Shown: in pieces, positions 1 through 64,000 of the stretch
Layout of the letters: every line of letters starts with the position of its first letter
How positions within the stretch are numbered: position 1 is the first letter of the stretch
Assembly (NCBI GenBank): GCA_049322615.1
Contig: JBMORX010000009.1
Coordinates: 130,321 to 194,320, forward strand
Source: Patescibacteria group bacterium
Lineage (GTDB): Bacteria; Patescibacteriota; Microgenomatia; CAYGWK01
DNA length: 64,000 bases
Direction: 5' to 3'
The notes under the pieces: generated by a model
Told to the model about the DNA's origin: nothing
Database searches by the model: none
The model's input: only the letters and a program-made list of their open reading frames with translations
Translations under genes and position numbers: made by a program

Positions 1-304
1 TTTGGCAGAACATCAATTTTAATCTCTCTCCCTTCCCAAATGAGCAAATCATTATCAAATTTTCCTTCTCTTAAATATTCCAAAATTTTTTCTTTTTCTT
101 TTGATTTTGGGGAAGTGAGGAGATTTTCGACAGCGACAAGTTTAGTTTTCCCAAACAATGAACCAGACTCTAAAGCCAAGCGAATTCCCGAAAGAGAAAT
201 TTTTTGGCCGTCGCAAATTACTGTCTCAATCCTATCTTGTCTTGCTTTTTCCAAAATTTCAATTAGTCTCTTTCGGCTTTGAACAATATTTTCTCCGTGG
301 AGGA
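1..304 (-). CDS. partial CDS (N-terminus; gene continues beyond the window start), DNA polymerase III delta subunit (HolA)-like
   Basis: Minus-strand translation from the ATG at 304 gives MIKVLHGENIVQSRKRLIEILEKARQ...LFGKTKLVAVENLL, the HolA N-terminal pattern. Not in the ORF track because it runs off the edge. Confidence 0.4.
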
Positions 305-310
305 CTTTAA

Positions 311-682
311 TCATTTGGGTAAATTTTTAAATAATCTTTCAATCTTTTCTCCGAACCTCTCTCCCCTACTTTTTCGATGGGGGAGAAGGGCACCGGAAAA
401 GTTTTTGGGAATATGCAAAAGTTCATGAATCAGAGTTTTTCTTTGATCATCTTTTTTAAGTCTATCAAACCTCTCCGAAAGAACTTCGAGGCAATAAGCA
501 GGCTCTTGCTCTAAGGCTTTTTGCCAAATTCGCGGTAAAGACCAAATTCGCGCCGTTGCCCTGGATTTTGAACCAAAACTCCGAAAACAAAAAATTCTTT
601 TTGGGGAAATATGATTAAAAGAAAGCTTTTTAGCCAAAAAATCTACTTGTTTTTGAATATCTTGAGCAAATTCCCAATTCAT
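311..682 (-). CDS. putative zinc metallopeptidase (HExxH motif; DUF45/SprT-like)
   Basis: 123-aa ORF with an IHELLHI (HExxH) motif. Family assignment is tentative. Confidence 0.35.
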   Translation of the reverse strand: MNWEFAQDIQKQVDFLAKKLSFNHISPKRIFCFRSFGSKSRATARIWSLPRIWQKALEQEPAYCLEVLSERFDRLKKDDQRKTLIHELLHIPKNFSGALLPHRKSRGERFGEKIERLFKNLPK

Positions 683-800
683 GTTTTAATATTCGCATAA
701 ATTCGTGTTGCGGCGCAACGTGACTTGTGAGGAAAATCTGAGCCTCACCGCCGCTAAATTTGTGTAAATTCGTGTAAAAAAACTCACAAGGTCACAAGCG

Positions 801-1055
801 TTACGAACTAATTTTAAACACTTCGTCTCCCTCTTTAACTTCTTGATCAACCTTTAAACCAATACTTTGGCCCTTTTTGGCTTCTTGGATATTTTCGTGC
901 TCAATTTGCATTGAGGAAACTTGTTGAGTAAATTCATTCCCATGACCTGAGATTCTAATTGTCTCTCCAACTGCAAGATTATCACTAAGTTCAACAACCG
1001 CTACCCCAATCTTGTCATAATAATGGGTAATTTTCCCTATTTTAAAATCCGGCAT
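801..1055 (-). CDS. small beta-barrel protein, EF-Tu domain-2-like
   Basis: 84-aa ORF (MPDFKIGKITHYYDKIGVAVVEL...) with a strong RBS, GAGGGGGTGA, upstream. Confidence 0.3.
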   Translation of the reverse strand: MPDFKIGKITHYYDKIGVAVVELSDNLAVGETIRISGHGNEFTQQVSSMQIEHENIQEAKKGQSIGLKVDQEVKEGDEVFKISS

Positions 1056-1059
1056 TAGT

Positions 1060-1198
1060 TGTTTGTCACCCCCTCTCTGTGCCTTCAGGAATAGGAAGTT
1101 ATGTTTCCGAATGCACCCCTAATCACAGAAAGCACTGAACTTAACTGAAGGCACTGAGTTTTCTGTGCCCTCAGTGTTGCAGGTTTCCCTTTCGGAAT
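1060..1198 (-). repeat. conserved 5' leader element, copy A (second copy at 22417..22527)
   Basis: CACCCCCTCTCTGTGCCTTCAGGA.TAGGAAGTT...TTCCGAATGCACCCC...CTGTGTTGCA.G...TTCGGAATCTA is shared with the second copy. It has internal inverted repeats (TTCCGAA/TTCGGAA) and ends in a GAGGGGGTGA RBS immediately before the ATG of the downstream minus-strand gene. Confidence 0.5.
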
Positions 1199-1699
1199 CT
1201 ACTCTTTATTTATTCTACCACAAACTTTTTTCCAGTGGCAAATCGCCACCGCCAAAGCATCGCAGACATCATCAAAATGAGTTTTCTTATGATTTGGAGA
1301 ACGGAAAGACAAAAGCCTCCGGACCTGCCTTTTAACCATTTTTTTATCGGCTTTGCCCGAACCACAAATTTCCATCTTGACTTGCATTGGGACATACTCC
1401 GCTACTGGAATTCTCCCGCGGGCGGCGGCTAGCCTGATGACTCCGGTTGCTTCAGAAACCGCCATGGCAGTTTTAGCATTCGTAGCAAAAAATAGTCTTT
1501 CAATTGCTAAGACATCGGGTTTGTAGCTCTTAATTAAAGAGGCAATTTCCTTATAGATTGCTATCAGACGCTTCCCCCTAAAGTCTCCTTTGTTGGTTTT
1601 TATCCAACCAAAGTCTAAAAGTTCAAAGCCATTTCTTTTGGTCCGCAGCAGACCAAAGCCAGTTGTTGCCGTACCTGGATCAATCCCTAAAATGAGCAT
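1199..1699 (-). CDS. ruvC: Holliday junction resolvase RuvC
   Basis: MLILGIDPGTATTGFGLL N-terminus with RuvC catalytic-core conservation. Start chosen at the internal Met. Confidence 0.85.
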   Translation of the reverse strand: MLILGIDPGTATTGFGLLRTKRNGFELLDFGWIKTNKGDFRGKRLIAIYKEIASLIKSYKPDVLAIERLFFATNAKTAMAVSEATGVIRLAAARGRIPVAEYVPMQVKMEICGSGKADKKMVKRQVRRLLSFRSPNHKKTHFDDVCDALAVAICHWKKVCGRINKE

Positions 1700-1799
1700 T
1701 AAGAAAATTATAGCAAGCATATAACACATTGACAAGTTATGTTATATTATTCCCAGACGCTGGCTCTTTAAAATTTTAACCCTTAAAGGAGGCTTTAAG

Positions 1800-2570
1800 G
1801 TGCTTGAGAAATTAAAGCTCAAACTAGCAAGAGACAAACTCAGACTGGCAATCATGATTGCCCTTTTCACCTTGTCGGCAATTGCCTACAAAGTGATCTT
1901 TGGCACTCTAGGAGCAATAGAAATTTTGGCATTTCTCCTAATCCATGAAGGTGGTCATGTTTGGGCAATAGGAAGAACAAGAACTCGGCTTAAAGGAATC
2001 TACTTTCTACCCCTTATTGGAGCTAATGTAACCACCAAAGAAGAGCCTGATTCCTATAAAGCTGAATTCTACACCGCCATAATGGGCCCAACCATGGATC
2101 TAGCCTTCATCTTAATTATCCTAGGCGGATACTGGTATTCTCAGAACATGGTCTTCTTGGTCATTGCCGCCATCTTTGCCTTGACAGACATGTTCTACCT
2201 ATTACCAGTTTTGCCAATGGATGGGGGTTTGATGCTAAAATCTATTGCTTTCTCGTTTTCACCCAAAATCAGACTTCTCCTGATAATCCTGGGATGGTTG
2301 TTCGGCTCACTTATCTACGCCACGACGATTATTTTCCCTTTAATAATCGAAGCGAGCAGATTTGCTAAAGAACTCTTCCAGGCGGGTTTTCTCCTCTTTG
2401 TGGTGTTTCAAATTAGCTGGGAACTATGGCAATTCAAAACATTAGCCGAAGAGGAGAAAAAACCAAAGAGAAGATGTCAAAAAATGAAGTCGTGGGTCAC
2501 CTTACTTTGTACCTTTTCCTGGTGGGCACCCTGCTTTTGGTCATCACCATCACCGCCGGTGCCACCCTGA
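1800..2570 (+). CDS. site-2 protease, M50 family zinc metalloprotease (SpoIVFB-like)
   Basis: HEGGH (HExxH) sits in a TM helix and the LPMDGG (NxxPxxxLDGG) motif is present. The protein is polytopic. A GGAGG RBS precedes a GTG start. The C-terminal ~40 aa look odd, so a frameshift or the overlapping small ORF 2426..2623 is possible. Confidence 0.65.
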   Translation: MLEKLKLKLARDKLRLAIMIALFTLSAIAYKVIFGTLGAIEILAFLLIHEGGHVWAIGRTRTRLKGIYFLPLIGANVTTKEEPDSYKAEFYTAIMGPTMDLAFILIILGGYWYSQNMVFLVIAAIFALTDMFYLLPVLPMDGGLMLKSIAFSFSPKIRLLLIILGWLFGSLIYATTIIFPLIIEASRFAKELFQAGFLLFVVFQISWELWQFKTLAEEEKKPKRRCQKMKSWVTLLCTFSWWAPCFWSSPSPPVPP

Positions 2571-2627
2571 TTACCGCAAATCCAGAAGGGATACTAGAGT
2601 CGCTAATGAGCCTCCGTCATTGACTGG

Positions 2628-2690
2628 CCACCATTTGTGGTTCTTGCTTAAGAACAAAACCAAGTGGTGGCCTTTCTTTTTTTAGAGCTT
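2628..2690 (+). terminator. hairpin (GGCCACCA...TGGTGGCC) followed by a T-run
   Basis: 8-bp stem with a nested GTTCTT/AAGAAC hairpin, then TTTCTTTTTTT. Confidence 0.45.
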
Positions 2691-2745
2691 TCCAGGATAG
2701 TCCTGGGTTCGTGCCTGTTCCAGGATAGTCCTGGGTTTGGTACCT
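2691..2745. repeat. two tandem copies of the palindromic unit TTCCAGGATAGTCCTGGGTT
   Basis: CCAGGA-TAGT-CCTGG is a perfect palindrome. The same doublet recurs in-frame inside the gene at 28664..28712. Confidence 0.7.
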
Positions 2746-3381
2746 TCAAAAAGTTGCTTTTCCGGTTAACCCCAATCGCAAATCAGATAAATTAGATAAA
2801 GAGACAAAAACCGGGAAAATACCCTCTTTAAGCGGGGAAAAACCAATTTTTTCTATTTTTCCCTCAAAGGTTTTATCTGGAAAGGCTTTAAGACTAACTT
2901 TTACTGGCTGACCAACACTTGTCTGGGAAAGCTCTTCCTCTGGCAGCTCGCCCTCAAAGAAAAGACTTTTGGGATTGACAACCGTTATCACAAATCCAGC
3001 CGGAGTAATATTTTCTCCAGGTTGGCCTGGGTCCATCTCCGTTACTATTCCCTCAATCGAGGAATAAAGGTCAGTCGCATTTAAATTTGCCTTGGCAATC
3101 TCAACATTTTTAACAGAAATATCCAAAGAATCCTGATATTTTCTTTTTTCATATTCAGTTAACTCTTGTTTTTGCTTCTCATCGAAAAGAGCTCTTTCCA
3201 AATCATATTCTTTTAAAGCCCTCTCTAAATAAGCCTGAAGTTCGGTTTTTTCCAAAGTTGCCAAAAGTTGCCCCTTTTTGACGGTATCTCCGATTTTGCA
3301 ATTAACTGAAGCGAGTTTTCCGCTAATTTGAAATTTAATATAGGCAACTTCAGAAGCCTTAATTTTTCCAGAAAATTCCAT
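2746..3381 (-). CDS. HlyD-family periplasmic adaptor (membrane-fusion protein)-like
   Basis: Biotinyl/lipoyl-like hairpin (IGDTVKKGQLLATLE), a coiled-coil segment and a C-terminal beta-barrel pattern. It is short (211 aa) with no N-terminal TM. Confidence 0.45.
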   Translation of the reverse strand: MEFSGKIKASEVAYIKFQISGKLASVNCKIGDTVKKGQLLATLEKTELQAYLERALKEYDLERALFDEKQKQELTEYEKRKYQDSLDISVKNVEIAKANLNATDLYSSIEGIVTEMDPGQPGENITPAGFVITVVNPKSLFFEGELPEEELSQTSVGQPVKVSLKAFPDKTFEGKIEKIGFSPLKEGIFPVFVSLSNLSDLRLGLTGKATF

Positions 3382-3409
3382 AATTTAATACTACCACCTT
3401 TCTCGATTT

Positions 3410-3787
3410 TCAACCAGTGATATTTTTGATGATTTTTATCTTCCCTACTCTACCTGTGGGGGAGAGGTCAAGACAAACAGCATCTAAACGTAAGGCTTCC
3501 GGAAGTTCGGGGTGAAGCATTTTATAATATTCGCCTGCCTTAATAATCCTTCTTATTTTCCAAGGAGTAATTGCCTCTTCTGGTGGACCGAAAGATTTGC
3601 TCCAGCGGGTTTTGACCTCAACAAAAACCAATACTTGCCCTGAGCCTGCCGAAGGGTCTTGAGCAATAATATCGATTTCTCCAAATTTCGAACGGAAATT
3701 TCTTTGAAGAATTTTGTAGCCGTTCTTTTTGAGGAATTTTACCGCGAGATCTTCCCCTAAAATTCCTAAATCGGGCCTGTCTGGCAT
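3410..3787 (-). CDS. yraN: YraN-family (UPF0102) endonuclease
   Basis: GEDLAVKFLKKNGYKILQRNFR...GEIDIIAQD...VFVEVKTR matches the YraN hallmarks. Confidence 0.8.
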   Translation of the reverse strand: MPDRPDLGILGEDLAVKFLKKNGYKILQRNFRSKFGEIDIIAQDPSAGSGQVLVFVEVKTRWSKSFGPPEEAITPWKIRRIIKAGEYYKMLHPELPEALRLDAVCLDLSPTGRVGKIKIIKNITG

Positions 3788-4065
3788 TATTTTTTACTCT
3801 GTTTTCGGAGATAATAAAGCTTTGCTCGTCTTACCTTGCCTTTTTTCTTAACCTCAATTTTGGTTAATAAAGGTGAGGTAAGAGGAAAAATTCTTTCAAT
3901 CCCAATCCCTCCTGCCCCAATTCGCCTAACCGTAAAAGTTTTATTCTCGCCTTCTCCCCGGATAGCAATTACCGTTCCCTGGAAGGGGTTTCCTGAACCA
4001 AAGAAAACTTTAACATTGTCTCCAACTGAAAATTCGGTTTCTCCTAATTTTGCCTGATTTGCCAT
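3787..4065 (-). CDS. rplS: 50S ribosomal protein L19
   Basis: [24 protein letters not shown]...RRAKLYYLR matches the L19 consensus. Confidence 0.85.
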
Positions 4066-4072
4066 ATGAAGA

Positions 4073-5740
4073 TTATTGTAGCATGGCAGCCTTTATGAAT
4101 TCAAGGAAGAGCGGGTGGGGAGAAAGAAATCTAGATTTGTATTCTGGATGGAATTGGATGCCAACAAAAAATGGGTGGTCGGGGATTTCCACGGCTTCAA
4201 TCAATTTTCCATCAGGCGAGACACCGGAAATCTTCATCCCTGCCTTCTCAAATAATTCTTGATATTTATTATTAAATTCATATCGATGGCGATGGCGTTC
4301 GGAAATTAGGTAATTAGTAATTAGTAATTGGGAATTAGTAGTTTTATTATATTTTTCGTAACAATTAGCCGTTTTGGTGCCCCTGATTAACTTGCAAGGC
4401 CAAGCCCCAAGCCTGATTGTCCCTCCATATTGATGTTTTTCAAGATATTCTTTCTGATCAGGCATAATGTGGATAACTGGATGTTTAGTTTTGGGGTTAA
4501 CCTCGGTCGAATTTGCTCCAGTCAAACCTAAAACATTCCGCCCAAATTCAATCACCGCCATCTGCATTCCAAAACAAAGACCAAGGTAAGGAATTTTGTT
4601 TTCCCGGGCATACTGAACCGCTTTTATTTTTCCCTCAACTCCTCGACTTCCCCAACCCTGGGGCACAACAACTCCGTCTACCCCTTTCAGGGCTTCAGTT
4701 AATTTCTGTGTATTCAGTGTTTCCAGTTTTTCACTGTCAATCCAAACAATTTCTGGTTTAACATTATTAAACCAGGCTGCATGTTTAATCGCCTCGAGGA
4801 CACTAATATAGGAATCTCCCAGAGAAAAATCACCGCTGGTGTAGTATTTTGCCACTATACCAATTTTCACTTCTTTTTTCAATTGATTGCTCTTTTGAAC
4901 CATTTTCTCCCAGTCTAAAAGATCTCTTTTCCGGCTTTTTAAGCCAAATTTTTTTAAGATTTTTTCTGTCAAATTTTGTTTCTCGAAATTTAAAGGAATC
5001 TCATAAATGTTAGTCACATCTGGGGCTGAAATAACATCATCTTTGTCAACATTACAAAAAAGAGCCAATTTTTCTTTCCGAATTTCATCCAGTGGTTTTT
5101 CGCTGCGACCTAAAATAAAGTCTGGCTGCAAGCCAACAGAGTTTAAAGCCCTAACTGACATCTGAACCGGTTTCGATTTCATTTCTCCGATTGAGAGAGG
5201 AATTGGTAAGTAACCAAGATGAATATGTAAAACATCCTCTGGGCGAGCTAACTTTAACATTCGGTTAGCCTCCAAAAAGAGAGCATTCTGATACTCTCCT
5301 ACCGTTCCCCCTATCTCGACCAGAACGATATTGGCTTTTCTTTCTTCACCTCCCTTTTCAATACGGCGAATGATTTCTTCTGGAATATGGGGGACAACCT
5401 CGACACATTTACCCCCATACTCTAAGTTTCGTTCTCGAGCAATTACCGTTTGATAAACTTGCCCAGTAGTCATGTAATTTAAGGCACTAAGATTTTCACC
5501 TAAGAAACGTTCATAATGACCAAGATCTTGGTCGGTTTCTGAACCGTCGTCCAAAACGAAAATCTCCCCATGAACTACTGGATTCATTGTTCCAGCATCA
5601 ACGTTAATATAGGGATCACACTTTATTGGAGAAACCATAAAACCCCGCGATTTTAAAAGTAAAGAAATTGCAGCAGTAGCCAAGCCCTTGCCGATTCCAG
5701 AAATTACTCCCCCAGAAATAAAAATAAACTTAGGTCGCAC
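4073..5740 (-). CDS. pyrG: CTP synthase
   Basis: [20 protein letters not shown]-terminus, a GATase domain ending [11 protein letters not shown], 555 aa. Contains a short GTAATTA-type repeat insertion at 4290..4325. Confidence 0.95.
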
Positions 5741-5798
5741 AGCTCATTATCCAAAAAAAACTATCTTTCTGTCAAGCCCTCCAATCTAATATTTATAA

Positions 5799-5812
5799 AT
5801 AACGGCCGTTAT
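5799..5812. promoter_or_regulatory. perfect palindrome ATAACGGCCGTTAT, 25 bp upstream of the PaaX-like gene
   Basis: 14-bp perfect palindrome. The same TAACGGCCGTTA core recurs at 6598..6612, overlapping the stop codon of the same gene. Confidence 0.5.
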
Positions 5813-5836
5813 GGTTAAATATTAAAGGGGGAAGAG

Positions 5837-6601
5837 ATGGCTAAGAAATTAAGAATCAGAGATAAACTTCTTCTCGGCCTCGCCTTATCGGCTGATATTA
5901 TTCTGCCGGCAACTTTACGAGCAATGAGAGGGTTACCACCCCAGAGTCTATCTTTATGGGGACCTCCAGCCTATAAGAAAGAAAATTTTTATTCATTAGC
6001 TTCAAGGTTGGTAAAAACTAATTTTATTGAAAAAATTATTAAAGACGGTCAGCCCTATTTGCGACTAAGCAATCAGGGAAGAATAAGACTAAATCGGGAC
6101 TTCCCTCTTCTTCTGATGCAGCAGAAGGGTTGGGATGGTCAATGGCGGATAGTGATTTTCGACATTAGTGAGGCAAGCCGTTATATTCGCGATGTTTTAA
6201 GAGAGAAGTTAAAAAGCTTGGGTTTTGGTAAGTTACAACAAAGTGTTTACATCTCCCCTTACGATTTTGAGCAAGATTTAGCCGAATTTTTAGAAAGCCA
6301 TCATCTTTTGGGAAAAGCCTTTGTTTTGACCGCCAAACATAGACTGATGGGTGACGCCCAAACTTTAGCCAATTATGTTTGGAAACTAGATAAAATTAAT
6401 GGGGAGTACCAAGAAATTTTGGATAAACTGGAAAAATTAAAGTTGCCAAAGGCAGCCGAAGAAAAAACAGCCCTTATCCAACAATTAAGAATAGAATATT
6501 TTGACTTGCTTTTAAAAGATCCCCTCCTGCCAAAAGAACTTTTACCCGATGATTGGCTAGGTTTCTCTGTCCGTAGAGTTATCTCTAATATTAGCACCTA
6601 A
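5837..6601 (+). CDS. PaaX-family transcriptional regulator-like protein
   Basis: The C-terminal segment WDGQWRIVIFDISEASRYIRDVLREKLKSLGFGKLQQSVYISP matches the PaaX C-terminal domain pattern. N-terminal wHTH is likely. Confidence 0.6.
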   Translation: MAKKLRIRDKLLLGLALSADIILPATLRAMRGLPPQSLSLWGPPAYKKENFYSLASRLVKTNFIEKIIKDGQPYLRLSNQGRIRLNRDFPLLLMQQKGWDGQWRIVIFDISEASRYIRDVLREKLKSLGFGKLQQSVYISPYDFEQDLAEFLESHHLLGKAFVLTAKHRLMGDAQTLANYVWKLDKINGEYQEILDKLEKLKLPKAAEEKTALIQQLRIEYFDLLLKDPLLPKELLPDDWLGFSVRRVISNIST

Positions 6602-6612
6602 CGGCCGTTACC
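6598..6612. promoter_or_regulatory. palindrome TAACGGCCGTTA overlapping the stop of the PaaX-like gene
   Basis: 12-bp perfect palindrome with the same core as 5799..5812. Confidence 0.5.
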
Positions 6613-6645
6613 ACGAAATATCATGTTTGTTTAAATTAAAAGAGG

Positions 6646-7458
6646 TCAAGAAGTAATCCTTCCTCGATTCCACCAGGCTCGATTGTCATACCACGGCAAA
6701 AGAGGCTCGCTCCAGTCTCCAGCATCGCCAACGGCATAAGTTCCTTGAGGATATCTTTCTTCAACAGTTCTCATCAAATAAAAAACTTCATTCATGGCAT
6801 AAACTGGCATTCCTCCTTTAATCGCTAACCCTAGATTAAGTCCTCTGGCATAATCCAAAAGAAACTCCCCACCAAGCTGGGAAACAGCCAAAGCATGGAC
6901 CTCGATAATTTTTGGTCTAACCTCATTTTCAGCAATTGTTTTTAAAATGCCGGCGATAGTAATTCCGGTGGCAACGCAACCCTCACCGATGATTATTCTC
7001 TCTTTTTCGAAATCTTCAAGCGGCAAAGAACCTATCAAGCCCAGAGCTAAGTCTCCATTTTCCATTGGCAGTCTCTTTCCCTCTACTTCATAAACCTCAA
7101 CATGAGGATAAAATCTCGCCACCAGACTTCCTGCTCTTTTGATGGCGATAAATTTCCCTTGAGTTTCAGGTCCTAAGAAAGAAAAAAAATGAGCTAATTG
7201 TCTTTGATATTCAAATCGAGCTCCTGAATTTTCTGGGGTCATGCTGTTAGCAATTCTTGTTATCTTGTCGTAAATTTCCCTAATTCTACTGATTTCAAAA
7301 CCTAAAAACTCAAGACCAGGCAGGTTTTCTTTCGCCCTTTCCTCCAAAGGCACCACGAAATTCCGCATTGGCTCAAAAATCTTCCCAAAGTTAATCACCC
7401 GATCAAATTCTCTTGGTCCATGATAATGCTCGGCTAAACCAGTTACTCTTTCGGTCAT
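6646..7458 (-). CDS. phosphoribosyltransferase-like protein (divergent uracil PRTase-like)
   Basis: RIIIGEGCVATGITIAGIL resembles the PRPP-binding loop of type I PRTases (upp: DPMLATGGS). It lies next to the uracil permease. The call is weak. Confidence 0.3.
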   Translation of the reverse strand: MTERVTGLAEHYHGPREFDRVINFGKIFEPMRNFVVPLEERAKENLPGLEFLGFEISRIREIYDKITRIANSMTPENSGARFEYQRQLAHFFSFLGPETQGKFIAIKRAGSLVARFYPHVEVYEVEGKRLPMENGDLALGLIGSLPLEDFEKERIIIGEGCVATGITIAGILKTIAENEVRPKIIEVHALAVSQLGGEFLLDYARGLNLGLAIKGGMPVYAMNEVFYLMRTVEERYPQGTYAVGDAGDWSEPLLPWYDNRAWWNRGRITS

Positions 7459-7476
7459 AGTTTTTAAATATAAGAA

Positions 7477-7517
7477 CTACTGGAGGGGATGAAAATTGGG
7501 GTGGAAGATTTCCATCC
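7477..7517. terminator. strong hairpin GGAGGGGATG...CATCCCCTCC between the convergent or tandem genes
   Basis: 10-bp GC-rich perfect stem. Confidence 0.5.
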
Positions 7518-7540
7518 CCTCCTTGGATGAATCTGGAAGG

Positions 7541-8971
7541 TTATTTATTGGTGTCTACTGGATCACTTGCGTCGGCAAGAACAGGGGCTGCACGTCTCTC
7601 AACCAGGTCCTGAGCGGTTGGGAACAGGGTAAACATGGTGTTGAGCAGAATCCCGGATAAGGCTGCAGCCGCAATGGCCGGTACTCCGCCAGGTAGAAGC
7701 GTGTCTAGCCCCGGTGGCAGTGGAACGGGGAGCGAACCTCCGTATTTGTTTCCCCCGCCGATCCCCAGGATCAAAACCACCGAGACGATCGCCACGTTCT
7801 TCGGCTCAAGTAGATCACCAGCCTCCAGGAGCATTTTGATGCCCACGATGCCAAAGGCGGCGAACATGTAGATAGCCAACCCACCGGTGACTGCTGTGGG
7901 AATTGTCTCGACCAGAGCCTCAAGATGCCCGCTGAAACCAGAGAGAATCCCAAGGATCGCAGCCGTCATCACCGCGAACACAGTCGCTGCGCCAGAGGCG
8001 ATGATTGTAGCAATTGTCTCTCCGTAGTTAGTTCCCATTGCCCCACCGAGCATGCCGGTGATCACGTCACCCAGCCCGTCACCCACGATGTTGCGCCCGA
8101 CCAGATACTCAATGTCTTCCGCCTTCTTCCCGTGTCTCTTGGCAATGTCCTTGATGGCGATTCTCACTTGGTAGAAGTGAGCCAAACTTTCTGGGATGGT
8201 TGCGATTACCACCGGAACTATGCTTAGCACCGCCGCCAACGCAGCAGGGTTCCCGAAAGCTGGGAAGACAAGATGGGGTGGACGAACCACTTCGGCGCTA
8301 AACACGGGGGCAAAGTTGACCAATCCCAGGGGAATAGCGACGAGATACCCGACAAACCCTCCCCCTAGGATGGGCAACATTCCCAGGAGGCCGCTTCTTA
8401 GACGCCAAGTCCAGAAGACGACCGCCAGGAAGGTCACAAACGCCACTGTCCACCAGGTGAGACTCGCTATTGGCTTACCGGCCTGGTCAACCAGACAGCA
8501 CATACCGCTAGCCATGTCAATAGCGGCTGAACTTAACGCGTAGGCGATGATCATCGCCACCGATCCTTGCAATCCTGCCGGCAAGACCCTTACAACCCAT
8601 TGGGGACCCATCTTAACGATCAACAGACCCACAAGAATCTGGGTGACACCGGCAACCGCAATGCCAACGAGGGCGATACTGACGCCAACATCTCCGCCTC
8701 CGTTAGCCTTGACGACCATCATCACCGCGGCAATGGCCGAGAACGAACTACCATAGTACAAAGGTACCCTGAACCTTGTGACTACTAATGCCGCCAGGGT
8801 AGCACAACCACTGGCAAACAAAGTTGCCGAGACGTTGAATCCGGTCAGGACCGGAACCAACACCGTAGCCGGGAAAATAGCCAGGAAATGCTGAAACCCT
8901 AACAACAGAGTTGGAGCAAACCCTGGCCATTCTAGCGGCAGGTAGCCACCAATGTTCTTGTTTCTTACCAT
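7541..8971 (-). CDS. NCS2-family nucleobase:cation symporter (uracil/xanthine permease)
   Basis: Polytopic with NCS2 motifs. Start set at MVRNKNIGG, which is preceded by an AAAGGAGAGG RBS. The gene is strikingly GC-rich (~58%) against ~38% in the flanks. Confidence 0.8.
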   Translation of the reverse strand: MVRNKNIGGYLPLEWPGFAPTLLLGFQHFLAIFPATVLVPVLTGFNVSATLFASGCATLAALVVTRFRVPLYYGSSFSAIAAVMMVVKANGGGDVGVSIALVGIAVAGVTQILVGLLIVKMGPQWVVRVLPAGLQGSVAMIIAYALSSAAIDMASGMCCLVDQAGKPIASLTWWTVAFVTFLAVVFWTWRLRSGLLGMLPILGGGFVGYLVAIPLGLVNFAPVFSAEVVRPPHLVFPAFGNPAALAAVLSIVPVVIATIPESLAHFYQVRIAIKDIAKRHGKKAEDIEYLVGRNIVGDGLGDVITGMLGGAMGTNYGETIATIIASGAATVFAVMTAAILGILSGFSGHLEALVETIPTAVTGGLAIYMFAAFGIVGIKMLLEAGDLLEPKNVAIVSVVLILGIGGGNKYGGSLPVPLPPGLDTLLPGGVPAIAAAALSGILLNTMFTLFPTAQDLVERRAAPVLADASDPVDTNK

Positions 8972-9169
8972 CGCTTTCCTCTCCTTTGTTAGAATACTGC
9001 CTTTTGCTTCCACCCCAAAGCAAGGGGACGTTTGACGTCCCAAGGGCAGCGGAGAAAAGCCGAAGGTAACCACCGTCTCCCTCGGCCCCTCCCTGCTGCC
9101 CTCTTGGAGTGGAAATTTTAACCTTCCAGATTGTTAAAGAGCGTCTGCTTTCCGCTTATGGAAAGCGAC

Positions 9170-9235
9170 TCAAAAAAAATCCCGCCATTTGGCGGGGCTA
9201 AAAAATTAAAAAAATAACCACCTTTCGGTGGTTTG
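9170..9235 (-). terminator. two tandem rho-independent terminators
   Basis: Minus strand: CCCCGCCAAATGGCGGGATTTTTTTTGA and CCACCGAAAGGTGGTTATTTTTTTAATTTTTT. Confidence 0.6.
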
Positions 9236-9590
9236 CTAATTGCTTAAATAACAGTTGTCGAACTTTATGTCTGCCCATATTGTTCTAAAAAAACCAGAGT
9301 TTTTTCCTTCGATAAACTCGGGATAAATGGCTCTGGGATTATACTATAAATGATTTTCACAAGAGTTGTCAAGGGGCAATTTTGTAAACAAATTGCCCCG
9401 CCGACCCCGCGTATAGCGGCGTTGCCGCCACGCGGCTTTACGCCGTTCAAATCGCTCCTCGAGCCGTATACGAATAGTATTGAAAAGGCGAGAGGGAAAA
9501 TTATCGGGGTCAAGCCCCAGTTTCAAAGCTAGCCTTACGACAAAATCTGGGATATCCATAAATTTGTCGTAGACAATCTTTTGGAGGGAT

Positions 9591-12500
9591 TCAAGAAAAG
9601 AGAAGCTTTTTTATCTTTTCCTCCAATTCTTTAGTAAACTCCACCCCAAAAGTCAAAACCAACCTTCGTGATCCTCCGTTTTGTTCAAAGACTAAAACCC
9701 CTTTTTTCTTCCCCGGACTTGCCTTAAGTAATTTATTAAGCTCGACCAAAATTTGCGGTTTAGTTCCTTTAGGAATCTTAATGGAAAAATCAAAGCTTGG
9801 TTTTTGCTGAGCAGCCACACTCAGGGGAACAGCATTCTCCACAATCAAAGAAAGCTCTTCCTCTCTTGTTTCAATACGACCGTCAACTAAAACTACCTGA
9901 TCGCGAATCCAACAAGAACGGGTTATAGTGAAGATTTTTGGAAAGACAACTGCCTCAACTTTGCCAGTTTCATCTTCTAAGGTAGCAAAAGCCATCTCAG
10001 AAGCACCGTTTTTCGTCAAGACAATTCTTATTGAGGAGACAATTCCCCCAACCCTTACTCGTTCAACCGTCTCCACCTCTCCTCCTAGTTCATAAAGTTT
10101 ATGAGAAACCTCGCTTGAGAGAATCGAAAGAACCGGAGCCAGAGGATGTTCAGTCAAATAAAAGCCTAAAAGATCTCGTTCAAGGGATAAAAGTTCACTC
10201 CGGGAGAATTCTTCAATCTCGGGCAAATCATCCAAGGCAGCCTTTTTTTCACCTTCCTCAAACAAGCCAACCTGACCTCCCGCTTTTTGTTTTTGCTCAA
10301 CTTCGCCTTTGGCGCGGATACGATCTAAACCAGCCAGCATGGCGGCTCGTGAACCAAAACAGTCCATTGCTCCAGCTTTAATTAGGGATTCTAAGACTTT
10401 TTTGTTAACTTTCTGGGGATCAGCTCTTTGACAAAAATCAGATAAAGAAGTAAAACTTCCTCCAAGTTCTCGGGCTTTAATTATCGCCTCAATGGCTGCC
10501 TCTCCAACATTTTTAATTGCCGACAGCCCAAAACGAATTGCCCCTTGCTCGATTGAAAAACCAACCCCCGAAGTATTAATTTCAGGTTTCAGGACTAAGA
10601 TTCCCATTCTCCGACATTCCTCAACCCCCAAAGCCACCTTATCAGTATTTCCTGATTCAGCCGTCAGTAAAGCCGCCATAAATTCAACTGGATAATTTGC
10701 TTTCAACCAGGCAGTTTGATAGGCAATCATCGCATAGGAAGTTGAATGGGCTTTATTAAAACCATAACCAACAAATCGTTCAACAAGAGAAAAAATTTTT
10801 TCTGCTTGGTCTTTTTTATAACCTTTCTCTTGAGCCTTGCGAATAAATTTTTCTTTTTCTTTCTCCATCAAAACTTTTTTCTTTTTGCCAATTGCTCTTC
10901 GCAAGCCATCGGCTTCGCCCCAGGTATAACCAGCAATCGAAACAGCAATCTGAAGACATTGTTCTTGATAAACAGCAATTCCGTAGGTCTCCGAAAGTAT
11001 TGGTTTTAAGTCAGGATGAGGATAACGAACTTTGGAAGGATTATTTTTGCCTAAAATAAACTCGTTAATCCATTCCATTGGTCCGGGACGATATAAGGCG
11101 ACCATCGCGGCAATATCAGAAAAACGCGTTGGTCTAAGTTTTTGGGCTAACCTTCTCATTCCCCCTGATTCAAGCTGAAAAACTCCAGTTGTCTCACCCC
11201 GGGTAATCATTTCATAAACTTTTCGATCATCAAGGGGAATCTCGGAGATATCTATTTCTTTTCCTTTGGTGGCTAAAACATATTCGGCGCTCTTTCCCAA
11301 AATCGTCAAATTCCGTAATCCCAAAAAATCCATTTTCAAAAGACCAATAGCATGCTCGGAGATATTAAGATCTAAAGCATACATATCATATTGGGTAATA
11401 ATTTTTTCCTTTTTGCTATCCCACTGGAGGGGGACATAGTCTGTAAGCTGCCGGTCGGCAATAACCACCCCGGCGGCATGGGTCGAGGCTTGACGGGTAA
11501 CTCCCTCAAGTTTTGAAGCCAAATCTAAGATCTTTTTGGTTTCTTCTTCATTTTCATAAGCGTTCCTAAGTTCTGGATTGGAGGCTAAAGCACTTAAGAT
11601 GGTTGTTTCAAAACCCTGGGCTCCAAAAGGAATCATTTTGGCAATTCGGTCTCCAGTGGAATAAGGATAACCTAAAACCCGCGCCACGTCCCGAACCGCC
11701 ATTCTTGCTTCCATTGTCCCGAAAGTGATAATTTGGGCAACCTTGTCCTTACCGTATTTTTGGGTAACATAGGCAATTACCTCGTCCCGCCGGTCATCGG
11801 CAAAGTCAAGATCGATGTCCGCCGGAGTCGGTCTTTGGGGATTTAAAAATCGCTCAAAAGGAAGATTGTGCTCTAGAGGGTTAATTGAGGTAATCCGCAA
11901 AACATAAGAGACAAGTGAGCCCGCCACCGATCCTCTTCCTGGTCCAACCCGAATTCCTTGCTGTTTTGCCCAGTTGGCAAAATCTGAAACAATTAAAAAA
12001 TAAGTAGCAAATCCCTTTTTGCAGATAATCTCCAGTTCGTACTCAAGCCTATCTTTTATTTCTTTGCTAATTTTAGGAAAGCGACGAGGAGCTTCTCCAA
12101 AAACCATTTTTCTAAGCAAACTTTCGGCTGTCTCCCCTTGAGGTAGGGGATAATGGGGTAAAATCCACTTCCCTGTTTCTATTTCAAGGCTACATTTTTG
12201 GGAAATTTTCTGGGTATTCTCCAAAGCATCAGGAAACTCTCGAAAAAGTTCTTCCATTTCTTTTCCTCCCCGAAGATAAAAATCAGGCGAGTCTATCATC
12301 GTCAGCCTGTCTTTATCGGTAATTTTTTTCTGGGTCTGAATTGCCAGAAGAGCATCTTGGGCAACGGCATCCTCAGGGGCAACATAATGAACATCATTGG
12401 TAGCAACAAGGGGAATCCCCAATTTTCGGGAAAGCTTTGCCAATTCTTTATTTACCCTCTCTTGATCAGCAATCTTGGGGTGAGCCTGAAGTTCAAGATA

Positions 12501-13010
12501 AAAATCTTCAGCAAAAATTTCCCAATATTGCCTAAGTCGCTTTTCTGCGTCTTCTCTCCTACCCTGTCTTAAGAAAGCAGGGATTTCTCCCTCAAGACAA
12601 GCCGAAAGAACAATCAACCCGCTTGAGTTTTCTTTTAAAATCTCAAAATCAATTCTTGGTTTATAATAAAAACCCTCAAGATGGGCTAAAGTTACCAGTT
12701 TAATTAGGTTTTTATAGCCTTCATCGTTTTTTGCCAGAAGGATAAGATGATACTGATCAGCATCTACCTTTGGTTGCTTGTCAAATCTTGACCTTTGAGC
12801 CACATAAGCCTCAACGCCAATAATTGGCTTTATTTCCGCTTCCCGACAGGCAAGATAAAAAGGAATTACTCCATACATTGCCCCATGGTCAGTAATCGCC
12901 AAAGCCTCCATTCCCAACTCTTTTGCCCGCGAAACCAGAACAGGAATTTTACAAAGACCGTCTAAGAGCGAATATTCTGTATGAACATGAAGATGGGTAA
13001 ATTTAGCCAT
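9591..13010 (-). CDS. dnaE: DNA polymerase III alpha subunit
   Basis: N-terminal PHP domain (HLHVHTEYSLLDG) and about 1140 aa. Start moved to MAKFTH, which is preceded by an AAGAGGAAG RBS. Confidence 0.95.
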   Translation of the reverse strand: MAKFTHLHVHTEYSLLDGLCKIPVLVSRAKELGMEALAITDHGAMYGVIPFYLACREAEIKPIIGVEAYVAQRSRFDKQPKVDADQYHLILLAKNDEGYKNLIKLVTLAHLEGFYYKPRIDFEILKENSSGLIVLSACLEGEIPAFLRQGRREDAEKRLRQYWEIFAEDFYLELQAHPKIADQERVNKELAKLSRKLGIPLVATNDVHYVAPEDAVAQDALLAIQTQKKITDKDRLTMIDSPDFYLRGGKEMEELFREFPDALENTQKISQKCSLEIETGKWILPHYPLPQGETAESLLRKMVFGEAPRRFPKISKEIKDRLEYELEIICKKGFATYFLIVSDFANWAKQQGIRVGPGRGSVAGSLVSYVLRITSINPLEHNLPFERFLNPQRPTPADIDLDFADDRRDEVIAYVTQKYGKDKVAQIITFGTMEARMAVRDVARVLGYPYSTGDRIAKMIPFGAQGFETTILSALASNPELRNAYENEEETKKILDLASKLEGVTRQASTHAAGVVIADRQLTDYVPLQWDSKKEKIITQYDMYALDLNISEHAIGLLKMDFLGLRNLTILGKSAEYVLATKGKEIDISEIPLDDRKVYEMITRGETTGVFQLESGGMRRLAQKLRPTRFSDIAAMVALYRPGPMEWINEFILGKNNPSKVRYPHPDLKPILSETYGIAVYQEQCLQIAVSIAGYTWGEADGLRRAIGKKKKVLMEKEKEKFIRKAQEKGYKKDQAEKIFSLVERFVGYGFNKAHSTSYAMIAYQTAWLKANYPVEFMAALLTAESGNTDKVALGVEECRRMGILVLKPEINTSGVGFSIEQGAIRFGLSAIKNVGEAAIEAIIKARELGGSFTSLSDFCQRADPQKVNKKVLESLIKAGAMDCFGSRAAMLAGLDRIRAKGEVEQKQKAGGQVGLFEEGEKKAALDDLPEIEEFSRSELLSLERDLLGFYLTEHPLAPVLSILSSEVSHKLYELGGEVETVERVRVGGIVSSIRIVLTKNGASEMAFATLEDETGKVEAVVFPKIFTITRSCWIRDQVVLVDGRIETREEELSLIVENAVPLSVAAQQKPSFDFSIKIPKGTKPQILVELNKLLKASPGKKKGVLVFEQNGGSRRLVLTFGVEFTKELEEKIKKLLFS

Positions 13011-13701
13011 TTTTTCTTCCTCTTTTTTTATTGGCTCTTTCCGCCTCACTGGCTTTTTTCTTTAAGACATCATAAGCAGCTTTTGCCTTGGTGTCCAGGT
13101 TTAAATCGCTTTGAGATTTAATCCGGACAATCTCCGGGTCAGCGGTTGAAGAAACTCCCACACTAAATTGAATCCAGTCCGTTTTTTTCTCTCCTTTGTG
13201 ACTAAAGACAAAAGCAATGTCTATATCTTGAAGATCAGCAGCGATTTTTTCTGCTTCCTCTTTGTCAACGCCACAAAGAACTAAGCCAAATTCATCACCT
13301 CGGTCGAATGAGCGAAAAGCGAAAAAAGGTTCTCCAAGTCCTTGGGTAGGATAGTTCCTTCTTTTAAGAAGCTCGATAATATCCTGACGAATAAATTTTC
13401 CAAATCTTCTTATGGCTTCATTACCAACATTGTGGGAATAATCATTGAATCGGCTTAATCTATCCAAATCCATCAAGATTAGACTCACGGCGAGTGGCTG
13501 AGTTGATTCAATAAAATAAGACCCTATAATCTGTTGAGCTTTATGTTTAGCTGCTTCTTCTTTGTAGAAACCAGTTAGTTCGTCAAAAGCGAGCACTCTT
13601 TTTAATTCTGCATTTTCTTGCCGAAGCCTTTGATTTTCCTCCAAAAGTTCCTGATAAGATGGTGTTTCTGGATTACTCTCGTTCATACCTACCCCTTTCA
13701 A
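13003..13701 (-). CDS. GGDEF-domain protein with a degenerate active site (RGDEF) and N-terminal coiled coil
   Basis: AFDELTGFY (DxLTGLxNR-like) and LILMDLDRLSRFNDYSHNVGNEAIRRFG are present, and FDRGDEFGLVL stands in place of GG(D/E)EF. Confidence 0.6.
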   Translation of the reverse strand: MKGVGMNESNPETPSYQELLEENQRLRQENAELKRVLAFDELTGFYKEEAAKHKAQQIIGSYFIESTQPLAVSLILMDLDRLSRFNDYSHNVGNEAIRRFGKFIRQDIIELLKRRNYPTQGLGEPFFAFRSFDRGDEFGLVLCGVDKEEAEKIAADLQDIDIAFVFSHKGEKKTDWIQFSVGVSSTADPEIVRIKSQSDLNLDTKAKAAYDVLKKKASEAERANKKRGRKNG

Positions 13702-13713
13702 TAATAACTTTTT

Positions 13714-13906
13714 TCACCGAAGTTTTTCAAGTCCCGATTTTATCGGGACGCAGGCCCACCATAAATCGCAGCACGAGGCGTGTATGAATAATACTGACCT
13801 ACCCGCAATGCTACGCATAGCGTTGCAGGCGGGAAAGCCGAGTGCTAAGAAGTGGTGGGTCAAGTCCCGAAAAAATCCAGAAAAGACCGCCGGTCCTTTT
13901 TCGTGG
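13714..13906 (-). promoter_or_regulatory. GC-rich structured 5' leader of the GGDEF gene (candidate riboswitch or ncRNA; identity unresolved)
   Basis: Local GC is well above background. There are multiple stable hairpins (CCCGCAATGCTACGCATAGCGTTGCAGGCGGG; CAAGTCCCGA occurs twice) and long-range GGCCCACCA/TGGTGGGTC complementarity. The overlapping ORF 13714..14010 is not protein-like. Confidence 0.3.
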
Positions 13907-14140
13907 TCAAATTGGGGAGACTTTCTCAAGGGTGGAGATTCTTTCTTCGTGACCTGAAACACGGTGGGAAAGAACTGTTTGTTCCTCCCTTGATTTGAGG
14001 ATTTCTCCAAGTATCTTATCTAGTCTGCTAAGTAACTCACTTCTATAATTGGCAAAATCCTCTTTAGTGGCAAAAACATCTCGCAATCTTTCTTCCAGGT
14101 AATCAATGTCTGCTTCAGTGAGGAATCTTCCTTTTGGCAT
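13907..14140 (-). CDS. hypothetical small charged coiled-coil protein
   Basis: 77-aa ORF with protein-like composition. No recognisable family. Confidence 0.35.
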   Translation of the reverse strand: MPKGRFLTEADIDYLEERLRDVFATKEDFANYRSELLSRLDKILGEILKSREEQTVLSHRVSGHEERISTLEKVSPI

Positions 14141-14172
14141 AGTTTGATTAAATCAAAGAGGGATAATTTCTG

Positions 14173-15519
14173 TCAAGTCCTATTTTTTAATGCTTTAAGA
14201 AGAAGTTGACGCGTTTGATTTGGATCTGCTTTTCCTTTTGTTTCTCTAGCGACCTGACCGACCAAAAACTCCAAAGCCTGGACTTTGCCTTTTCTAAAGT
14301 CTTCAACTGCCCTCTGATTTTCCTCTAACACTTTACCAACAATTTTTTCTAATTCTTTTTCTGCTATCGTTGGGGCTTTCGCCAAAACTTTAATTTGTTT
14401 CACTAATTCTTCTGGCTTTATCCGACTAATGTCCACTCTTTTATTAACAATCCAATTAGCAATGTTTTTCGCATCTTCTACTTCCCACTTCGCCCTTTCC
14501 ACTCCCCACTTTCTGAGTGCTTCCTCGTAAAAGTCAGCAGTTTCTTTAGTTTCGACTAAAATCTTTGCCTGGTACTCTGAAAGTCCGTATTGTTTGATGA
14601 ATCTAGTAAGTTTCTTATCAGGTAATTCAGGAAGTTTTTCTCTTAATATCTTAATATCTTCATCTCTTAATCTCATTGGTGGTAAATCTGGTTCAGGAAA
14701 ATATCGATAATCAGCCGCTTCTTCTTTTTCTCTTTGTAAAACAGTTTCCTGCTTTACTTCATCCCAGCCTCTAGTTGTTTTGTTACCAGGCTGTTTTTCT
14801 CTACCAGTTTTTTCAAACTCCCCAAGTTGGCGTCGAATTTCATAATCTATAGCCTTTTGAACAAAACGAAAAGAGTTAATATTCTTCAACTCAACCAGAG
14901 GGGTATAAACGATTTTGCCATTTTTTTCAATCTTTAAATTAACTGTTGGTTCGCAACGCATCTGCCCCTTTTCCATATCTGCTTCAGAAACCCCTAAATA
15001 GCGAACGATTTGTTGGAGTTTTTCCAAAAATGCCTTGGCTTCCTCCGCCGAAGAAATATCCGGCTCAGTTACAATTTCCATCAGTGGCACCCCAGATCTG
15101 TTAAAATCTATCAGAGTGGATCCAGCCTCATGAATTAACTTCCCCGTGTCTTCTTCCAAATGAACCCTTCTTATCCGGAGCCATTTGACATTTGAAATTT
15201 GAAATTTGCCATTACGCGCCAAAGGCGCGTCATATTGGCTAATCTGGTACCCTTTAACCAAATCAGGATAAAAGTAATTTTTCCGGTCGAATTTGGAAAA
15301 GCCAGAAATCTGACAATTCAAAGCCAACCCAGTTAAAATCGTCCACTCAATCGCGGTTTTATTTGCCACCGGCAGTGCCCCAGGCAATCCCAAACAGACA
15401 GGGCAAGTTTGGGTATTCGGCTCAGCCTGAAAATGTTCTGCTTTGCAAGAGCAAAACATCTTGCTTTCAGTCTTAAGCTCAATGTGAACCTCAAGTCCTA
15501 TTATAGGCGTATATCTCAT
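14173..15519 (-). CDS. gatB: Asp/Glu-tRNA amidotransferase subunit B
   Basis: [15 protein letters not shown] start, GatB/YqeY C-terminus, 448 aa. Confidence 0.95.
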
Positions 15520-16723
15520 ATGACTCCCTTAAAGAATAAATCCAGACTGCACCGATTATAATGGCAATTATTCCTAACATAAAATTCACTCCTAGGACAT
15601 CGGTGATAGTGGCTGTCAAAAGAATGGGCAAAATTGAGGCGAGGGTGATGGCAAATCCCAAAACTCCAAAAACTCGTCCACGTTTATCTTCTGGGGTTTT
15701 TTCCTGAAGAAGAGTCTGAACTGGAATGATGATTGAGACAAAACTTATTCCGAGCAAAAAGGCAGTCCCTAATGCCACCAAAATCCGCAAATTACCCAAA
15801 AATGGCACAATTGTGGCTATGGAAAGAAGCGAGACGGCAGAAAGAAAAAGACCGAAAGAAATAATTCTTTTCTTGCGAACCTTTCTTCTTAAAAGTGTGG
15901 TTATCCCTAAGGCTCCAGTTATCGCCCCAAAACCAGCAGGCAAAATCAAAATTGGTCCGGCATCCAAAAGATTGATCGATAAAACTTCAGTCGCCAATGA
16001 TGGAGACAAAACGGCAATAATCCCAACAATCACTTGAGAAAAAACAAGAAGCAACAAGGGGAAAAGAATCATTGGTTGGCTTTTAATAAAAAGATATCCC
16101 TCTTTAACTCTCAATAAGAAATCTTGAATATCCCCAATCTTTTTCTTGCTTTCCTCTTTTGGTAAATTAGAAACAAGAAGTGAGGCAAAGATTAACAAAG
16201 AGAAACCGAGGATAAATGGTGCCTCTCTGCCAATTAATCTCACCACCGGTCCAGATAGTCCAAACCCAAGCAAAAATGCTCCATAGACAGTAAAAAGAAA
16301 AAGTGAATTGGCTACTGGAAGCAAATTTCTAGGAACAACCCACGGCAGAGTTGAGGCTTCAGCCGGGATATAAAGTTGATTGACTAAAGAGTAAAAGAAG
16401 ACAACCGAATAAATTGGCCAAAGTTTGTGTTTAACCAAAAGATAGCAAAGAACGATTAAAGCCTCAAAAAAGGTAGTCAGCATTAAAACTTTTCTTTTTT
16501 GAAAAAGGTCAACCACTGTTCCCGAAAACGGACCAAGTAAAATTGCTGGGATGGCGTAAAAAATCCAAACCAAAGAAACAGCCACCGTTGAATGAGTTGC
16601 CTCAAAAATTCGCAAAATTATGACAAAGTTGATAAGGGTTAGGGTTGTTTGAGAAAAAATTTGCGACCCCCAGATTTTTTGGAAATTCTTAATTTTTAAG
16701 ACCTCAAGAAATGGATTTTTCAT
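15491..16723 (-). CDS. MFS transporter
   Basis: 12-TM pattern, 410 aa, inserted between gatA and gatB. Confidence 0.7.
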
Positions 16724-16734
16724 AGTTTAATTAA

Positions 16735-18168
16735 TTAAAGTGGTGGTCTTCTTTTGTGCCATTTGGTCTCTTGTTCATAAGCATAGCCTACTTGAAATAA
16801 AAGTTCTTCAGAAAACTGCGGTCCTAGGATTTGGATACCCACTGGCAGCGAGCCTGTCGAGCTGTCAATAAACCCGGCAGGGATGGCAAGCCCGGGAATT
16901 CCCGCTAAATTGGCGGTTACCGTAAAAATATCCGAAAGATACATCTGGAGCGGATCATCAACTTTTTCTCCCAATTTAAATGGCGGCGTTGGCGAAACCG
17001 GAGCCAGCAAAACATCAACTTTTTTAAACGCTTCATCAAAGTCTTTTTTAATTAAAGTCCGAACCTGCATTGCTTTCAGATAATAAGCTTCATAGTATCC
17101 AGCCGACAGGGCATAAGTCCCAAGCATGATTCTCCGTTTCGCCTCATCACCAAAACTTTCTCTTGAAAAACCATACCTTATTCCATCATACCTGGCTAAA
17201 TTTGAACTGGTTTCGCTTGGGGCGATTAAATAGTAGGTAGCAATAGCATATTTAGTGTAGGGTAAAGAAACCTTACTGATTTTAGCTCCTGACATTTCTA
17301 GGACTTTAATTGCCTTTTCTACCTTCTCTTTTACCTTCTCATCTACCCCTTCAACAAAATATTCCTTTGGGATACCAATTTTGACGTTCTTAATTCCTTT
17401 TTTAAGAAATTCTGTATATCTTGGGGGGGACAATGTGGAGGAGGTAGAGTCATGCTCGTCTTTGCCAGCGATTGTCTCCAAAACTAATGCGCAATCCTCC
17501 ACTGTTTTTCCCATGGGCCCAACCGTATCTAACGAAGAGGCGTAAGCAATCGCTCCGTACCGAGAAACTCTGCCATAAGTTACTTTTAATCCAACTACTG
17601 AACAAAAAGAAGCCGGAAATCTTATTGAACCACCGGTATCTTCCCCAATCTCAAAAAAACTCATATCCGCGGCAAGCGCCGCCGCCGATCCTCCCGAAGA
17701 TCCACCGGCCACTCTCCCCAAATCCCAGGGATTTTTCGTTGGCCCAAAATCAGAATTTTCCGTTGAACTTCCATGACCCCAAGCATCACAATTCGTTTTT
17801 CCAAGCAAAATCGCCCCAGCATTTAAAAGGCGCTCGTAAACTGTAGCGTTATATTGAGGAATATAATCCTTTAAGATATTGGAGGCCGCCGTAGTTCGAA
17901 TTCCTTTGGTGCAGTAAACATCTTTCATGGAAAAAGGAATCCCCAAAAGAAGAAGACTTTGGACTTTGGACTTTGGACTTTTAATTATTTTATCTGCTTT
18001 CTTTGCCTGTTCCAGTGCTTCTTTTTCACAGACAGTAATAAAGGCATTGATTTTGGGGTCAATCTTCTTTATCCGCTCAAGACAACTCTTCACCAGCTCA
18101 AGGGAAGAAAATTTTTTCTGCCGTAATCCTTCCTGGGCTTCTTTGATTGTCAGTTCGTTGAGATTCAT
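16735..18168 (-). CDS. gatA: Glu-tRNA(Gln) amidotransferase subunit A (amidase)
   Basis: Amidase signature GGSSGGSAAA; 477 aa. Confidence 0.95.
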   Translation of the reverse strand: MNLNELTIKEAQEGLRQKKFSSLELVKSCLERIKKIDPKINAFITVCEKEALEQAKKADKIIKSPKSKVQSLLLLGIPFSMKDVYCTKGIRTTAASNILKDYIPQYNATVYERLLNAGAILLGKTNCDAWGHGSSTENSDFGPTKNPWDLGRVAGGSSGGSAAALAADMSFFEIGEDTGGSIRFPASFCSVVGLKVTYGRVSRYGAIAYASSLDTVGPMGKTVEDCALVLETIAGKDEHDSTSSTLSPPRYTEFLKKGIKNVKIGIPKEYFVEGVDEKVKEKVEKAIKVLEMSGAKISKVSLPYTKYAIATYYLIAPSETSSNLARYDGIRYGFSRESFGDEAKRRIMLGTYALSAGYYEAYYLKAMQVRTLIKKDFDEAFKKVDVLLAPVSPTPPFKLGEKVDDPLQMYLSDIFTVTANLAGIPGLAIPAGFIDSSTGSLPVGIQILGPQFSEELLFQVGYAYEQETKWHKRRPPL

Positions 18169-18178
18169 TTTTTCCTAA

Positions 18179-18475
18179 TTACTCAAATATTGCCTTTATT
18201 TTAAACATCCCTTTCTCTTGATTTTTTGCTCCTGACAAGGTTTCTTCTTGAGAAAGACCAGAACCAACTTTATCTTCCCGAAAAACATTCTCCAATCCTG
18301 TCACCTGACTAGTTGGTTCAACTTCAGTTGTCTTAAGCTTTTTTAAAATTTCCACATAATCCAAGACCTCTGAAAGCTGCTTTTGGAACTTCTTCACTTC
18401 TTGAGGAGTAAGAGTCAGTCCGGCAAGTTTGGCGACATGAATTACTTCTTCTTTGGTCAATTTTAAATTAGACAC
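18179..18475 (-). CDS. gatC: Asp/Glu-tRNA amidotransferase subunit C
   Basis: MSNLKLTKEEVIHVAKLAGLTLTPQE matches GatC. Confidence 0.85.
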   Translation of the reverse strand: MSNLKLTKEEVIHVAKLAGLTLTPQEVKKFQKQLSEVLDYVEILKKLKTTEVEPTSQVTGLENVFREDKVGSGLSQEETLSGAKNQEKGMFKIKAIFE

Positions 18476-18507
18476 TTTGACAATTAGTATAATAAAAACC
18501 AGTCAAA

Positions 18508-18702
18508 CTAACAAGAAGACTTTACGGTCAGGAAAGCTTTCATATGTTTAACCTCATTCTGATTCTCAACTATTTGGGCGGCTTCTTCTGAGATCTTAGT
18601 GATAACTTTTTCCCTAGTTTTTAAAGAAGGAGCAAATTGTCCTAATGGCTCCGCGTCGTAATTGTGGCCCAGTTTCTCCACTTCAGGTATTGTAGCTTGC
18701 AC
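18508..18702 (-). CDS. hypothetical small protein
   Basis: 64-aa ORF only. Confidence 0.2.
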   Translation of the reverse strand: MQATIPEVEKLGHNYDAEPLGQFAPSLKTREKVITKISEEAAQIVENQNEVKHMKAFLTVKSSC

Positions 18703-18751
18703 CGAGTCCTTCGAAAAACTCAGGATAAACTTGCCAAAAATGTTTTAATTG

Positions 18752-19282
18752 TTACCTTCTGTGATACACAAAAATTGATGTCCAAGCAGGAAGTTCACGG
18801 AACGAATCTCTGATGCCTTCTGGTTTAGTAAAAGTTGCCCTGAACCTGATGCCGAAAACATCTCTACTGAATTCTATTATATGGTATTTCTCCCAGGGCC
18901 AAGTTTTTGTATCTATCCGTTTTGACTCAACATTCCAGCCCTTCTTGACCAATTTGGTTTCGTAGAAATTAATAACATCTTCTGCTGAATCTTTCGTTTC
19001 AAACCTTATGCTGGCTCCCGGAATGCCGTCTGGAAATCCACTACTAGCCTCAATTTTGTATGAAGAAGCCCCAGGGTATCGAGGAATTGAGCTCGCTACT
19101 AACCAATCAAGTTGGTGCTGAAAGAATACGATGGAAACAAAAAAGCATGTAACAAAAATTAGTCCAAGAAGGAAAACTATTAAAACAAATAGTTTCTTAA
19201 TCATGTTCTTAATCATAGAAACATTAGATTTCCACCTCGGGGGTGGAACAGCCTCGCCACCTAGGGAATTAAACCGGTACAT
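18752..19282 (-). CDS. hypothetical membrane-anchored or secreted protein
   Basis: N-terminal TM/signal-anchor (LFVLIVFLLGLIFVTCFFV), then a soluble domain. Confidence 0.4.
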   Translation of the reverse strand: MYRFNSLGGEAVPPPRWKSNVSMIKNMIKKLFVLIVFLLGLIFVTCFFVSIVFFQHQLDWLVASSIPRYPGASSYKIEASSGFPDGIPGASIRFETKDSAEDVINFYETKLVKKGWNVESKRIDTKTWPWEKYHIIEFSRDVFGIRFRATFTKPEGIRDSFRELPAWTSIFVYHRR

Positions 19283-19611
19283 CTCCAGTTAACTTGGGCG
19301 TTTTTGGTGGCAATATCTACAACACAAGCTGGAGAACACCCTTTCGCCTTGCCGAAAACAATTAGAGGGAACCACCAGGTACCAGAATAATCGTTACATT
19401 CCCAACCCAAGGGGGATATTTTGCCTTCTTTTACACAAACACTTTTGAGAGCAATTTTTAATGCTTCTTTCCTGCTCATTTTCAAATTTGTTTCTCTTTT
19501 ATAACAATAATCTGGACCAATATTTTGTTTGTAAAATTTAGAAAAAATGTATCCCAAAAAACTAATGACGATCATCAGTGTAATAATCGTAATAAGAAGT
19601 TTCTGGGACAT
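19261..19611 (-). CDS. hypothetical small secreted Cys-rich protein
   Basis: N-terminal TM (LITIITLMIVISFLGYIF) and five Cys in the C-terminal half. Confidence 0.35.
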   Translation of the reverse strand: MSQKLLITIITLMIVISFLGYIFSKFYKQNIGPDYCYKRETNLKMSRKEALKIALKSVCVKEGKISPLGWECNDYSGTWWFPLIVFGKAKGCSPACVVDIATKNAQVNWRCTGLIP

Positions 19612-19646
19612 AATTAGATTATACTCTTTCTAATCTTTGAAGACTT

Positions 19647-20894
19647 TTAGGGGAATTTAAACTCGGGGATTTGGATTTGGGGGACAGTGGGAATGCTTAA
19701 GCCACCAGGTTGTCCAGGTATACCTTGAATTGTTTTTGACCAATCTTGATACCAGTTACCAGAAGTTCCTGTCCAATTCTTTAAACCTACCTCGGAAAGT
19801 TCAGCCCAACGCTTAAACATTCTTCCTAAAACCTCATTTATTTTCCCAACTTCAGCCGCATCTCCCCTCCCAGTTGCTTTTGACAAAAGGTCATAAAGAT
19901 AATTGGCTGCTTTTGAATAATGATCATTAAGACAAGATTGATAAGAAGCGGTATTGGCGTTTAAACACCCTTGATTTTTCGCCCAATCACTGGTTTTACC
20001 AGAAATAGTGTCCAGGGCATTGTAAAATTCTTGGCTGGTTTTGGCATCATAATAAGTTCCCCCAGTCACCTGGGCAATGCAAGAAAGCTGCTGTTTTGCC
20101 TTTGAGTCAACATCAAAACCAACCACATCAATCATGGGAGAAATTCCGCTTTGCTTAAGTTCCGCCGCCACTTTACAAGGATCACCGCCGCAAGTTTCGA
20201 TCCCATCGCTGACAAGAATAATCTTATTATTATCACTCTCATAACCGGCAAAAGAGCTTTGGGCTTTCTTGAAAGAATCAGCAATTGGTGTCCAACCAGT
20301 CGGCTTAAAAGTCTCAACCTGACTCTTAAAAGAAGCTTTATCAACCATCCCTATTGGGTATAAAAGATCAATGCCAGCGCAAGAAACCGCTTTATCAGCC
20401 GCAGAATTTGAACCCTTATGTCCATAAACCATCAAACCGGCCTTAATCTCGGCACTTAAATTATCAATATATTTCTTAAGGGCGGTCTTTGCAGCCTCAA
20501 TCTTGGTTTCGGCTCCCGCTTTACCAGCCATACTTCCGGAGGAGTCTTCGATGAAAAGAATATTAGTTTTCCCTTGAGGTTTGTTTGGAGACTCAAGGCT
20601 GCAACCCGCAGAGAGGGCGCAATCATTTTTATAAGGATCAAAACCTAGGGCAAGCTCTACAAAATTTGGAATGCCATCTCCATCGCTATCAAGGTCATAT
20701 TTATCAAGACTGGCAGGATTAAGAATTCCCGTTAGGGGTCCCTCGGTGACTATTTTTCCGGGTCCAAATTTCAAAAACCAAACTCCTCCCCCAACCAGAA
20801 GAAGGAGAACTCCAAAGATTAGCAAAACTCCTGCTATGCCGAATTCTTTAGCCTTCACTGTTTCCATTAAAACAAAGGTTTTTGGGCTTGTCAA
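19647..20894 (-). CDS. von Willebrand factor A (VWA)-domain protein, membrane-anchored, with a Ca-binding-like DSDGDG repeat
   Basis: N-terminal TM, a DSDGDGIPN motif, and the MIDAS motif DSSGSM in NILFIEDSSGSMAG. Confidence 0.7.
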   Translation of the reverse strand: MTSPKTFVLMETVKAKEFGIAGVLLIFGVLLLLVGGGVWFLKFGPGKIVTEGPLTGILNPASLDKYDLDSDGDGIPNFVELALGFDPYKNDCALSAGCSLESPNKPQGKTNILFIEDSSGSMAGKAGAETKIEAAKTALKKYIDNLSAEIKAGLMVYGHKGSNSAADKAVSCAGIDLLYPIGMVDKASFKSQVETFKPTGWTPIADSFKKAQSSFAGYESDNNKIILVSDGIETCGGDPCKVAAELKQSGISPMIDVVGFDVDSKAKQQLSCIAQVTGGTYYDAKTSQEFYNALDTISGKTSDWAKNQGCLNANTASYQSCLNDHYSKAANYLYDLLSKATGRGDAAEVGKINEVLGRMFKRWAELSEVGLKNWTGTSGNWYQDWSKTIQGIPGQPGGLSIPTVPQIQIPEFKFP

Positions 20895-20904
20895 GCCCCC
20901 AGCT

Positions 20905-21807
20905 TCACACCATTTCTTTTAAAGCCGCAATTCTTTCCTCAACTGGCGGATGGGTATTAAATAAATTGGCAAACCAACCCACAAATTTTTGACCCTTAAA
21001 AGGATTAACAATATAAAGATGGGCAGTGGCTTTATTAGCAGCTTCAAGCGGCTCTCGGTCTTTAGAGATTTTTTCTAGAGCTCTGGTTAGACCTTCAGGG
21101 AAACGGGTTAACATAGCCGCCGAAGCATCAGCCAAAAATTCTCGCCTTCGGGAAATGGCAAGCTGAATTAATTGGGCAATCAAGGGTGAAAGAAGAGCAA
21201 GAATTATTCCTATCAAAAACAAGATCACCCCCCAATTTCCCTTATCTCCCTCATCATCCCGAGCCCCAAATCTTATTCCTCGCAAAAACCAGTCAGCCAA
21301 TAAGGTTACCATTCCCACCAAGATGGTCACAATTCCCGCAAGCCTTGTATCAAAATTTCTCACATGAGAAAGCTCATGGGCAACTACCCCCTCAAGTTCG
21401 CTGCGATCCAGTTTTTCCAATAAACCTCTGGTTGCGCAAACCACCGCATGTTCCGGATCCCGACCGCAAGCCATGGCATTGGGGGCTGAATCATCAATAA
21501 CATAAAGACGAGGCATGGGAATTTGGGCAGCCATCGTCAGATTCTCACTCACAGTGAAAAAATTAAAATCTCTTCTTTTATCAGCCGGCCGAGCCCCAGA
21601 AATAGTCAAAATAATCTTATCTCCCCACCAGAAGCTTGAGAAACTCATTAGACCGGCCACAACCAAAGCAATTCCAACCATCCCCAGACCATAACCCAGT
21701 ATCTTAGCGAAAATCCAGGCAACTCCGGCAATAAAAGTCACGAACAGCACCATAATAATGGTGCTTCGCTTTTTATTGCGATCTATTTGTTCGTAAACAT
21801 TAATCAT
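20905..21807 (-). CDS. htpX: M48 zinc protease HtpX
   Basis: HELSHV (HExxH) plus TM helices; 300 aa. Confidence 0.85.
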   Translation of the reverse strand: MINVYEQIDRNKKRSTIIMVLFVTFIAGVAWIFAKILGYGLGMVGIALVVAGLMSFSSFWWGDKIILTISGARPADKRRDFNFFTVSENLTMAAQIPMPRLYVIDDSAPNAMACGRDPEHAVVCATRGLLEKLDRSELEGVVAHELSHVRNFDTRLAGIVTILVGMVTLLADWFLRGIRFGARDDEGDKGNWGVILFLIGIILALLSPLIAQLIQLAISRRREFLADASAAMLTRFPEGLTRALEKISKDREPLEAANKATAHLYIVNPFKGQKFVGWFANLFNTHPPVEERIAALKEMV

Positions 21808-21810
21808 CTT

Positions 21811-22416
21811 TTAAAACTCCACCTTAGGAGCCTTTGTTTCCTCTTCACCTACCTCAAGATGTTTTCCTTCTTCGGGTGTCTTAAGCCCCACTTCTTGTTG
21901 AAAGCCAAACATCTTGGCAATTAGATTTGAGGGAAAAGTAACCACCTTAATATTATAATCAGCCGTCAAATCAATTAATGTTCTTCGAGAATACATCACT
22001 TTGTCAGCCGTATCCCGAAGCTCATCCATGAGTTTTGCCGTTGGTCCGGCCGCCTGAAGTTGGGGAGTTGATTCAAATACCGCCCGAATCGGGGCTAAAG
22101 CCGACTGAAGTCGGCTCCCAGCGTCTATTAATTTTTGAGCGTCACCCAAATCAACCACCTTCATGACTGCCTTTCTCGCTTCAGTTAACTCATCAAAAAT
22201 TGTCTTTTCGTGTTTCATATAACCTTTTACCGAAGAAACTAGATTAGGAATAAGATCGGACTGTCTTTTAAGCTGGTTTCCGATTTCTTGAATCGAGGCG
22301 CGAATTCGCGTTTTTATGGTCACGAATTGGTTATACAAAGACCAGATGTAAAAAATGACTAAAGCCGCGATAATGATTAAAATTATTAATCCTGACATAT
22401 TATAGTTTATTTTCAC
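21811..22416 (-). CDS. lemA: LemA-family protein
   Basis: N-terminal TM plus LYNQFVTIKTRIRASIQEIGNQLKRQSDLIPNLV is the LemA pattern. The classic LemA-HtpX gene pair. Confidence 0.85.
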   Translation of the reverse strand: MKINYNMSGLIILIIIAALVIFYIWSLYNQFVTIKTRIRASIQEIGNQLKRQSDLIPNLVSSVKGYMKHEKTIFDELTEARKAVMKVVDLGDAQKLIDAGSRLQSALAPIRAVFESTPQLQAAGPTAKLMDELRDTADKVMYSRRTLIDLTADYNIKVVTFPSNLIAKMFGFQQEVGLKTPEEGKHLEVGEEETKAPKVEF

Positions 22417-22527
22417 CCCCTCTCTGTGCCTTCAGGAGTAGGAAGTTCTATTTCCGAATGCACCCCCGTAACACTGAAGGCGAAACTTCTGTGTTCTCTG
22501 TGTTGCAAGCCTCCCATTCGGAATCTA
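22417..22527 (-). repeat. conserved 5' leader element, copy B (see 1060..1198)
   Basis: Shares the CACCCCCTCTCTGTGCCTTCAGGAGTAGGAAGTT...TTCCGAATGCACCCC...CTGTGTTGCAAG...TTCGGAATCTA blocks with copy A. Ends in GAGGGGGTGAAAATAAACTATAATATG, which is the lemA start. Confidence 0.5.
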
Positions 22528-24327
22528 TTCCAAAAGTTTCTTAAATTCACTATATCCTAGCGTATTTATTATATCACCTTTTTCTGCCCATCCACGCCTG
22601 GCGACCGCTACTCCATAACGCATCAGCTCCATCTGGTCAACAGCGTGAGCATCAGTGCAAATTACCATTTTCACCGCCGCTCTTGCCGCTTCACGGACAA
22701 GTGTATCTGGAAGATCAAGCCTATCAGGCCAAGCATTAATTTCCAACCAGATATTTCGTTTTTTACAAAAATCAAAAATCTCCTCCCAATCAAGTTCATA
22801 TCCTTCTCGCTCATTTAATTTTCTACCAGTTGGGTGACCCAAAATTTTTACCTTTGGATGTCTAAGGGCGGCTAAAACTCGTTTTGTCATCTCCTGGCGA
22901 CCCATTCTAAAGCTTGAATGAATTGAAACCATAACGAAATCTAAAAGATCTAATCCCTTTTCCGGAATCCCTAACGTTCCGTTGGGCTTTATGTCAACTT
23001 CAAGCCCATTAAGAGCCTGTATGAGCAATTTATTTCCTCTTTTTTCATGAGAGTAGTTTAATTTATCAATTCTTTCTTTTTTCCGCTTCAGTATGCTAAT
23101 TATTTGTTCAAGGCTATGTTTGCTAGTACTCGGATTATGTTCACAAAAACCAACATATTCATACCCAAGTTCTAATCCTTTATCCATTATCTCCTCCATT
23201 GAGCTTATCCCTTCATCATGGCTAGTTTCAATTGGAAAATCAGAATGGATATGGAGATCTCCTTTGATGTCCCTTAACTCTACTAATTTTGGCAGACCGC
23301 CTGGTTTACCCTGAGCGGAGCGAAGGGAAGCCTCAATTTCTCCAGTGTCCTCCCTTATCTCAGGCGGAATCCAATCCATCCCCAGGGCTTTATAGAACTC
23401 TTCTTCAGTAGCATAACTTCCCACTTCCCACTTTCCACTTCCCACTTTCTTTTTAATCCCATATTCAGACAAAGAAAGACCTTTCTTTAAAGCATACTCC
23501 CTAAGAGCAATATTATGTTGTTTTGAGCCAGTAAAATGCTGTAGAAGGGCTCCGTAAGAAGAAACTGGTTGAACCATAAGGTCAACCTGATAGCCAGATT
23601 TGAGGACTAAAGAGGCGGTCGCCGTTCCCGCCTCAAGAACTCTTTTTTTCTTTGGATAGGCAACAAAATGCGAAATAACCTCCTTTGGTTTATCAGTCGC
23701 CGCCGCAATATCAACATCACCAACAGTGGAAACCATTCTTCGAAGCGAACCTAAAGGGTCAGTCCGAATAACGTCAGGAGATTTCTTAAGCCAAAAAAGA
23801 ATATCATCTGCCACTTGAGCCGCATAAGGCAAAAGGATCCTGGTTGTCTTTCGCCGAAATTCTTCAATTCCCCGTAAAATATCCTTTTCTGATTCCTCTC
23901 CAAAACCCTCAATCACTCTTATTTCTCCACTTTTAGCCTTTTCTCCAAGTTCAGAAATCGCTGTTTTGGGATTTTTAAGTCCAAGCTCCTTGGAAAGTTT
24001 ATAAGCAGTCTTAGCCCCAACTCCCGGAATCGATAAAAGCTCAAACATGGCTGGAGGCAAACCAGACATCACTTCTTGAAAATGTTTTACTTTTCCAGTT
24101 CTGAAAAGTTCATCAAGATGGGAAGCAATTGCCGCTCCTATTCCCGCCAATTCTCCTAGCTTTCCGTCATCCCAAAGATCTTTAACTTCGCTTGAGGCGT
24201 GTTCAACTGAGGTTGCCGCCCGATCATAAGCCATAATCTTAAACCTATCTCCTCCTTTAATCTCATAAGCAGCTGCCATAGAGTGGAGGAGTTTAGCCAC
24301 TTCCTGATTGGTGAATTCTTTAGCCAT
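22525..24327 (-). CDS. polX: family X DNA polymerase with C-terminal PHP domain (PolX)
   Basis: HhH motifs (GIGAKTAYKL), Pol-beta-like core, PHP domain (DLHIHSDFP...H..). Contains an in-frame GGGAAGT-family repeat at 23417..23450. Confidence 0.85.
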   Translation of the reverse strand: MAKEFTNQEVAKLLHSMAAAYEIKGGDRFKIMAYDRAATSVEHASSEVKDLWDDGKLGELAGIGAAIASHLDELFRTGKVKHFQEVMSGLPPAMFELLSIPGVGAKTAYKLSKELGLKNPKTAISELGEKAKSGEIRVIEGFGEESEKDILRGIEEFRRKTTRILLPYAAQVADDILFWLKKSPDVIRTDPLGSLRRMVSTVGDVDIAAATDKPKEVISHFVAYPKKKRVLEAGTATASLVLKSGYQVDLMVQPVSSYGALLQHFTGSKQHNIALREYALKKGLSLSEYGIKKKVGSGKWEVGSYATEEEFYKALGMDWIPPEIREDTGEIEASLRSAQGKPGGLPKLVELRDIKGDLHIHSDFPIETSHDEGISSMEEIMDKGLELGYEYVGFCEHNPSTSKHSLEQIISILKRKKERIDKLNYSHEKRGNKLLIQALNGLEVDIKPNGTLGIPEKGLDLLDFVMVSIHSSFRMGRQEMTKRVLAALRHPKVKILGHPTGRKLNEREGYELDWEEIFDFCKKRNIWLEINAWPDRLDLPDTLVREAARAAVKMVICTDAHAVDQMELMRYGVAVARRGWAEKGDIINTLGYSEFKKLLE

Positions 24328-24388
24328 TCTGCAAACATAATAACAAAAGATTGACTGGCTGACAATATTCTGCTATAGTATTTTCGTT

Positions 24389-24464
24389 GGGTCCGTAGTG
24401 TAGCGGTTAACATGCTTCCCTGTCGAGGAAGAGATCGGGGGTTCGATTCCCCTCGGACCCGCCA
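24389..24464 (+). tRNA. tRNA-Asp (GTC), CCA encoded
   Basis: Cloverleaf read directly: acceptor GGGTCCG/CGGACCC, anticodon loop CTGTCGA, T-loop TTCGATT, 3' GCCA. Confidence 0.9.
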
Positions 24465-24541
24465 ATCTGCCCAATTCTCCTGCCTCCCTCCTTCGCGTAA
24501 AGCTACGGAGGGCAAAGAAAGGAGGTGAATAAGGGCAAAAC

Positions 24542-25111
24542 ATGGACCTTAAAGAACTTTTAAAAAGACTCAAACTTTCTGAACAAACAGTCAGCACGGT
24601 TTTGGGAGCTTTGGTTATTGTGGTAGTTGGGGTTTTGATCTTTAACTATTTCCGGGGCGTCGGCAGAAAGCCAACTCTTGAAAAGCCGGCTCAACCAGGA
24701 GAAATAAAACTAATCGAAGAGGGAGGAAAAATTGTTCCTGAAGGGTTACCAACTACTTACAAGGTTGAAAAAGGAGATCATCTTTGGGCAATTTCTCAAA
24801 AATTTTTTGGTTCAGGCTATAACTGGGTTGATATTGCTAGAGAAAATCGGCTTAAAAACCCAAACAGGCTCTTGGTTGATCAAGAATTAAGTATTCCCAA
24901 AGTTGAAGTGAGAAAACCGGTTGTCGCTCAAGCAAAATTTGGCGAACCAATATCAGGCTCAAGTTACACTGTTTTAAAGGGTGACCATTTATGGGGAATT
25001 GCGGTTCGAGCCTATGGCGATGGCTATAAATGGGTAGAAATTGCCAAAGCCAATAATCTAGCCAACCCGAATCTGATTCATCCAGGAAATATTTTGACTT
25101 TACCGAGATAA
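24542..25111 (+). CDS. LysM-domain protein (two LysM repeats) with N-terminal TM anchor
   Basis: The LysM consensus YKVEKGDHLWAISQKFFG...W..IA..N and YTVLKGDHLWGIA occur twice. RBS AAAGGAGGTGA. Confidence 0.75.
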   Translation: MDLKELLKRLKLSEQTVSTVLGALVIVVVGVLIFNYFRGVGRKPTLEKPAQPGEIKLIEEGGKIVPEGLPTTYKVEKGDHLWAISQKFFGSGYNWVDIARENRLKNPNRLLVDQELSIPKVEVRKPVVAQAKFGEPISGSSYTVLKGDHLWGIAVRAYGDGYKWVEIAKANNLANPNLIHPGNILTLPR

Positions 25112-25113
25112 AA

Positions 25114-25184
25114 GCGGGTATAGTTGAGCGGCTCAACATTACCTTCCCAAGGTAAAAAGACGGGTTCGACTCCCGTTACCCGCT
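25114..25184 (+). tRNA. tRNA-Gly (CCC)
   Basis: Acceptor GCGGGTA/TACCCGC, anticodon loop TTCCCAA, T-loop TTCGACT. No encoded CCA. Confidence 0.8.
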
Positions 25185-25368
25185 CAAGTGGAAAAATGCC
25201 GCCTTAGCTCCCCGTAGAATACTTGCTTGCTCGCAAGGTTTACATCCTTACCTCGCAAGGGCGTATCTACGGGACAAGCAGTTGGCAACAACAACCAAGC
25301 GCTGGCGTAGCTCAACGGTAGAGTTCCGTTCCGACCGAAGGTCGAGAACGAGAATCCACGATTTTTTC
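25185..25368 (+). other. tRNA-like fragments and stable hairpins in the tRNA-cluster spacer (no complete cloverleaf)
   Basis: An 11-bp hairpin CCCGTAGAATAC...GTATCTACGGG with nested stems is followed by GCTGGCGTAGCTCAACGGTAGAGT. That is a canonical tRNA 5' half (acceptor plus D-arm) with no matching 3' half. Confidence 0.25.
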
Positions 25369-25439
25369 GCCTTCCAAGCATTGGGGCGATGCAGAGACTT
25401 CGTAAGTCTCAGAGCGGGGTTCGACTCCCCGGGAAGGCT
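25369..25439 (+). tRNA. tRNA-Thr (CGT), atypical D-loop
   Basis: All four stems pair perfectly: GCCTTCC/GGAAGGC, GCAT/ATGC, GAGAC/GTCTC, CGGGG/CCCCG. Anticodon loop TTCGTAA. Confidence 0.6.
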
Positions 25440-25442
25440 CAG

Positions 25443-25811
25443 ATGTTCTATGTTTACATTTTAAAAAGTTTAAAAGATAATTCATATTATATTGGTAGCA
25501 CTGCCAATTTAAGGCAAAGGATAAACCAACATAACCAGGGTAAATCAAGGTATACGAAGGATAAGAAACCATGGAAGTTACTCTACTTTGAGAAATACCC
25601 AACTCGCATTGAAGCTGTAAAGAGAGAAATAAAAATTAAATCGAGGAAAAAGAGATCTTTCGTAGAAAAATTAATATGTAGCGAAAAAATCGGGACAGGG
25701 CTTTCGCCCGCCTTGACTCGCCGAAGTAGCTTAGTGGAAGAGCGGTGGTTTCGTAAACCATTGGCAGGAGTTCGATTCTCCTCTTCGGCTCAAGGTCGGC
25801 GAGGCAGGTAA
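25443..25811 (+). CDS. GIY-YIG nuclease-domain protein (short, stand-alone)
   Basis: MFYVYILKSLKDNSYYIGSTANLRQRINQHNQG...KPWKLLYFEKY is the GIY-YIG motif. The frame has no stop until 25811, so it reads through the tRNA-Thr at 25720..25790. Confidence 0.55.
   Translation: MFYVYILKSLKDNSYYIGSTANLRQRINQHNQGKSRYTKDKKPWKLLYFEKYPTRIEAVKREIKIKSRKKRSFVEKLICSEKIGTGLSPALTRRSSLVEERWFRKPLAGVRFSSSAQGRRGR
25720..25790 (+). tRNA. tRNA-Thr (CGT)
   Basis: Acceptor GCCGAAG/CTTCGGC, D-arm GCTT-AGTGGAA-GAGC, anticodon loop TTCGTAA, T-loop TTCGATT. Confidence 0.75.
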
Positions 25812-25926
25812 AGCCAAGGTCCTGGGCCTGCCCCGTTAAAATCGCTCCACGAGCCGCAGTAGAAATCTACTAAGGCAAGTGGTAAGATTAGACGGGGTTC
25901 AAATCCGAGAGGCGGCTCAATTTCCT

Positions 25927-26649
25927 ATGGTTACTTTTCACTCACGCCTTGTGAAAAAAGAAAAGGCAAGAAGCCTTAGACGAACTGTAATTTTTAGCGG
26001 CTTGACCATCCTTTTTGTTTTAGGACTTATCTTTTGGGGCATTCCCTCACTTATCAAAATTGCGATTTTCTTCTCGGAAATTAAAAGTTCAAGCACTCCG
26101 GTTGAGCAATCTGATATTTTACCTCCTGCCCCCCCAAAAATTAATCCTTTACCTGAGGCGACTAATATAGGAGTAATGTCTCTTTCTGGTTTTGCCGAAG
26201 CAGGCTCAACTGTGGAGGTTTTTTTAAATAATTCCTCTTACCAAAAAGTGATTACTTCAGAAGATGGAACCTTTTTGGCTGACAATCTAAACTTAACTGA
26301 GGGACAAAACGAAATTTACGCCACTGCCCAAGACAATGCAGGCAACAAAAGTCAACCCTCGGCAAAGATGATTATTGTTTTTGATAAAACCCCACCTGAA
26401 TTAACAATAGACAAACCGCAAGATAAAGCCCACTTTATTGGTGAAAAACAAAGAAAAATTCAAATCTCTGGCAAAACCGATCCAGGGACAATATTGACCA
26501 TTAATGAACATTTAGAAGTTCTTGATAAAGACGGAAATTTTTCTCTATCCTTCACCCTTTCTGAAGGAGAAAACGTCTTGAAGTTTATTGCTACTGATCA
26601 AGCCGGAAATAAAACCGAAAAAGAAATCAAGGTCACCTTTACGCCTTAG
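25927..26649 (+). CDS. secreted or membrane-anchored protein with bacterial Ig-like repeats
   Basis: N-terminal TM (VIFSGLTILFVLGLIFWGI) and two repeats of the pattern DNAGNKS/DQAGNKT...V.F(T/D). Start placed at MVTFHS; the upstream part of the ORF overlaps tRNA-like sequence. Confidence 0.45.
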   Translation: MVTFHSRLVKKEKARSLRRTVIFSGLTILFVLGLIFWGIPSLIKIAIFFSEIKSSSTPVEQSDILPPAPPKINPLPEATNIGVMSLSGFAEAGSTVEVFLNNSSYQKVITSEDGTFLADNLNLTEGQNEIYATAQDNAGNKSQPSAKMIIVFDKTPPELTIDKPQDKAHFIGEKQRKIQISGKTDPGTILTINEHLEVLDKDGNFSLSFTLSEGENVLKFIATDQAGNKTEKEIKVTFTP

Positions 26650-27832
26650 CTTCAGTTGTTCCCAATAAAATCCACAGCCAACCCATAATCCAAGGATAAA
26701 ATAGGCTATTAACGAACCAGGAATGAACCAATAGAGCGATAACGCTTGCCAGAACCAGCAAATTCGCTGCCTTGGCGGAATTTACAAGAATTTTTCCCCA
26801 AAGCCAAAGATATGCCAAAAGACCAAAAATTCCCGTCGTCGCTAAAACAAATAAAAGGCTAGAATCCGCTCCCCCACCAGCATGCGAGGCTCGCCAATTG
26901 GCAAATTCTAAAAAACCATAATCTCGCTGGGCATAACGGTAGGCATTAAACCCGACTCCAAAAAGTAGATGCTCCTTGGCGATCACCAGCGACTGTCTCC
27001 AATTAATTAGGCGAAATTTAATTGTGCTTTCCCTCTCAAGTCTAACTCCCTCTCCACCAGGACGAGGTAAAAGAAAAACAGTGATAATGCCTGCCACTAG
27101 AACGGCAAGGAAAAACTTCGGTGCTTTCTTTACCCAGGCAATTGTCCCCATCGCCCCCAAATAAGCCAAGTAAGAAGCCCGAGAATAGGTCAAAGCCAAA
27201 GCCACATAAACAATCATTCCCACCAAAAAAATGATTCCTCTGTGCTTCATTTTTTCATCACTATGTAGCGATGAAACAATTAAAATGAGGGTTAAAACGA
27301 GAATTGCCCCAAGAAATCCCGGATCAAAAAAGGTTCCAATAACCCGGTAAAGATGCGGATCCCAACCATATTTTTCCAAAAATCTGGTATCGGGAACAAA
27401 AATATATTGAAGCAGACCTAAAACGGCTGTTGCTGTCCCAGTTATCATCAAACAACTTAAAATGCTTTGCACTTTGCACTTTGCACTTTGCACTAAATCG
27501 TAGATAACAAAATATAAACCGGCGTAAAAAATCCAACGAAGAAGATACAACCAAGAAACTAACCTTTCTCGTCCAGACAAAAGACTCAGCGAATTCAAGG
27601 CTAAGGAGATAAAGCAGAGAGAAAAAAACAAAAAAATTTGCTTTGCCAGTGGAGGAAGAATAAATTTATCTCTTTTTGAGAGTTTCCAAACTAGCCAACT
27701 TGAGACTAAAAACCCAACTAGAACATCGGCTAAATGAACATTTATTTCGGTTATTTCGAGGGTGAAGCGAGTCAGTTGACCAAGGGTAAAAACAACAAGG
27801 TAGCAATATAGCAAAATGATAATTAACTTCAT
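26639..27832 (-). CDS. O-antigen ligase/polymerase-like polytopic membrane protein (Wzy_C-like)
   Basis: 10+ TM helices with a large periplasmic loop. Contains a 7-mer x4 tandem repeat at 27466..27495. Confidence 0.55.
   Translation of the reverse strand: MKLIIILLYCYLVVFTLGQLTRFTLEITEINVHLADVLVGFLVSSWLVWKLSKRDKFILPPLAKQIFLFFSLCFISLALNSLSLLSGRERLVSWLYLLRWIFYAGLYFVIYDLVQSAKCKVQSILSCLMITGTATAVLGLLQYIFVPDTRFLEKYGWDPHLYRVIGTFFDPGFLGAILVLTLILIVSSLHSDEKMKHRGIIFLVGMIVYVALALTYSRASYLAYLGAMGTIAWVKKAPKFFLAVLVAGIITVFLLPRPGGEGVRLERESTIKFRLINWRQSLVIAKEHLLFGVGFNAYRYAQRDYGFLEFANWRASHAGGGADSSLLFVLATTGIFGLLAYLWLWGKILVNSAKAANLLVLASVIALLVHSWFVNSLFYPWIMGWLWILLGTTEAKA
27466..27495. repeat. heptanucleotide tandem repeat (CTTTGCA)x4 inside the coding sequence
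   Basis: GCTTTGCACTTTGCACTTTGCACTTTGCAC. The unit length is not a multiple of 3. Confidence 0.8.
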
Positions 27833-29538
27833 TGATATTTTTCCCCAAAAAGATAAAGTTTAACCTGAGTCTTTGGGTTTTGATAAAGAAGGAGTCTTGG
27901 ACCGAATTTCTCTGGTAACCTTTGATTGTCTCCAACCAAAATATGAGTAAAGTAAGTCCCAGGCAACGCGTAAGATTCATGAACATAAGGAAAATCAACA
28001 TAATAAAGATTGTGAATTCCGTAAATTAAAACTAAATCATCTTTTTTAATATTTCTTGAAAACCAACCATCAGCATCATAAAAATCACCAAAAGAAAAGT
28101 TGAGATGCTTTACCAGAAACTGAGTTTTATTCTCTTGGCCTAAAAGATAAGGCAAAAATTTTCGAGTAGCCAATCCTCGACTCCCAGTATTTAAAAGAGC
28201 AGAAAAAATGACAATTCCAAGGATTAGTTTTTCTATACCACTTTGCTTTGATTTTGCAAAGTGGTGTATACCTACCGAAGTTTTCAAATGAGAGTTTAAG
28301 ATGATCTTATGATTAAAATTACTCCCCAAAATCAAAGCTCCGTTAGGTATAACCCCTTGCAAGTTGAAAGCGAAGGGGTATAAAATCTTCTTTTGCTTAA
28401 GGTAAAAATCTAAAACAGCAAAGGTTAAAAGAGTTAAACCCGGAAGATATGGCAGGAGATAGCGATTGGAGGCAGCCGGAGCAAAGAAGGCTCCTAAAAG
28501 ACAATATAAAGCGGTGGTTTTAATTGACAATTTTTGCCTTAAGATGAAGATTAGGACCAAAGGTAAAAAAATAAGATAAACTGGAGAAATAATATCGTCT
28601 GGATGAATAGTGGCATTCCAAAGAAGAAGTGGCAACTTGCTAAGATTTTGAATAAGCCAGGGTGTAGTCCAGGATAGTCCTGGGTCGTGCGCGATCCAGG
28701 ATAATCCTGGGCCGGCTACCCTAAAAAGGACAAGCCACGGTGACGCTACCAATAATGCCAATAAGACGAATTTGACTAGTCTCTTAAATTTCTCATCCTT
28801 GCTTACCAGTAAGATCAAAATCCCAAAAGTCCCCAAAGTCCCAAAAGCTAAAATCTTAGTCGAGATTGCCAAGCCAGTTAAAATCCCCGCCTCCCAAAGA
28901 AAATTTTCTTTTTTTGTTTCAATCCATTTCAGAAATAAGTCTAAAGCCAAAATCTCAAAAAAGGTTCTGGTCAAATCTACATAAGCCGTAGTTGACTGCC
29001 AACCAACCATAAGCATGGTATAGAAAGTCAAAACCCCCAAAAGTGACAGTCTTAAACTCAAATAGCGCTTTAATAAATTAAACAAGGCGACTGCCGCCAA
29101 AATTCCAAAAGAAAAATGAATAAGCTTTGCTAAAATCTCGTTTGAAAAAAGAAGAGCGACCGTATAAAACATTTCCGTAAATCGTGGAAGATTTGCTGGC
29201 CAAAGAAGCCAACCGGGAATATAAAATATCTGATGATTTTGAACATAAAGTTTTGGAGGTGTTAGGTGGTACCACAAAGCATCAAAGGAAAGTTCTGGAG
29301 AAATCGCTCCTAAGAAATTGATTAGCACTTGAATTCCCAAAAGTCCCCAAAGACCCCAAAACCCCAAATTTACCCAGTTTAAATAATTAAAGTGCCAATT
29401 TTTTCTAATCCAGAAAAATCCAGCAACCAAAAATGGAAGAGAAACCAGAAATACTGGTAATCTATAAAGCCAACCGAGAAGTCCCAAAGCCAAGATTAAA
29501 TAAGAATAAATTCCCAAGACGATGGCTAGTCCTACCAT
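27829..29538 (-). CDS. GT39/PMT/ArnT-like polytopic glycosyltransferase-like membrane protein
   Basis: 569 aa with >12 TM helices. Carries an in-frame insertion of the palindromic CCAGGATAGTCCTGG doublet at 28664..28712 (encoding PGLSWIAHDPGLSWTT) and CCCCAAA-type low-complexity tracts. Confidence 0.5.
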   Translation of the reverse strand: MVGLAIVLGIYSYLILALGLLGWLYRLPVFLVSLPFLVAGFFWIRKNWHFNYLNWVNLGFWGLWGLLGIQVLINFLGAISPELSFDALWYHLTPPKLYVQNHQIFYIPGWLLWPANLPRFTEMFYTVALLFSNEILAKLIHFSFGILAAVALFNLLKRYLSLRLSLLGVLTFYTMLMVGWQSTTAYVDLTRTFFEILALDLFLKWIETKKENFLWEAGILTGLAISTKILAFGTLGTFGILILLVSKDEKFKRLVKFVLLALLVASPWLVLFRVAGPGLSWIAHDPGLSWTTPWLIQNLSKLPLLLWNATIHPDDIISPVYLIFLPLVLIFILRQKLSIKTTALYCLLGAFFAPAASNRYLLPYLPGLTLLTFAVLDFYLKQKKILYPFAFNLQGVIPNGALILGSNFNHKIILNSHLKTSVGIHHFAKSKQSGIEKLILGIVIFSALLNTGSRGLATRKFLPYLLGQENKTQFLVKHLNFSFGDFYDADGWFSRNIKKDDLVLIYGIHNLYYVDFPYVHESYALPGTYFTHILVGDNQRLPEKFGPRLLLYQNPKTQVKLYLFGEKYQ

Positions 29539-29647
29539 ACTCTTCCCCTTTTTCCTAACATAAGAATATACTTAATTAGCACAAATCCAACCCAAGTTAA
29601 AAAAAACAAAATTTTTAATTTTTCATTTTTAATTTTTAATTTTGTTA

Positions 29648-30418
29648 TCATTTCCACCCCGCCTCTTTTCTCCAAATGAGATAAAGTTTGCTTCTCACTA
29701 AAAACGAGTGAAAACTCATCAATAAAGCGACGATAAATCCCGGCATTCCGTCTAAAAATCCTAAGCGAAAAAAATAATTCTGAATAAATTTAGCCGGAGG
29801 CTTAAACCAATCAAAAAATGTCGTCCGTTTCCCCTCATCATAAAAAGCCCAGGCGTTAAGAGTTGAGAGAAAATTAATACTTCCTAAAAATTCAGTCAAG
29901 GTTTGATGAGGGTAATGGCTCAGAGGATTTTCCATAGTCGCTGTTTCGCCCCTAATTTCCCAAACCTCATCCACTGTCCTTCTCCACTCCCCTGCCCCTT
30001 TTTTCCCAAGCCTCAAAAGTCTAACACCAGCCGTTTCCCCATGTTTTAGTGTTCTTCCCCAGATTTTATCTTCTCGTCTTAGGTAAAACCCAGAATATTT
30101 ACTCTTTGATGTTTGCTTTTTAATTTCAGCCCAAAGTGCCGCCGAGACTCGTTCATCGGCATCAACAAACAGAACCCATTCTCCGCTGGCTTTGTTTAAA
30201 CCAAAATTCCTCTGGCTAGAAAAATCGCAATTTAGGTGTCTTTTGAAAATTTTTATATTACTTCGTTCTTCTTTCTCCACCATTTCCACTATTTTCAAGG
30301 TGCTATCCTCTGAATAATCATCTACAATCACTATTTCATCGGCCCATTTCAAGGTCTTCAAACACTCCCCAATATTCTTCTCCTCGTTTTTAGTAAGAAT
30401 AACTGCTGTGAGCGCCAT
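29648..30418 (-). CDS. family 2 glycosyltransferase
   Basis: AVILTKNEEKNIGECLKTLKWADEIVIVDDYSEDST is the GT2 N-terminal DxD-containing core. Confidence 0.85.
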   Translation of the reverse strand: MALTAVILTKNEEKNIGECLKTLKWADEIVIVDDYSEDSTLKIVEMVEKEERSNIKIFKRHLNCDFSSQRNFGLNKASGEWVLFVDADERVSAALWAEIKKQTSKSKYSGFYLRREDKIWGRTLKHGETAGVRLLRLGKKGAGEWRRTVDEVWEIRGETATMENPLSHYPHQTLTEFLGSINFLSTLNAWAFYDEGKRTTFFDWFKPPAKFIQNYFFRLGFLDGMPGFIVALLMSFHSFLVRSKLYLIWRKEAGWK

Positions 30419-30548
30419 ATCTGTATTATTTCATTTTTAAGATGCAACGACAAGAGCTACACTCCTTTGTGAACTATTTCATGGATGCACCTGAAAATAA
30501 TTTTCCCTCTTGACAAACGGCTTCTCATTATTTAGTCTTAAAAATAAG

Positions 30549-32817
30549 ATGAAGAAACTGTCCATCTTCATTTTTTTTATTTTTACTCTCTCTTTTATTC
30601 CCCAAAACTGCGCTAGCTGATACCCTTCTGCATGATGATTTCAACGATGGAAACGCCAACGGATGGGAAGAACATTTAGGAAGTGGTGGTTCATGGTCGG
30701 TACAAAACGGAGAATATCGGGGAACAGCAATTAAAAATACACCCGAATATTTGCCTACTTATTCAGTTATAGGAGATGAAAACTGGAATGATTATCGATT
30801 TAACGTAAAAATTTATGGAGAAGCTGGCATCGACAAGACTGTATTATTCAGATATCACTCAATGCAAAAAACTTACAGGTTAGCAGTAATTAGTTCATGG
30901 CCCGACTGGTATGGGGATGAAATTTTTTTAACAAAACAATTTCCTAACCCGATAATTGTTGCAGGTGTAAAATTCGTTAACCAACAACAAAAATGGTATC
31001 AACTCTCAATAGAATTACAAGGACAAAACATTAAAGTCTTTATAGATAATTCTGAAACCCCCTTGCTTGAGTATAATGATGGAGAAAATCCAATTTTAAC
31101 AGGGAAAATAGGAGTATTAACCGAACCAGGTTCTTATGGCGGCTATGGTAGTGTAACAATTAACCGATTTGACGATGTCCTTGTTACCTCCCTTGAACCC
31201 TCGCCTACTCCCACTCCAACCATGACCCCAACCCCCACTCCTCTCCCGCCTCTTGTCCTCCTCCCTGGTCTTGGGGCGAGTTGGAATCACGAGGCGATGA
31301 TTTTAGACCAACCAAGAGAGCCAGAAGATTGGTACATGACTCCAGGAGTTAAAGTTTATGACGGTTTGATACAAACTCTTGAAAACGCTGGTTATGTTCT
31401 TGGCGAAAATCTTTTTATCTTTAATTACGATTGGCGAAAACCGGTGGAAGAAATTGCTAACGACCTAAAAGTTTATATTGGCAGACATCCGCCACCACCA
31501 AGTGGAAAAATTGATCTTGTCGGCCATAGTTTAGGCGGGCTAGTCGCCAGAACTTATGTTCAAGAGAATCCAGGAAACCAAATCGACCAGCTGATCACGG
31601 CTGGTTCGCCCCATAAAGGAACGGTTAAAACTTATTATCTCTGGGAGGGAGCGGAATTAAATAAAGCCCTATCAGGTTGGCAAAGAATCGGAGCGGGAAT
31701 CTTGCTTCAACTCAAAAAGAAAAATTTTGAAAATAATGTTGAAACCATAAAACAGGCTGTCCCGGTTCTAAAAAACCTTCTCCCAACATTTTCTTATCTT
31801 AGAGAAGATGGAACAGAAAAACCGCTTGAGGAAATGGACGAAAGAAATACGTGGCTTGAGAATTTAAATAATCTTCCCTTACCTGAACCGTTGCTCCAAG
31901 TCCTCAATACCTTCGTTGGCGTTAAGGAAAATAGCACTCTTCGCTTTATTAATGTCCAAGATAGAAACGAACTTGACCGACTTTTAGGTAAATGGGTTGA
32001 TGGAAAACCGGTTAGTGAAGAAAATGCTACCGGAGACGACACGGTTTTAGATTTTAGTGCCAGTCTTGATAACGCGGCAAATGTTGTCAATCTCCCTGGT
32101 CTTGACCATGGCGATTTAGTGGAAACTGTTGAAGGTCAACAAAAAATTATGGAAGTTTTAGGTCTTTCACCATCTGAAATTATCCCGGCCCCAGAAATAA
32201 CCTATGAACCCTCTTTGGTCTTTGAAATTGCCTCTCCTGCTAACCTCACCGTTTTTGACCCAAATAACCAGTTAGTTGCCGAAAATCAAAAATTAGTTTT
32301 TGTCTCAAGCCCAATTCCAGGAAATTACAGAATTGAAGTAAATCAAGAAGGTTTGGGTGGTCACTACCGACTTTTGGTTGGTAGAATAAACTCAAGTGGT
32401 GATATTTGGACCGAAGAGGAAGGAGAGACAAGCCCTACTCAACCTCAAACTCATATAATTTCATATAATCCTGACCCTCTGCAATCAAAGCTGCAACTAG
32501 CGATTTTAGCCAGGGATAAATTAAATGAGGCAAAAGACAAGGCTCAAGGCTTAAAAAGACCTCTAAAAATTTTACTTGCCGCCGCAATTGAAAAAAGAAT
32601 CAAGGAAGTAGATAGAATTATTTTCCTTTTAAATCAGGGAAAGAAAGACCGAGCTCAAACAAAAATCCGAGAGGCGATTTTTAGTATTTCCATCCTTGAG
32701 AAAAATTTTAAATTCTTGGCAAAACTTTATAAACTGACCCCAGAAAACCAAGAGGAGTTTAGGATTCTTTTCCGCCAGGCAAAAGATTACCTTGTCCAAG
32801 CCTACGAATTAAAATAG
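30549..32817 (+). CDS. secreted alpha/beta-hydrolase (lipase/LCAT/PGAP1-like, GHSLGG) with N-terminal lectin-like beta-sandwich domain and Pro/Thr linker; frameshifted in a T8 tract in the signal peptide
   Basis: The ATG at 30549 encodes MKKLSIFIFFIFTLSFIPQNCAS*. With one T fewer in the T8 run (30571..30578) it reads MKKLSIFIFLFLLSLLFPKTALA|DTLLHDDF..., continuous with the 688-aa ORF (annotated TTG start at 30751). The nucleophile-elbow GHSLGG motif and a PSPTPTPTMTPTPTP linker are present. Confidence 0.6.
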
Positions 32818-32860
32818 AAAGTCTACCTGGTATTCTCAACAAATATTTTTAAGCCCGCCA

Positions 32861-32899
32861 ATTGACAAAATTATACACGTGTACAAATTTGTCAATACT
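32861..32899. promoter_or_regulatory. 36-bp near-perfect palindrome ATTGACAAAATTATACACGTGTACAAATTTGTCAAT, downstream flank of PaaX-like gene 2
   Basis: Core TACACGTGTA with outer TTGACAAA/TTTGTCAA arms. Confidence 0.5.
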
Positions 32900-32916
32900 G
32901 GGATTATCTACTTGAA

Positions 32917-33600
32917 CTATATACCAAAATATTCGCGAAAAACTCTGTCGTTTTCAATTTTGTTGACTACCAAAACCTTAACAAACTCTGAAACGCCAAG
33001 GTATTCCCGAAGAAACTCTACCTCATTAAGACATGGATAAGCATGGATATAAAGACTCTCATGAAATCGATAAAAACCTAACCTAGTCAGGAAATCTCTC
33101 ATTAAATTGCGCAACCAATCTCTACCCTTAGGTATATCGTATGTCACAAAATACCACCTACCATCCCATACTTTTGGCTTTCTCAGCTCTAGCTCGTCAA
33201 TGGCGTATTTTAAAACTCTTTTTCTTCCCCTGTCGGTTATCTTAATAATTTGATATTTTCCCTTGCTAATAATTTCTACCAACTTTTGTCTCTCAAGTCT
33301 TTTGATAGTCCTCGCAAGGAAAGTTGGATTAAAAATTTTCCATTTATTTACATCCGGATATTCCTCTTTTTCAATAAAATCCTTTAAACCCAAAGACAAT
33401 CCAGGCGCAATAAACGAAGCCGCCAACATCGTGCCTCCTGCCAGGATCGTTAAAACCTCTTTAACCTTAGCGTACTGCCTTTTTCTCTCTTCAGAAGAAA
33501 ATTTTTTCTCAAGAGACCCGGCGATATATTCAATGTTTTTGATAGGAATTTCTAATTGGTCTATCCTAGTAGTTTTTTTCTTTCTAGGTTTAATTCTCAT
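32917..33600 (-). CDS. PaaX-family transcriptional regulator-like protein (paralog 2)
   Basis: WDGRWYFVTYDIPKGRDWLRNLMRDFLTRLGFYRFHESLYIHAYP is the same PaaX C-terminal pattern as gene 5837..6601. Start set at the ATG 13 bp downstream of the GAACACGTGTTC palindrome. Confidence 0.6.
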   Translation of the reverse strand: MRIKPRKKKTTRIDQLEIPIKNIEYIAGSLEKKFSSEERKRQYAKVKEVLTILAGGTMLAASFIAPGLSLGLKDFIEKEEYPDVNKWKIFNPTFLARTIKRLERQKLVEIISKGKYQIIKITDRGRKRVLKYAIDELELRKPKVWDGRWYFVTYDIPKGRDWLRNLMRDFLTRLGFYRFHESLYIHAYPCLNEVEFLREYLGVSEFVKVLVVNKIENDRVFREYFGI

Positions 33601-33612
33601 ATTACCAAAATA

Positions 33613-33640
33613 GAACACGTGTTCAATTTTGTCAATATGA
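33613..33640. promoter_or_regulatory. palindrome GAACACGTGTTC plus TTTTGTCAATA, upstream flank of PaaX-like gene 2
   Basis: 12-bp perfect palindrome. Shares the ACACGTGT core and TTTGTCAATA arm with the site at 32861..32899. Confidence 0.5.
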
Positions 33641-33726
33641 TTACGAACTCGTCTAAGATTCTAAGATTTTTGATAGAAGATGATTTGGTAGAAGATAATT
33701 TCATCCAAGCCTAGGAGCTAGAATAA

Positions 33727-34239
33727 TTATTTTTCACACAACTTTTTGCCCGATATTTCTTCTAGTGTGCTTACAACCTTTTGTCTTTCTTCCTCGCCTG
33801 TTTCTTCTTTCACACAATCCATAATGTAACTAACCACTTCTTTTTCTGATTCAAAAAACATTCCTTTCATCCATTCTGGATCAAATTCTCTTTGCAAAGT
33901 CTCCTGCCATGCTCTTTTTACTTCATCTGATACAGAAAGCTCGTATCGGAGGGAAGTTTTGATCCCATGAATCACATCAATCATTGTTAACCCGCGACCG
34001 CCTAATAACTCTAACCGTTCCGGTTTTTCTGGAAAACCCACCGGAGCAACCACCCCATTCCCGGTTAAAATATAGCAATCGGTGTTGTAACAACCAAGCA
34101 GCGGCGGGAAATAAAAATCCTTATGAAGCTCCACGAAATGAAGAGATTTCTCGTCTTTAATTTCTGGGCGAGGGGCACCTTTCGGAATAAAAATATCAAC
34201 ATCACGAGCAAGATTTTTCCCGAAAATTTTATCTAACAC
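33727..34239 (-). CDS. hypothetical protein
   Basis: 170-aa ORF with protein-like composition. No family recognised. Confidence 0.35.
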   Translation of the reverse strand: MLDKIFGKNLARDVDIFIPKGAPRPEIKDEKSLHFVELHKDFYFPPLLGCYNTDCYILTGNGVVAPVGFPEKPERLELLGGRGLTMIDVIHGIKTSLRYELSVSDEVKRAWQETLQREFDPEWMKGMFFESEKEVVSYIMDCVKEETGEEERQKVVSTLEEISGKKLCEK

Positions 34240-34253
34240 AATGGTATTGGCAC

Positions 34254-35652
34254 TTATCTTCTAGTAACCTCAACAGCGGTAGATTCAAATTCGAAAATTT
34301 CGCCTTTGGGATTGAACATAAAGACATCACTTTTGGGCTCATAAATAGTGTAATTCAAATCTTGATTGTCCTTTTCAACCCTTCCTCCCAACCAAAAAAC
34401 AAGATATTCATAATTTTGGTTAGTCGCAGGATAAATATCAAGTTGCCCTTTTCTTTTTAAGGCAAAAGGTTTGCCTGAAGCATCTTCTATAATAAATCTT
34501 GCCACTTTCATCCTTTCTCTGATTGGAATTGAGTAACGCCAGAGAAAATAATCATTTTTTATAAGAAAATGAGTATTTGCAACAAGCAAGAATCCTAAAA
34601 GGGCCAAAACAGGTAGAAGCAGTCTCCTTTTTGTTTCTAATAATTGCCCAAGGCTTAAAGAGACAAAAATAGCTGGAGTAGAATAAACAATCCCAAATGA
34701 ATGCTCAGAAGAAACTTTTTTAAGGAAAAGACCAGCCAAAGAAAAAGTTAACCAACAAACTAAAAACTTACCTTCTTTACTTTTTATAGCCTTAAGCACT
34801 CCCAAAGAAAAAACAATGAACCAAAAAATACTAAAATAGTGGCTGAAAGGAGTAGTGAGTTTTTCAAAAATTTCCCAAAAAAGAAGTGGATTCGTAAATC
34901 CGCCACTTGGAGACGCCCAGCCGAGAGCAAGTTTTCGCTCAATTAGACCAGGAAATCTCTTAAAAATTTGCTCCCAGCCAAGAAAAAAGAAACCAAATAA
35001 CAAAAAACCGCTGAGGGAGATTATCAAGATTTTAGAAAGAGCAAAAACGTTCTTCTTCTTTAGGTCATAGAGGAAAAATCCGGAAAAGAATAGTGGAACC
35101 AAAAGTATAGCCGAAAGATTAAGTTGGAGGGCGATAAAAAGGCTAAACATTACTAGCCAAATAAACAGTCTTTCTCCTTTAAAAAATTTGAGGCTTGCAA
35201 AAATAAATAATAAGCCAAAAAATGGCAGGGGTGAAGGCTCAAGAGAGATTCTGCTTTGAATTATTGCCAAAGGAGAACCTGCATATAAAAAAGCAGCCAA
35301 AAGACCCACTCCCTCGCTGAAAAAATCTCTCCCTATTCTGTAAACCAAATAAATTGTTAAAACCCCAAAAAGAGAAGTTAAAATTGCCGGGGCAACTGGA
35401 TTTAAATTTCCGAGGAGAAGAGGAGCTGCAATCAGATAGTAAAAAAATGGACCAAGGTAAACTCCTGGAATGCTTGTCTGTGGTCCAATAAGCGGAAATT
35501 GTCCATTTCTAATTATCGCCGCTGCTTCAAGATACGCTCTTCCTTGATCACCAGTAAAAACTAAAAGCTTATCAATTTCGTTTAGCCTTAAAAATAGACC
35601 GACAAGTAAAATTAAAAGAATCAAGAGCTTATTCTGTTTTGTGATAAGTTTC
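34254..35652 (-). CDS. GT39/ArnT-like polytopic glycosyltransferase-like membrane protein
   Basis: ~12 TM helices. Start trimmed to a TTG after an AGGGGA RBS, because the longer ORF overlaps tRNA-Val. Confidence 0.5.
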
Positions 35653-35669
35653 AAAGGAATCCCCTGCTG

Positions 35670-35741
35670 TGGACCCGGATGGATTCGAACCATCGACCTT
35701 TCGGATGTGAACCGAACGCTCTACCCCTGAGCCACGAGTCC
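35670..35741 (-). tRNA. tRNA-Val (CAC)
   Basis: Minus-strand cloverleaf: acceptor GGACTCG/CGGGTCC, D-arm GCTC-AGGGGTA-GAGC, anticodon loop TTCACAT, T-loop TTCGAAT. Confidence 0.85.
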
Positions 35742-35803
35742 GGAAATATTATATCAATTTCCCTCTTGCATGACAATCTTTTTTCCCTTTATAATGAAAA
35801 GAT

Positions 35804-36382
35804 ATGAAAGAGTTGGTTCGTAAACTTGGCTCATTTTTTTTAGATATTATCCAAACAGTTGTCTTGGCTCTTTCGATTTTTGTCATCTCCTATCTTTTCT
35901 TATTCCAGCCCCACCAAGTTCGGGGAAATTCAATGTATCAAAACTTTCACGACCAGGAATTCTTGCTGACCGATAAAGTCTCCTATAGGTTTGGAAAGCC
36001 CCAAAGGGGAGACGTAGTTATTTTTAAGGCTCCCCCTTCTGAGCCCTGTGCCGAGACCGAATGTGAGTATATAAAAAGAGTCATTGGTCTACCCGGTGAA
36101 AAGGTCAGAATTTCTGAAGGCTCAATCTTTATAAATGACCAAAAATTAAACGAAGACTATCTTCCCTCTGCCCTCAAAACCCAACCAGGAAGCTTTTTTC
36201 GTGATGGAAAAACAATAACCCTTTCCCAAGATGAATATTTTGTCGCCGGCGATAATCGTCTTCATTCTCGTGATGGCCGAGAATTTGGACCAATTAAAAG
36301 GGAGGCAATAATTGGTAAAGCCTGGTTCAGATACTGGCCAATCTCGCGATTAGGGCTTATTCCTAAGGCAAAATTCCACTAA
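35804..36382 (+). CDS. lepB: signal peptidase I
   Basis: S26 motifs GNSMYQNF (Ser box), RGDVVIF and GDNRLHSRDGR. Confidence 0.85.
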   Translation: MKELVRKLGSFFLDIIQTVVLALSIFVISYLFLFQPHQVRGNSMYQNFHDQEFLLTDKVSYRFGKPQRGDVVIFKAPPSEPCAETECEYIKRVIGLPGEKVRISEGSIFINDQKLNEDYLPSALKTQPGSFFRDGKTITLSQDEYFVAGDNRLHSRDGREFGPIKREAIIGKAWFRYWPISRLGLIPKAKFH

Positions 36383-37209
36383 GGCTGGCAAATTCCCTTA
36401 TAAATTTTTTGAAGCCTTTCTTCCGTCTCCTCAAGGTCTCCTTTAAGAACAAGATTTAGTCTCGTCTCCGCCCGAGAACGCGTTAGCTTAACTCGATTCT
36501 TTTCCGGTCCGCCTAAGACTTTCTCAATCTCATCCCGCATCCGGTCAATATCTTCATGAACAATTTTTAAGATTTGTTTCTTTGCTCTCGGTGGCTGACC
36601 AACCTCAGCTTTCATTCTTCTGGCTAAATCCTCGGCTCTTCTGACTGACCCTGATTCGCGCAGAACAACTTTGTAAGCCTCAATCATTACCTTTGGGTCA
36701 TCAATCGCCGCCAAAGCCCGAGCATGACCTTCGGTTATAAGTCCAGATAAAAGACCATCTTTTAAGGCATCAGGTAAGGTTAAAAGACGGAGAGAATTGG
36801 AAACATAAGCCTGACTTTTACCAATTCTTCTGGCAATTTCTGAAGTTGGCAAACTAAATTCTTCAACCAATCGCTGGAAGGCTTTAGCTCGCTCCAAGGG
36901 GTTTAAATCAATTCTTTGAACATTTTCAACCAAAGCCATCTCAAGCATCCCCCGTGGAGTCGTCTCTTTAATGATTGCTGGAACCGTTAGGAGCCCGGCA
37001 ATCTTAGCCGCTCGCCAACGTCTTTCTCCGGCAACTATCTGATATCCGGCTGGGGTTTTTGCGACTACTAATGGCTCCAAAATCCCGTGTTCTTTAATAG
37101 AGTCCACCAAATCAACCAATGATTCGGGAGAAATCATTCCTCTTGGTTGGAGGGGATTTCCTTGGAGTTCCTCAACTGGGATTTGGATAACTTGTTGATT
37201 TTCTTCCAT
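36379..37209 (-). CDS. parB: chromosome partitioning protein ParB/Spo0J
   Basis: ParB N-terminal domain (GILEPLVV...GERRWRAAKIAGL) with HTH. Confidence 0.85.
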   Translation of the reverse strand: MEENQQVIQIPVEELQGNPLQPRGMISPESLVDLVDSIKEHGILEPLVVAKTPAGYQIVAGERRWRAAKIAGLLTVPAIIKETTPRGMLEMALVENVQRIDLNPLERAKAFQRLVEEFSLPTSEIARRIGKSQAYVSNSLRLLTLPDALKDGLLSGLITEGHARALAAIDDPKVMIEAYKVVLRESGSVRRAEDLARRMKAEVGQPPRAKKQILKIVHEDIDRMRDEIEKVLGGPEKNRVKLTRSRAETRLNLVLKGDLEETEERLQKIYKGICQP

Positions 37210-37212
37210 GTC

Positions 37213-37467
37213 TTAAGACTTAGGCTTTACCAAAACCATTTGCTCGCCATGCCGTTTTTTAAATTCGACTACTCCTTTTTTAAGAGCAAAAAGAGTAAAA
37301 TCTCGTCCTTTACCTACGCCTTCTCCTGGATGAAACTTAGTTCCTCTTTGACGGACAATAATTTGACCAATACCAACTTCTCCTCCCTCAAAAATTTTGA
37401 CTCCTAAGCGTTTGCCCGGTCGGGTTGTTTTTTGTCTTACTTTTCCACCAGCTTTAGTTTTTGCCAT
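37213..37467 (-). CDS. rpmA: 50S ribosomal protein L27
   Basis: [24 protein letters not shown]...[11 protein letters not shown] matches L27. Confidence 0.9.
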
Positions 37468-37538
37468 ATTGAGCACCAGTCTAAACTATTTTTTCACGGA
37501 CGTCAAGACTATCAAACTGTATCACCACGGAGACGGGT

Positions 37539-37874
37539 TTAAGAAGTTTTCTGCGCTTTGGCGGTTTCAATTTTTTCTATTCGGATTCTCGTCAAGGCGG
37601 CTCTAAATCCTTTTACCTTTCGATATCTTGATTTCGCCTTAAATCTCGCCACTCTTATTTTTTCTGCCTTAAAATGGGAAAGGATTTTCGCCTTAACTGT
37701 TACACCAGAAACCTGTGGTTGACCGATTTTCACCCCTGCCTCGGACACAAGCAGTAAAACTTCAGGAAATTCAATCTCTTCCCCTTCTTTTTGGGGAAGC
37801 CTTAAAACTTCAATCTCATCTCCCTCGCTTACTTTATATTGACTGCCGCCAATTTTTACAACCGCGTATTTCAT
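37539..37874 (-). CDS. rplU: 50S ribosomal protein L21
   Basis: MKYAVVKIGGSQYKVSEGDEIEV matches L21. Confidence 0.9.
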   Translation of the reverse strand: MKYAVVKIGGSQYKVSEGDEIEVLRLPQKEGEEIEFPEVLLLVSEAGVKIGQPQVSGVTVKAKILSHFKAEKIRVARFKAKSRYRKVKGFRAALTRIRIEKIETAKAQKTS

Positions 37875-37899
37875 ATAAAAGGTGATTATATCTTAATAT

Positions 37900-38967
37900 T
37901 TACTTTATTTCAATCGTCCCCTCCGGCTTTCTCAAGCGGGCAATGCTTTCAACAATTCCCAAACTTATCATTGTTGCCAAAATTGAGGACCCGCCATAAG
38001 AGACAAGAGGCAAAGTTATCCCCGTTATTGGCAGCATCCCCATGTTCATACCAATATTGACGAAAATTTGAAAAGACAAAAGAGAAAAAATACCAAATAG
38101 GATGAGGGTTCCAAAACTTGAAGATGAGCTTTGAGCAATCTTTAAGATCCGGCAAAGTATTAAAAAATAGCAAAAAACAAGGATAACTGCCCCTAAAAAA
38201 CCAAGTTCTTCTGATAAAGAGGCAAAGATAAAATCCGTGTGGCGCTCTGGTAAAAAGGCAAGATGACTTTGGGTTCCTCTTCCCAATCCCCGACCAAAAA
38301 GCTCCCCCGAGCCAACAGTAATAACCGACTGGATGAGGTGGTAGCCTGAACCTAAAGGATCAAGGTAGGGATTTAAGAAACTTAGAATCCGCGCTTTTTG
38401 ATAACTTTTCAATAAAAACCAACCAATAGGAGAAAAAACACCCAAAACTAAAAGTCCTGCAACAACATAAAGACCAGAAATGTTACTTGCAAGTAAAATC
38501 CCCAAAAAAGAGGCTAAAATGACCAGAGTACTCCCCAGATCCGGTTGTTTAAAAATAAAAATTAAAGGCAAGGATAAAAGAAGAAAGGAGGTGATAAGTC
38601 TAAAGACTGATAGTTTTTCTTCTTTGGCAAAAAAATAGGCAAAAAAGCAAACCAAAAAAGGCTTAACTATCTCTGATGGCTGGATAGTAAAATTTCCAAC
38701 TTGTATCCAACGAATTGAACCGCGGGTCACCTCACCAAACAAAAAGGTTAAGATTAAAAAGACAAAAGTTGCCCCATATAAAAGCCAGGACAAATTTTCA
38801 AAAACCCTAAAATCTATCTTGGCAAAAAGGAAAAAGAAGAAAAATCCAATTATAAGAAAAATGAGTTGTTGGACAAAGAGAGATGGCACCAAACTCCAAG
38901 TCATCGCCAGTCCCAAGATGGCAATAATTATAATTGCCAGAAGAATTGGAAAATCAAAGCCTCTCAA
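37900..38967 (-). CDS. rodA: SEDS-family peptidoglycan glycosyltransferase (RodA/FtsW/SpoVE family; rodA-like by context)
   Basis: 10-TM SEDS pattern, 355 aa, located outside the dcw block. Confidence 0.7.
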   Translation of the reverse strand: MRGFDFPILLAIIIIAILGLAMTWSLVPSLFVQQLIFLIIGFFFFFLFAKIDFRVFENLSWLLYGATFVFLILTFLFGEVTRGSIRWIQVGNFTIQPSEIVKPFLVCFFAYFFAKEEKLSVFRLITSFLLLSLPLIFIFKQPDLGSTLVILASFLGILLASNISGLYVVAGLLVLGVFSPIGWFLLKSYQKARILSFLNPYLDPLGSGYHLIQSVITVGSGELFGRGLGRGTQSHLAFLPERHTDFIFASLSEELGFLGAVILVFCYFLILCRILKIAQSSSSSFGTLILFGIFSLLSFQIFVNIGMNMGMLPITGITLPLVSYGGSSILATMISLGIVESIARLRKPEGTIEIK

Positions 38968-41836
38968 TTTCTAATCTTTCACCTTTCTTTATACTTTTGG
39001 CGAGCGTTTCGCTTTTAATATAGTCTTCAAATTCAGCTGGCCAGGAAGGAGCAGTCACCTCCACTTTTTCATCCAAAGCACAATTTTCTTTTTTACGTAA
39101 CTCCTGAATCTGGCGCACCAATTCTCTCGCTTCTCCCTCTGATCTAAGTTCTGAGGTGATGGTAGTATCTAGCTCTATCCCTAGTTCACCTTTTCCTTTA
39201 ACCCATTCTATTTCTTTAACATTTAACTCATCCATTATCAACTGTTCAAGTTCCCTTTTTTCATTTTTATTTGTAGTTTTTAATTTTTCATTTTTAATTT
39301 TTAATTTCTTTAGCGGCTGTCTCACTTTTACCTTCGCCGATTTCCTTGCCGCATGACCCAATTCACAAATCTTCCGAACCTGCGCCATATGTTTTATAAG
39401 CTGGGCTTGCCCTTCCGAAGCTTTAGCGAAGGAGGGCCAGTTTTCCAAATGAACACTTCCTGTTTTTAAGTTTTGATAAATTTCTTCAGCTAAAAATGGT
39501 GTAAATGGAGCAAGAAGTTTTGAGAGAGTCACCAGAGCCTCATATAAAGTAGCGTAACAGGCGTTTTTGTCTTCACCATCTTCAACCGCGGGTCCAACAC
39601 GGTCTCTGGAGCGCCGAACATACCAGGTCGATAAATCGTTAACAAAGTCTTCAATCGCGTGAGAGGCGGTAAAAGCATCGTAATTCTCAAGCGAATCAGT
39701 TACCACCTGAATTAACTCATTTAATCTCGACAAAATCCACCTATCCAAAACATTTTCAGATTTTTCATTGTCGTTTTTAATTTTTAATTTTTCATTTTTA
39801 ATTTTATCAATATTGGCATACGTCATAAAAAAGTTATAAATATTCCAAAGCATCAGATGAAAACGGCGCCTCGTTTCATCAGCCACATGGTAACCAAAAT
39901 TAAGATTTATTTCCGGATTTTGGGTGACATACATCCAGCGCATCACGTCAACCCCAATTTTGCCTGCTCCCTCGTTAAATTCAATGGCATTCCCCAAGGA
40001 TTTATGCATCGGTCGGCCATCTTCCGCCAAAAGAGTGGCAAAACCCAAAACCGTTTTAAAAGGAGGTTTGTCTTCCAAAATTGTTGCCATCGCCAAAAGT
40101 GAATAAAACCAATTTTTAAATTGCCCAGGAAATGATTCGGTAATAAAATCAGCCGGAAACCAATCTTTGGGCATGGTTGAAAAAGAAACAATCCCGGCGT
40201 CAAGCCAAGGATTACCCACATCTGGAATTCGCGAAATAGTTTCCCCGCAAGAACATTTAATCTTTACCTCATCAATCCAAGGACGATGGGGAGAATGTTC
40301 CGCAAATCCCTCATATCCTTCAACTGCCCGCTGCTTTAATTCCTCTTTCCCTCCTAAAATAGTAAATTTTCCACATTTTTGACATTCCCAAATCGGCAAA
40401 GCCAAACCCCAATATCTTTTTTTGGAAATCAGCCAGTCTTGCATATTGGAAAGCCAATCAAGTTCCCGCTCAAGTCCCCATTTTGGAAGCCAGCAAATTT
40501 TTTTCGCCACCTCAATCATTCGGTTCCGATAATTCTTGGCTCCCGGATGAACTTTTGCATCCATAGCAATATACCACTCATCAACTACCCGCCAGACGAG
40601 TTCGGTTTTGCAGCGCCAACAAACAGGATAACGATGAGTATAGTCTTCTAGTTTAAAGAAGAATTTGCCTTCTTCTTTGTTTTTAAGTTTTTCAAAAATT
40701 AAATCAGGTTTTTCTTTGGCATTTGCCCGCGATAAGTCATCTAAACCATCGAGGTAGGCTCCCTCCTCGTCAATTAAAGCAACTACCGGTAAGTTTTCTC
40801 TTTTGCCAATTTGAAAATCCTCTTGCCCGGCGCCGGGAGCGAGATGAACAATTCCCGTCCCTTCAGCGGCGGTGACCAGGTCTTTATCCAAGACTACGGT
40901 ATGGAAAGTTTTGGGGTTTTCTTTCCTGGCAACTTCAACCACTGGTAAATCATCAAATGGACCAAGGTATTGAAAACCAGAAAGTTTTGTTCCGGGAAAT
41001 TCTCCAACCTTCTCCCACTCTTTGTCTTTTAAGATTTTTCCCGCCAAATCCTTCAAAAAAATCAGAATTTCTCCGGTTTTTTTGTTTTTAAATTTGGCAT
41101 AAAGAAAATCTGGATTAACGGTCAAAGCCACATTTCCAGGAATTGTCCAGGGGGTAGTTGTCCAAACTAGAAGAAATTCATTCTTCCTATTTTGAATAGG
41201 ATACTTTACAAAAACTGATTTGTGAGTAATTTCTTGATATTCTTCAGTTAAAATCTCATGTTGAGAAATGGCTGTCCCACAACGAGGACACCAGGGAACC
41301 GAATCTTTTCCTTTATAAAGATTTCCATCAGTCCAGCATTTTTTCAAGAAATACCAAATCATATAGTTATTCTCATCAGAGAGGGTGTAATAAGAATTGT
41401 CCCAATCCATAAAATAACCAAGTCTTTTTGATTGTTCAGTTTGGACTTTGGCAAAATAAAGAGTTCTTTCTTTACATTTATTGACAAATTTTTCAATTCC
41501 GTATTTTTCGATATCTTTTTTAGACTTAAAACCTAATTCTTTCTCAACCTCAACCTCGACCCAAAGCCCTTGATTATCGAAACCGTTCTGAAATCTTTGT
41601 CTGAAGCCTCGCATGTTAAAAAATCGCTGCCATAAATCCTTGTAGGTTCTTCCCCAGGCATGATGAACCCCCATCGGGTTATTAGCCGTAATCGGACCAT
41701 CAAGAAAAGAAAAGTTCTTCTTTGAAGAATCGTTTTTGTGAAGATATTTCTTAACAATCTCTGCTTTATACCACCATTCCAAAATCCGTCGCTCCATTTC
41801 CGGAAAATCTTCTTTTGGATTTACGGTTTTAAACAT
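38954..41836 (-). CDS. ileS: isoleucyl-tRNA synthetase
   Basis: 960 aa, class I aaRS with an editing domain. Carries two in-frame AT-rich repeat insertions (KLKIKNEKLKTTNKNEK; KIKNEKLKIKNDNEK). Confidence 0.95.
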   Translation of the reverse strand: MFKTVNPKEDFPEMERRILEWWYKAEIVKKYLHKNDSSKKNFSFLDGPITANNPMGVHHAWGRTYKDLWQRFFNMRGFRQRFQNGFDNQGLWVEVEVEKELGFKSKKDIEKYGIEKFVNKCKERTLYFAKVQTEQSKRLGYFMDWDNSYYTLSDENNYMIWYFLKKCWTDGNLYKGKDSVPWCPRCGTAISQHEILTEEYQEITHKSVFVKYPIQNRKNEFLLVWTTTPWTIPGNVALTVNPDFLYAKFKNKKTGEILIFLKDLAGKILKDKEWEKVGEFPGTKLSGFQYLGPFDDLPVVEVARKENPKTFHTVVLDKDLVTAAEGTGIVHLAPGAGQEDFQIGKRENLPVVALIDEEGAYLDGLDDLSRANAKEKPDLIFEKLKNKEEGKFFFKLEDYTHRYPVCWRCKTELVWRVVDEWYIAMDAKVHPGAKNYRNRMIEVAKKICWLPKWGLERELDWLSNMQDWLISKKRYWGLALPIWECQKCGKFTILGGKEELKQRAVEGYEGFAEHSPHRPWIDEVKIKCSCGETISRIPDVGNPWLDAGIVSFSTMPKDWFPADFITESFPGQFKNWFYSLLAMATILEDKPPFKTVLGFATLLAEDGRPMHKSLGNAIEFNEGAGKIGVDVMRWMYVTQNPEINLNFGYHVADETRRRFHLMLWNIYNFFMTYANIDKIKNEKLKIKNDNEKSENVLDRWILSRLNELIQVVTDSLENYDAFTASHAIEDFVNDLSTWYVRRSRDRVGPAVEDGEDKNACYATLYEALVTLSKLLAPFTPFLAEEIYQNLKTGSVHLENWPSFAKASEGQAQLIKHMAQVRKICELGHAARKSAKVKVRQPLKKLKIKNEKLKTTNKNEKRELEQLIMDELNVKEIEWVKGKGELGIELDTTITSELRSEGEARELVRQIQELRKKENCALDEKVEVTAPSWPAEFEDYIKSETLAKSIKKGERLEIERL

Positions 41837-41910
41837 ATTCGGCTCTCACCTCGGACGGTGGCAGACTGACCCCGCTTAGCGGGGGAAGCCATGACTCCTC
41901 CGAGGTGAAT
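41837..41910 (-). promoter_or_regulatory. GC-rich structured ileS leader with a Shine-Dalgarno-sequestering hairpin
   Basis: Minus-strand RNA CACCUCGGA...[CCCCGC-UAA-GCGGGG]...UCCGAGGUG-AGAGCCGAAU-AUG. The 9-bp stem pairs the SD GAGGUG with an upstream CACCUC. Confidence 0.35.
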
Positions 41911-42018
41911 GTTCTTGTTCTATTCTACTAAAAATCGCCCTCTTTTAAAAGGACGACTCATTAAGCCGATGTTTCTCAACAATCGGCTACTATTTAATAA
42001 TAATCTGAATTTCGGTCT

Positions 42019-42285
42019 CTAGGACCTTGGGAACTTTAAGGTCAGGCGCCTGGTAAGTCCTGAAGGCTTGATTCCTAATCCCTCCGCTAGCTTCTCCAGA
42101 ACCTCCGCCGCCTCGGCAGAAGGCACCAGGCCTCTCTCCAAGAAAAGCAGGAAGTGGGGACTTAACTCGGTGCTCTGTGCCAAAGTTTCAAGACTGATCT
42201 CGCGCTGCCGCCGGACGTTCCTCACGTATCGTCCAAAGCGCAACAGCCGCTTCACTTCCTCTCGACTGGCCCCCCTTCGTCCCAT
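42019..42285 (-). CDS. XRE-family HTH transcriptional regulator
   Basis: ISLETLAQSTELSPHFLLFLERG is an HTH_3-like helix-turn-helix. The region 42019..42380 is GC-rich (~57%). Confidence 0.5.
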   Translation of the reverse strand: MGRRGASREEVKRLLRFGRYVRNVRRQREISLETLAQSTELSPHFLLFLERGLVPSAEAAEVLEKLAEGLGIKPSGLTRRLTLKFPRS

Positions 42286-42436
42286 TTTCTACCTATTTGG
42301 GCGATTCGTCGTGCCCCTTCTTCAACGAGCTCAGGGGTAGGGCCTTCCCCTGGAGAGACCACCTCGGTGTCCTCTTTTCTTGCCATATTTATATATTCAT
42401 AGTTTACCACAAGATAAATTATATGCAAGAGCCCTA

Positions 42437-43182
42437 TTCGATTACACCCCAGGGGTGTTTTGCTATTTACACCTGCGGATTATTGTGATTTAATTAAATT
42501 GTGCCAGTAAGAAACATCCCTTTTGTAAACGGCGAATATTACCATGTCTTGAATCGGGGCGTTGCTCAAATACCAATCTTCGGCGGTGCCACATATTTCC
42601 ATCGATTTCTGAAATCGATGCTTTATTACCGACTCGAGGGCCCTAAACCAAGATTTTCTCTTTTCGCACCAACCACGCGTCTTTTAAATCAAGAAAAAAG
42701 AATCGTAGATATAATCTGTTACTGCTTAATGCCAAATCATTTTCATTTTCTTCTCTGCCAAAGACGCCAGGGGGGAATAACCGAATTCATCAGCAAATTA
42801 AGCAATAGTTATACAAAGTATTTTAACATTAGAAACAGAAGAATTGGACCGCTTTTCCAAGGAGAATTTAAGGCTGTTCACATAGAATCCAATGAGCAAC
42901 TTATTCATCTTTCTCGGTATATTCATCTCAATCCTTTGGTTGGCTATTTAACTGATAAATTGGAAACGTATAAATGGTCTTCCTATTCTGAATTTATAAA
43001 CCAAGGCGGCAGCAATATCTGTTCAAAGGAGATTATTCTCAACCAATTTAAATCTCCAGGCAATTATATGACATTTGTTTTAGATCAGGAAGACTACGGC
43101 AAGCAATTGGAATTAATAAAACATCAACTTATAGATTTCGAACATCCGCAGGTGCAATCGTACTACACCCCTGGGGTGTAAA
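42437..43182 (+). mobile_element. IS200/IS605-family Y1 (HuH) transposase unit of REP-associated (RAYT) type, bracketed by REP-like palindromes
   Basis: Left flank: ACACCCCAGGGGTGT-(11 bp)-ACACCTGCGG. Right flank: CCGCAGGTG-(10 bp)-ACACCCCTGGGGTGT. The two flanks are inverted copies of each other. Confidence 0.65.
42501..43181 (+). CDS. tnpA: Y1 HuH transposase (IS200-like TnpA / RAYT)
   Basis: GEYYHVLNRG, the HuH motif MPNHFHFLL and the catalytic-Tyr region SRYIHLNP. GTG start. Confidence 0.7.
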   Translation: MPVRNIPFVNGEYYHVLNRGVAQIPIFGGATYFHRFLKSMLYYRLEGPKPRFSLFAPTTRLLNQEKRIVDIICYCLMPNHFHFLLCQRRQGGITEFISKLSNSYTKYFNIRNRRIGPLFQGEFKAVHIESNEQLIHLSRYIHLNPLVGYLTDKLETYKWSSYSEFINQGGSNICSKEIILNQFKSPGNYMTFVLDQEDYGKQLELIKHQLIDFEHPQVQSYYTPGV

Positions 43183-43188
43183 CCTAGA

Positions 43189-44334
43189 TTATCTTCCCTG
43201 TCTTAAGAAAGCGGGGATTTCGAATTGTTCACCTAATTCTTCGGGAGGAATTTCTGCCTCCGGTGGGGACAGTTCCTCGGGAGGTTTCTCCTTTTTCTCT
43301 TCTTCGACAGGTGGCGGTACTTCCTCTTTAGGAGGCGGGGTTATTGTTGGCGCCATAAACCGCGCCAGGCGAGCCCGAGCTTCATCAAAACCAGTAGCAA
43401 TAACCGTAATTTTAATTTGGTCGATTAATTTTTCATCAATAGTCGCCCCAAAAATAATATTGGCATCAGCATCGGCTTTCTCGGAAATTATCTTGGCCGC
43501 CTCATCAACCTCGTTCATCGTCAAATCCGGACCGCCGGTAATAGTGAAAAGAATCCCCTTGGCTCCGTCAATTGAAATTTCAAGCAAAGGTGAGGAGATC
43601 GCCCCTCTTGCCGCTGCCTGGGCTCGGTTTTCGCCAACCCCAGTCCCAATTCCCATAAAAGCACTCCCGGCATTTTTCATAATGGTTTTAATATCGGCAA
43701 AATCTCGATTAATCAGTCCCGGGAGGGTAATAATATCAGAAATCCCCTGAACTCCTTGGCCCAAAACGCTATCAGCCACCCGAAAAGCCTCAAGAAGAGT
43801 CATCTTTTTATCAATTGAGTCAAGGAGTTTTTGATTTGGGATAACAATTAAAGCATCAACTTTACCCTCGAGGTTTTCAATCCCCTCCTCGGCAATAACC
43901 ATTCTTCGCGTTCCTTCAAAAGCAAAAGGCTTGGTTACCACTGCCACCGTTAAGGCATTTTGCTCCCGGGCAATCTCAGCGATAATCGGGGCTCCACCAG
44001 TACAAGTTCCTCCTCCCATCCCTCCGGTCAAAAATATCATATCAGTATCAACTAAAAGTTGGGCGATTTTTTCCCGAGATTCCTCAGCCGCCTGGCGACC
44101 TAAATCTGGATCACCACCCACCCCCAAACCCCGAGTTAAATTTTCTCCAATTTGAAGTTTTGTCGGAGCAAGAGTCGAAAGTAAAGCTTGGGCATCGGTA
44201 TTGACGGCAATAAAATCCACCCCCTGGATTTGATTTTCGGAAATCATGGTGTTTAGGGCATTCCCGCCACCGCCACCAATTCCCAAAACTTTTATTTTGG
44301 CAAATCTTCCAACGTCTGGTTTAACGAGTGCCAT
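43189..44334 (-). CDS. ftsZ: cell division GTPase FtsZ
   Basis: Tubulin signature GGGTGTG; the T7 loop is present. Pro/Glu-rich C-terminal tail. Confidence 0.95.
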
Positions 44335-44388
44335 ACAATTTTCTTGGAGCAGGTCAAGAAGTGAGAAAATTATATCACAAAAAAATAT

Positions 44389-45690
44389 CTAGGGCAAAAA
44401 GGATTTAATAAAATCTAAAGTCCTTCGGTACAGTCCGCCCATGGGAATTTTTTTAGCGATTTTTGAGATTCCTCCTAGGGAAATTCTTCCTGCTTCTATC
44501 TCTTGGGTTTTAGCACCATAAAGAATAAGTCCTAAAGAGGAAGCAAAAGCTGGAGTTAAAACATCGTCAACCAGCCCAGAAACCCCGGTAGGAATCCCCA
44601 CCCTTACTGGCATAGAGAGCGTCCTTTTGGCTGATTCAGTCACCCCGACGGTTTGAGCTCCACCTCCAGTCAAAACTACCCCCGAAGGAGTCATTCCTCC
44701 AAATCCAGACTTTTTCACCTCGAGTCCAACCATGGTAAAAATCTCATTTAATCTTGGCTTTATTATTCCCTCAACTAAAGTCTTTCGAGAAACAGTTTTC
44801 GTCTCTTCATAAATCCCCAAAGCAGAAAGATCAATTTCATCTAGAGGCTGGTTTTCTTCCTTTTCCACTTCTTCACCTTGGGGACGAACAATTTCTTTTG
44901 GTTTTTCTGAAAGAGAAAGTTTTAATTTTTCGGCTGTTTCCAAAGAAAGCCTAAGCCCAATGGCTAAATCGTTGGTCACATTTTTTGCCCCAATTGGTAA
45001 AACAGAGGTGTAGGCAGGGGCTCCCTCAACAAAAATAACAATCTCGGTTGTCCCTCCCCCAATATCAACCAAAATGACTCCGAGTTCTTTTTCGGTTTCG
45101 GTCAAGACAGATTCTGAGGCAGCCACCCCGCCAAAAACCATTCCCTCAATATCTGCCCCAACTTCAGAAACACATTTGGCTAAATTTCTCATCGCTGTTG
45201 AAGACCCAGTAATAATATGAGTTTCCACCTCTAAACGAACTCCGGTCATACCAACTGGGTCCTTAACCCCATCCTGGGAATCAACGGTGAAAAACCGAGG
45301 AAGACAATGAAGAATCTCCCGAGAAGAAGGAAGGGAAATCGCTCTGGCTGCCTCAATTACTCGTTTGACATCCTCTGGGGTAATCTCTCCTTCCGGTTCA
45401 GCCACGGCCACTACCCCTTTTGAATTTTGAGAGGCAATATGGGCACCGCCAACGGAAACGAAGGTTTTTGAAAGAGAATATCCTGCCATTCTTTCCGCCG
45501 CCTCAACTGAAGAGATAATCCCACTGGTGGCTTCCTCGATGTTAACAATTTGTCCTTTGCGCACTCCAATTGAAGGAACATAAGCTGCCCCGATAATGTT
45601 TACTTTTTCTTCCTCAGGGTTAATTTGAGCAATGATGGTGGCAAATTTCGAACTGCCAACATCAATTCCGGCTAAAATCCGAGATGCCAT
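44389..45690 (-). CDS. ftsA: cell division protein FtsA
   Basis: Actin-like ATPase fold with motifs GIDVGSSK and DIGGGTTE. Confidence 0.9.
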   Translation of the reverse strand: MASRILAGIDVGSSKFATIIAQINPEEEKVNIIGAAYVPSIGVRKGQIVNIEEATSGIISSVEAAERMAGYSLSKTFVSVGGAHIASQNSKGVVAVAEPEGEITPEDVKRVIEAARAISLPSSREILHCLPRFFTVDSQDGVKDPVGMTGVRLEVETHIITGSSTAMRNLAKCVSEVGADIEGMVFGGVAASESVLTETEKELGVILVDIGGGTTEIVIFVEGAPAYTSVLPIGAKNVTNDLAIGLRLSLETAEKLKLSLSEKPKEIVRPQGEEVEKEENQPLDEIDLSALGIYEETKTVSRKTLVEGIIKPRLNEIFTMVGLEVKKSGFGGMTPSGVVLTGGGAQTVGVTESAKRTLSMPVRVGIPTGVSGLVDDVLTPAFASSLGLILYGAKTQEIEAGRISLGGISKIAKKIPMGGLYRRTLDFIKSFLP

Positions 45691-45695
45691 ACCTT

Positions 45696-46154
45696 TTAAT
45701 ATATTAATACCGGTTTATCGAATCGCAAATCGATCTCAAGCGGTATTTTTCCCTCTATTTTAGACCTTCCAAGGATAAGTTGTAAAGAGGCAACCTGGCC
45801 GCTTAAATCCTTTTCTCTGGAGAAAAAAACTTTTAGATTACCCGAAAGCGTTGCTTCAAAGGATTTATCCAGAGATTTAATCATTTCAACTTTTACCCCT
45901 GACATCTCCAGGAGATTTTTCAATTTTTCTTCCTCGGTTGGGGGAGAAACAGGACTGGCTATTTTCTCTTTTTTTGGTAGTTGAAAGTCAAAACCTAAAT
46001 TTATTTTCCTAAGTTGGACAAAAATAAGCAAAGCTTGTTGCTTCGCAATAAGCAAAGCTTGTTGCTTCGCAATAAATCCCAACAATAAAAACAGAATCAA
46101 AACGATGGGGATGACTAATTTTCTATTAGGGTTTTTTGGGCTTTGAGAGATCAT
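45696..46154 (-). CDS. FtsQ/DivIB-like small division protein (N-terminal TM), with a 24-bp tandem duplication
   Basis: Position between murG and ftsA, TM anchor, 152 aa. The duplicated CAAAGCTTGTTGCTTCGCAATAAG encodes LLIAKQQALLIAKQQA. Confidence 0.4.
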   Translation of the reverse strand: MISQSPKNPNRKLVIPIVLILFLLLGFIAKQQALLIAKQQALLIFVQLRKINLGFDFQLPKKEKIASPVSPPTEEEKLKNLLEMSGVKVEMIKSLDKSFEATLSGNLKVFFSREKDLSGQVASLQLILGRSKIEGKIPLEIDLRFDKPVLIY

Positions 46155-47223
46155 TTAATTCTTTGACTATTTTTAGGCTACTGTCTGGTTTAATAAGTTT
46201 TTTTGCTTCTGGGGCATTTCTCTGATACTTTTCAAGATTGGCCATCATTTCTGAAATCTTATTTAATAAACTTGGTCCAGTCAATTCTTTCTGAGGCAGG
46301 ATTTCGGCAATTCCCGCCTTAACCAACATTTGGGCATTTTTGGTTTGTTCATCTTGATAGCTCCAGGGAATAGGAATAAAAAGCGCTGGTTTTCCTAAGG
46401 CGGCAATCTCGCAGACGATATTTGCCCCAGCCCGAGAGACAATTAAATCAGCTTTGTTTAAAACCCAACCGATATCCTCTAGACCAACATACTTAGTCAG
46501 AATATAGTTTTCTCTTAAATCCAATTTTAAATTCTCATAATCCAACTCACCACACTGATGTATGATAGTATATTTTCCCAGGAGTTTTGGTAAAATCTCT
46601 AAAACTGCCCTATTGATTACTTTCGCGCCTTGGTTTCCACCGGTGATGTAGATAAGTGGGAAGGGCGAAGGGCGAAGTGGGAAGTGGGAAGGTTTCCTAA
46701 TCTTAAAAATCTCCTGGCGGATTGGGTTACCGGTTAAAATCACTTTTTCTTTTGGAAAAAATTTTAAACTTTCCGGAAAAGAGACGGCAATTTTTGAGGC
46801 AAAAAAGGAATTTATCTTTGAGGCTAGACCAAAAACGGTTGTTTGTTCATGGGTTAAAATAGGAATCCTCAAAAGCCAACCAGCTAAAACAACCGGAACA
46901 GAAACATAACCACCAAAAGAACAAATAACCAAAGGTCTTATCTTTAAAAGCCAGTAAAGGCTTTGAAAAAAACCCAGGGGAACTCGCAACAAGGAAGGTA
47001 TCGTAAAACGGGTAAATTTACGCTGCAGTCTCCCAGCCGCAATTGGAATAAATTTAATCCCAAGGAGAGGAATAATTTTAGACTCAGCCGAGGGAACTCT
47101 CTTCCCCTCCATTGCATATTTTCTGCCAAAATAGTAAATCTGCCATCGATCTTCTTTTTTTAACTCCTCAATTACCGCTTGGGCCGGCGTCAAATGTCCC
47201 CCGCAAATCACAATTCTTTTCAT
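46126..47223 (-). CDS. murG: UDP-GlcNAc:lipid I transferase MurG
   Basis: GT28 fold with the ITGGNQGAK (GGSQGA) motif. Contains an in-frame GGGAAGT-family repeat insertion (PSHFPLRPSPFPL). Confidence 0.9.
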   Translation of the reverse strand: MKRIVICGGHLTPAQAVIEELKKEDRWQIYYFGRKYAMEGKRVPSAESKIIPLLGIKFIPIAAGRLQRKFTRFTIPSLLRVPLGFFQSLYWLLKIRPLVICSFGGYVSVPVVLAGWLLRIPILTHEQTTVFGLASKINSFFASKIAVSFPESLKFFPKEKVILTGNPIRQEIFKIRKPSHFPLRPSPFPLIYITGGNQGAKVINRAVLEILPKLLGKYTIIHQCGELDYENLKLDLRENYILTKYVGLEDIGWVLNKADLIVSRAGANIVCEIAALGKPALFIPIPWSYQDEQTKNAQMLVKAGIAEILPQKELTGPSLLNKISEMMANLEKYQRNAPEAKKLIKPDSSLKIVKELNDLSKPKKP

Positions 47224-47254
47224 TTCTTTTTTATTATTTATTATACCAAATACA

Positions 47255-47295
47255 TTCCTTTACACCCCGGGGGTGTAACTCTACCTACACCTGGG
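47255..47295. repeat. solo REP doublet (ACACCCCGGGGGTGT ... ACACCTGGGG) between murG and ftsW
   Basis: Same palindrome family as the RAYT flanks at 42444 and 43166. Confidence 0.6.
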
Positions 47296-47299
47296 GTAT

Positions 47300-48394
47300 T
47301 TACTTCTTTTTTACCCTCTGTTTTGAGATATTAAGTAAAATTCCTATTCCTGAAAGAGCAACAACCAAAGATGAACCGCCGTAAGAAATAAAAGGTAAAG
47401 GGACGCCGGTTAAAGGGACTAAAGCCACCTGACTAGCTAGATTAACCAACGTCTGGACTCCAATCCAAGAAGTAATGCCTACGGCTAAAAGTTGACCAAA
47501 TCGATCTGGGGCTTCTTGGGAAATTTTTAAGCCCTTAAAAACTATCACCAAAAAAACAATAAGCAGAACTATTGCCCCAATAAACCCTAACTCCTCGGCA
47601 ATTATGGCAAAGATTGAGTCAGTCATTGCCTCGGGTAAATATTCGTATTTTTGCCTCGAAGCTCCCAAACCTAAACCCCAAAGTCCTCCTGCTCCCAAAG
47701 CTAAAAGAACTTGTCTGATGTGATAGCTTGCCCCTAAAGGATCACGACTAATATCTAAAAAGGTCAAAAATCGCTCTTTTCGATAATTTGAACTAAAAAT
47801 AAGAGAAAGCCCGGTTAAAATACCCAAAACCGCCATAAGGACAAGAGAGAAAAGAGGGGCGCCTGAGACAAAATAAAGAGAAAGACCAGAGGCAACCAAG
47901 ACGACGGTCGTACCTAAATCTGGCTCAAGCATTATCAAAATCGAAAGTATTCCTAGGGAAACTAAAAATGGGAGAAATTTTGGCTTTTTGGCAAAAAGGA
48001 AGGAAAGATATAAAACAAAGGTCAGTTTAGTTAGTTCTGCTGGCTGAAAGCTAAAACCAGCAAAAGTCAACCATCTTCTTGCTCCAAGAACCTTTACTCC
48101 CAAACCAGGAATAAGGACTAAAACTAAGGCAATAAAAGTCATAAACATAAGAATTGGCGCTAATTTTTCAAGTCTCCGATAGTCAAATTTTGAAGCGGCA
48201 AATAAAGCGCCCAACCCTAAAATCGCCCAAAAAATTTGTTGGCGAATATAAAAATACTTATCCCCAAAATCCCGAAAAGCCGTCACTACCGAGGCATCAT
48301 AAACCATCAAAATCCCAAAAAGAGTTAAACCGACGACAAGAAAGACTAGTAGCCGATCAATTTTTTGAGTTTGAGACTTAAGGGCAACCATCAC
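47300..48394 (-). CDS. ftsW: SEDS-family lipid II flippase/polymerase FtsW
   Basis: 10-TM SEDS protein inside the dcw cluster, upstream of murG. Confidence 0.8.
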   Translation of the reverse strand: MMVALKSQTQKIDRLLVFLVVGLTLFGILMVYDASVVTAFRDFGDKYFYIRQQIFWAILGLGALFAASKFDYRRLEKLAPILMFMTFIALVLVLIPGLGVKVLGARRWLTFAGFSFQPAELTKLTFVLYLSFLFAKKPKFLPFLVSLGILSILIMLEPDLGTTVVLVASGLSLYFVSGAPLFSLVLMAVLGILTGLSLIFSSNYRKERFLTFLDISRDPLGASYHIRQVLLALGAGGLWGLGLGASRQKYEYLPEAMTDSIFAIIAEELGFIGAIVLLIVFLVIVFKGLKISQEAPDRFGQLLAVGITSWIGVQTLVNLASQVALVPLTGVPLPFISYGGSSLVVALSGIGILLNISKQRVKKK

Positions 48395-48395
48395 T

Positions 48396-49742
48396 CTAAA
48401 GGATTAATTCTCTCTTTACCTCCAAAAGGGCTTTCTTTGGGAAACTTTTAATCTGTCCTTCCTCATCTAAAATCTCCTCAAGGGAGTTTAGTCTGGCAAT
48501 TTCATTTTCAGGAGTAATAATTCTCCCACCACTTGCAGCCAGGATGAAGAACTCTCGCCTTTCGGAGATGTCCTCAAGACTATATCCCTCTCTTAAATAA
48601 GTTAAGTGCTCTCTTTTGTAAGAATAAATACCAGGGGGAAATTCACCTGTCACCCTCACCGAAGCCGTTGTATTATTTCTCATAATCAATTCTCCCCCAA
48701 TCATTTCTTTAACTTTTCTGGAGTCATCTTGCGGATAAGCCTTTTTTAAATACTCAAGAATATGATAAAGTAAAAGCGGTGTTTGGCCTGCCTTAAGCTC
48801 CATTTTGGTGTAAAGCGGAACAGAAGCGGTAAGCCTAGCATTGTTCTCGGAAATATAAACTTTATCGGTCTTATCTTCTACTAGAAAATCTAAACCAAAA
48901 AAACCTTTATATCCTAAATCTCTCATCTTCTCTCCGATTATTTGAGAATACTCTTCTATCTTATCCCTTATCTTTTCCTTTAACCTAGCTGGCCATTGCC
49001 TGCCACAAGTTCCCCCAGGGTTTTGGGTGAATTCTTCTAGGGCGGTAATCTGAAGCGCCGGCGGAGAGATAAAGATTTTTTTTCCTGTTACACAGGCATT
49101 ATTTAAAACCGTTCTTCCTTTAATGAAACAAGTTATTCGAACTTCTCTTTCCGGAAATTTAGCTTGCAAATGAACAAAATCGCTCTTGTTCTTAACAAAA
49201 TAAGTGGTGTTTCCAGCCCAACCATGACCAAATTGAATGACCAGTTTCTGGCCGAAGCGGAGGCTTAAATCTTGATAATGACACCTTTTTAAAATTTTTA
49301 TCTCTCCCGGCGGATGGGAGATATTTAAGGATTGACAAAGTCGATAAAAAGAAACCTTATCCTCAAATTGCTGATTAAGCTCGGGGCTGGCGCCTAAAGC
49401 CCGCCAACCTTTTCTTTGACAAATCGCCTCAATTTTCTTTGAAGGTTTAAAAAATAAAATATTTGGTTTCAGATTTCGAGCATTTTTAGCAATGTATTCT
49501 TGAACAAGTGGATGGGCCAAAATCATTCCTGTATTGCGCAAAACGGTGTTTTCTTTCCCAATTTTTGCTTCTAGAGAGAAAACTCTCACTCCTTTGGCAA
49601 TCAACAAATCAACTAGCGGGCTATTATCCAAACAAATAATATGGTAAAAAGAGAGGACTTTCTCAAGTCCCACTGCCCGGGCAGGATCGGGAGTAACATA
49701 AAAAATAGGTTCCTTGATTTTTGAGAACAAATCGTCTTTCAT
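48396..49742 (-). CDS. ATP-grasp family ligase (LysX/RimK-like C-terminal domain), at the canonical murD position
   Basis: GFFGLDFLVEDKTDKVYISENNARLT is the ATP-grasp C-terminal Mg/ATP-binding pattern. 448 aa with a ~150-aa N-terminal extension. Confidence 0.55.
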   Translation of the reverse strand: MKDDLFSKIKEPIFYVTPDPARAVGLEKVLSFYHIICLDNSPLVDLLIAKGVRVFSLEAKIGKENTVLRNTGMILAHPLVQEYIAKNARNLKPNILFFKPSKKIEAICQRKGWRALGASPELNQQFEDKVSFYRLCQSLNISHPPGEIKILKRCHYQDLSLRFGQKLVIQFGHGWAGNTTYFVKNKSDFVHLQAKFPEREVRITCFIKGRTVLNNACVTGKKIFISPPALQITALEEFTQNPGGTCGRQWPARLKEKIRDKIEEYSQIIGEKMRDLGYKGFFGLDFLVEDKTDKVYISENNARLTASVPLYTKMELKAGQTPLLLYHILEYLKKAYPQDDSRKVKEMIGGELIMRNNTTASVRVTGEFPPGIYSYKREHLTYLREGYSLEDISERREFFILAASGGRIITPENEIARLNSLEEILDEEGQIKSFPKKALLEVKRELIL

Positions 49743-50674
49743 TTTAAATATTTTTTACCGGTTAGAAGACAAATTATTTTATCACCCAGGTTATCTTGGA
49801 TTTTTTTTGCCTTCCAAATAGCCGCTAAAGTCGCCCCCCCCTCAGCTGAAGTAGAAATTCCTAATTTAGCCAGTTCTCTTAAGGCTTTCTTAATCTCCTC
49901 ATCAGAAATAACCCAACCAAATCCTTCAGATTCTTTAATAAGATTCAAAATCTGTTCTTTCCTTGGAGTCACCTTGGCGACCAAGGCGTCAGCCAGACTG
50001 GTTTTTTTAGCCTGATAATCTTTATCAAAAATACGAGCAATCGGACAAACAGCCGCTGTTTGGACAACATGAAATTGAGGAAAATAACCTAAAATTTTAT
50101 AACCTTCGCCTATTCCAGCCAGAGCGGTCCCGCTTGAGACAGGAATAAAGATGCTGTCTACTTTTCCCAAATTTTGCTGGATTTCAAAAGCCAAAGACTT
50201 ATAACCTTCGCTTCCGACTTCCTGAATCGAAGGTCTTAAATTCAAAAAACCTTTCTCTAGAGAAAAGCGGGTCGCCTCACTCACCGGCCGCCGGCTAAAA
50301 AAAATCTCAGCCTTTTGTTCTTTAAGCTTTTTCAGCTTATCTTGCTTAATTTTAGGTGAGACAAAGGTATGAAGTTTAATCTTTGCCAGCTGACAATAGG
50401 CGGCGGCTGAAATGGCAGCATTACCGGAAGATGAAATCACCAAATTCTTTCTCCCTTCCCCAAAAGCCCTAGAGATTTGATAAGCCATACCTCGGTCTTT
50501 AATCGAGCCTGTTGGATTTTGGTCTTCTCTTTTGAAAATTATTTTCCCAACCTGAATTTCGGCGGTATCTCCTTCTTTAAGGCTTAACCAAAATTTCTTT
50601 GAGAGTTTCGGATAGTAAAAATGGTATTTCCAGATACCGGGCAAACTTTTCTCCACTTGCAAGATACTTGACAT
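49739..50674 (-). CDS. PLP-dependent beta-family enzyme, threonine-synthase-like
   Basis: NPTGSIKDRG (Lys-PLP motif), ISSSGNAA and the C-terminal EGGATLAA pattern; 311 aa. Confidence 0.65.
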   Translation of the reverse strand: MSSILQVEKSLPGIWKYHFYYPKLSKKFWLSLKEGDTAEIQVGKIIFKREDQNPTGSIKDRGMAYQISRAFGEGRKNLVISSSGNAAISAAAYCQLAKIKLHTFVSPKIKQDKLKKLKEQKAEIFFSRRPVSEATRFSLEKGFLNLRPSIQEVGSEGYKSLAFEIQQNLGKVDSIFIPVSSGTALAGIGEGYKILGYFPQFHVVQTAAVCPIARIFDKDYQAKKTSLADALVAKVTPRKEQILNLIKESEGFGWVISDEEIKKALRELAKLGISTSAEGGATLAAIWKAKKIQDNLGDKIICLLTGKKYLK

Positions 50675-50682
50675 TGATGTTT

Positions 50683-50735
50683 TAATTATATGCAGTGCAT
50701 ATAAAGTGCATATAACTTGCTATGCACATTATACC
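50683..50735. promoter_or_regulatory. divergent promoter with a 15-bp perfect palindrome ATATGCAGTGCATAT and inverted repeat GTGCATA-N8-TATGCAC
   Basis: Read directly. Lies between the PLP-enzyme start (50674, -) and the LysW-like start (50751, +). Confidence 0.5.
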
Positions 50736-50750
50736 AAAGGAGGATGAGCA

Positions 50751-50909
50751 ATGCCCAAAACTGTTCAATGCCCAGATTGCCAAGGGCAAGTTTTAGTCCC
50801 TCAAGATTGCGAGGTAGGAGAGATTTTAGAATGTCCTGGCTGTGGGGCGGAGATGGAAGTAATCAGTCTTGAGCCTCTGGAAGTTTCTCTAATTGAAGAG
50901 GAAAAATAA
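50751..50909 (+). CDS. lysW: LysW/ArgW-type amino-group carrier protein-like zinc-ribbon (52 aa; not in the ORF track)
   Basis: MPKTVQCPDCQGQVLVPQDCEVGEILECPGCGAEMEVISLEPLEVSLIEEEK. It has CPxC...CPGCGAE(M/L)EV(I/V)xL(E/D)PL plus an acidic tail, very close to the LysW consensus. AAAGGAGGA RBS sits 7 nt upstream. It ends ...EEEK, not the canonical C-terminal Glu. Confidence 0.55.
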   Translation: MPKTVQCPDCQGQVLVPQDCEVGEILECPGCGAEMEVISLEPLEVSLIEEEK

Positions 50910-50910
50910 C

Positions 50911-51621
50911 TCAAGTCCAAATCCGCAATCGCCGGATGCCATCGCCTTTCTCTGGCTTGAAAAACTTCTGACCATAATTCTCTCCTTTTTTTGTCCTCTC
51001 CAGCCACTTTTGCGCCTCAAGTCCATAATTTCCATCCTTAATCAAAATTCTGGCTTTATGGACTCCATCCGGTACTGTTCCAGGTGAAGAATGAGCGTAA
51101 ACAATTTCTTTGATCTGACCCTTGCTTCCTCTTTTAATCTCCACAATGACTGCTAGATGCTTCCCCTCCCCAAGCCTGATTAAATCACCAACAGCCAAAT
51201 CCCGCAATTTCTTGATAGGCAAAGAAACTTCATCATTGGTTAACATCATCACGTTCGCCCTGAGCAAAAACTTACCTTTAACCCCGGGAATGTCATCTTC
51301 CAGTCCATTACCACCTTTTTCCTTATCAAGGGTATTAAGAAGTTTAAAAGCTAGTCCTGAACAGTCCAAACCAATTCGATTTTTTTTCATAAAAACCCTG
51401 ATTTGTTGGCTGGTCAACTTCGCCAAATTAATCTTCTTCTTCGCTCCCACCTCCAAAGTTGCCCTAACTAATTCTTGGGGACTACCTTTACCTCCATAAG
51501 GACCCCAAATCTTCTTTTTTATCTTGTCCATCCAGTAAGGACATTTCACTTGCTTTTTGAATATGGGCAGATGGGTATACTGAAAAAGGAGTTTATCTAT
51601 CGCTTTTGAGGAAGTAATCAT
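50911..51621 (-). CDS. NlpC/P60 (C40) family peptidase-like protein
   Basis: GLDCSGLAFKLL is the catalytic-Cys motif. Start set at the ATG overlapping the mraY stop (ATGA). Confidence 0.55.
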   Translation of the reverse strand: MITSSKAIDKLLFQYTHLPIFKKQVKCPYWMDKIKKKIWGPYGGKGSPQELVRATLEVGAKKKINLAKLTSQQIRVFMKKNRIGLDCSGLAFKLLNTLDKEKGGNGLEDDIPGVKGKFLLRANVMMLTNDEVSLPIKKLRDLAVGDLIRLGEGKHLAVIVEIKRGSKGQIKEIVYAHSSPGTVPDGVHKARILIKDGNYGLEAQKWLERTKKGENYGQKFFKPEKGDGIRRLRIWT

Positions 51622-52649
51622 ATTACTGCCAGCCAGAGCCCAAAAATAGCCAACATTATCCCTGCCAACCAAGCTCGCATGACAATTTTTGGCTCTTCCC
51701 AACCGCGCTCCTGAAGCCAAAGATGAAAAGGAGCCACCTTAAATATCTTTCTGCCCAATAAACGTTTAGCGATAATTTGCAAAAGGCTTGAGGAAATCTC
51801 CACCACAAAAAGACCTCCAATGACAACCAAAGCCATAATTTTTCCAATTAAAAGCCCAACGACCGCAAGCGTTGCTCCAAAAGAAAGTGCCCCCACATCG
51901 CCCAAAAAAATTCTCGCCGGATAGACATTAAAGTATAAAAAGGCGATAAGAGCACCGATCCAGAAGGAAAGGAAAATCGAAAGGACCGTATCTAAGTTAG
52001 TATGGGAAAGAATCCAAAAGGCGAAAAGAGAAATAAGAAGAAGACCTGAAGCAAGTCCGTCTAAACCATCGGTAATATTTAGGGCGTTGGTAAAAGCCAC
52101 AATAATAAAAGCAGCCAGGGGGACATAAAAAATGCCAAGGTCAAAAACTCCAAAAAAGGGAACATTGACAAAATCAATCTTTAAATTTTGAAAAAGCAAA
52201 GCGGCAATGATGAAAGCCAAAATCCACTGAATAAGAAATTTCCAGCGCAGTCGCAAGCCAAAAATTCCCTTACTCGCCAAACCAAAAAATTTCATTAAAT
52301 CATCATAGAGACCTAAAAGACCAAAGGAGATAAAGGTAAAAAAGAGGATATTCAATTCGTCTTTGATCGGATAAAAAGCGGTGATGTAAACCCCAAGATA
52401 TGAAATTAAAGGAAAAAGAAGAACATAAAGGAGGGAGACAACAGCGATGATTAAAAACCCGCCGCCAACCGGAGTCCCGGCTTTTTCCCGATGAAATTTG
52501 TCAAAAATGGGCGTCCTTAAACCGAGAAAATCTCGAGTTCTCTGATCTCTTCGCTGAAACTTAATCCTATATAAAAAATTAATAAAGGGGACAATTAAGA
52601 TACTGGTGATGATGAAAGTAAAAATTAAAAGTCCTAAGAAAAGTGCCAT
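51618..52649 (-). CDS. mraY: phospho-MurNAc-pentapeptide translocase MraY
   Basis: 10-TM protein with conserved Asp-rich loops. Start moved to MALFLGLL to remove the overlap with murF. Confidence 0.9.
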   Translation of the reverse strand: MALFLGLLIFTFIITSILIVPFINFLYRIKFQRRDQRTRDFLGLRTPIFDKFHREKAGTPVGGGFLIIAVVSLLYVLLFPLISYLGVYITAFYPIKDELNILFFTFISFGLLGLYDDLMKFFGLASKGIFGLRLRWKFLIQWILAFIIAALLFQNLKIDFVNVPFFGVFDLGIFYVPLAAFIIVAFTNALNITDGLDGLASGLLLISLFAFWILSHTNLDTVLSIFLSFWIGALIAFLYFNVYPARIFLGDVGALSFGATLAVVGLLIGKIMALVVIGGLFVVEISSSLLQIIAKRLLGRKIFKVAPFHLWLQERGWEEPKIVMRAWLAGIMLAIFGLWLAVI

Positions 52650-52656
52650 GTTTTGA

Positions 52657-53898
52657 TTATATCTCCTTTCCCAATTTCGGACAACTAAGGCAGGATTGAT
52701 AAAAATGACAAGAGGAGAGTTTGCAATTGACGGGTTTTCCCTCAAGGATTAAAATTATCCGCTCAAGGTGGCGAAGAAGCGAGCCTTTAAGGTATATAAG
52801 ATCTCCTTTCTTAAGAATTTTTTTCAAAAGATCTCCTGCCTCACAAACGTCTTTAACCCAGACGACATTTTTTTTCTTCATTCCGCTTTTTTCTGCCTCC
52901 TGGGCAACCAGTCTTTGTAATGGACCAACCAAGACTAAAAAATCAATTTTAAACTTTGCTAAAATTCTCCCTATTTTTCGATGCTCTTCTTCTGCATATT
53001 CCCCCAACTCTCCCATTTCCCCCAAGACTGCCACCCTTTTCCCTTTCGTAGGCAAAAGGGATAAGGTCTCAAGCCCAGAAATAGTTGAAACCGGATTTGC
53101 CCGAAGATGATCATTTAAAAAAATTGTTCCCAATGGTCCTTTCTCAAGGCTCAACCGACCAGAAAGAGGTTCAAGTTTGGAAAGCCCGGAAATTATCTCT
53201 TTTAGGCTCAACCCCTTAATCAAGCCGATTGCTGTTGCCGCTAAGGCGGCGTGGGTAAAATGTTTACCAATAAGAGGAATTTTAACCCTAACAGTTTGCT
53301 GACCTGCCTTGTGAAGCAAAAACGAGGTACCAGAAAAATCAACTTTTATCTTATCCGCCCAAAAATCACAATTTTTGCTCTTCCCATACCAGAGAATTTC
53401 TGCTTTTGTTTTCTTTGCCATTTTTCTGACATTTTCATCATCATAATTTAGGATCGCCCAACCATCCTTTGGTAAGGCAGCTAAAAGTTTCCCCTTTCCC
53501 TCGATAATTCCCTCAAGCGAACCCAAAAGTTCTGGCTCTGAATGAACGGGCGTAATCCCTGTCACCACCCCGATTGAAGGTTTAACTAACCTTAGATAAG
53601 AATCCATTTCGCCCTTATGGTCAACCCCCATCTCCAAAACCAAAGCTTTATGCCAAGGTCGAAGTTTGAGAATTGTGATTGGGAGATTATAAACAGTGTC
53701 TAAATTAAGATCTGTTTGAAGAACGGGATATCTTCCCGATAAAACTTGAGCAATCGCTCGGGTGGTATTCGTCTTACCGTAGCTGCCAGTAATACCAATA
53801 ATCGTGACTTGAGGATAAAGTTTAAGCCAAGTTTTGGCTAAAAGTCTTCTCAAGTTATGAAACGGCTGTTTCCATCCTCGATTTACCATCCTTTCCAT
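52657..53898 (-). CDS. murF: UDP-MurNAc-tripeptide:D-Ala-D-Ala ligase MurF (lacks N-terminal domain; Cys-rich C-terminal tail)
   Basis: ITGSYGKTNT (P-loop), LEMGVDHKGEM, VVTGITPVHSE and LNDHLRANPVS (the DDSYNANP-type MurF hallmark). Confidence 0.8.
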   Translation of the reverse strand: MERMVNRGWKQPFHNLRRLLAKTWLKLYPQVTIIGITGSYGKTNTTRAIAQVLSGRYPVLQTDLNLDTVYNLPITILKLRPWHKALVLEMGVDHKGEMDSYLRLVKPSIGVVTGITPVHSEPELLGSLEGIIEGKGKLLAALPKDGWAILNYDDENVRKMAKKTKAEILWYGKSKNCDFWADKIKVDFSGTSFLLHKAGQQTVRVKIPLIGKHFTHAALAATAIGLIKGLSLKEIISGLSKLEPLSGRLSLEKGPLGTIFLNDHLRANPVSTISGLETLSLLPTKGKRVAVLGEMGELGEYAEEEHRKIGRILAKFKIDFLVLVGPLQRLVAQEAEKSGMKKKNVVWVKDVCEAGDLLKKILKKGDLIYLKGSLLRHLERIILILEGKPVNCKLSSCHFYQSCLSCPKLGKEI

Positions 53899-53988
53899 TC
53901 TACCACAGCTTGGTTGTTACCCAAAGGGCGGTCAAGGTGTCCTACCTAGTCCACCTCTAAGGTGAATTCCTATTGACACCTCTGGTAT

Positions 53989-55026
53989 TTAATGATTTTC
54001 TAAAGCTAGACTGATTATTCTATCTAAAAGCTCTGAATAGGAGATTCCGGCGGCGGAGGCTTCTTTAGGAAATAAAGAAACAGGAGTCAAACCCGGGATC
54101 GTGTTTATCTCCAAAACGAAAGGTTTACCTTGAGAAATAATCATATCTACCCGACCAAAACCGCGACAATCAATCGCTTTAAAAACACGAATGGCTAAAT
54201 CTTGAACTTTTTTGGTCAGCTTTCGGGAAATCCGAGCGGGAACTATCTCATCGCATTTAGTTTCATCGTACTTTGCCTCATAATCAAAAAACTCTTTTTT
54301 GGGAACGATCTCAACTACCGGTAAAGCTTGAGGATTTTCATTTCCTAACACCCCACAGGTTACCTCAGTCCCAGAAAGATATTCCTCAATAATAACTCGT
54401 GGTCCGAAATTGAAAGCCTTTTTTAAAGCCTCATCTAATTCTTCTTTTCTGCGGACAATACTTACACCAACACTTGAACCCTGGGAAGAGGGTTTCACCA
54501 CCAGGGGAGTTTTAAATTTCTTCCAGATTATACTTGAATTCTCTCCTTTTTCGAAAACCAAATATTCTGGTGTAGGAATTCCTCTTTCCTCAATCACCCT
54601 TCTAAACATCGGTTTATCCATTCCCAAGGCTGAAGCCAAAACGCCCGCTCCAGTATAGGGAAGTCCGGCTAGTTCAAGCATCCCCTGAACTGTTCCATCC
54701 TCACCATATGGACCATGCATGGCAATAAAAACCACATCAGGCTTTTTTCCAAACTTAAGCGGAAGATTCCTGCCTTGAGGTAAAAGCGCTTTCCCGCCCC
54801 TAATTCTTCTCTTATGGTCAGTCTTCTCCACCCTTGAAGGGGAATGGAGCAAAATTTCTCTTTGGTCTTTAAGCTGCCATCTTTCTCCATCCCGAGAAAT
54901 CAAAACAGGCAAAATTTCATATTTTTTCTTATCTAAATTTCTAACCACTTCCCTGCCTGTGACGAGTGAGACCTCATGTTTTGGACTCCGACCTCCCATC
55001 AAGACGACGACTTTAATTTTTTTCAT
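53989..55026 (-). CDS. ddl: D-alanine--D-alanine ligase
   Basis: ATP-grasp Ddl N-terminus (KIKVVVLMGGRSPKHEVSL) and C-terminal EINTIPGLT. Confidence 0.9.
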   Translation of the reverse strand: MKKIKVVVLMGGRSPKHEVSLVTGREVVRNLDKKKYEILPVLISRDGERWQLKDQREILLHSPSRVEKTDHKRRIRGGKALLPQGRNLPLKFGKKPDVVFIAMHGPYGEDGTVQGMLELAGLPYTGAGVLASALGMDKPMFRRVIEERGIPTPEYLVFEKGENSSIIWKKFKTPLVVKPSSQGSSVGVSIVRRKEELDEALKKAFNFGPRVIIEEYLSGTEVTCGVLGNENPQALPVVEIVPKKEFFDYEAKYDETKCDEIVPARISRKLTKKVQDLAIRVFKAIDCRGFGRVDMIISQGKPFVLEINTIPGLTPVSLFPKEASAAGISYSELLDRIISLALENH

Positions 55027-56339
55027 TCTCTTTGGATTTTGGCGCCCAGGGTGCGTAGTCTTTCATCAAGATTTTCGTATCCCCTAAAAATATGCTCAAC
55101 TCCCAAAAGCTCTGTCTTCCCTTTGGCAACCAAAGCCGCCAAAATTAAGGTTGCCCCGGCCCTAATATCGCCAATATTAAGCTGACTTGCCCAAAGATTG
55201 GTCGGTCCCAAAATTTTTACCGCGTGGAAATATTCCTGTTTATTATCCTCCCAGTTGAAATTGTAATAATCCTGGGGGCTATCAACTTCGGGATTAAAAA
55301 GTTCAATTTTTGCCCCCATTTTAATTAAATCCGGAACATAGCCAAAACGATTCTCAAAAATAGTCTCATGGACGGTTGAGGTTCCTTGGGCCTGGGTCAT
55401 TAAAACTGTCCAAAGAGCCTGCCAATCGGTCATAAAACCTGGATAAGGAGCGGTAATTACTTGACTTGGGCGGAGCGGATGTTTATAGAAAAATCTGATT
55501 CCCTCCCGACTAACCTCGTACCCTCCTTTTATTTCTTTAATTTTATCCAAAAAGGCGGTCAAAACTTTGGGATTGGCTTTTCGGACAAAAACATCACCTT
55601 TTGTAATTAAGGCAACACAAGCAAAAGTCACGGCTTCGTTACGATCAGGCATGACCTGATGACTTGTTCCTTTAAGTTTTTTAACTCCCTGAATTAAAAT
55701 CCGGCGATTGGGTAATCTTTTGATTTTTGCCCCCATTTGATTAAGAAAGGCAATTAGATCATCAACCTCTGGCTCAAGGGCTGCATTCTCAAGCAAAGTT
55801 GCTCCTTCAGCCAAAACCGAGGCAATAATCATCACATCGGTCCCTCCGTGAGTATTTTTAGGAAAACGGTAAGTCGCTCCCTTAAGTTTGCTGGCTTCAA
55901 TCAAACAATAATCCCCAAAATACTTAAAGTTGGCTCCTAATGCTTTAAAACCTTCAAGGTGCCAGTCAATTGATCGGCGACCGATTTTACAACCTCCTGG
56001 AACAGGGATAATTGCCTTACCGAAACGCGCAAGCAAGGGACCAACAAAGTAGGTTGAAGCCCGGGAAAGCCGACCATGTTTTTCGGATAATTCGAATTTA
56101 TTTAAATTCGCGCCTCTCACTTCAAGGTGATGATTTTTCCTAAAAGTAACCTTACCGCCAAGTTCTTCTATTATTTTTGCCGTGGAGACAACATCACCAA
56201 TCTTTGAGAAATTTCCAATTTTACTTTCTTCTTCCGAAAGCAAACCCGCAATCATTAATTTGAAGCCAGAGTTTTTGGCTCCGGCTAAAGTGACCTCACC
56301 GCAGAGACGATTGCCTCCTTCAATAATGAATTTTTGCAT
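55023..56339 (-). CDS. murA: UDP-GlcNAc 1-carboxyvinyltransferase
   Basis: EPSP-synthase fold, MQKFIIEGGNRLCGEVTLAGAKNS N-terminus, 438 aa. Confidence 0.95.
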   Translation of the reverse strand: MQKFIIEGGNRLCGEVTLAGAKNSGFKLMIAGLLSEEESKIGNFSKIGDVVSTAKIIEELGGKVTFRKNHHLEVRGANLNKFELSEKHGRLSRASTYFVGPLLARFGKAIIPVPGGCKIGRRSIDWHLEGFKALGANFKYFGDYCLIEASKLKGATYRFPKNTHGGTDVMIIASVLAEGATLLENAALEPEVDDLIAFLNQMGAKIKRLPNRRILIQGVKKLKGTSHQVMPDRNEAVTFACVALITKGDVFVRKANPKVLTAFLDKIKEIKGGYEVSREGIRFFYKHPLRPSQVITAPYPGFMTDWQALWTVLMTQAQGTSTVHETIFENRFGYVPDLIKMGAKIELFNPEVDSPQDYYNFNWEDNKQEYFHAVKILGPTNLWASQLNIGDIRAGATLILAALVAKGKTELLGVEHIFRGYENLDERLRTLGAKIQRE

Positions 56340-57235
56340 TAAAGTTCTCCGATAATTTTAATTTCTTTTTCAAGTCTAACAGCAAATTTTTCTTCAACCC
56401 TTTTTTGGCACAAACGTATTAATTCTAGCACATCCCTGCCCTTTGCCAAACCCAAATTAACAATAAAATTAGCATGTTTGGGGGAAACTTGAGCATCGCC
56501 AATTCGATAGCCCTTCAGTCCGACCTGCTCGATCAACTTACCGGCACTTTCACCATCGGGATTTTTAAAAACAGAACCGGCTGAGGGTTCTTTAGGTTGG
56601 TTTTTTCTTATCTTTAAATATTTATCGATTCTTCTAGCAACACTTTGGGGATTATTCTGGATTAATTTCAAGGTTACCCCCAAAACGATCTCTTTCTCCA
56701 GCAAAAATCGGCTCTGTCTATAACCAAACTGGCATTCTCTTTTTGAAATTATTTCTTTTTCTCCGTCTTCCTGCAAAATTTCAACTTCTTCAACCAAATC
56801 TCCAATCCACTTGTCTTTAATCCCAGCATTACCAGCAATCGCTCCGCCCACTGTCCCCGGAATACCGGCGCAGAACTCTAGTCCGGAAAGCCCCCCTTTG
56901 GCGGTCTCCCCCACCAACCAAGGAAGACTCATCCCAGCTTCAGCCTTGACCCTTCCATTTTTCATTCCCAATTTTTCATTTTTAATTTTTATTACCACCC
57001 CCCGTATTCCTTTATCTGAAACCAAAATATTTGATCCCCCGCCTAAAATAAAATATGGAATCTTTAATTTCCTGGCAAGTTTTACCGCCGCCACTATCTC
57101 TTCCTTCGTCTTTACCTCATAAAAGATATCGGCTGGCCCGCCAATTTTAAAAGTGGTGTGAAGACGCATTGGCTCATTGAGTTTTACTCTTTTTCCTCCT
57201 AAACTTTCCAAGAATTCCTGATAGCCTTTTTTCAT
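56339..57235 (-). CDS. murB: UDP-N-acetylenolpyruvoylglucosamine reductase
   Basis: FAD-binding PCMH domain (TFKIGGPADIFYEV). Contains a KIKNEKL-family repeat insertion. Confidence 0.9.
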   Translation of the reverse strand: MKKGYQEFLESLGGKRVKLNEPMRLHTTFKIGGPADIFYEVKTKEEIVAAVKLARKLKIPYFILGGGSNILVSDKGIRGVVIKIKNEKLGMKNGRVKAEAGMSLPWLVGETAKGGLSGLEFCAGIPGTVGGAIAGNAGIKDKWIGDLVEEVEILQEDGEKEIISKRECQFGYRQSRFLLEKEIVLGVTLKLIQNNPQSVARRIDKYLKIRKNQPKEPSAGSVFKNPDGESAGKLIEQVGLKGYRIGDAQVSPKHANFIVNLGLAKGRDVLELIRLCQKRVEEKFAVRLEKEIKIIGEL

Positions 57236-58653
57236 GAGTCTTTTTTCAATTTTGCGATTGTTTTTTCAATCATTGTTGTTATTTTCAGTCCTCCCGAAGA
57301 CATAAAAATGATGATGTCTTTTCTCTTTGGTTCATTAATTAAAAAATCAATTACCTTCTCGTCGATTGGCTCGTAGAAAACATTAGGTTGAGTCTTTGCG
57401 ATCGCCCTAACTATTTCCGGTCCTTTTACCCGGTTTTCTTTTTTGGAGGTTTTTAAAAAAGCCATTTTCGTTACAATTACCTGATTTGCTTTATCAAATT
57501 TTCCTGGGTACCAAGTAAGACTTTCCCTTTGTTTAAGAAGGCTCGCATGAGGATCAAAAACGCAGAAAATTCTACTTTTGGGAAATCTTACTCTTAAGGC
57601 AGTAAGCGATTCCTTAACTTTCGCAGGATGTTGAGCAAAATCAAAAAAGACGGTTATCCCGCCAAATGTCCCCAAGTTCTCTAATCGTGTTTTAATCCCC
57701 TTGAAAGTTCTGATGGCATTTTTAATAATCTCTGTTTCGATCCCCAAACTACGACATAAAGCGACGGCGCCACAGATATTTTGCAGGTTGTGTCTTCCCA
57801 AAAGTGATGTCTCAAGTAAAATTCGCTCCTTGAGCGTCACCACCTCAAAGGAGACAAGCTTGGTAGCAAAAGAAATTTTTTCTAGCCAGAAATTGGCATT
57901 TTTGGTCTCTGAAGAATACCAAACTACTTGACATTTGGCAACCCTGGCGACCTCTTTAATATTTTCACCATCGCCACAGGCGACTAACAAACCATCTTGA
58001 GGTATTAATTTAACAAATTTTTTAAAAGCCAAAATGTAATCATTCTCATTCTTAAAAATCTCGGGATGGTCCCATTTGGCAGCGGTTAAAAGAACAAATT
58101 TTGGTTTATAAAACATGAATTTAGGCAGATCAGTCTCAAGCATCGCCGGTGTCTCATCGCCCTCAATCACCGAATAGGAAGAAGGAGTATTCCTTACTCC
58201 ATCGGAAAAGTTAAGAGAGACGCCACCAATCATAAAAGAAGGATTAAAACCCGCTTTCTCAAGAATCCAAGCAAGGAGAGAGGCGAGGGTCGTCTTGCCG
58301 TAAGTTCCCGCGGTCACAATTGAGTTTTCTTTAACCAGAAAGTTCCGGAGAACTTCTGGATAAGACAGGATTGGACAACCAAATTTTTTTGCTTTGACTA
58401 CTTCGGGATTTTCCTGGTTAATTAGCAAGGCACTTCGACCAACGACAACTAAGTCTGGTTTTTCGGACAGGTTTTTTTCACTGTATCCTCGGGCAAAATC
58501 GATATTATTTTCTTCAAGATAGGTAGTGATTGGCGGATAAACAGCTTTTTGGTCTGAACCAGTCACCTGCCAACCCATATCCATAAACATTTTCGCCAAG
58601 GGTGCCATCGTCTTACCGGCAATACCAATGAAGTGAATATGATTTCTCGTCAT
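57232..58653 (-). CDS. murC: Mur ligase, MurC-like (UDP-MurNAc:L-Ala ligase) by N-terminal pattern
   Basis: IHFIGIAGKTMAPLA (MurC/Mpl-type N-terminal Rossmann domain) and the TAGTYGKTT P-loop; 473 aa. MurC versus Mpl cannot be separated by eye. Confidence 0.6.
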   Translation of the reverse strand: MTRNHIHFIGIAGKTMAPLAKMFMDMGWQVTGSDQKAVYPPITTYLEENNIDFARGYSEKNLSEKPDLVVVGRSALLINQENPEVVKAKKFGCPILSYPEVLRNFLVKENSIVTAGTYGKTTLASLLAWILEKAGFNPSFMIGGVSLNFSDGVRNTPSSYSVIEGDETPAMLETDLPKFMFYKPKFVLLTAAKWDHPEIFKNENDYILAFKKFVKLIPQDGLLVACGDGENIKEVARVAKCQVVWYSSETKNANFWLEKISFATKLVSFEVVTLKERILLETSLLGRHNLQNICGAVALCRSLGIETEIIKNAIRTFKGIKTRLENLGTFGGITVFFDFAQHPAKVKESLTALRVRFPKSRIFCVFDPHASLLKQRESLTWYPGKFDKANQVIVTKMAFLKTSKKENRVKGPEIVRAIAKTQPNVFYEPIDEKVIDFLINEPKRKDIIIFMSSGGLKITTMIEKTIAKLKKDS

Positions 58654-58669
58654 CTCAAGGTCTTTTGAG

Positions 58670-59458
58670 TCATATTTTTACTCGAACACCATAGTTATTC
58701 AATAAGGCTCTAATGTCTCCTTGATAAAATTTTTCTGTAAATTCTCTATCGCGCAAGAGGTACTCATTCGCTTGTTTTTCAATTAGATATTTCAATTCTT
58801 CAAGATTGCTTGACCAGGAAAACCCATTAAAAAATTCTACTCCAGTAAATTCGGTTTTATAAAGAGCGTTTTTCTCATAACAAGTGCCTAAATAGGCAAA
58901 TTTTCGTCCGTTTTTCTGGGCCCATGTCACTGCCTCTAATATCATTCTTGCCCCTAGACTTTTTTCCAAGAAATCCAGATTATAGAAAGCATGAGCATAT
59001 TGGAGTAGGTCATCACTTAAGAAACAAACTGCGTATCCGACTTCATTGCCGCCTTGGGCTTCTTTCCAGACAAAAATATAATTATACACTCCTTTTTCAA
59101 AAATACTTTTTATTCCCGCGGCCCTTATCTGACCTTTTCCAAATCGCTTGTCCATGTATTCCTTGCAAAATTTTTGAACCTCTGGGGTGTAATCAAATTC
59201 ATCAAGCGGCAAAAATTCATACTCAAAATTAGCCGTCTTGTTTAAGATTCTTCTATTCTCGCTTGAGAGGGAAAATTTGGGCAGACTAACTCGCAGGCTT
59301 CTGGAGAGATAATAAACACCGGGTAAGTTCCTCATCGGTAAAAAGCCTGAATCATAAATTTTCTCGACTTTATCCCCAACTTCTGCAAGCAACCAAACTT
59401 GATAAGGGAAAAAATATTTATCGTAATCAGCCTTAAATTCACTAAAAAACAATTTCAT
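58670..59458 (-). CDS. GNAT-fold aminoacyl-transferase-like protein (FemAB/Bpt-like), tentative
   Basis: 262 aa with no motif I can name. The call rests on its position between murE-like and murC-like. Confidence 0.3.
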   Translation of the reverse strand: MKLFFSEFKADYDKYFFPYQVWLLAEVGDKVEKIYDSGFLPMRNLPGVYYLSRSLRVSLPKFSLSSENRRILNKTANFEYEFLPLDEFDYTPEVQKFCKEYMDKRFGKGQIRAAGIKSIFEKGVYNYIFVWKEAQGGNEVGYAVCFLSDDLLQYAHAFYNLDFLEKSLGARMILEAVTWAQKNGRKFAYLGTCYEKNALYKTEFTGVEFFNGFSWSSNLEELKYLIEKQANEYLLRDREFTEKFYQGDIRALLNNYGVRVKI

Positions 59459-60654
59459 TTTAACCTTTCCTTAATCGCCTCTTTCGAAATTTCCTGGTCT
59501 GACCAGGGGATTTCCTGTCCGCCGAGATTTAAAGTTTTCTGGTGACCAACACCAGTAATCAAAACAGTATCTTTACTTTTAGCCATATTAATCGCTAAGA
59601 TGATTGCGCAAGAGCGGTCAAAAATCTTCCAATAGGTTTGACCTAAAATTTTCCCTCCCTTTTTCACTCCCACTTCAATTTCGTTAATGATTTTTTTAAG
59701 GTCTTCATGATAAGTATCCTCATGCGTTAGAATAATTTTATCACTAAGCTTGGCGGAAATCTCTCCCATCATCGGTCGTTTGGTTTTGTCTCGATCACCG
59801 GTACAGCCAAACACATGAATTATTTCTCCTTTCGTCTGATTTCGCACCGTCTTAAGAACCTCTTTAAAGGCAGCCGGGGTGTGAGCAAAATCAATAAAGA
59901 CTTGAAAATCCTGTCCCTCGCTGATCTTTTCCAGTCTCCCTGGTAATCCAGAAAAACCTTCGACAGCAATCCTTATAATTTCCTTCTTTATCCCCAAACC
60001 TTGGGCTACTCCGATGGCTGCCAGACAGTTATAAAGATTATATTCGCCAAGAAGCTTTCCTTTAAAAGGAAAAGTTTTCGGTGTCAAGTCAGCCTCATTC
60101 TTAACTCCATAAGTTATTATTTTTGCTTTTTCACTCTTAATTTTTGATTTTAGGTATTCGTATGACTCATCGTCGCAATTTAAAACCGCTAATTCTACTT
60201 TTCGGAAAAGTTTTGCCTTGGCTTTCAAATAATCTTCAAAAGTTTTGTGATAATCTAAATGCTCGTGGGTAATATTGGTGATTACTCCAACCTTAAAATT
60301 ACAGCCCAGGAGCCGGTGTTGGTCAAAACCGTGAGAAGTTGCTTCAAGAACAACATGAGTAAACCCACGGTTGACAATTTGCTGAAGAAGTTTTTGCAGC
60401 AAAAAAGGGCTGGGGGTAGTCACATGGAAACCAGTTTTAATTTCTTTTTCTCCAAACCATGCTCCAAGAGTGGAAATCATCGCCACTTTAAATCCTGCTT
60501 TTTTAAGAATTTCTCCAACTAAATGGACCGTGGTTGTTTTTCCATCGGTACCAGTAACCCCAATCACGGTCAAGTGAGAAGCGGGAAAACGATAGAAGAT
60601 GACAGCCAGGAATGCTTGAATAAAGTGACCAAGGTTCTTCAGTTTTCGAACCAT
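59455..60654 (-). CDS. murE: Mur ligase MurE-like lacking the N-terminal domain, with a non-canonical residue block at the DNPR specificity position
   Basis: VIGVTGTDGKTTT, LEATSHGF, HLDYHKTFEDY and FGCTGDRDKTKRPMMG are MurE hallmarks. The DNPR position reads HEDTYHED. Confidence 0.65.
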   Translation of the reverse strand: MVRKLKNLGHFIQAFLAVIFYRFPASHLTVIGVTGTDGKTTTVHLVGEILKKAGFKVAMISTLGAWFGEKEIKTGFHVTTPSPFLLQKLLQQIVNRGFTHVVLEATSHGFDQHRLLGCNFKVGVITNITHEHLDYHKTFEDYLKAKAKLFRKVELAVLNCDDESYEYLKSKIKSEKAKIITYGVKNEADLTPKTFPFKGKLLGEYNLYNCLAAIGVAQGLGIKKEIIRIAVEGFSGLPGRLEKISEGQDFQVFIDFAHTPAAFKEVLKTVRNQTKGEIIHVFGCTGDRDKTKRPMMGEISAKLSDKIILTHEDTYHEDLKKIINEIEVGVKKGGKILGQTYWKIFDRSCAIILAINMAKSKDTVLITGVGHQKTLNLGGQEIPWSDQEISKEAIKERLK

Positions 60655-60691
60655 ACACGAAGTCTATTATACCATTCTTCGCTTTCAAAAT

Positions 60692-62398
60692 TTAAAAACT
60701 GGGTGGAATTCCAAGATAGTAAAAAAGTTCTTTGGCAATTTCAAACCAAAGCGGGGCGACCGTCATTGAACCCCAAATTAGAGTCGGCTCCCGCATGGTA
60801 ACAAGCATCACAAATCGAGGATTATCAGCCGGAGCAAAACCAACAAAGGAAACGATGGTTTTCTCCTTATCATAGTGTCCAGCAATAGGGATTTGAGCCG
60901 TCCCGGTCTTTCCGGCAATTCGAAAGCCTTTCGGTCTTTCCCATTTTCCCCCTCTCTCAACCGCGTTAACCATCATTTCTGTAATCACCCTGGCAGTGGC
61001 GAGACTTATGACTCTTCTTCTTACTTTTGGTTTTATCTCCAATTCTTTATCTTGAGTCTTAATCTTGGTGACAACATGGGGCTCAAGCATCTCTCCGCCA
61101 TTGGCGACAGCGGCGATGGCCCTAACCATTTGAATTGGCGTCAACGCCACTCCCTGACCAAATGAGGCAGTGGCTAAATCGATAGGTACCCACTCGTTCT
61201 CTGATCTTAGGACAGCGACTGTCTCTCCCTCAAGATCAATCCCTGTTTGCTCTCCAATGCCGAATTTCTTTAAGTAGGAAACCAAATTTTTCGTCCCCAA
61301 TTTTTCGCCGACAAAAACCATTCCGACATTGTCCGAATGTTCCAAAATCTCAGTCATGGTTGAATCGGGATGGTACCTCTCGTCCCATGTTTTAATAGTG
61401 TATTCACCAATTTGTCTTGGTCCGCTGCATCGGTCACATTTATCTTGAGGACTGACCACTCCCTCATTAATGGCGGCGGCCATGACTAGGGGTTTAAAAA
61501 TCGATCCCGGCTCAAAAGTTTGACTGATAACCGGATTTGGGAAAAGTGAGTCGTTGGTCTTAGCATAATTTGCTGGCTCATACGAAGGAAAAGAAGCCAT
61601 GCTTAGGATTCCTCCAGTTTTTGGATCCATAATCACTACCGAGCCACTTTTCGCCCCATATTTCTCCAAACCCTTTTTCAATTTTCTTTCAACCATAAAT
61701 TGAATCTCACGGTTAAGATAAAGCTCCAAATCTCTCCCGGGAATTTCTTCCTCTTTGAGTCTTTTGCCGATAAGAATTGGTCTACCAGAGGCGTCTTTTT
61801 CCTGACGCAAGATTCCGGGTCTGCCTGAAAGCTCTCGGTCGTAGAATCCCTCGAGTCCAAAATAACCTTTATCTTTCCCGGCGGCGTCTTTGCCAACAAA
61901 TCCCACCAGTTGGGCAGCAAGCGACCCCTCGGGATAGTCTCTTCTTGCTTCTTCCTCAAAACCCAAGCCTTGAATTTGAAGTTTTTGAATTTCTTCCTTT
62001 TTCTCTCTATCTACCTTTCTCGCTAGAGAAACCCAAACTAAATCTTTACTCTTAAGCTTCTTTTCCATTTCTTCTCGGGTTTGCGATTGCAAAATTTTGG
62101 CAAGCATGGTAGAAATCTCCTCAGGGCTTCTATCGAGCTGGGGAAGGAGGGCATAGACTAAATAGGCTTGTTTGTTGGTCACTAAGGGAAAGCCATCCGA
62201 AGTCAAAATTTGACCACGTCTTGCAGGAATTTCTTCTTCTTGAGAATATTGAGAGGAAGCAAGACTTGAGAGTTTTTCACCCTGAAGTATCTGCCAATAA
62301 AAAAGTCTGCCGGCTACCAAAAAACCAAAAAAACAAAAACCAAGCATCAAGGTTTTGGCTCGCCACAAAGACATTTTTGCCTCCTTATCGCAGGGCAA
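60692..62398 (-). CDS. ftsI: penicillin-binding protein 2/3 (FtsI-type transpeptidase)
   Basis: PBP dimerisation domain plus a transpeptidase domain carrying the KTGTA motif; N-terminal TM. Confidence 0.9.
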   Translation of the reverse strand: MPCDKEAKMSLWRAKTLMLGFCFFGFLVAGRLFYWQILQGEKLSSLASSQYSQEEEIPARRGQILTSDGFPLVTNKQAYLVYALLPQLDRSPEEISTMLAKILQSQTREEMEKKLKSKDLVWVSLARKVDREKKEEIQKLQIQGLGFEEEARRDYPEGSLAAQLVGFVGKDAAGKDKGYFGLEGFYDRELSGRPGILRQEKDASGRPILIGKRLKEEEIPGRDLELYLNREIQFMVERKLKKGLEKYGAKSGSVVIMDPKTGGILSMASFPSYEPANYAKTNDSLFPNPVISQTFEPGSIFKPLVMAAAINEGVVSPQDKCDRCSGPRQIGEYTIKTWDERYHPDSTMTEILEHSDNVGMVFVGEKLGTKNLVSYLKKFGIGEQTGIDLEGETVAVLRSENEWVPIDLATASFGQGVALTPIQMVRAIAAVANGGEMLEPHVVTKIKTQDKELEIKPKVRRRVISLATARVITEMMVNAVERGGKWERPKGFRIAGKTGTAQIPIAGHYDKEKTIVSFVGFAPADNPRFVMLVTMREPTLIWGSMTVAPLWFEIAKELFYYLGIPPSF

Positions 62399-62663
62399 CT
62401 GGAACCTCAGGTGTTAGGTTAACCACCAAACTTGGTTTGCCAAATCCCAAGTTTGCCGCCTCAGAAGAAATCCGGGAAAGGGAGGAAAATTTGACAATTT
62501 CTTCCTCAAGAAGACTGTTTTCTGCTGAAACAGCAGAAACTTGCTCTGAAAGATTGGCAAGTCTTAAACCCGTTGTCGAAAGCATATTAGCAAACAAAAG
62601 TTTAGCAAAAGCCAGAAACAAAACCATACCAAAAACAAAGAAAAGTATTCTCTTGTTTTTCAT
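62385..62663 (-). CDS. ftsL: FtsL-like division protein (TM plus coiled coil)
   Basis: 92 aa, N-terminal TM and a leucine-zipper-like segment. Sits between ftsI and mraZ. Confidence 0.5.
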   Translation of the reverse strand: MKNKRILFFVFGMVLFLAFAKLLFANMLSTTGLRLANLSEQVSAVSAENSLLEEEIVKFSSLSRISSEAANLGFGKPSLVVNLTPEVPVALR

Positions 62664-62767
62664 ACTTTTTCCCTTTTAGATCACCGGTGCGCTAAAAAGC
62701 GTTAACAGCTGACCAAGCCAGGTTTTTTTAAACCAGTTCAAAAAATATTTAAGCATAAGTTTTCTTT

Positions 62768-62830
62768 TACCGTGGGCGGAGATTTCGCCTGTAGGGCAGG
62801 CAGAAGACCAGGCGCTTGCCCCGCCCACGG
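62768..62830. promoter_or_regulatory. GC-rich stem-loop CCGTGGGCGG...CCGCCCACGG in the mraZ-ftsL gap, followed by TTCCCG-type direct repeats
   Basis: 10-bp perfect stem with a GC-rich interior in an otherwise AT-rich ~300 bp gap. Confidence 0.4.
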
Positions 62831-62961
62831 CTTAAATCAATGTCTTTTTCCATTCCCGCCGTTCCCGTTCCCATTTCCACCGTTTACTCTCCCTTTCCCA
62901 CAACCATTACTCACCAGCAGTTTCTCCAGTTTTTGCCTCATTTTTTCACCGTTTAAGCGTA

Positions 62962-63363
62962 TCATTCCTGTTTGGTTTCAATTTTCTCTAAATAGGTCTT
63001 CCAGGTGTCAGAATCCCAAACCTCAAAATGATCGCCAGCTCCGATGACTGTCATTTCTCCTTTGATCCCAGCCCAAGACACCAAAGTATCTGGCAAAACT
63101 ACTCTTCCCTGAACATCAATATCAACCACTTCTGCTGCGGCAAACATCTGCCTTCTAATTTCTCTTCCCCTTCCCTCCGAGATAGGCACTAAAAGTTCCT
63201 GCTTTGCTGCCTCGTCCCACGTCTTTCTGTCAAATCCAAAAATGCACGGTTCAAATCCCTTAGCTAAAACAACCTCATCGCCAGTTATCTGTTCTCTGAT
63301 TTTTTTAGGCAAAGCCAGCCGTTTTCCAGTAGTTAAATTATGTTTGTATTCTCCTAAAAACAT
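62962..63363 (-). CDS. mraZ: transcriptional regulator MraZ
   Basis: Duplicated MraZ/SpoVT-AbrB pattern (MFLGEYKHNLTTGKRLALP...; GRVVLPDTL...); 133 aa. Confidence 0.9.
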   Translation of the reverse strand: MFLGEYKHNLTTGKRLALPKKIREQITGDEVVLAKGFEPCIFGFDRKTWDEAAKQELLVPISEGRGREIRRQMFAAAEVVDIDVQGRVVLPDTLVSWAGIKGEMTVIGAGDHFEVWDSDTWKTYLEKIETKQE

Positions 63364-63439
63364 CTGCCCCCCTCACTACTTTTCACCATTTATATCCATT
63401 TTGAGCCATTCCTATGTAGTTGTCAAGTACCAATTTAGA

Positions 63440-63640
63440 TATAAATCACCATTGCGGAATCAGTCTGAGTTGCCTGCCCCGCATACACGCCCTTGCGACG
63501 CCCGCCTGCAACTGCGTAGCTGTTGGCGGGGGGAGCAAGTAAGTGTTGTGCGGGGTCAAGAGGCAAATTAAGTTCAATTCACCATTGGAAGATATTTCCA
63601 CTCATTCGGAGGTTCAACCTCCCGACAGGTTCGACCTGAT
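63440..63640. promoter_or_regulatory. GC-rich structured region upstream of mraZ (long leader or unidentified ncRNA)
   Basis: Local GC is well above background. Hairpins GGAGG-TTCAA-CCTCC, CAGG-TTCGA-CCTG and CCCGCCTGCAACTGCGTAGCTGTTGGCGGGG are present. No ORF. Confidence 0.25.
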
Positions 63641-63820
63641 GACAGTGCTAGAAAATAAAATGGTACATTTTCTGCTGCAGCAAAATTTGTACCACTCAAA
63701 TCTATCCCTAAATCTATTTTCTGCCTAGGCAAAAAATCGAAAACAATTTTTAATTTTAGCCTTGGATTTTAGCTTATAATAGAGATTCTATCTTATAATA
63801 AAGAGGTAAAATGGACCTTG

Positions 63821-64000
63821 TTAGGGGGAAACGGCGAGGAAGCAGGTTAAACGATCGACTTCAACCGAAACGACTTGGCCATCAGTTTCAAAGCCTTTTG
63901 AGTATTCTTTCCAAGACGCCGAATCGGCATCCCAACCAAAAACTTTCACAGTTTGACTAGGTTGGGATAAACGAAGTTTTATTGTTCCCTTAACATTCTT
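63821..64000 (-). CDS. partial CDS (C-terminal ~59 aa; gene continues beyond the window end), hypothetical
   Basis: Minus-strand frame ...VKGTIKLRLSQPSQTVKVFGWDADSASWKEYSKGFETDGQVVSVEVDRLTCFLAVSP* with stop at 63821. Confidence 0.3.
   Translation of the reverse strand, partial: KNVKGTIKLRLSQPSQTVKVFGWDADSASWKEYSKGFETDGQVVSVEVDRLTCFLAVSP

Follow-up and report, generated by a model that had tools for sequence, protein, structure and literature searches.

The AT-rich motif that recurs in this DNA is a heptanucleotide tandem array, (AAAAATT/AAAAATG)n, for which TRF reports a period of 7 at every copy, and all four copies probably belong to one family of slippage-prone microsatellites that has been filtered by selection. 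Within the window (the whole stretch of 64,000 nucleotides that was analysed), the minus-strand 24-mer AAATTAAAAATGAAAAATTAAAAA has exact copies at 29612-29635, 39277-39300 and 39781-39804 and a copy with three mismatches at 56965-56988, in murB; an identical 31-mer is common to 29612-29642 and 39277-39307, the latter being the second ileS site described below. With shifted registers included, the 24-mer has seven matches, compared with 0.00 expected from 100 dinucleotide shuffles. The four places named in the initial annotation are therefore confirmed, as three exact 24-mers and one degenerate copy where none is expected by chance, and the peptides it gave are correct, all copies lying in open frames. 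The arrays span 24-51 nt and are unstructured, with a folding dG of -0.1 kcal/mol (z +0.67) and no palindrome. Since the unit of 7 is not a multiple of 3, an array is read in all three phases and produces a 7-residue peptide repeat. A pure (AAAAATT)n array has a TAA in every frame, and the T-to-G change present in every third unit sits exactly on the in-frame TAA and removes the stop.

Two arrays lie inside ileS (960 aa; 38954..41836, minus strand). At site 1 (39761..39809, minus strand; TRF and translation) the AAAAATT/AAAAATG array encodes IDKIKNEKLKIKNDNEK, residues 676-692, which the AF2 model places in a coil between helices 649-676 and 696-717, with pLDDT<50 at 687-691; this segment is 4-5 residues longer than in 1ILE and 8C8W. 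At site 2 (39257..39307, minus strand), approximately seven AAAAATT/AAAAATG units with a degenerate 3' end (TRF period 7, 7.4 copies) encode KLKIKNEKLKTTNKNEK, residues 844-860, modelled as a strand (842-848) followed by a coil (849-856) and 4 residues longer than in 8C8W. The earlier view that these copies lie in loops fits the linker coil of site 1, which is modelled with low confidence; site 2 is a strand plus loop, and the arrays add only 4-5 residues to segments that are present in all IleRS. The 3' sequences of the two arrays match at 85% over 52 nt, a stretch whose complexity is too low to count towards common descent. The single array in murB (298 aa; 56339..57235, minus strand) is degenerate, reads AATAAAA ATTAAAA ATGAAAA ATTGGGA ATGAAAA ATGG (56956..56991, minus strand; TRF and motif search) and is translated as IKIKNEKLGMKNG, residues 82-94. 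Here the protein is 0 to 2 residues shorter than the solved MurBs, and the segment is predicted with confidence to fold as a beta-hairpin (E80-84 / E89-92, block pLDDT 94), so that the notion of a surface-loop insertion fails for MurB. Tolerance of the arrays in essential genes is nevertheless borne out, the frames being open in both ileS and murB.

The remaining copy, at 29605..29645, had been taken as intergenic and is in fact coding. Its array of 4.9 AAAAATT/G units (29610..29643, minus strand; TRF) lies inside a small conserved gene (29532..29651, minus strand; identified as an ORF with homologues) of 39 aa from its ATG, with a single TM-like segment. The ORF reads MITKLKIKNEKLKILFF..., the array supplying the N-terminal KLKIKNEKLKI; the gene overlaps both its neighbours, its ATG sharing bases with the upstream stop and its own stop with the downstream start (ATGA and ATGGTAG). 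Homologues of 34-39 aa are found in other genomes (P0320, P0321 and P0322), the first of which has the same array and the second NVKCQMSNVKC, made from a different heptamer unit at the same position.

This family is one of several. In total the window holds 8 to 12 heptamer arrays of at least six unit families, all in ORFs with the frame kept, and those that follow, defined by TRF and translation unless stated otherwise, are again on the minus strand. In pyrG, the unit AATTACT (4304..4340) yields a 13-residue peptide and a net gain of 10 aa. gatB carries two arrays, one of TCAAATT/G (15182..15213) that gives an 11-residue peptide with no net insertion (-3 aa), and one of the GGGAAGT family (14480..14514; family D5, TRF period 14) that is 91% identical to the GGGAAGT array of polX (23416..23447; KVGSGKWEVGS). 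The reverse complement of this last family occurs in murG (46660..46692; PSHFPLRPSPF). Perfect arrays are present in gatA (AAAGTCC x3.9, 17955..17981; KSPKSKVQSL, +4 aa) and in a Wzy_C membrane protein (AAAGTGC x4.3, 27465..27494; LVQSAKCKVQS), and a weak, decayed AAAAAT-type array in a Mur ligase (60119..60151; TRF score 31, family D1/D2) is translated as LKSKIKSEKAKI. Eight period-7 arrays in the window reach a TRF score of at least 40, whereas 20 Markov shuffles gave 0; within the window ORFs the count is 8 versus 0 (maximum 0) in 30 codon shuffles, and no other period between 4 and 12 yields more than two arrays. This periodicity scan used 20 comparisons; with 28, too many for arrays of only 27-35 nt, it gave none, and a stricter census of perfect runs retained only two arrays. 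Two other classes of repeat were considered and rejected: a DNA uptake sequence needs one uniform high-copy motif, while at least six units occur in these 64 kb, and a DGR target would come with a template repeat and an A-specific pattern, neither of which is seen. An Rfam search of the whole window at the gathering threshold returned tRNAs only.

The same positions carry arrays in other genomes. Across approximately 120 IleRS and 120 MurB orthologues, the IleRS and MurB sites described above are occupied by heptamer arrays whose units differ. The commonest length of IleRS site 2 is 20 aa (68/120 orthologues), a second peak lying at 27 aa (+7), and its heptads are lineage-specific, including ELRIANCELRI, KLQITNYKLQI, CQISNVKFQISN and others, the arrays being confirmed in the DNA. 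Units from elsewhere in the window also appear there, namely the TCAAATT/G of gatB in one relative (L201) and AAAGTGC, as 'AKCKVQSAKL', in P0011, P0017, P0042 and P0053. The MurB site is of equal length in 88/120 orthologues, with 7-aa duplications, and 21 of the 22 exact period-7 matches in MurB fall at the array site; one related murB (L206) has the AAAAATT/G array of the window, exact 24-mer included. Such heptamer arrays are common in Patescibacteria genomes, with a density of 5.0 per 100 kb in Patescibacteria-like IleRS loci versus 0.17 in other phyla. Since about 88% of the genome is coding, most arrays lie in genes, and 29 of 40 arrays in Patescibacteria loci are within ORFs of at least 100 aa. 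Assembly artefact was dismissed as a source of these features, which recur in independent assemblies, the k-mer of the k141 contigs being longer than the arrays. Literature searches brought up nothing relevant to heptanucleotide or tandem repeats of CPR/Patescibacteria.

These comparisons bear on whether KIKNEKL is a functional or ancestral peptide under selection at the protein level, or lysine-rich low complexity arising from AT bias, either of which we regard as highly improbable. The peptide is indeed found at the same position in MurB of P0212, P0268, P0270 and P0305 and at the IleRS sites of P0009 and P0040, formally the outcome that the initial annotation had named as refuting it, and the MurB segment is a predicted folded hairpin. 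What is shared is however the site and not an ancestral sequence, as most orthologues have unrelated heptads there. Codon choice is identical in all copies, although codon-usage arithmetic gives a probability of only about 0.02 per copy for one KIKNEKLK peptide to be written with exactly these codons; the identity therefore resides at the DNA level, and the period is 7 nt and neither 3 nor 21. With regard to low complexity, the shuffled sequences contained no copies and the window, at approximately 40% GC, is not extremely AT-rich. In this respect the initial annotation, which described a repeat of DNA and not a conserved protein sequence, is upheld.

Natural alleles that differ by one unit occur in relatives at both IleRS sites; for the copies of the window itself no polymorphism was seen, a single contig carrying P0001. 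Addition of one ACAATTT unit to the L202 sequence restores a 954-aa IleRS identical to P0129, and deletion of one AAAGTCA unit reproduces the truncated P0133. Alleles lacking one unit are the assembled consensus, P0005 on three contigs and P0131 on another, and a frameshift at site 2 gives an 853-aa ORF and an overlapping 99-aa DUF5915 ORF. Between two alleles with 93.8% identical DNA (L204 and L208), a sharply bordered 66-nt AAAATGC array stands at site 1 in place of the native 60-nt block, while at site 3 an octamer array is one unit longer through clustered substitutions, with the length unchanged. At site 2 a recombination tract reaching past the array is suspected. Arrays that vary by single units and differ between alleles of about 94% identity bear out the suggestion that the motif is recombinogenic or unstable. 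Could it also be a contingency switch, in which gain or loss of one unit reversibly frameshifts ileS and other hosts and leads to phase-variable growth arrest or split enzymes? A non-triplet unit inside ORFs, the consensus minus-one-unit alleles of both IleRS sites and the paired ORFs produced at site 2 are all features of such a system. The hosts (ileS, murB, gatA/B, pyrG, murG and polX) are, however, housekeeping or essential genes, not genes for surface structures or for restriction-modification; interruption or degeneracy, which suppresses slippage, affects many arrays; no evidence of selection for switching was seen; and the frameshift alleles may be plain deleterious or tolerated variants. 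We therefore consider switching very unlikely.

We favour slippage combined with selection. A process acting on DNA would create, homogenise and resize arrays of about 3.5-7 units; replication slippage and short-range template switching between units would be its components, possibly with occasional copying between arrays. While the periodicity, its excess over chance, the in-frame reading, the repair of the stop, the hot spots, the turnover of units and the one-unit alleles are observed, we infer that slippage or template switching generates the arrays and that selection filters them. An AAATTAA array would be translated as K-L-K-I-K-N-stop, and selection would retain arrays whose in-frame TAA has been mended to GAA (the origin of 'KIKNEKL'), changes that are length-neutral or proceed in 21-nt steps, and positions that can accommodate a 7-periodic amphipathic peptide, namely linkers and beta-hairpins. 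The 'TT' of the unit would place hydrophobic residues at i and i+2, which may suit beta-strands. The outcome is that the same structural positions are hot spots across Microgenomates orthologues while the unit sequence turns over fast. Several points count against slippage. In essential genes a slip of one unit kills the cell or breaks the frame, so that birth and growth of arrays within genes would need multi-unit or length-neutral events. In addition, 24-31 identical nucleotides, irregular G included, are present in three copies.

Identity of this kind would also be expected if a tiny mobile element, some 32-33 nt in size (AATTAAAAATTAAAAATGAAAAATTAAAAATT), were block-copied to new sites. 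Such an element might be comparable to the small dispersed repeats of cyanobacteria, to MITEs or to RPEs, and a RAYT-like Y1 transposase encoded at 42501-43181 might mobilise it. Several features point in this direction: the identical 24-31-mers at three loci, the replacement with sharp borders at site 1 of L204 versus L208, and the presence of the exact 24-mer, with abrupt borders, in at least 120 metagenome contigs of 22-61% GC. Array lengths are concentrated between 24 and 35 nt, 33 nt being the mode for this family, and seldom exceed five units; some 76% of copies have a sharp left border. Neither the clustering nor the border is obviously predicted by a simple slippage equilibrium, and for the AT-only arrays with abrupt borders in contigs of 55-61% GC an origin by in situ drift is unlikely. 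Identical units are about 5 times commoner within a contig (7/62 pairs) than between contigs (24/1114), an excess that hints at copying between sites. In L201 the RAYT-like gene is found in synteny, and L207 has another. One contig (L086) is Bacteroidota-like (SusC/SusD), and the ORFs chosen in two GC-rich contigs (L111 and L084) had no Pfam matches. A single element spreading horizontally across phyla was rejected as the source of these matches, the exact 24-mer being expected for any AAAAAT[T/G] array.

Against mobility, the arrays have neither a hairpin nor a terminal inverted repeat, as their folding energy indicates, and a search around the copies found no target-site duplication or conserved non-periodic flank. 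AAAAAT[T/G] arrays have three variable positions, which gives a 1-in-8 chance of identity across genomes. Net insertion is absent in MurB and GatB, alleles differing in unit number are typical SSR behaviour, and the same sites are reused by many different units. The candidate mobiliser matches Y1_Tnp at 28 bits and REP_Tyr_transpos at 46 bits; its RAYT match of 46-54 bits does not reach the curated cutoff of 80. Known RAYTs target hairpin REPs and not unstructured arrays, and a search for REP hairpins beside the gene found only short, unconvincing palindromes. Altogether, we judge a mobile element unlikely, and slippage under selection remains the preferred explanation. A broader proposition, that the arrays at fixed hot spots represent an active system of Patescibacteria, either frameshift switches or a machinery that writes arrays of about 33 nt, is speculative and in our opinion decidedly improbable. 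Were the arrays switches, ileS and other genes would be split or silenced reversibly, with bet-hedging or dormancy in episymbionts as the result. An array-writing activity, Y1/RAYT-like or polymerase-based, would explain the preference for 4-5 units in Xanthomonas, Nostoc and Bacteroidota without recourse to G-quadruplexes.

The initial annotation likened the motif to Rickettsia palindromic elements, which are about 100-150 bp long, palindromic and net insertions. Both are DNA-level repeats that lie in-frame within essential protein genes and are translated into extra peptide; the arrays, however, are unstructured tandem heptamers of 24-51 nt, without palindrome or fold, and are often length-neutral, with net changes of +4-5 aa in IleRS, +10 in PyrG, +4 in GatA, 0 to -2 in MurB and -3 in GatB. 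With the contingency SSRs of Haemophilus, Neisseria and Campylobacter they share a non-triplet unit inside an ORF and, in relatives, single-unit frameshift alleles; unlike phase-variable contingency loci they are hosted by essential enzymes, are frequently interrupted and gave no evidence that switching is adaptive. Essential genes would be expected to lose microsatellites whose unit is not a multiple of three. Instead, at particular positions of IleRS, of MurB and of a small membrane protein, such arrays are the norm throughout a whole candidate-phylum group, and they may allow the proteins of reduced genomes to vary rapidly without loss of frame. For annotation this is a practical caution: where Patescibacteria MAGs show housekeeping genes that are split or truncated, array slippage may be the reason.

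Bacteria are known to have an excess of heptameric SSRs, for which polymerase slippage has been put forward as an explanation (PMC4692102). That article describes GGGAATC and GGGGA(T/C)T repeats in Xanthomonas and Nostoc and the cyanobacterial STRR of Calothrix/Nostoc (PMC4692102, citing Mrazek 2007 and Mazel 1990), with the Xanthomonas/Nostoc heptamers characterised there as mostly intergenic and under-represented in coding regions. The arrays reported here resemble these repeats in their tandem 7-nt units, many dispersed short arrays, several families per genome, preference for about 4-5 units, and variation in length and sequence between close relatives. They differ from the Xanthomonas/Nostoc heptamers in lying nearly all in-frame in housekeeping ORFs and in having A/T-rich units that cannot form G-quadruplexes, and from known heptameric SSRs in their Patescibacteria host and their conserved hot spots in orthologous proteins. 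Heptamer repeats in bacteria are thus already known, and it is their in-frame position in housekeeping genes, at the same hot spots in relatives, that is unusual. Because the A/T-rich arrays are similar in size to the 4-unit preference of G-rich heptamers, this preference need not come from G-quadruplex formation. The arrays therefore offer a natural system in which to ask why 7-nt repeats are favoured in bacteria, which has been unexplained since 2007. In 2008, Elhai and colleagues reportedly described small dispersed repeats that lie within the heptameric repeats of Nostoc, and the heptamer arrays of relatives similarly hold GC-rich hairpin inserts of 21-30 nt. Unlike such nested repeats and REP/REPIN, the KIKNEKL arrays are separate from the hairpin inserts, which form a second class, and the window arrays carry none of them. 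As in REP/REPIN-RAYT systems (PMC3116915), a RAYT-like gene is present, and a REP-like paired hairpin occurs at two loci of the window.

Exact copies of the 24-mer AAATTAAAAATGAAAAATTAAAAA occur on the minus strand at 29612-29635, 39277-39300 and 39781-39804, and a fourth copy with 3 mismatches lies at 56965-56988. With shifted registers, the 24-mer gave 7 matches, compared with none in 100 dinucleotide-preserving shuffles; the G+C content of the window is ~40%, so this is not extremely AT-rich DNA. The peptides quoted in the initial annotation proved correct when the translations were checked. With codons chosen at the frequencies of the window, a KIKNEKLK peptide would be encoded in exactly this way with a probability of ~0.02 per copy, indicating that the copies are identical at the DNA level; together with the different heptads at orthologous sites, this confirms a repeat family of DNA.

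Tandem Repeats Finder (TRF) assigns period 7 to each copy, with AAAAATT or AAAAATG as the unit. At least five further period-7 units are present in the window: AATTACT in pyrG (4304), TCAAATT/G in gatB (15182), a perfect AAAGTCC array in gatA (17955), GGGAAGT in polX (23416), gatB (14480) and, inverted, murG (46660), and a perfect AAAGTGC array in a Wzy_C membrane protein gene (27465). At a TRF score of at least 40, the window holds 8 period-7 arrays as against 0 in 20 Markov shuffles. Shuffling codons within each ORF gave the same contrast (8 versus a maximum of 0 in 30 shuffles), with at most 2 arrays for any of the remaining periods from 4 to 12. All heptamer arrays of the window sit in long ORFs with the frame intact. 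Heptamers dominate, and arrays of 8 and 9 nt exist too: period-9 arrays CAAAAGTCC and CCCCAAAGA, with 90% mutual similarity, lie in a PMT_2-like ORF (28816-28847 and 29336-29368), and an octamer array, AAAAGTTC, is found in ileS of the relatives L204 and L208.

Since 7 and 3 are coprime, a heptamer array is read in all three phases and yields a 7-residue peptide repeat. Pure (AAAAATT)n carries TAA in every frame, and AAATTAA x3 translates as K-L-K-I-K-N-stop. Every copy has the G of its AAAAATG unit exactly on the in-frame TAA, turning AAT TAA into AAT GAA and thus producing the 'KIKNEKL' peptide. Every base of the unit occupies the second codon position once and only once, so two neighbouring Ts put hydrophobic residues at i and i+2; going by the genetic code, this would give a beta-strand pattern. 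The copy at 29612, previously described as intergenic, turned out to be coding: it lies within a 39-aa ORF (ATG at 29651, reading MITKLKIKNEKLKILFFLTWVGFVLIKYILMLGKRGRVW) that shares bases with the upstream stop at its start (ATGA) and with the downstream start at its stop. An exhaustive HMMER search retrieved three homologues of 34-39 aa, of which P0320 has an identical KLKIKNEKLKI, P0321 has NVKCQMSNVKC, from a different heptamer unit, at the equivalent position, and P0322 has a short KKLKIL.

The window belongs to a MAG of a Microgenomates-like member of the Patescibacteria (P0001, 100% identical, lies on a 201,931-bp contig), and its array sites were compared with those of 120 orthologues each of IleRS and MurB. 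IleRS site 2 (39257-39307, minus strand) has a modal length of 20 aa in 68/120 and a further peak at 27 aa (+7), and most sequences contain an internal 7-aa duplication whose residues vary by lineage (for example ELRIANCELRI, KLQITNYKLQI, CQISNVKFQISN, AKCKVQSAKL, FTIYNLQFTI and KLKVKSEKLKV). IleRS site 1 (39761-39809, minus strand) behaves similarly. Heptamer arrays at the IleRS sites were verified in the DNA of the relatives' loci L001, L032, L050, L073, L201, L202 and L204. The MurB site (56956-56991, minus strand) is of equal length in 88/120 orthologues, which carry IQNTEYKIQN, VKSQKSKVKS, ISNIKYQISN, IANCELRIAN and similar heptads; IKNEKLKIKN itself occurs there in P0212, P0268, P0270 and P0305, and murB of the relative L206 also has an AAAAATT/G array, of 8.3 units with the exact 24-mer included. 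When proteins were scanned for exact 4-residue matches at a given distance, 21 of the 22 distance-7 matches in MurB fell at the array site, and those in IleRS included 13 at around residue 840 and 8 at around 670-680 (bins 670 and 680); other distances were rare, except for 16 distance-6 matches in IleRS. The different heptads at equivalent positions indicate that the site is shared and the sequence is not. Units turn up at unrelated sites as well: IleRS site 2 carries the gatB unit of the window in L201, the closest relative, and the window's Wzy_C unit in P0011.

Measured against solved structures, IleRS site 1 is 4-5 residues longer, in a linker also present in the Thermus thermophilus and Priestia enzymes, and site 2 is 4 residues longer; the GatA and PyrG sites add 4 and 10 residues, while the MurB site is 1-2 residues and the GatB site 3 residues shorter. 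In MurB as modelled by AlphaFold2 (mean pLDDT 90.7), IKIKNEKLGMKNG forms a hairpin of strand 80-84, turn and strand 89-92 (pLDDT 94 for the block). For IleRS (mean pLDDT 74), site 1 is modelled as coil linking helices 649-676 and 696-717 (pLDDT <50 at 687-691), and site 2 as strand 842-848 followed by coil. On these lengths and models, the proposal of loop insertions holds at most for ileS site 1.

Relatives show how unstable the arrays are. In one 90% cluster, IleRS is 954 aa long in P0129 (33 contigs) and 853 aa long in P0005 and P0131 (at least 4 contigs), and is split into 699+261 aa in P0133 and P0132. If exactly one ACAATTT unit is added at site 2 of L202, the ORF again runs to 954 aa and is identical to P0129; taking one AAAGTCA unit out of site 1 yields the P0133 tail. 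In L202 and L203, loss of one heptamer unit leaves an 853-aa ORF with an overlapping 99-aa DUF5915 ORF; in another allele the break, into 699 + 261 aa, is at the other array. Array slippage can thus lie behind truncated or split housekeeping genes in these MAGs. The ileS genes of L204 and L208 are 93.8% identical and differ at three sites: at site 1 a 66-nt AAAATGC array with sharp borders stands in place of a native 60-nt block, VSYSDLNDWKQKQPLA; at site 2 an ACATGTT array is present in one allele and the divergence reaches past the site, so recombination is possible there; at site 3 three clustered substitutions give one allele an additional octamer unit, with length unchanged. The window and the syntenic L201 (80% IleRS identity) have no array in common, and several of their indels coincide with arrays. 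Relatives' arrays also hold nested GC-rich hairpin inserts, with lengths of 21-30 nt that are divisible by three, such as TCTTGCGAAGCAAGATCCTGCTCCGCAGGA (two perfect hairpins) and CCTGCCCTGCCGGCAGGCGGGC, translated for example as PASPSEAGRA, SCEARSCSAG and PALPAGG; they occur at IleRS site 1 of L201, at the MurB site of L205 and L207, and, at the protein level, in P0153, P0156, P0064, P0077, P0044, P0029, P0225, P0253 and P0303.

Patescibacteria-like IleRS-anchored loci contain 5.0 period-7 arrays per 100 kb (40 in 800 kb; 19/48 loci), 29/40 of them inside ORFs of at least 100 aa, compared with 0.17 per 100 kb (1 array in 597 kb) in Chloroflexota, Bathyarchaeota and other loci. Metagenome contigs with the exact 24-mer number at least 120 and span 22-61% GC; in them it is nearly always in the KIKNEKLK frame of long ORFs, although with just three variable T/G positions its identity across genomes is alone no proof of transfer. 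In some contigs of 49-61% GC, one Bacteroidota-like, arrays lie between genes, often as inverted pairs 5-100 nt apart (L084 975-1081; L111 5204-5357; L116 1323-1457 and 2313-2401; L086 4075-4146), which could form long AU-rich hairpins.

Array lengths concentrate at 24-35 nt, with a mode of 33 nt in the KIKNEKL family, and more than 5 units are rare; the left border is sharp. A mini-element copied as a block is possible and would fit this discrete size, the recurrence of identical copies at several loci, the identity of units in 7/62 within-contig pairs versus 24/1114 between contigs, and a RAYT-like gene in the window; however, the arrays lack structure, target duplication and a conserved flank, are often length-neutral and vary by single units. 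The evidence best supports a system of heptanucleotide microsatellites that are prone to slippage and pass a filter of selection, and for it we infer slippage or template switching as the generator. Selection would maintain in-frame reading, with stops repaired and changes length-neutral or of 21 nt, and would place arrays at structurally permissive linkers and hairpins. The heptameric SSRs of which these arrays are a variant occur in Xanthomonas and cyanobacteria and are described as intergenic and under-represented in coding regions (PMC4692102), whereas the arrays of the window all lie in-frame inside ORFs. A literature search of incomplete coverage turned up no earlier account of heptamer arrays lying in-frame in Patescibacteria.

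The RAYT-like gene encodes a 226-aa Y1 (IS200-like) transposase (42501-43181, plus strand) between ftsZ and ileS; its best NCBIfam match, 'REP-associated tyrosine transposase', scores 46-54 bits, under the cutoff of 80. Counterparts are found in L201 (8599-9240, syntenic) and L207 (304-978), whereas L202 and L204 lack the gene. Two loci, 2690-2737 and 28667-28713 (versus 0.06 expected), carry a REP-like paired hairpin made of two CCAGGATAGTCCTGG copies spaced by ~13 nt, one locus being intergenic and the other in-frame in a 569-aa PMT_2-like membrane protein, reading GPGLSWIAHDPGLSW. This in-frame palindrome suits the analogy with Rickettsia palindromic elements better than the heptamer arrays, which are without structure and for which it had been proposed. 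A 31-nt partly palindromic sequence, TCTTAAGAAAGCAGGGATTTCTCCCTCAAGA, has four copies (9284, 12567, 43201 and 61205; 71-100% identity). Two tRNA-Thr(CGT) genes (25369-25440 and 25720-25791) flank and overlap a 140-aa GIY-YIG endonuclease ORF (25389-25811), an arrangement that resembles insertion of a homing endonuclease with duplication of the tRNA. A 64-nt sequence at 1056-1119 and 22403-22466 (91% identical), with no Rfam match at the gathering threshold, directly precedes two genes of the minus strand that are unrelated to each other, an 84-aa ORF (start 1055) and a 201-aa ORF (21811-22416), and may be a shared leader or promoter. Finally, a 152-aa ORF downstream of murG carries a perfect 24-nt tandem duplication (46023-46075, 2.2 copies, LIAKQQAL repeats), and the 16-aa segment is missing in the L201 orthologue.

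Follow-up and report, generated by a model that had tools for sequence, protein, structure and literature searches.

A RAYT-like Y1 nuclease gene beside ftsZ in a Patescibacteria genome and the hairpin-plus-tail modules that bracket it

A Y1 (HUH) nuclease gene lies at 42501-43181 on the plus strand of the window, i.e., the whole 64-kb stretch of DNA analysed here, and was assigned using motifs, Pfam, an AlphaFold model, and orthologues. The genes around it include an HTH gene, ileS, and ftsZ, with no tnpB among the neighbours, while murG, ftsW, a Mur ligase gene, and ddl in the window are confirmed by Pfam, and FtsZ and FtsA carry Pfam labels. From a GTG start, the gene encodes a protein of 226 aa displaying the motifs NHFH (residues 79-82, with the HuH pair H80/H82), LFQG, RYIHLNP (catalytic Y140), and WSSY, as the original prediction of a tnpA-type gene with the HuH motif NHFH and YIHLNP had proposed from the letters of the DNA. 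The Pfam search suggested at that time gave a Y1_Tnp match of 28.3 bits, passing the cut-off of 23, while the sole NCBIfam match, to the equivalog REP_Tyr_transpos (NF047646), was sub-threshold at 46.3 bits against a cut-off of 80. Using Foldseek against the PDB, the top match of the AlphaFold model (pLDDT 81) was 4ER8, E. coli TnpA-REP on a REP hairpin (E 2.3e-6, TM(target) 0.64), whereas the best IS608 TnpA match was weaker (E 6.7e-4). Homologues are 215-226 aa long, and the NHFH, FQ, YIHLNP, and SS motifs are invariant in the family; the HuH and the catalytic Tyr are kept in 50 of 50 homologues, which argues for retained nuclease chemistry. The C-terminal region is helical (~residues 150-212), with four helices in the model. 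Residues 146-226 of three family members gave no Pfam match at E up to 10, HTH domains included, and searches of the C-terminal domain with Pfam, PHROGs, and profile-against-PDB comparison found no identity; from the four modelled helices, a divergent HTH is conceivable there. In addition, tblastn against plasmids with the Y1 protein returned only distant 'transposase' matches (24-35% identity), which were of no help for the subclass assignment.

The gene is bracketed by two copies of a module of ~40 nt, which consists of a 15-nt GC-rich palindrome, ACACCCCNGGGGTGT, a spacer of ~10 nt, and a tail, ACACCTGCGG. Across the family, the module comprises a GC-rich hairpin of 6-9 bp, a ~10-nt spacer, and the conserved tail (TTG/TTT)ACACCTGCGG. 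The left module (42440..42481, plus strand; 54.7 bits with a covariance model) has the palindrome ACACCCCAGGGGTGT at 42444-42458, a T-rich 10-nt spacer, and the tail ACACCTGCGG at 42469-42478, and it is kept in the orthologues L083, L084, L085, and L092, where the DNA farther upstream is not. The right module (43143..43183, minus strand; 48.8 bits) is inverted, with the tail CCGCAGGTG at 43146-43154 and the palindrome ACACCCCTGGGGTGT at 43165-43179, and its 10-nt spacer differs from that of the left module. It lies inside the Y1 ORF, spanning the last 12 codons and the stop codon and encoding the final residues of the protein, ...HPQVQSYYTPGV and the stop, while homologues end in ...PQVQSYYTPGV or in ...YPQV followed by the stop. 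The inverted composite ends that had been described around tnpA are thus real, at 42444-42478 and 43146-43179, one base away from the positions first given.

Three further modules stand alone in the window. The solo in the murG/ftsW spacer (47258..47299, plus strand; 46.5 bits), with the palindrome ACACCCCGGGGGTGT at 47262-47276 and the tail ACACCTGGGG at 47287-47296, ends 3 nt from the ftsW stop codon, and the corresponding spacer of the relative L084 measures just 4 nt. A palindrome of the same family had been expected here and is present at 47262-47296, though not as the REP doublet it was taken for, as it is a single hairpin-plus-tail module and neither a doublet nor a REPIN. The ddl/murF spacer harbors a diverged 'full' unit (53934..53988, module 53947-53988, plus strand; 45.1 bits) of the form GGTGT, N10, CCACCTCTAAGGTGA, N10, ACACCTCTGG, which folds as a nested hairpin (-8 kcal/mol) and ends 3 nt from the ddl stop codon. 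The third solo is likewise diverged (19228..19269, plus strand; 38.2 bits) and reads TTCCACCTCGGGGGTGGAA, N8, CCACCTAGGG, its tail holding the stop codon of the minus-strand ORF 19261-19611. All three solos adjoin or overlap the stop codon of a minus-strand gene. The two diverged modules, as well as the position of the right end within the ORF, had escaped the first reading of the sequence. Both are less similar to the local module than to those of other Y1 lineages, the copy at 53947 being most like those flanking the Y1 genes of L032 and L033 and the copy at 19228 most like the L005-type module, and the window contains no cognate enzyme for them, should one exist.

Scanning the whole window with the covariance model and filters off returned exactly five full-length modules, whose scores of 38-55 bits are partly by construction as all five sat in the training set of the model, and the next, unrelated match reached 6.3 bits. 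With up to two mismatches, the palindrome occurs three times in the 64 kb, compared to 0.07 times in shuffles (0 of 100 reaching three), and a looser hairpin-plus-tail pattern matches six times against 0.14 expected. The spacers of the three ACACCCC-type copies differ, the murG/ftsW solo being 71% identical to the flanking modules, so that any copying among them would be old. As single-stranded DNA, the hairpins are short and marginally stable (~-5 kcal/mol, z ~-1), and a perfect palindrome fits the binding of duplex DNA by a dimer equally well. An Rfam gathering scan returned tRNAs only and no known RNA family for the module. The idea that the tail strictly repeats the hairpin arm a third time was rejected, since the tail matched its own arm (0.616) only slightly better than permuted arms (0.575 +/- 0.013); the more fitting description is a conserved (TTG)ACACCT..GG box with the -35 included. 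Similarly, a scan flagged the left hairpin as an intrinsic terminator, yet that position marks the end of no plus-strand gene, and a T-run is missing from most solos.

The left module further holds part of a putative promoter of the Y1 gene (42466..42494, plus strand), which displays a -35 TTTACA (42466-42471), a 17-nt spacer, a TGn extended -10 (TG at 42486-42487), and a -10 TTTAAT (42489-42494). The -35 box is contained in the module tail ACACCTGCGG, and the composite end of the original prediction, a hairpin joined to this tail, is thereby both retained and refined. The -10 ends 6 nt 5' of the GTG start, suggesting a leaderless-type transcript, and the generic promoter scan missed the site, as its -10 has T in second position. 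The same architecture is found in 45 of 56 distinct upstream regions of the family, where shuffles give 6.6, and in 39 of these 45 the -10 ends 6-9 nt ahead of the start codon. The hairpin end also keeps a fixed distance to the start codon across the family (39-45 nt). Judging from this sequence pattern, the site at 42466-42494 probably functions as a promoter.

Orthologues of the Y1 protein with 72-82% identity are encoded convergent to ftsZ in L083, L084, and L085, and four assemblies in all share this position of the gene next to ftsZ. Comparing the gene with its orthologues, dS is saturated while dN, at 0.10-0.19, resembles the values for ftsZ (0.12-0.24); from the synteny and these substitution patterns, the gene is vertically inherited and under strong purifying selection. 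Paralogues are 33-67% identical, with none near-identical (the Y1 protein and its paralogue P0043, found in the same sample, share only 67% identity), and several homologues can occur within 20 kb of one another. As ftsZ was found within 10 kb of a Y1 homologue at 0 of 80 GTDB loci (67% identity or less), the ftsZ synteny is clade-specific and not family-wide. Members of the family abound in Patescibacteria; it comprises more than 7,900 protein clusters and, counting species representatives, at least 556 loci, so that finding one in a streamlined low-GC genome, which had been called notable, is no rarity.

Dispersal of the module was measured across the 64 kb of the window and, around homologues, over stretches no longer than ~20 kb. 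By strict criteria, 27 of 94 family genes have the same palindrome to either side. The palindromes are lineage-specific, and paralogues within one locus carry different ones; in CP011210.1 (Beckwithbacteria), which carries a Y1 homologue, the palindrome is ATCACACACCCGGTGTGTGAT. Compensatory changes are seen in the stem, where pair 10-14 is CG in 34 sequences, UA in 12, and unpaired in none, and pair 5-19 is AU in 17 and CG in 15. The right-end module is inverted in the ftsZ-linked clade and direct in L004, L006, L010, and L014. The 429 kb around family genes contain 22 solos, and the module density around homologues is 0.35-0.5 per 10 kb, which would amount to tens of copies in a genome of 1 Mb. 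The solo L009:16307 and the left module of the same locus share 95% identity. Twelve of 13 singlet solos share one orientation relative to GC skew, a bias for which selection with respect to transcription, instead of replication, could be responsible. When metagenomes were scanned with a pattern that did not include the full CACCTGCGG tail, 14 of the 20 loci found nonetheless carried it, and nine of these 14 full modules (seven distinct) are intergenic without an adjacent Y1 gene. Finally, one in-frame copy outside the window lies in the inter-domain linker of uvrA and is translated, adding 9 aa relative to Bacillus UvrA, and is the single clear intragenic case.

Class-2 TnpA-Y1 proteins (RAYTs) are defined by the HuH and a catalytic Tyr in Y---NP (PMC6006769), a signature that the Y1 protein displays. 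Moreover, the motif set of TnpA-Y1 subclass 2.1, equivalent to RAYT Group 1 or TIRYT (NH[YF]H, FQ, Y[IV]HLNP, and SS; Table 1 of PMC6006769, length ~238 aa), is identical in the Y1 protein, and this signature puts the protein, RAYT-like but not a canonical RAYT, with subclass 2.1/Group 1/TIRYT (PMC6006769, PMC3733652). Both TIRYTs and the proteins studied here exceed 200 aa with a C-terminal extension (here 215-226 aa), occur in ~2 divergent copies per genome, and have inverted, partly self-complementary flanking repeats that may overlap the 3' end of the gene (PMC3733652). As in TIRtrons, the repeat families are only 'moderately abundant', and for TIRtrons, intragenic copies in repair genes are on record. 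In contrast, subclass 2.1 proteins bear C-terminal HTH-like domains (Bac_DnaA_C, HTH_23, or HTH_28), whereas no such Pfam domain is detectable in the Y1 protein, and REP-like sequences were not found for them (PMC6006769). The TIR motif GGGGWSAS of TIRYTs is also unmatched, the 3' arm being GGGGTGT(A/T) or GGGGTGGA with a mismatch at positions 7-8, while other TIRYTs have unrelated TIRs according to Di Nocera (PMC3733652). Compared to TIRtrons, the module is a defined hairpin-spacer-tail unit with the -35 box in its tail.

The E. coli TnpA-REP (RAYT Group 2/subclass 2.2; 4ER8), the best structural match, has in common with the Y1 protein the class-2 Y---NP, a single or low-copy gene, vertical inheritance, and inverted cognate palindromes at its flanks (REPtron). 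As for REPs and BIMEs, the palindromes are found in short intergenic regions after genes, and enzyme and repeat co-vary across lineages. However, the two proteins are only 12% identical in sequence, E. coli TnpA-REP displaying a DHLH HuH and WE in the W motif instead of NHFH and FQ. REPs have a GTAG foot and a bulged long stem, whereas the modules have neither; the 5' GT[AG]G foot is absent, with the feet gattACACC, tactACACC, and ctttACACC in its place, and the only GTAG, a chance occurrence, shows up when the right end is read as its reverse complement. Compared to REPs and BIMEs, the density is tens per Mb at most, and REPIN doublets are not seen at most sites. The RAYT-like assignment first proposed therefore stands, given the class-2 Y---NP and TnpA-REP as the nearest fold, while the sub-threshold NCBIfam score (46 vs 80), the missing GT[AG]G foot, and a copy number that is low in the stretches scanned speak against a canonical RAYT. 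IS200/IS605 TnpA proteins (IS608, ISDra2) share the HUH/Y1 fold, and their hairpin-dependent recognition of ssDNA with a linear motif 10-20 nt from the hairpin offers a model for the module tail, while their use of the lagging-strand template would predict an orientation bias. Rickettsia palindromic elements are in-frame palindromic insertions of 100-150 bp in genes, and no dedicated enzyme is known for them. The in-frame uvrA module and the right module serving as the C-terminal tail of the Y1 protein resemble these elements and intragenic REPs (Di Nocera 2013).

Taken together, the locus is probably of the REPtron/TIRtron type, i.e., a domesticated, vertically inherited class-2 Y1 (HUH) ssDNA endonuclease together with its cognate short repeat. 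By analogy with E. coli TnpA-REP and IS608 TnpA, the Y1 protein would recognise the module hairpin in DNA that becomes single-stranded at the replication fork, cleave near the tail via Tyr140 with the HuH pair holding the metal, and occasionally copy or move the module to new sites. These sites would mostly lie straight after stop codons in short intergenic spacers and at times in frame within a gene, while the Y1 gene itself would be immobile, having stayed by ftsZ in its clade. Binding at the left module, with its -35 box, would let the protein repress its own synthesis, and copies in the dcw cluster may affect the mRNAs there. It could be speculated further, though we consider this unlikely as a whole, that CPR genomes may keep long-lived RAYT-type enzyme/repeat partnerships (dS being saturated) in which the mobile unit is the hairpin plus -35 box, a portable operator or promoter-half through which the enzyme autoregulates, and in which copies after stop codons in dcw and repair operons, sometimes in frame, tune expression or mRNA stability. 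If true, the REPIN-RAYT 'nested replicator' idea would reach the most streamlined bacteria and gain a regulatory mechanism.

Alternatively, the palindrome and tail may chiefly be a regulatory duplex-DNA or RNA element, acting as an operator at the -35 box or as a 3' stabiliser or attenuator after stop codons, with copies arising by ordinary mutation or recombination and the Y1 protein being a DNA-binding regulator only or having another ssDNA role. The fixed spacing of hairpin and start codon, the -35 box in the tail, the minus-strand stop codons at all three window solos, the terminator-like look of the left hairpin with its T-rich spacer, and the HTH-like domains of subclass 2.1 proteins, for which no REPs were found (PMC6006769), all fit such an element. 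Yet, independent origin cannot account for ~40-nt modules that are 86-95% identical at unlinked sites of one genome, and the same module recurs in metagenome contigs with unrelated flanks and in frame in uvrA; with catalytic residues invariant in 50 homologues and no HTH detectable in the C-terminal region, this explanation is rather improbable. More doubtful still is an autonomous IS200/IS605-type IS, with the palindromes as subterminal LE/RE hairpins, transposition of the entire 0.75-kb unit, and solos that represent decayed ends or PATE-like MITEs derived from ends. While the Y1_Tnp domain, a hairpin at each end, a promoter in the left end as in IS200-type elements, the clustering of homologues within 20 kb, and the standing of Group 1 as the most IS-like of the RAYT groups (PMC5581495) agree with an IS, IS200/IS605 TnpA proteins have Y---Q, consist of the core only (~150 aa, without the C-terminal domain seen here), are frequently accompanied by tnpB, occur as near-identical multiple copies, and need both end hairpins on one strand, none of which is seen here, the ends of this locus being inverted. 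Furthermore, the site by ftsZ is shared by four assemblies with saturated synonymous sites, and the metagenome scan yielded more modules than genes. The outcome that would have spoken against the original prediction, namely an ordinary IS200 TnpA that has IS-specific hairpins and lacks dispersal, is thus contradicted on every count, by Y---NP, fold, synteny, divergent paralogues, and solos. Finally, while only five copies in 64 kb of a metagenome-assembled genome might invite the idea of chance similarity in a small sample or assembly artefacts, this can be practically dismissed given three and six observed matches against 0.07 and 0.14 expected, an independent Logan assembly contig with 100% identity over 6.3 kb, and the same architecture in dozens of unrelated assemblies.

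Almost all characterisation of RAYT/REP systems comes from Proteobacteria, with some from Cyanobacteria and Bacteroidetes. We found no mention of Patescibacteria in the TIRYT, TnpA-Y1, and RAYT surveys (PMC3733652, PMC6006769, PMC5581495), and the candidate phyla radiation is absent from the sampling of the two large RAYT/TnpA-Y1 classifications. Subclass 2.1/Group 1 is the largest RAYT group and was reported without REPs, whereas the subclass-2.1-like clade in Patescibacteria has a clearly defined module, probably its cognate. A RAYT-type Y1 gene with a bracketing module and a few nearby copies amounts to a modest extension of the known system to ultra-small genomes and shows that even genomes of 1 Mb tolerate, and possibly use, such repeats within essential operons. 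The ~40-nt module also provides a compact, sequence-defined substrate for testing the action of a Group 1 enzyme. The practical consequences are modest, comprising truncated gene calls and modules that may extend or interrupt ORFs. The Y1 gene itself is truncated by gene callers, the NCBI call beginning at M40.

The Y1 gene adjoining ftsZ (42501-43181, plus strand) has a GTG start, encodes 226 aa and lies between the first two palindrome copies of the window. Its upstream neighbours are ileS and a small HTH gene; the genes that follow it, ftsZ, ftsA, an ftsQ-like ORF, murG and ftsW, are on the minus strand. The public NCBI protein P0001 (187 aa) begins at Met40 of this product (window 42501-42618); as the family-wide N-terminus MPxRxxPFVNGEYYH needs the GTG at 42501, the deposited annotation appears truncated. 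The Y1 protein passes the Pfam Y1_Tnp cut-off (28.3 bits, cut-off 23), while its sole NCBIfam match is the RAYT equivalog REP_Tyr_transpos, at 46 bits under the cut-off of 80. When 5.8 billion proteins were searched the results were saturated, with 7,978 of the 8,000 scored candidates significant, so homologues number at least 7,978. They are typically 215 aa long, and among the matches listed identity is 61-83% and the named ones belong to Levybacteria and other Patescibacteria. At least 556 family loci are confirmed among GTDB species representatives, those listed being overwhelmingly labelled or likely CPR. Invariant in homologues are H80 and H82 (NHFH), Q120 and G121 (LFQG), R139, Y140, N144 and P145 (RYIHLNP), and S161 (WSSY), with W159 and S160 nearly so. 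Y---NP marks class 2 (RAYT-type) TnpA-Y1 proteins; the corresponding motif of IS200 transposases is Y---Q (PMC6006769). Subclass 2.1, with the signature NH[YF]H / FQ / Y[IV]HLNP / SS and a length above 200 aa (PMC6006769 Table 1), equals Bertels' Group 1 and largely Di Nocera's TIRYT (PMC6006769, PMC3733652, PMC5581495). The structure nearest to the AlphaFold model (pLDDT 81), and its closest fold, is 4ER8 (E 2.3e-6), E. coli TnpA-REP with a bound REP hairpin; the IS608 and ISDra2 transposases rank behind it, at ~1e-3. The C-terminal 60 residues are helical and match no Pfam family, and an HTH domain sought in the C-terminus was not detectable.

The original prediction described a RAYT-like transposase bracketed by REP palindromes and a solo doublet, and all of its elements are present, one base to the left of where they had been placed. 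The left palindrome ACACCCCAGGGGTGT (42444-42458) is followed after 10 nt by ACACCTGCGG (42469-42478); at the right end, CCGCAGGTG (43146-43154) is followed after 10 nt by ACACCCCTGGGGTGT (43165-43179), and the solo palindrome ACACCCCGGGGGTGT (47262-47276) after 10 nt by ACACCTGGGG. Three palindrome matches were observed in 64 kb against 0.07 expected (at most 2 mismatches). The right end is part of the gene, coding for the ORF's last residues (...HPQVQSYYTPGV, then the stop).

When copies from the window are aligned with those of the paralogue, the orthologues and more distant homologues, a module of ~40 nt emerges, consisting of a hairpin, an 8-11 nt spacer and a tail, (TTG/TTT)(A/C)CACCT..GG. 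The hairpin core, CACC[C/T]..[A/G]GGTG, is often 1-3 pairs longer. The stem is kept through compensatory change: at pair 10-14, 34 sequences have C-G and 12 have U-A, with no unpaired case, and at pair 5-19, A-U occurs in 17 and C-G in 15. The covariation score exceeds 500 of 500 shuffles and every slid control; the four core pairs had been fixed by the pattern used to collect the alignment, which leaves the outer and inner pairs to carry the information. The right module is inverted in the window clade, its tail towards the gene and overlapping the last codons; at four other family loci (L004, L006, L010 and L014) the left and right modules stand in direct repeat. There are also full units with a tail-like arm on each side, such as window 53934-53988 and the left end of the paralogue locus L002, which fold as nested hairpins. 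At the orthologous locus L083, two tandem left-type modules (1566-1607 and 1667-1708) lie ~100 nt apart, the distal one being identical to the window module in spacer, tail and 3' flank (TTTGCTATTTACACCTGCGGATTATT), suggesting that left-end modules duplicate or turn over.

A promoter-like pair, TTGACA/TTTACA followed after 16-18 nt by a TAnnnT-type box, is found in 45 of 56 distinct family upstream regions (score at least 9 of 12; shuffle control mean 6.6, maximum 14). The -10 box ends 6-9 nt ahead of the start codon in 39 of these 45, and the hairpin ends 39-45 nt from the start codon in most family members. The putative Y1 promoter has its -35 box, TTTACA, at 42466-42471, a 17-nt gap including TGn, and its -10 box, TTTAAT, at 42489-42494, 6 nt from the GTG; this site was not called by a generic promoter scan. 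The ACACCTGCGG half of what had been taken for a composite end would then be the -35 region of a putative leaderless-type promoter with the hairpin immediately upstream.

Over the whole window, a covariance model with filters off finds five full-length modules at 38-55 bits, all five belonging to its training set, and the next unrelated match at 6.3 bits. Two flank the Y1 gene and three are solo, at 47258-47299 between murG and ftsW, at 53947-53988 between ddl and a Mur ligase, and at 19228-19269. The murG/ftsW spacer is 76 nt in the window versus 4 nt in the relative L084. All three solos share one orientation. Their ends (47296-47302, 53985-53991 and 19257-19266) lie 3 nt from, or over, the stops of the minus-strand genes ftsW, ddl and ORF 19261-19611, and two have an identical 3' flank, GGTATTTA, which suggests that insertion favours this context or that the stop codon comes from the module itself. 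Two of the three solos are nearer to the L032/L033-type and L005-type modules, which belong to other Y1 lineages, than to the local module, a pattern expected if a genome has or had several enzyme/repeat pairs.

Around homologues, the model gives 78 matches in 1.21 Mb (E at most 0.001), including 47 full-length ones that reach 30 bits, and some 14 sites lie well away from any Y1 gene; a stricter, palindrome-based count gives 22 solos in 429 kb. The pattern ACACCCCNGGGGTGT-N8-12-CACCTG occurs at 20 metagenome loci, 14 of which run on into CGG, outside the pattern's demands, and so are true modules; five adjoin a Y1 gene, and the other nine (seven distinct), all intergenic, do not. Identity between a solo and its own locus's flanking module reaches 95% at L009 and 86% at L028 and L033. 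Within uvrA, one copy (L002:4693-4733, 45.8 bits) falls in frame in the linker joining the two ABC modules and is translated (..FRRCEAVSPQGC..), this linker having 9 extra residues compared with the Bacillus UvrA structure 2R6F. The hairpin-to-tail reading is on the C-rich strand in 12 of 13 singlet solos, sites that are not independent; this bias, confounded with gene orientation, is suggestive of strand-specific insertion.

By analogy with E. coli TnpA-REP and IS608, a RAYT-type single-strand nuclease is the reading we consider fairly probable. The Y1 protein would recognise its cognate hairpin on transiently single-stranded DNA, the conserved tail ~10 nt away would serve as cleavage or guide site, and the nuclease would now and then copy the module elsewhere while the gene itself stays fixed. 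Since the hairpin immediately precedes the -35 box, the protein bound to it could also repress the Y1 gene. Within the dcw operon, transcription of the post-stop copies would leave 3' hairpins on the mRNA that might alter its decay, an effect known for E. coli REPs. A regulatory role is compatible with module mobility; a palindrome that is purely regulatory, without transposition, is unlikely, as it leaves unexplained both the near-identical 40-nt copies at unlinked sites and the in-frame uvrA copy.

In the three closest relatives with usable context, the Y1 orthologues are 72-82% identical and all convergent to ftsZ, then ftsA, with a varying upstream neighbour. Selection on the gene is evident, synonymous sites being saturated and dN (0.10-0.19) about equal to that of ftsZ (0.12-0.24). 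A paralogue, P0043 (L002:1418-2068), is 67% identical, has its own modules and is flanked by uvrA and a uvrB-like gene; it was obtained in the same sequencing run (SRR32167786) and probably lies on the same 201,931-bp NCBI contig as the window. Family genes that occur as a pair within one 20-kb locus are 33-49% identical to the query, with differing flanking palindromes. The ftsZ synteny, saturated sites and divergent paralogues bear no resemblance to an active insertion sequence, and the Y1 gene is vertically inherited, not hopping. That it is an autonomous IS200/IS605 element is quite improbable, given motif class, size, synteny, divergent paralogues and inverted ends. Chance or artefact has a negligible probability.

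The locus works like a REPtron/TIRtron. It has the catalytic signature, fold, low copy number, vertical inheritance and cognate flanking palindromes of the RAYT family, but falls under the curated RAYT HMM threshold and lacks the GT[AG]G foot and the GGGGWSAS TIR motif. Spread across the CPR, this subclass-2.1-like RAYT clade has a hairpin-spacer-tail module of its own, at odds with the report by Quentin et al. that subclass 2.1 is without REP-like sequences (PMC6006769). Full-text literature searches returned no paper tying REP elements or RAYTs to CPR bacteria, except for a passing KEGG annotation, and two RAYT/TnpA-Y1 classifications do not mention candidate phyla. The principle is already known; new are the phylogenetic setting, the defined substrate and the promoter-in-module arrangement.

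Cumulative GC skew drops monotonically over 1-64000 and the minus strand holds most genes, which places the window within one replichore; the Y1 gene is among the few on the plus strand. The ftsQ-like ORF (45696-46154, minus strand) carries an in-frame tandem duplication at ~46023-46075 (..IAKQQALLIAKQQALL..), also a 29-nt self-match at a Logan contig end, where that assembly breaks. Within a tRNA cluster ARAGORN places two tRNA-Thr(CGT) genes (25369-25440 and 25720-25791) with 280 nt between them, the second alone reaching the Rfam tRNA gathering score. ORF 7541-9073 (minus strand), for a permease-like membrane protein of 510 aa, lies where GC is 48-55%, versus 41% for the window; this stretch has GC-rich palindromes at 8543, 8840, 9025 and 9181 and may have been horizontally acquired.

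Follow-up and report, generated by a model that had tools for sequence, protein, structure and literature searches.

Gene content of the mraY-ftsW interval

We analyzed a 64-kb window (the whole stretch of DNA under study), in which an earlier note had placed four ORFs between mraY and ftsW, the usual position of murD. All four ORFs were confirmed, and the block that they form fills the mraY-ftsW interval, i.e., the murD slot of the dcw cluster (Table 1). The orientation of the carrier gene had to be corrected, as this gene lies antisense to the entire minus-strand operon around it. The genes for the PLP enzyme and the ATP-grasp ligase share an ATGA overlap, and the stop codon of the latter is 1 nt from the ftsW start. 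Translational coupling of the window genes to mraY and ftsW suggests a housekeeping function in the wall.

Table 1. Features of the block and its surroundings in the window
Feature	Position	Strand	Remarks
ftsW, downstream flank	47300..48394	-	PF01098 E=3e-101
ATP-grasp ligase	48396..49742	-	448 aa; pre-ATP-grasp N-domain and C-terminal beta domain
Fold-type II PLP enzyme, threonine-synthase-like	49739..50674	-	311 aa; PF00291 E=3e-51
Divergent intergenic region	50675..50750	.	lysW RBS and extended -10 box on opposite strand
LysW-fold zinc-ribbon carrier-like protein	50751..50909	+	52 aa; two CxxC pairs; tail ...SLIEEEK-COOH
NlpC/P60-fold cysteine peptidase, cytoplasmic	50911..51621	-	236 aa; start ATG overlaps mraY stop (ATGA)
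mraY, upstream flank	51618..52745	-	PF00953; translationally coupled to peptidase gene
MurF, adjoining mraY	52657-53898		TIGR01143, 270 bits
MurE	59455-60654

In the divergent intergenic region, the extended -10 box (TGgTATAAT) reads into the PLP gene, and a TATAAT box was found at the equivalent place in 11 other loci. This region also contains a palindrome (50687-50703), which is not kept in other loci. On the other strand, AAGGAGG is located 7 nt upstream of the carrier ATG, in agreement with the strong RBS reported before.

The Mur ligases of the window are MurC, MurE and MurF. No MurD-like gene was detected within the 64 kb by profile searches and tblastn, as the earlier note had also stated, and tblastn with MurD sequences from related loci (see below) gave weak matches to murF only. 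With the Mpl model, the MurC of the window reaches 249 bits as well. A MurE-like ligase without the DNPR motif had been described as neighboring the block; the neighbor of mraY is in fact MurF, and it is the true MurE that lacks DNPR, with ...HEDTYHED... in the stretch that we take, from other MurE enzymes, to be the place of the motif. A Fem-like gene is also present in the cluster.

The 52-aa protein is a LysW-fold homolog distinct from canonical LysW

Judged by its sequence, the 52-aa protein is a genuine LysW-fold homolog and not a canonical LysW. It forms a zinc-ribbon globular domain with its two CxxC pairs, matches PF21344 (Zn_ribbon_LysW, E=4e-14, 52.4 bits vs. a cutoff of 27) and hits the LysW chains of PDB entries 5k2m (E=1.3e-7), 3wwl and 3vpb. 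The curated NCBIfam cutoffs for LysW were not reached (TIGR01206, 33.6 vs. 53.2 bits; NF041070, 42.5 vs. 75 bits). The tail ...EEK is kept in all carriers examined in related loci (25/25 in CPR and 28/28 in GC-rich metagenome loci), and none of these 53 carriers has an EDWGE-type C-terminus; canonical ...EDWGE proteins constitute a separate set among the phmmer matches. All 53 have the terminal Lys, in one case followed by Gly (EEKG), an exception which argues for the side chain of this residue, and not its alpha-carboxylate, as the functional group. Neither the window nor about 75 related loci contain LysX/ArgX (RimK-type), LysZ, LysY, LysJ or LysK. Membership in the LysW/ArgW amino-group carrier family was therefore rejected on the basis of the sub-cutoff scores, the Lys end and the missing partners, so that the fold proposed before stands and the family assignment does not. 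The unusual EEEK end, previously listed as a caveat, turned out to be a defining feature of a separate carrier family.

The partner enzymes

The ATP-grasp protein had been thought to carry a LysX/RimK-like C-terminal domain, a claim that fails: the RimK/LysX model PF08443 has no match in this protein, its nearest folds are those of other ATP-grasp enzymes, and with a length of 448 aa and a Rossmann-like domain at its N-terminus it departs from the two-domain architecture of RimK/LysX (~280 aa). It slightly exceeds the cutoff of PF02655 (24.8 vs. 23.2 bits) and scores 146 bits on NF005096. Its AF2 model (pLDDT 92) matches many ATP-grasp enzymes with a Foldseek probability of 1.0, the best being PurK, biotin carboxylase, PurT and PurD (TM 0.55-0.62), and the Mg/ATP-binding motif E299-x-N301-x-R303 is invariant in the family. 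The likeness of the enzyme is thus to PurK, biotin carboxylase and CPS and not to LysX/RimK, and the additional domain at its N-terminus, mentioned earlier as a caveat, is a defining feature of this separate family.

The description of the PLP enzyme as threonine-synthase-like was borne out, since threonine synthases are its best NCBIfam and PDB matches. It has the PLP-binding Lys, S-x-G-N loop and Gly-rich phosphate loop of fold-type II, and K59 (the PLP lysine) as well as the carboxylate-binding loop S81-S82-S83-G84-N85 are invariant in its family. None of the ThrC models of NCBIfam reached its cutoff (101-145 bits vs. 266-421; the best, 144.8 vs. 358; TIGR00260, 65 vs. 167). In Thermus thermophilus ThrC, residues T88, N154, S155, R160 and N188 (numbering checked on the 1uim alignment) bind the phosphate of O-phosphohomoserine; they align to A86, P148, S149, G154 and S181, respectively. 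The position of R160 is G or A in 45/45 family members, which have an invariant motif of their own, L146-R147-x-S149. Classification as a threonine synthase was therefore rejected in view of the sub-cutoff scores and the replacement of T88/N154/R160/N188 by A/P/G/S. Retention of the PLP lysine and the SSSGN loop together with loss of the phosphate ligands implies that the substrate needs an alpha-amino acid head group other than O-phosphohomoserine.

The peptidase has a papain-like alpha+beta fold with a Cys-His-His/polar triad. As proposed before, it is an NlpC/P60 homolog whose fold matches gamma-D-Glu-diamino-acid endopeptidases, and cleavage after gamma-D-Glu is the hallmark of the NlpC/P60 family. 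The window protein gives no PF00877 hit and CPR orthologs stay below the gathering threshold (12-17 bits vs. 23), whereas orthologs from GC-rich loci pass at 67 bits; hhalign related the CPR and GC-rich groups with 88% probability. Gamma-D-Glu-diamino-acid specificity is putative, resting on family resemblance and on fusions to MurD or to a D-Glu-cyclase-like domain.

Recurrence of the block and its linkage to MurD

A neighborhood comparison across CPR relatives, as the earlier note had proposed, revealed the block in 29 loci of CPR genomes; it also recurs in 37 GC-rich loci from metagenomes, a conservation that excludes chance. A functional tie between the carrier, the ATP-grasp ligase, the ThrC-like PLP enzyme and the NlpC/P60 peptidase is supported. 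Outside the lineage of the window, MurD sits within the block, in the order P60-MurD-carrier-PLP-ATP-grasp. A MurD-like ligase lies between P60 and the carrier in 17/17 "type-B" CPR loci (TIGR01087 as best match, 156-186 bits), and likewise in every GC-rich locus with enough flank (~25 loci). In L034, the ligase exceeds the MurD cutoff (256 vs. 212 bits). Because the module of L046 and L041 comes after murE-murF-mraY or mraY, its MurD is the dcw MurD. The window, L001-L007, L026, L031 and L037 have dcw clusters in which no murD was found; L031 locally lacks murF, murB and ddl as well.

Several gene fusions and neighbors point to D-Glu. P60 is fused to MurD in an 809-aa SH3b-NlpC/P60-MurD protein (L041 and L046) and to a D-glutamate-cyclase-like domain in a 575-aa GLUCM-like_C-NlpC/P60 protein (L053). 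Genes for D-Glu cyclase (PF07286) are directly 3' of the ATP-grasp gene in L041, L046 and L047, and PF14336 genes lie upstream of P60 in L041 and L046. Such cyclase genes accompany the module in only 4 of ~45 non-CPR loci. A mammalian enzyme with domains of the PF07286/PF14336 type converts D-Glu to 5-oxo-D-proline (PMC5339696), a reaction that needs a free alpha-amine and gamma-carboxyl. Within 18 kb, L042 and L043 contain only the carrier and P60, and L044 has a GH3 (NagZ-like) gene ahead of the carrier.

A possible carrier-based route to D-glutamate

We tentatively favor, at somewhat less than an even chance, the view that the block is a murD-less form of a five-gene module (P60, MurD, Lys-tailed carrier, ThrC-like PLP enzyme and CPS/biotin-carboxylase-like ATP-grasp ligase), which would serve the D-Glu step of peptidoglycan synthesis by a load-invert-release mechanism. 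The ATP-grasp enzyme would turn the gamma-carboxyl of L-Glu into an acyl phosphate and couple it to the epsilon-amine of the Lys at the carrier's C-terminus, leaving the alpha-amino and alpha-carboxyl groups free. The PLP enzyme would then form an aldimine with the free alpha-amine and invert C-alpha from L to D. Finally, NlpC/P60 would release only the D form, as free D-Glu for MurD, or alternatively may cut after MurD has added carrier-bound D-Glu onto UDP-MurNAc-L-Ala. The sum would be L-Glu + ATP -> D-Glu + ADP + Pi, with ATP driving the inversion in one direction on a carrier protein. An ATP-dependent one-way conversion of L- to D-Glu at the murD locus has a precedent in MurD2/MurL (PMC8788868), and a ThrC-like enzyme that has a hydrolase and a small carrier as partners has one in MetO/MetM/Mec, as cited in a preprint (bioRxiv 10.1101/2024.10.14.618325).

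The earlier note had suggested a carrier-mediated pathway by which the stem peptide would receive a newly made or tailored amino or diamino acid of a non-canonical kind. The conserved block, the murD slot and the stem-peptide link hold. The D-Glu step is preferred to a diamino acid because MurD is inside the module, P60 is fused to MurD and to a GLUCM-like domain, and D-Glu cyclase genes are adjacent. The polarity of attachment is probably reversed relative to LysW, since a fold-type II PLP enzyme needs a free alpha-amine.

Several points weigh against the D-Glu model. To our knowledge, there is no racemase in the ThrC branch of fold-type II, the Ser/Asp racemases of this fold being closer to dehydratases. 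The nearest folds of the ATP-grasp ligase activate bicarbonate, formate or glycine, not the gamma-carboxyl of Glu, and NlpC/P60 enzymes cut gamma-D-Glu joined to an alpha-amine, not to the epsilon-amine of Lys. The model does not account for the missing murD in the module of the window lineage, the small number of loci with D-Glu cyclase genes and the two loci with carrier and P60 alone also count against it, and a plain racemase would be chemically sufficient, leaving the need for a carrier unexplained.

The module is widespread and, it appears, undescribed: our literature search found no paper describing it, and the earlier note likewise knew of no LysW pathway with a PLP enzyme in a dcw cluster. 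More doubtfully, it may represent a third, previously unrecognized D-Glu route, in which a carboxyl-group carrier (the mirror of LysW chemistry) would hold L-Glu for epimerization on the protein by a ThrC-derived PLP enzyme, and a D-specific NlpC/P60 would free the product or pass it directly to MurD; a separate murD may be dispensable in the CPR lineage of the window.

Alternative explanations

The same MurD linkage and fusions would also fit a module that acts on stem position 2, altering the residue there or putting another in its place, either by amidating or decorating the alpha-carboxyl of D-Glu (a MurT/GatD-like role, with a PLP lyase supplying ammonia) or by making a D-Glu analog, e.g., 3-hydroxyglutamate, for MurD to install. 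The ATP-grasp enzyme could activate a precursor carboxylate, and ammonia-lyases and beta-replacement enzymes exist in fold-type II. We consider this unlikely: it gives no role to the invariant Lys of the carrier or to a gamma-D-Glu-type peptidase, D-Glu cyclases act on unmodified D-Glu, and no hydroxylase- or glutaminase-like protein is present in the module. Salvage of wall peptides is a similarly improbable explanation, in which a cytoplasmic YkfC-like P60 would cut imported L-Ala-gamma-D-Glu-Lys/DAP peptides for D-Glu and the Lys-tailed zinc ribbon would shield UDP-MurNAc-peptides from the peptidase as a pseudo-substrate regulator or acceptor. CPR bacteria are scavengers, the ...E-K tail is similar to gamma-D-Glu-Lys, the tightest pair is carrier and P60 (alone in L042 and L043), and both the NagZ-like neighbor in L044 and the SH3b domain in L041, as in YkfC-type enzymes, would suit such a role; moreover, a cytoplasmic NlpC/P60 operates in chlamydial recycling (PMC9928106). 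However, salvage leaves unexplained the near-universal, mutually translationally coupled PLP enzyme and ATP-grasp ligase, as well as the location in a biosynthetic murD slot.

A true LysW-type pathway, in which the alpha-amine of the substrate is attached to the carrier carboxylate and a non-canonical amino or diamino acid is built for the stem peptide, appears quite improbable. It agrees with the LysW fold, the MurE without DNPR and the Fem-like gene. In this view P60 may trim off the terminal Lys as a cap, in the way that Mec brings MetO to maturity, and there are known carriers whose genes encode a "loaded-like" form. Nevertheless, a blocked alpha-amine leaves a fold-type II PLP enzyme unable to build its aldimine, LysX/Z/Y/J/K homologs occur in no locus, MurD and D-Glu cyclase rather than MurE are the linked functions, and the scores stay below the NCBIfam LysW cutoffs. 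It is very unlikely that the ATP-grasp enzyme has taken over the job of MurD in the lineage of the window, whose genomes would then truly be without murD. The murD-less dcw clusters and the Mpl score of the window MurC are compatible with this idea, but every other lineage has MurD alongside an orthologous ATP-grasp enzyme, and CPR dcw clusters are often fragmented (as in L031), so murD may lie elsewhere.

Comparison with known systems

Like the LysW/ArgW systems (Thermus, Sulfolobus, Thermococcus; AmCP in Streptomyces), the module has a ~50-aa zinc-ribbon domain with an acidic flexible tail, and its proposed logic is also load-modify-release, with an ATP-grasp enzyme loading and a hydrolase releasing. 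It differs in the tail end (Lys, ...EEK, vs. Glu, ...EDWGE), the ligase (CPS/biotin-carboxylase/PurK-like vs. RimK/LysX), the hydrolase (NlpC/P60 vs. M20 peptidase) and the context of murD and the dcw cluster; it lacks a kinase, reductase and aminotransferase, the fold-type II PLP enzyme being its sole modifying enzyme. CysO-CysM-Mec and MetO-MetM-Mec likewise combine the C-terminus of a small carrier, a fold-type II PLP enzyme (threonine-synthase-like in MetM) and a dedicated hydrolase. In those pathways the carrier is a ubiquitin-like protein bearing a GG-thiocarboxylate that MoeZ makes, and the products are Cys or homocysteine, whereas the module has a zinc-ribbon carrier, an ATP-grasp activator, a PLP enzyme without the phosphate-binding residues and no sulfur link.

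MurD2/MurL (Xanthomonas, Micromonospora) is comparable in replacing a free glutamate racemase by an ATP-driven one-way L-to-D conversion at the murD locus, without a carrier protein, PLP enzyme, ATP-grasp ligase or peptidase. YkfC/YkfB recycling and the chlamydial NlpC/P60 share an NlpC/P60 that acts in the cytoplasm at the gamma-D-Glu bond (some versions of the module add SH3b), and YkfC/YkfB-type recycling resembles the proposed module in pairing the peptidase with an enzyme of Glu stereochemistry; these systems are catabolic, their epimerase is a dipeptide epimerase of the enolase superfamily, and they have no carrier or ATP-grasp ligase. The tubulin tyrosination cycle (TTL/vasohibin) and the pair glutathionylspermidine synthetase/amidase are alike in logic only, an ATP-grasp ligase forming one amide bond and a papain-like cysteine amidase splitting it; neither includes a PLP step or a connection to the cell wall. 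The tubulin cycle does so at an acidic protein tail, ...EE(Y), similar to the tail of the carrier.

Gene organization at the murD position of the window

The dcw cluster of the window lies on the minus strand in the order mraZ, ftsI, murE, a Fem/ATE_C-like gene, murC, murB, murA, ddl, murF and mraY. It is followed by a four-gene block (a P60-like protein, a small carrier, a PLP enzyme and an ATP-grasp protein) and then continues with ftsW, murG, ftsQ, ftsA and ftsZ. ATGA overlaps join mraY to the P60-like gene and the PLP gene to the ATP-grasp gene, and ftsW starts 1 nt from the ATP-grasp stop. Gene order and coordinates agree with an earlier note, made from the sequence alone, that had placed the block in the murD slot between mraY and ftsW. 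Its statement that murD is absent also held: no MurD-like gene was found in the 64-kb window by profile, Pfam or MurD searches, and window-wide Pfam annotation detected no MurI, Alr or MurD.

Features of the window and of related loci (positions are those of each stretch)
Feature	Positions	Strand	Length or remark
murE	59455-60654	-	399 aa
Fem/ATE_C-like gene	58670-59458	-	262 aa
murF	52657-53898	-	413 aa
mraY	51618-52745	-	flank preceding the block
P60-like protein	50911-51621	-	236 aa
Carrier	50751-50909	+	52 aa, opposite to the operon
Carrier/PLP spacer	50675-50750
Palindrome in spacer	50687-50703
PLP enzyme	49739-50674	-	311 aa
ATP-grasp protein	48396-49742	-	448 aa
ftsW	47300-48394	-
IS200/Y1-transposase-like ORF	42501-43181	+	PF01797
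Second SEDS (FtsW/RodA) gene	37900-38967
GT4/histidine-phosphatase/PAP2 stretch, L020	4334-6809
GT4/histidine-phosphatase/PAP2 stretch, L014	4263-6738
GT4/histidine-phosphatase/PAP2 stretch, L030	4373-6746
Carrier and NlpC/P60 pair, L042	8874-9954
Carrier and NlpC/P60 pair, L043	8309-9389

Several other features of this region were observed. Both MurE and MurF lack the N-terminal Mur-ligase domain 1 (PF01225), the UDP-moiety binder of canonical enzymes; their middle and C-terminal domains alone were detected, with NCBIfam alignments beginning at about profile positions 64-71. The C-terminal domain of MurE reads ...ILTHEDTYHED... at the stretch where we would expect the position-3 specificity motif, DNPR in mDAP-type and DDPN in Lys-type enzymes. 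A MurE-like neighbour without DNPR had been noticed before; this is true of MurE, but the ligase gene neighbouring the block across mraY is murF. The Fem/ATE_C-like gene (aminoacyl-tRNA-dependent transferase-like), whose position between murE and murC is kept in CPR loci of the same layout, suggests that the stem peptide is branched or bridged. An IS200/Y1-transposase-like ORF, on the strand opposite to nearly all its neighbours, lies between ileS and ftsZ, and a second SEDS gene just downstream of ileS; the ftsZ-ileS-SEDS arrangement also occurs in the related locus L031.

A LysW-fold carrier ending in lysine

The carrier matches PF21344 (E=4e-14) and, in a PDB sequence search, the solved LysW chains 5k2m, 3wwl and 3vpb; its ATG is preceded, at a distance of 7 nt, by AAGGAGG. 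It is a real LysW-fold zinc ribbon and a relative of LysW by fold, as had been proposed from the sequence. The further assignment to the canonical LysW/ArgW family did not survive: the protein is under both NCBIfam LysW cutoffs, its C-terminus is ...SLIEEEK, and LysX/Z/Y/J/K are absent from the window and the related loci. Judged by the features that define that family (score cutoff, a C-terminal Glu and the partner enzymes), it is not a member. A spurious antisense ORF is ruled out by the Pfam match, the ribosome-binding site and conservation in ~55 loci.

Against 1.84 billion representatives, phmmer with the carrier as query found 521 matches. Among the best 150 of these, 36 have ...EEK tails, additional ones have other ...xK tails, and 32 have the canonical ...EDWGE tail; all carriers of the metagenome GC-rich loci (28/28) end in [FY]x[DEQ]E[EA]K. 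In all CPR loci and in most GC-rich ones, the carrier is encoded antisense to the operon, and the 3' end of its gene often overlaps that of murD by ~25-30 nt (CPR L008-L027 and L030; GC-rich L057-L082). About 9 GC-rich loci have the gene on the sense strand, where it either precedes P60 or separates murD from the PLP gene.

The carrier/PLP spacer of the window contains a perfect palindrome, TATATGCAgTGCATATA, and a further GTGCATATA copy, neither conserved in the other loci compared. An extended -10 box (TGgTATAAT) directed at the PLP gene lies right beside the carrier ribosome-binding site, and 11 other loci have a TATAAT box at this place; a promoter and terminator scan gave a result not above shuffles.

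Partner enzymes

The ATP-grasp protein scores only just above the PF02655 threshold. Of the NCBIfam models, NF005096 ('biotin carboxylase') matches best, with 146 bits, well short of the cutoff. In Foldseek, the structures nearest to the AF2 model (pLDDT 92) are those of PurK, biotin carboxylase, PurT and PurD (TM ~0.55-0.62, 10-16% identity); a PDB sequence search returned no significant match. The LysX/RimK-like C-terminal domain previously attributed to it was not supported, as profile and structure searches gave no RimK/LysX signal. Since the Foldseek placement, near PurK, biotin carboxylase and PurT, is only a general one, the substrate is not readable from the fold. It is not a PurK/CarB fragment, a possibility named beforehand, being full length and a member of a conserved, module-specific family.

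The PLP enzyme (PALP) is of fold-type II, with threonine synthases closest yet far below every curated cutoff. In the alignment to Thermus thermophilus ThrC (1uim), the positions of T88, N154, R160 and N188, which we take to be phosphate ligands, are A, P, G and S, and an invariant L-R-x-S motif is peculiar to the family. The enzyme is therefore ThrC-like without being a threonine synthase. The window peptidase is, by structure, an NlpC/P60 enzyme.

Distribution of the module

The ATP-grasp family has >250 homologues; those with a named source are from Microgenomates-type CPR (Shapiro-, Woese-, Gottesman-bacteria and CPR3), except for two rows labelled 'Clostridia bacterium', and Roizmanbacteria are present among the CPR genome loci. 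The order P60-like protein, carrier (always antisense), PLP enzyme and ATP-grasp is kept in 29 CPR genome loci, so the neighbourhood conservation across relatives proposed as a check was found. Two main layouts occur. In type A (the window, L001-L007 and L026, with L031 and L037/38 as more distant members), mraY and ftsW flank the block and murD is missing from it. In type B (17 loci and L030 of CPR3), it lies outside dcw with a MurD-like ligase (best match TIGR01087, 156-186 bits) between P60 and carrier; a GT4 glycosyltransferase (MshA-like), a histidine-phosphatase-family protein and a PAP2 phosphatase (UppP/PgpB-like) are always encoded ahead of the block. In a Woesebacteria locus, the module genes are dispersed within the dcw region.

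Homologue searches with the window ATP-grasp, P60 and PALP returned CPR orthologues only, without informative names or fusions; the link beyond CPR was found by phmmer with the 52-aa carrier and the contexts of its matches. Lys-ended carriers on GC-rich contigs lie in the same module: L034 encodes a Pfam-positive NlpC/P60, MurD (256 bits, over the 212 cutoff), a carrier on the same strand, PALP and ATP-grasp; L032/33 carry this module interrupted by the contig end; and L044/45 have GH3, carrier, P60 and MurD. A metagenome scan seeded with GC-rich ATP-grasps gave 37 loci (GC 0.48-0.78), and every one with enough flank (~25) contains P60, MurD, carrier, PALP and ATP-grasp. The window and GC-rich L041 proteins are 28% identical for ATP-grasp (E=3e-57) and 32% for PALP (E=7e-45). 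The module is spread over much of the Microgenomates branch of CPR and over a large group of uncultured, GC-rich bacteria.

DnaJ, PyrB/R/C and MoxR/VWA are recurrent real neighbours in the GC-rich loci but were rejected as functional partners, reflecting clade synteny; all-against-all clustering of the flanking ORFs was dominated by spurious high-GC ORFs. L033 (GCA_035533215.1) is a 77% GC contig on which the module occurs together with DnaJ, pyrimidine genes and Amidase_3; it carries the NCBI label 'Candidatus Micrarchaeia archaeon' and is probably a mis-binned bacterial contig.

Link to D-glutamate

Four loci (L041, L046, L047 and L053) tie the module directly to D-glutamate. L041 reads (mraY), GLUCM-like_C (PF14336), an 809-aa SH3b-NlpC/P60-MurD fusion, carrier, PALP, ATP-grasp and D-Glu_cyclase (PF07286), with murG and ftsW adjoining; L046 has the same layout after murE-murF-mraY. 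In L047 ATP-grasp is followed by D-Glu cyclase, and in L053 a 575-aa GLUCM-like domain-NlpC/P60 fusion precedes MurD, PALP and ATP-grasp. These fusions and adjacencies link P60, MurD and D-Glu-cyclase-family domains, and in at least one lineage the module MurD is the dcw MurD. A mammalian enzyme with GLUCM-like and D-Glu cyclase domains converts D-Glu to 5-oxo-D-proline (PMC5339696). Stem position 2 of bacterial peptidoglycan is strictly conserved as D-glutamate (PMC5885031). Judged from sequence, predicted structure and gene context, on which all functional statements here rest, the module probably serves the D-Glu step.

Proposed mechanism and alternatives

Four constraints bear on the chemistry. 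For a PLP enzyme of fold-type II the alpha-amine must be free, and the conserved S-x-G-N loop suggests that the same holds for the alpha-carboxylate. Within the carrier, only the terminal Lys side chain is both invariant and chemically unique; the alpha-carboxylate of the carrier is an unlikely handle because one carrier among the related loci ends ...EEKG. NlpC/P60 enzymes typically cut after gamma-D-Glu, and D-Glu cyclase chemistry requires a free amine and gamma-carboxyl. The simplest scheme meeting all four has three steps: ATP-grasp would join the gamma-carboxyl of L-Glu to the carrier Lys-N-epsilon, the PLP enzyme would epimerise C-alpha, and P60 would release the D-isomer, either free or after MurD coupling to UDP-MurNAc-L-Ala. 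Cyclase-family proteins may release or repair 5-oxo-D-proline as a by-product, and the outcome would be an ATP-driven one-way L-to-D conversion. This exact chemistry (gamma-linked L-Glu on Lys, on-carrier epimerisation and P60 release) is offered tentatively, with the odds against its being right in every detail.

Modification of stem position 2, or synthesis of a D-Glu analogue, appears unlikely, as does, to the same degree, wall-peptide salvage with the carrier as a pseudo-substrate regulator of a dangerous cytoplasmic endopeptidase. Salvage would fit the GH3 neighbour and the loci with carrier and P60 alone, but leaves the PLP enzyme and ATP-grasp without explanation. Such isolated pairs, with carriers ending ...FEEPEK, occur in L042 and L043, where no PLP enzyme, ATP-grasp or MurD was found within 18 kb; FtsX, an M23 peptidase and Amidase_3 lie near them. 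The earlier note favoured a LysW-type amino-group-carrier route to a non-canonical amino or diamino acid of the stem peptide. Its idea of a carrier module tied to wall synthesis is supported, but the linkage is to MurD and D-Glu cyclase, not to MurE; with the Lys tail, the PLP requirement and the absence of LysX/Z/Y/J/K also against it, we consider this route improbable. That the ATP-grasp has taken the place of MurD in the lineage of the window is rated slightly lower still.

Relation to known systems

D-glutamate supply is an antibiotic target, and its known routes are MurI, D-amino-acid transaminase, bifunctional DapF in Chlamydia and MurD2/MurL. The module would fall under carrier-protein-assisted amino-acid conversion. 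In architecture it resembles LysW systems, from which it would differ by reversed carrier polarity, and MetO/MetM/Mec; in its proposed outcome, ATP-driven one-way L-to-D conversion, it resembles MurD2/MurL (PMC8788868). A full-text literature search, which reached few subscription-journal papers, found neither a description of the module nor 'LysW' and 'MurD' in one paper. If true, on-carrier epimerisation would be categorically new biochemistry. A carrier-protein route would join those supplying D-Glu, and carrier-assisted amino-acid chemistry would extend to stereo-inversion with reversed attachment polarity. Functions would also be gained for four families whose present annotations are 'hypothetical', 'threonine synthase', 'biotin carboxylase' and 'LysW'. 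The ThrC-like module genes in CPR genomes are no evidence of threonine synthesis, and their 'threonine synthase' label is likely a mis-annotation.
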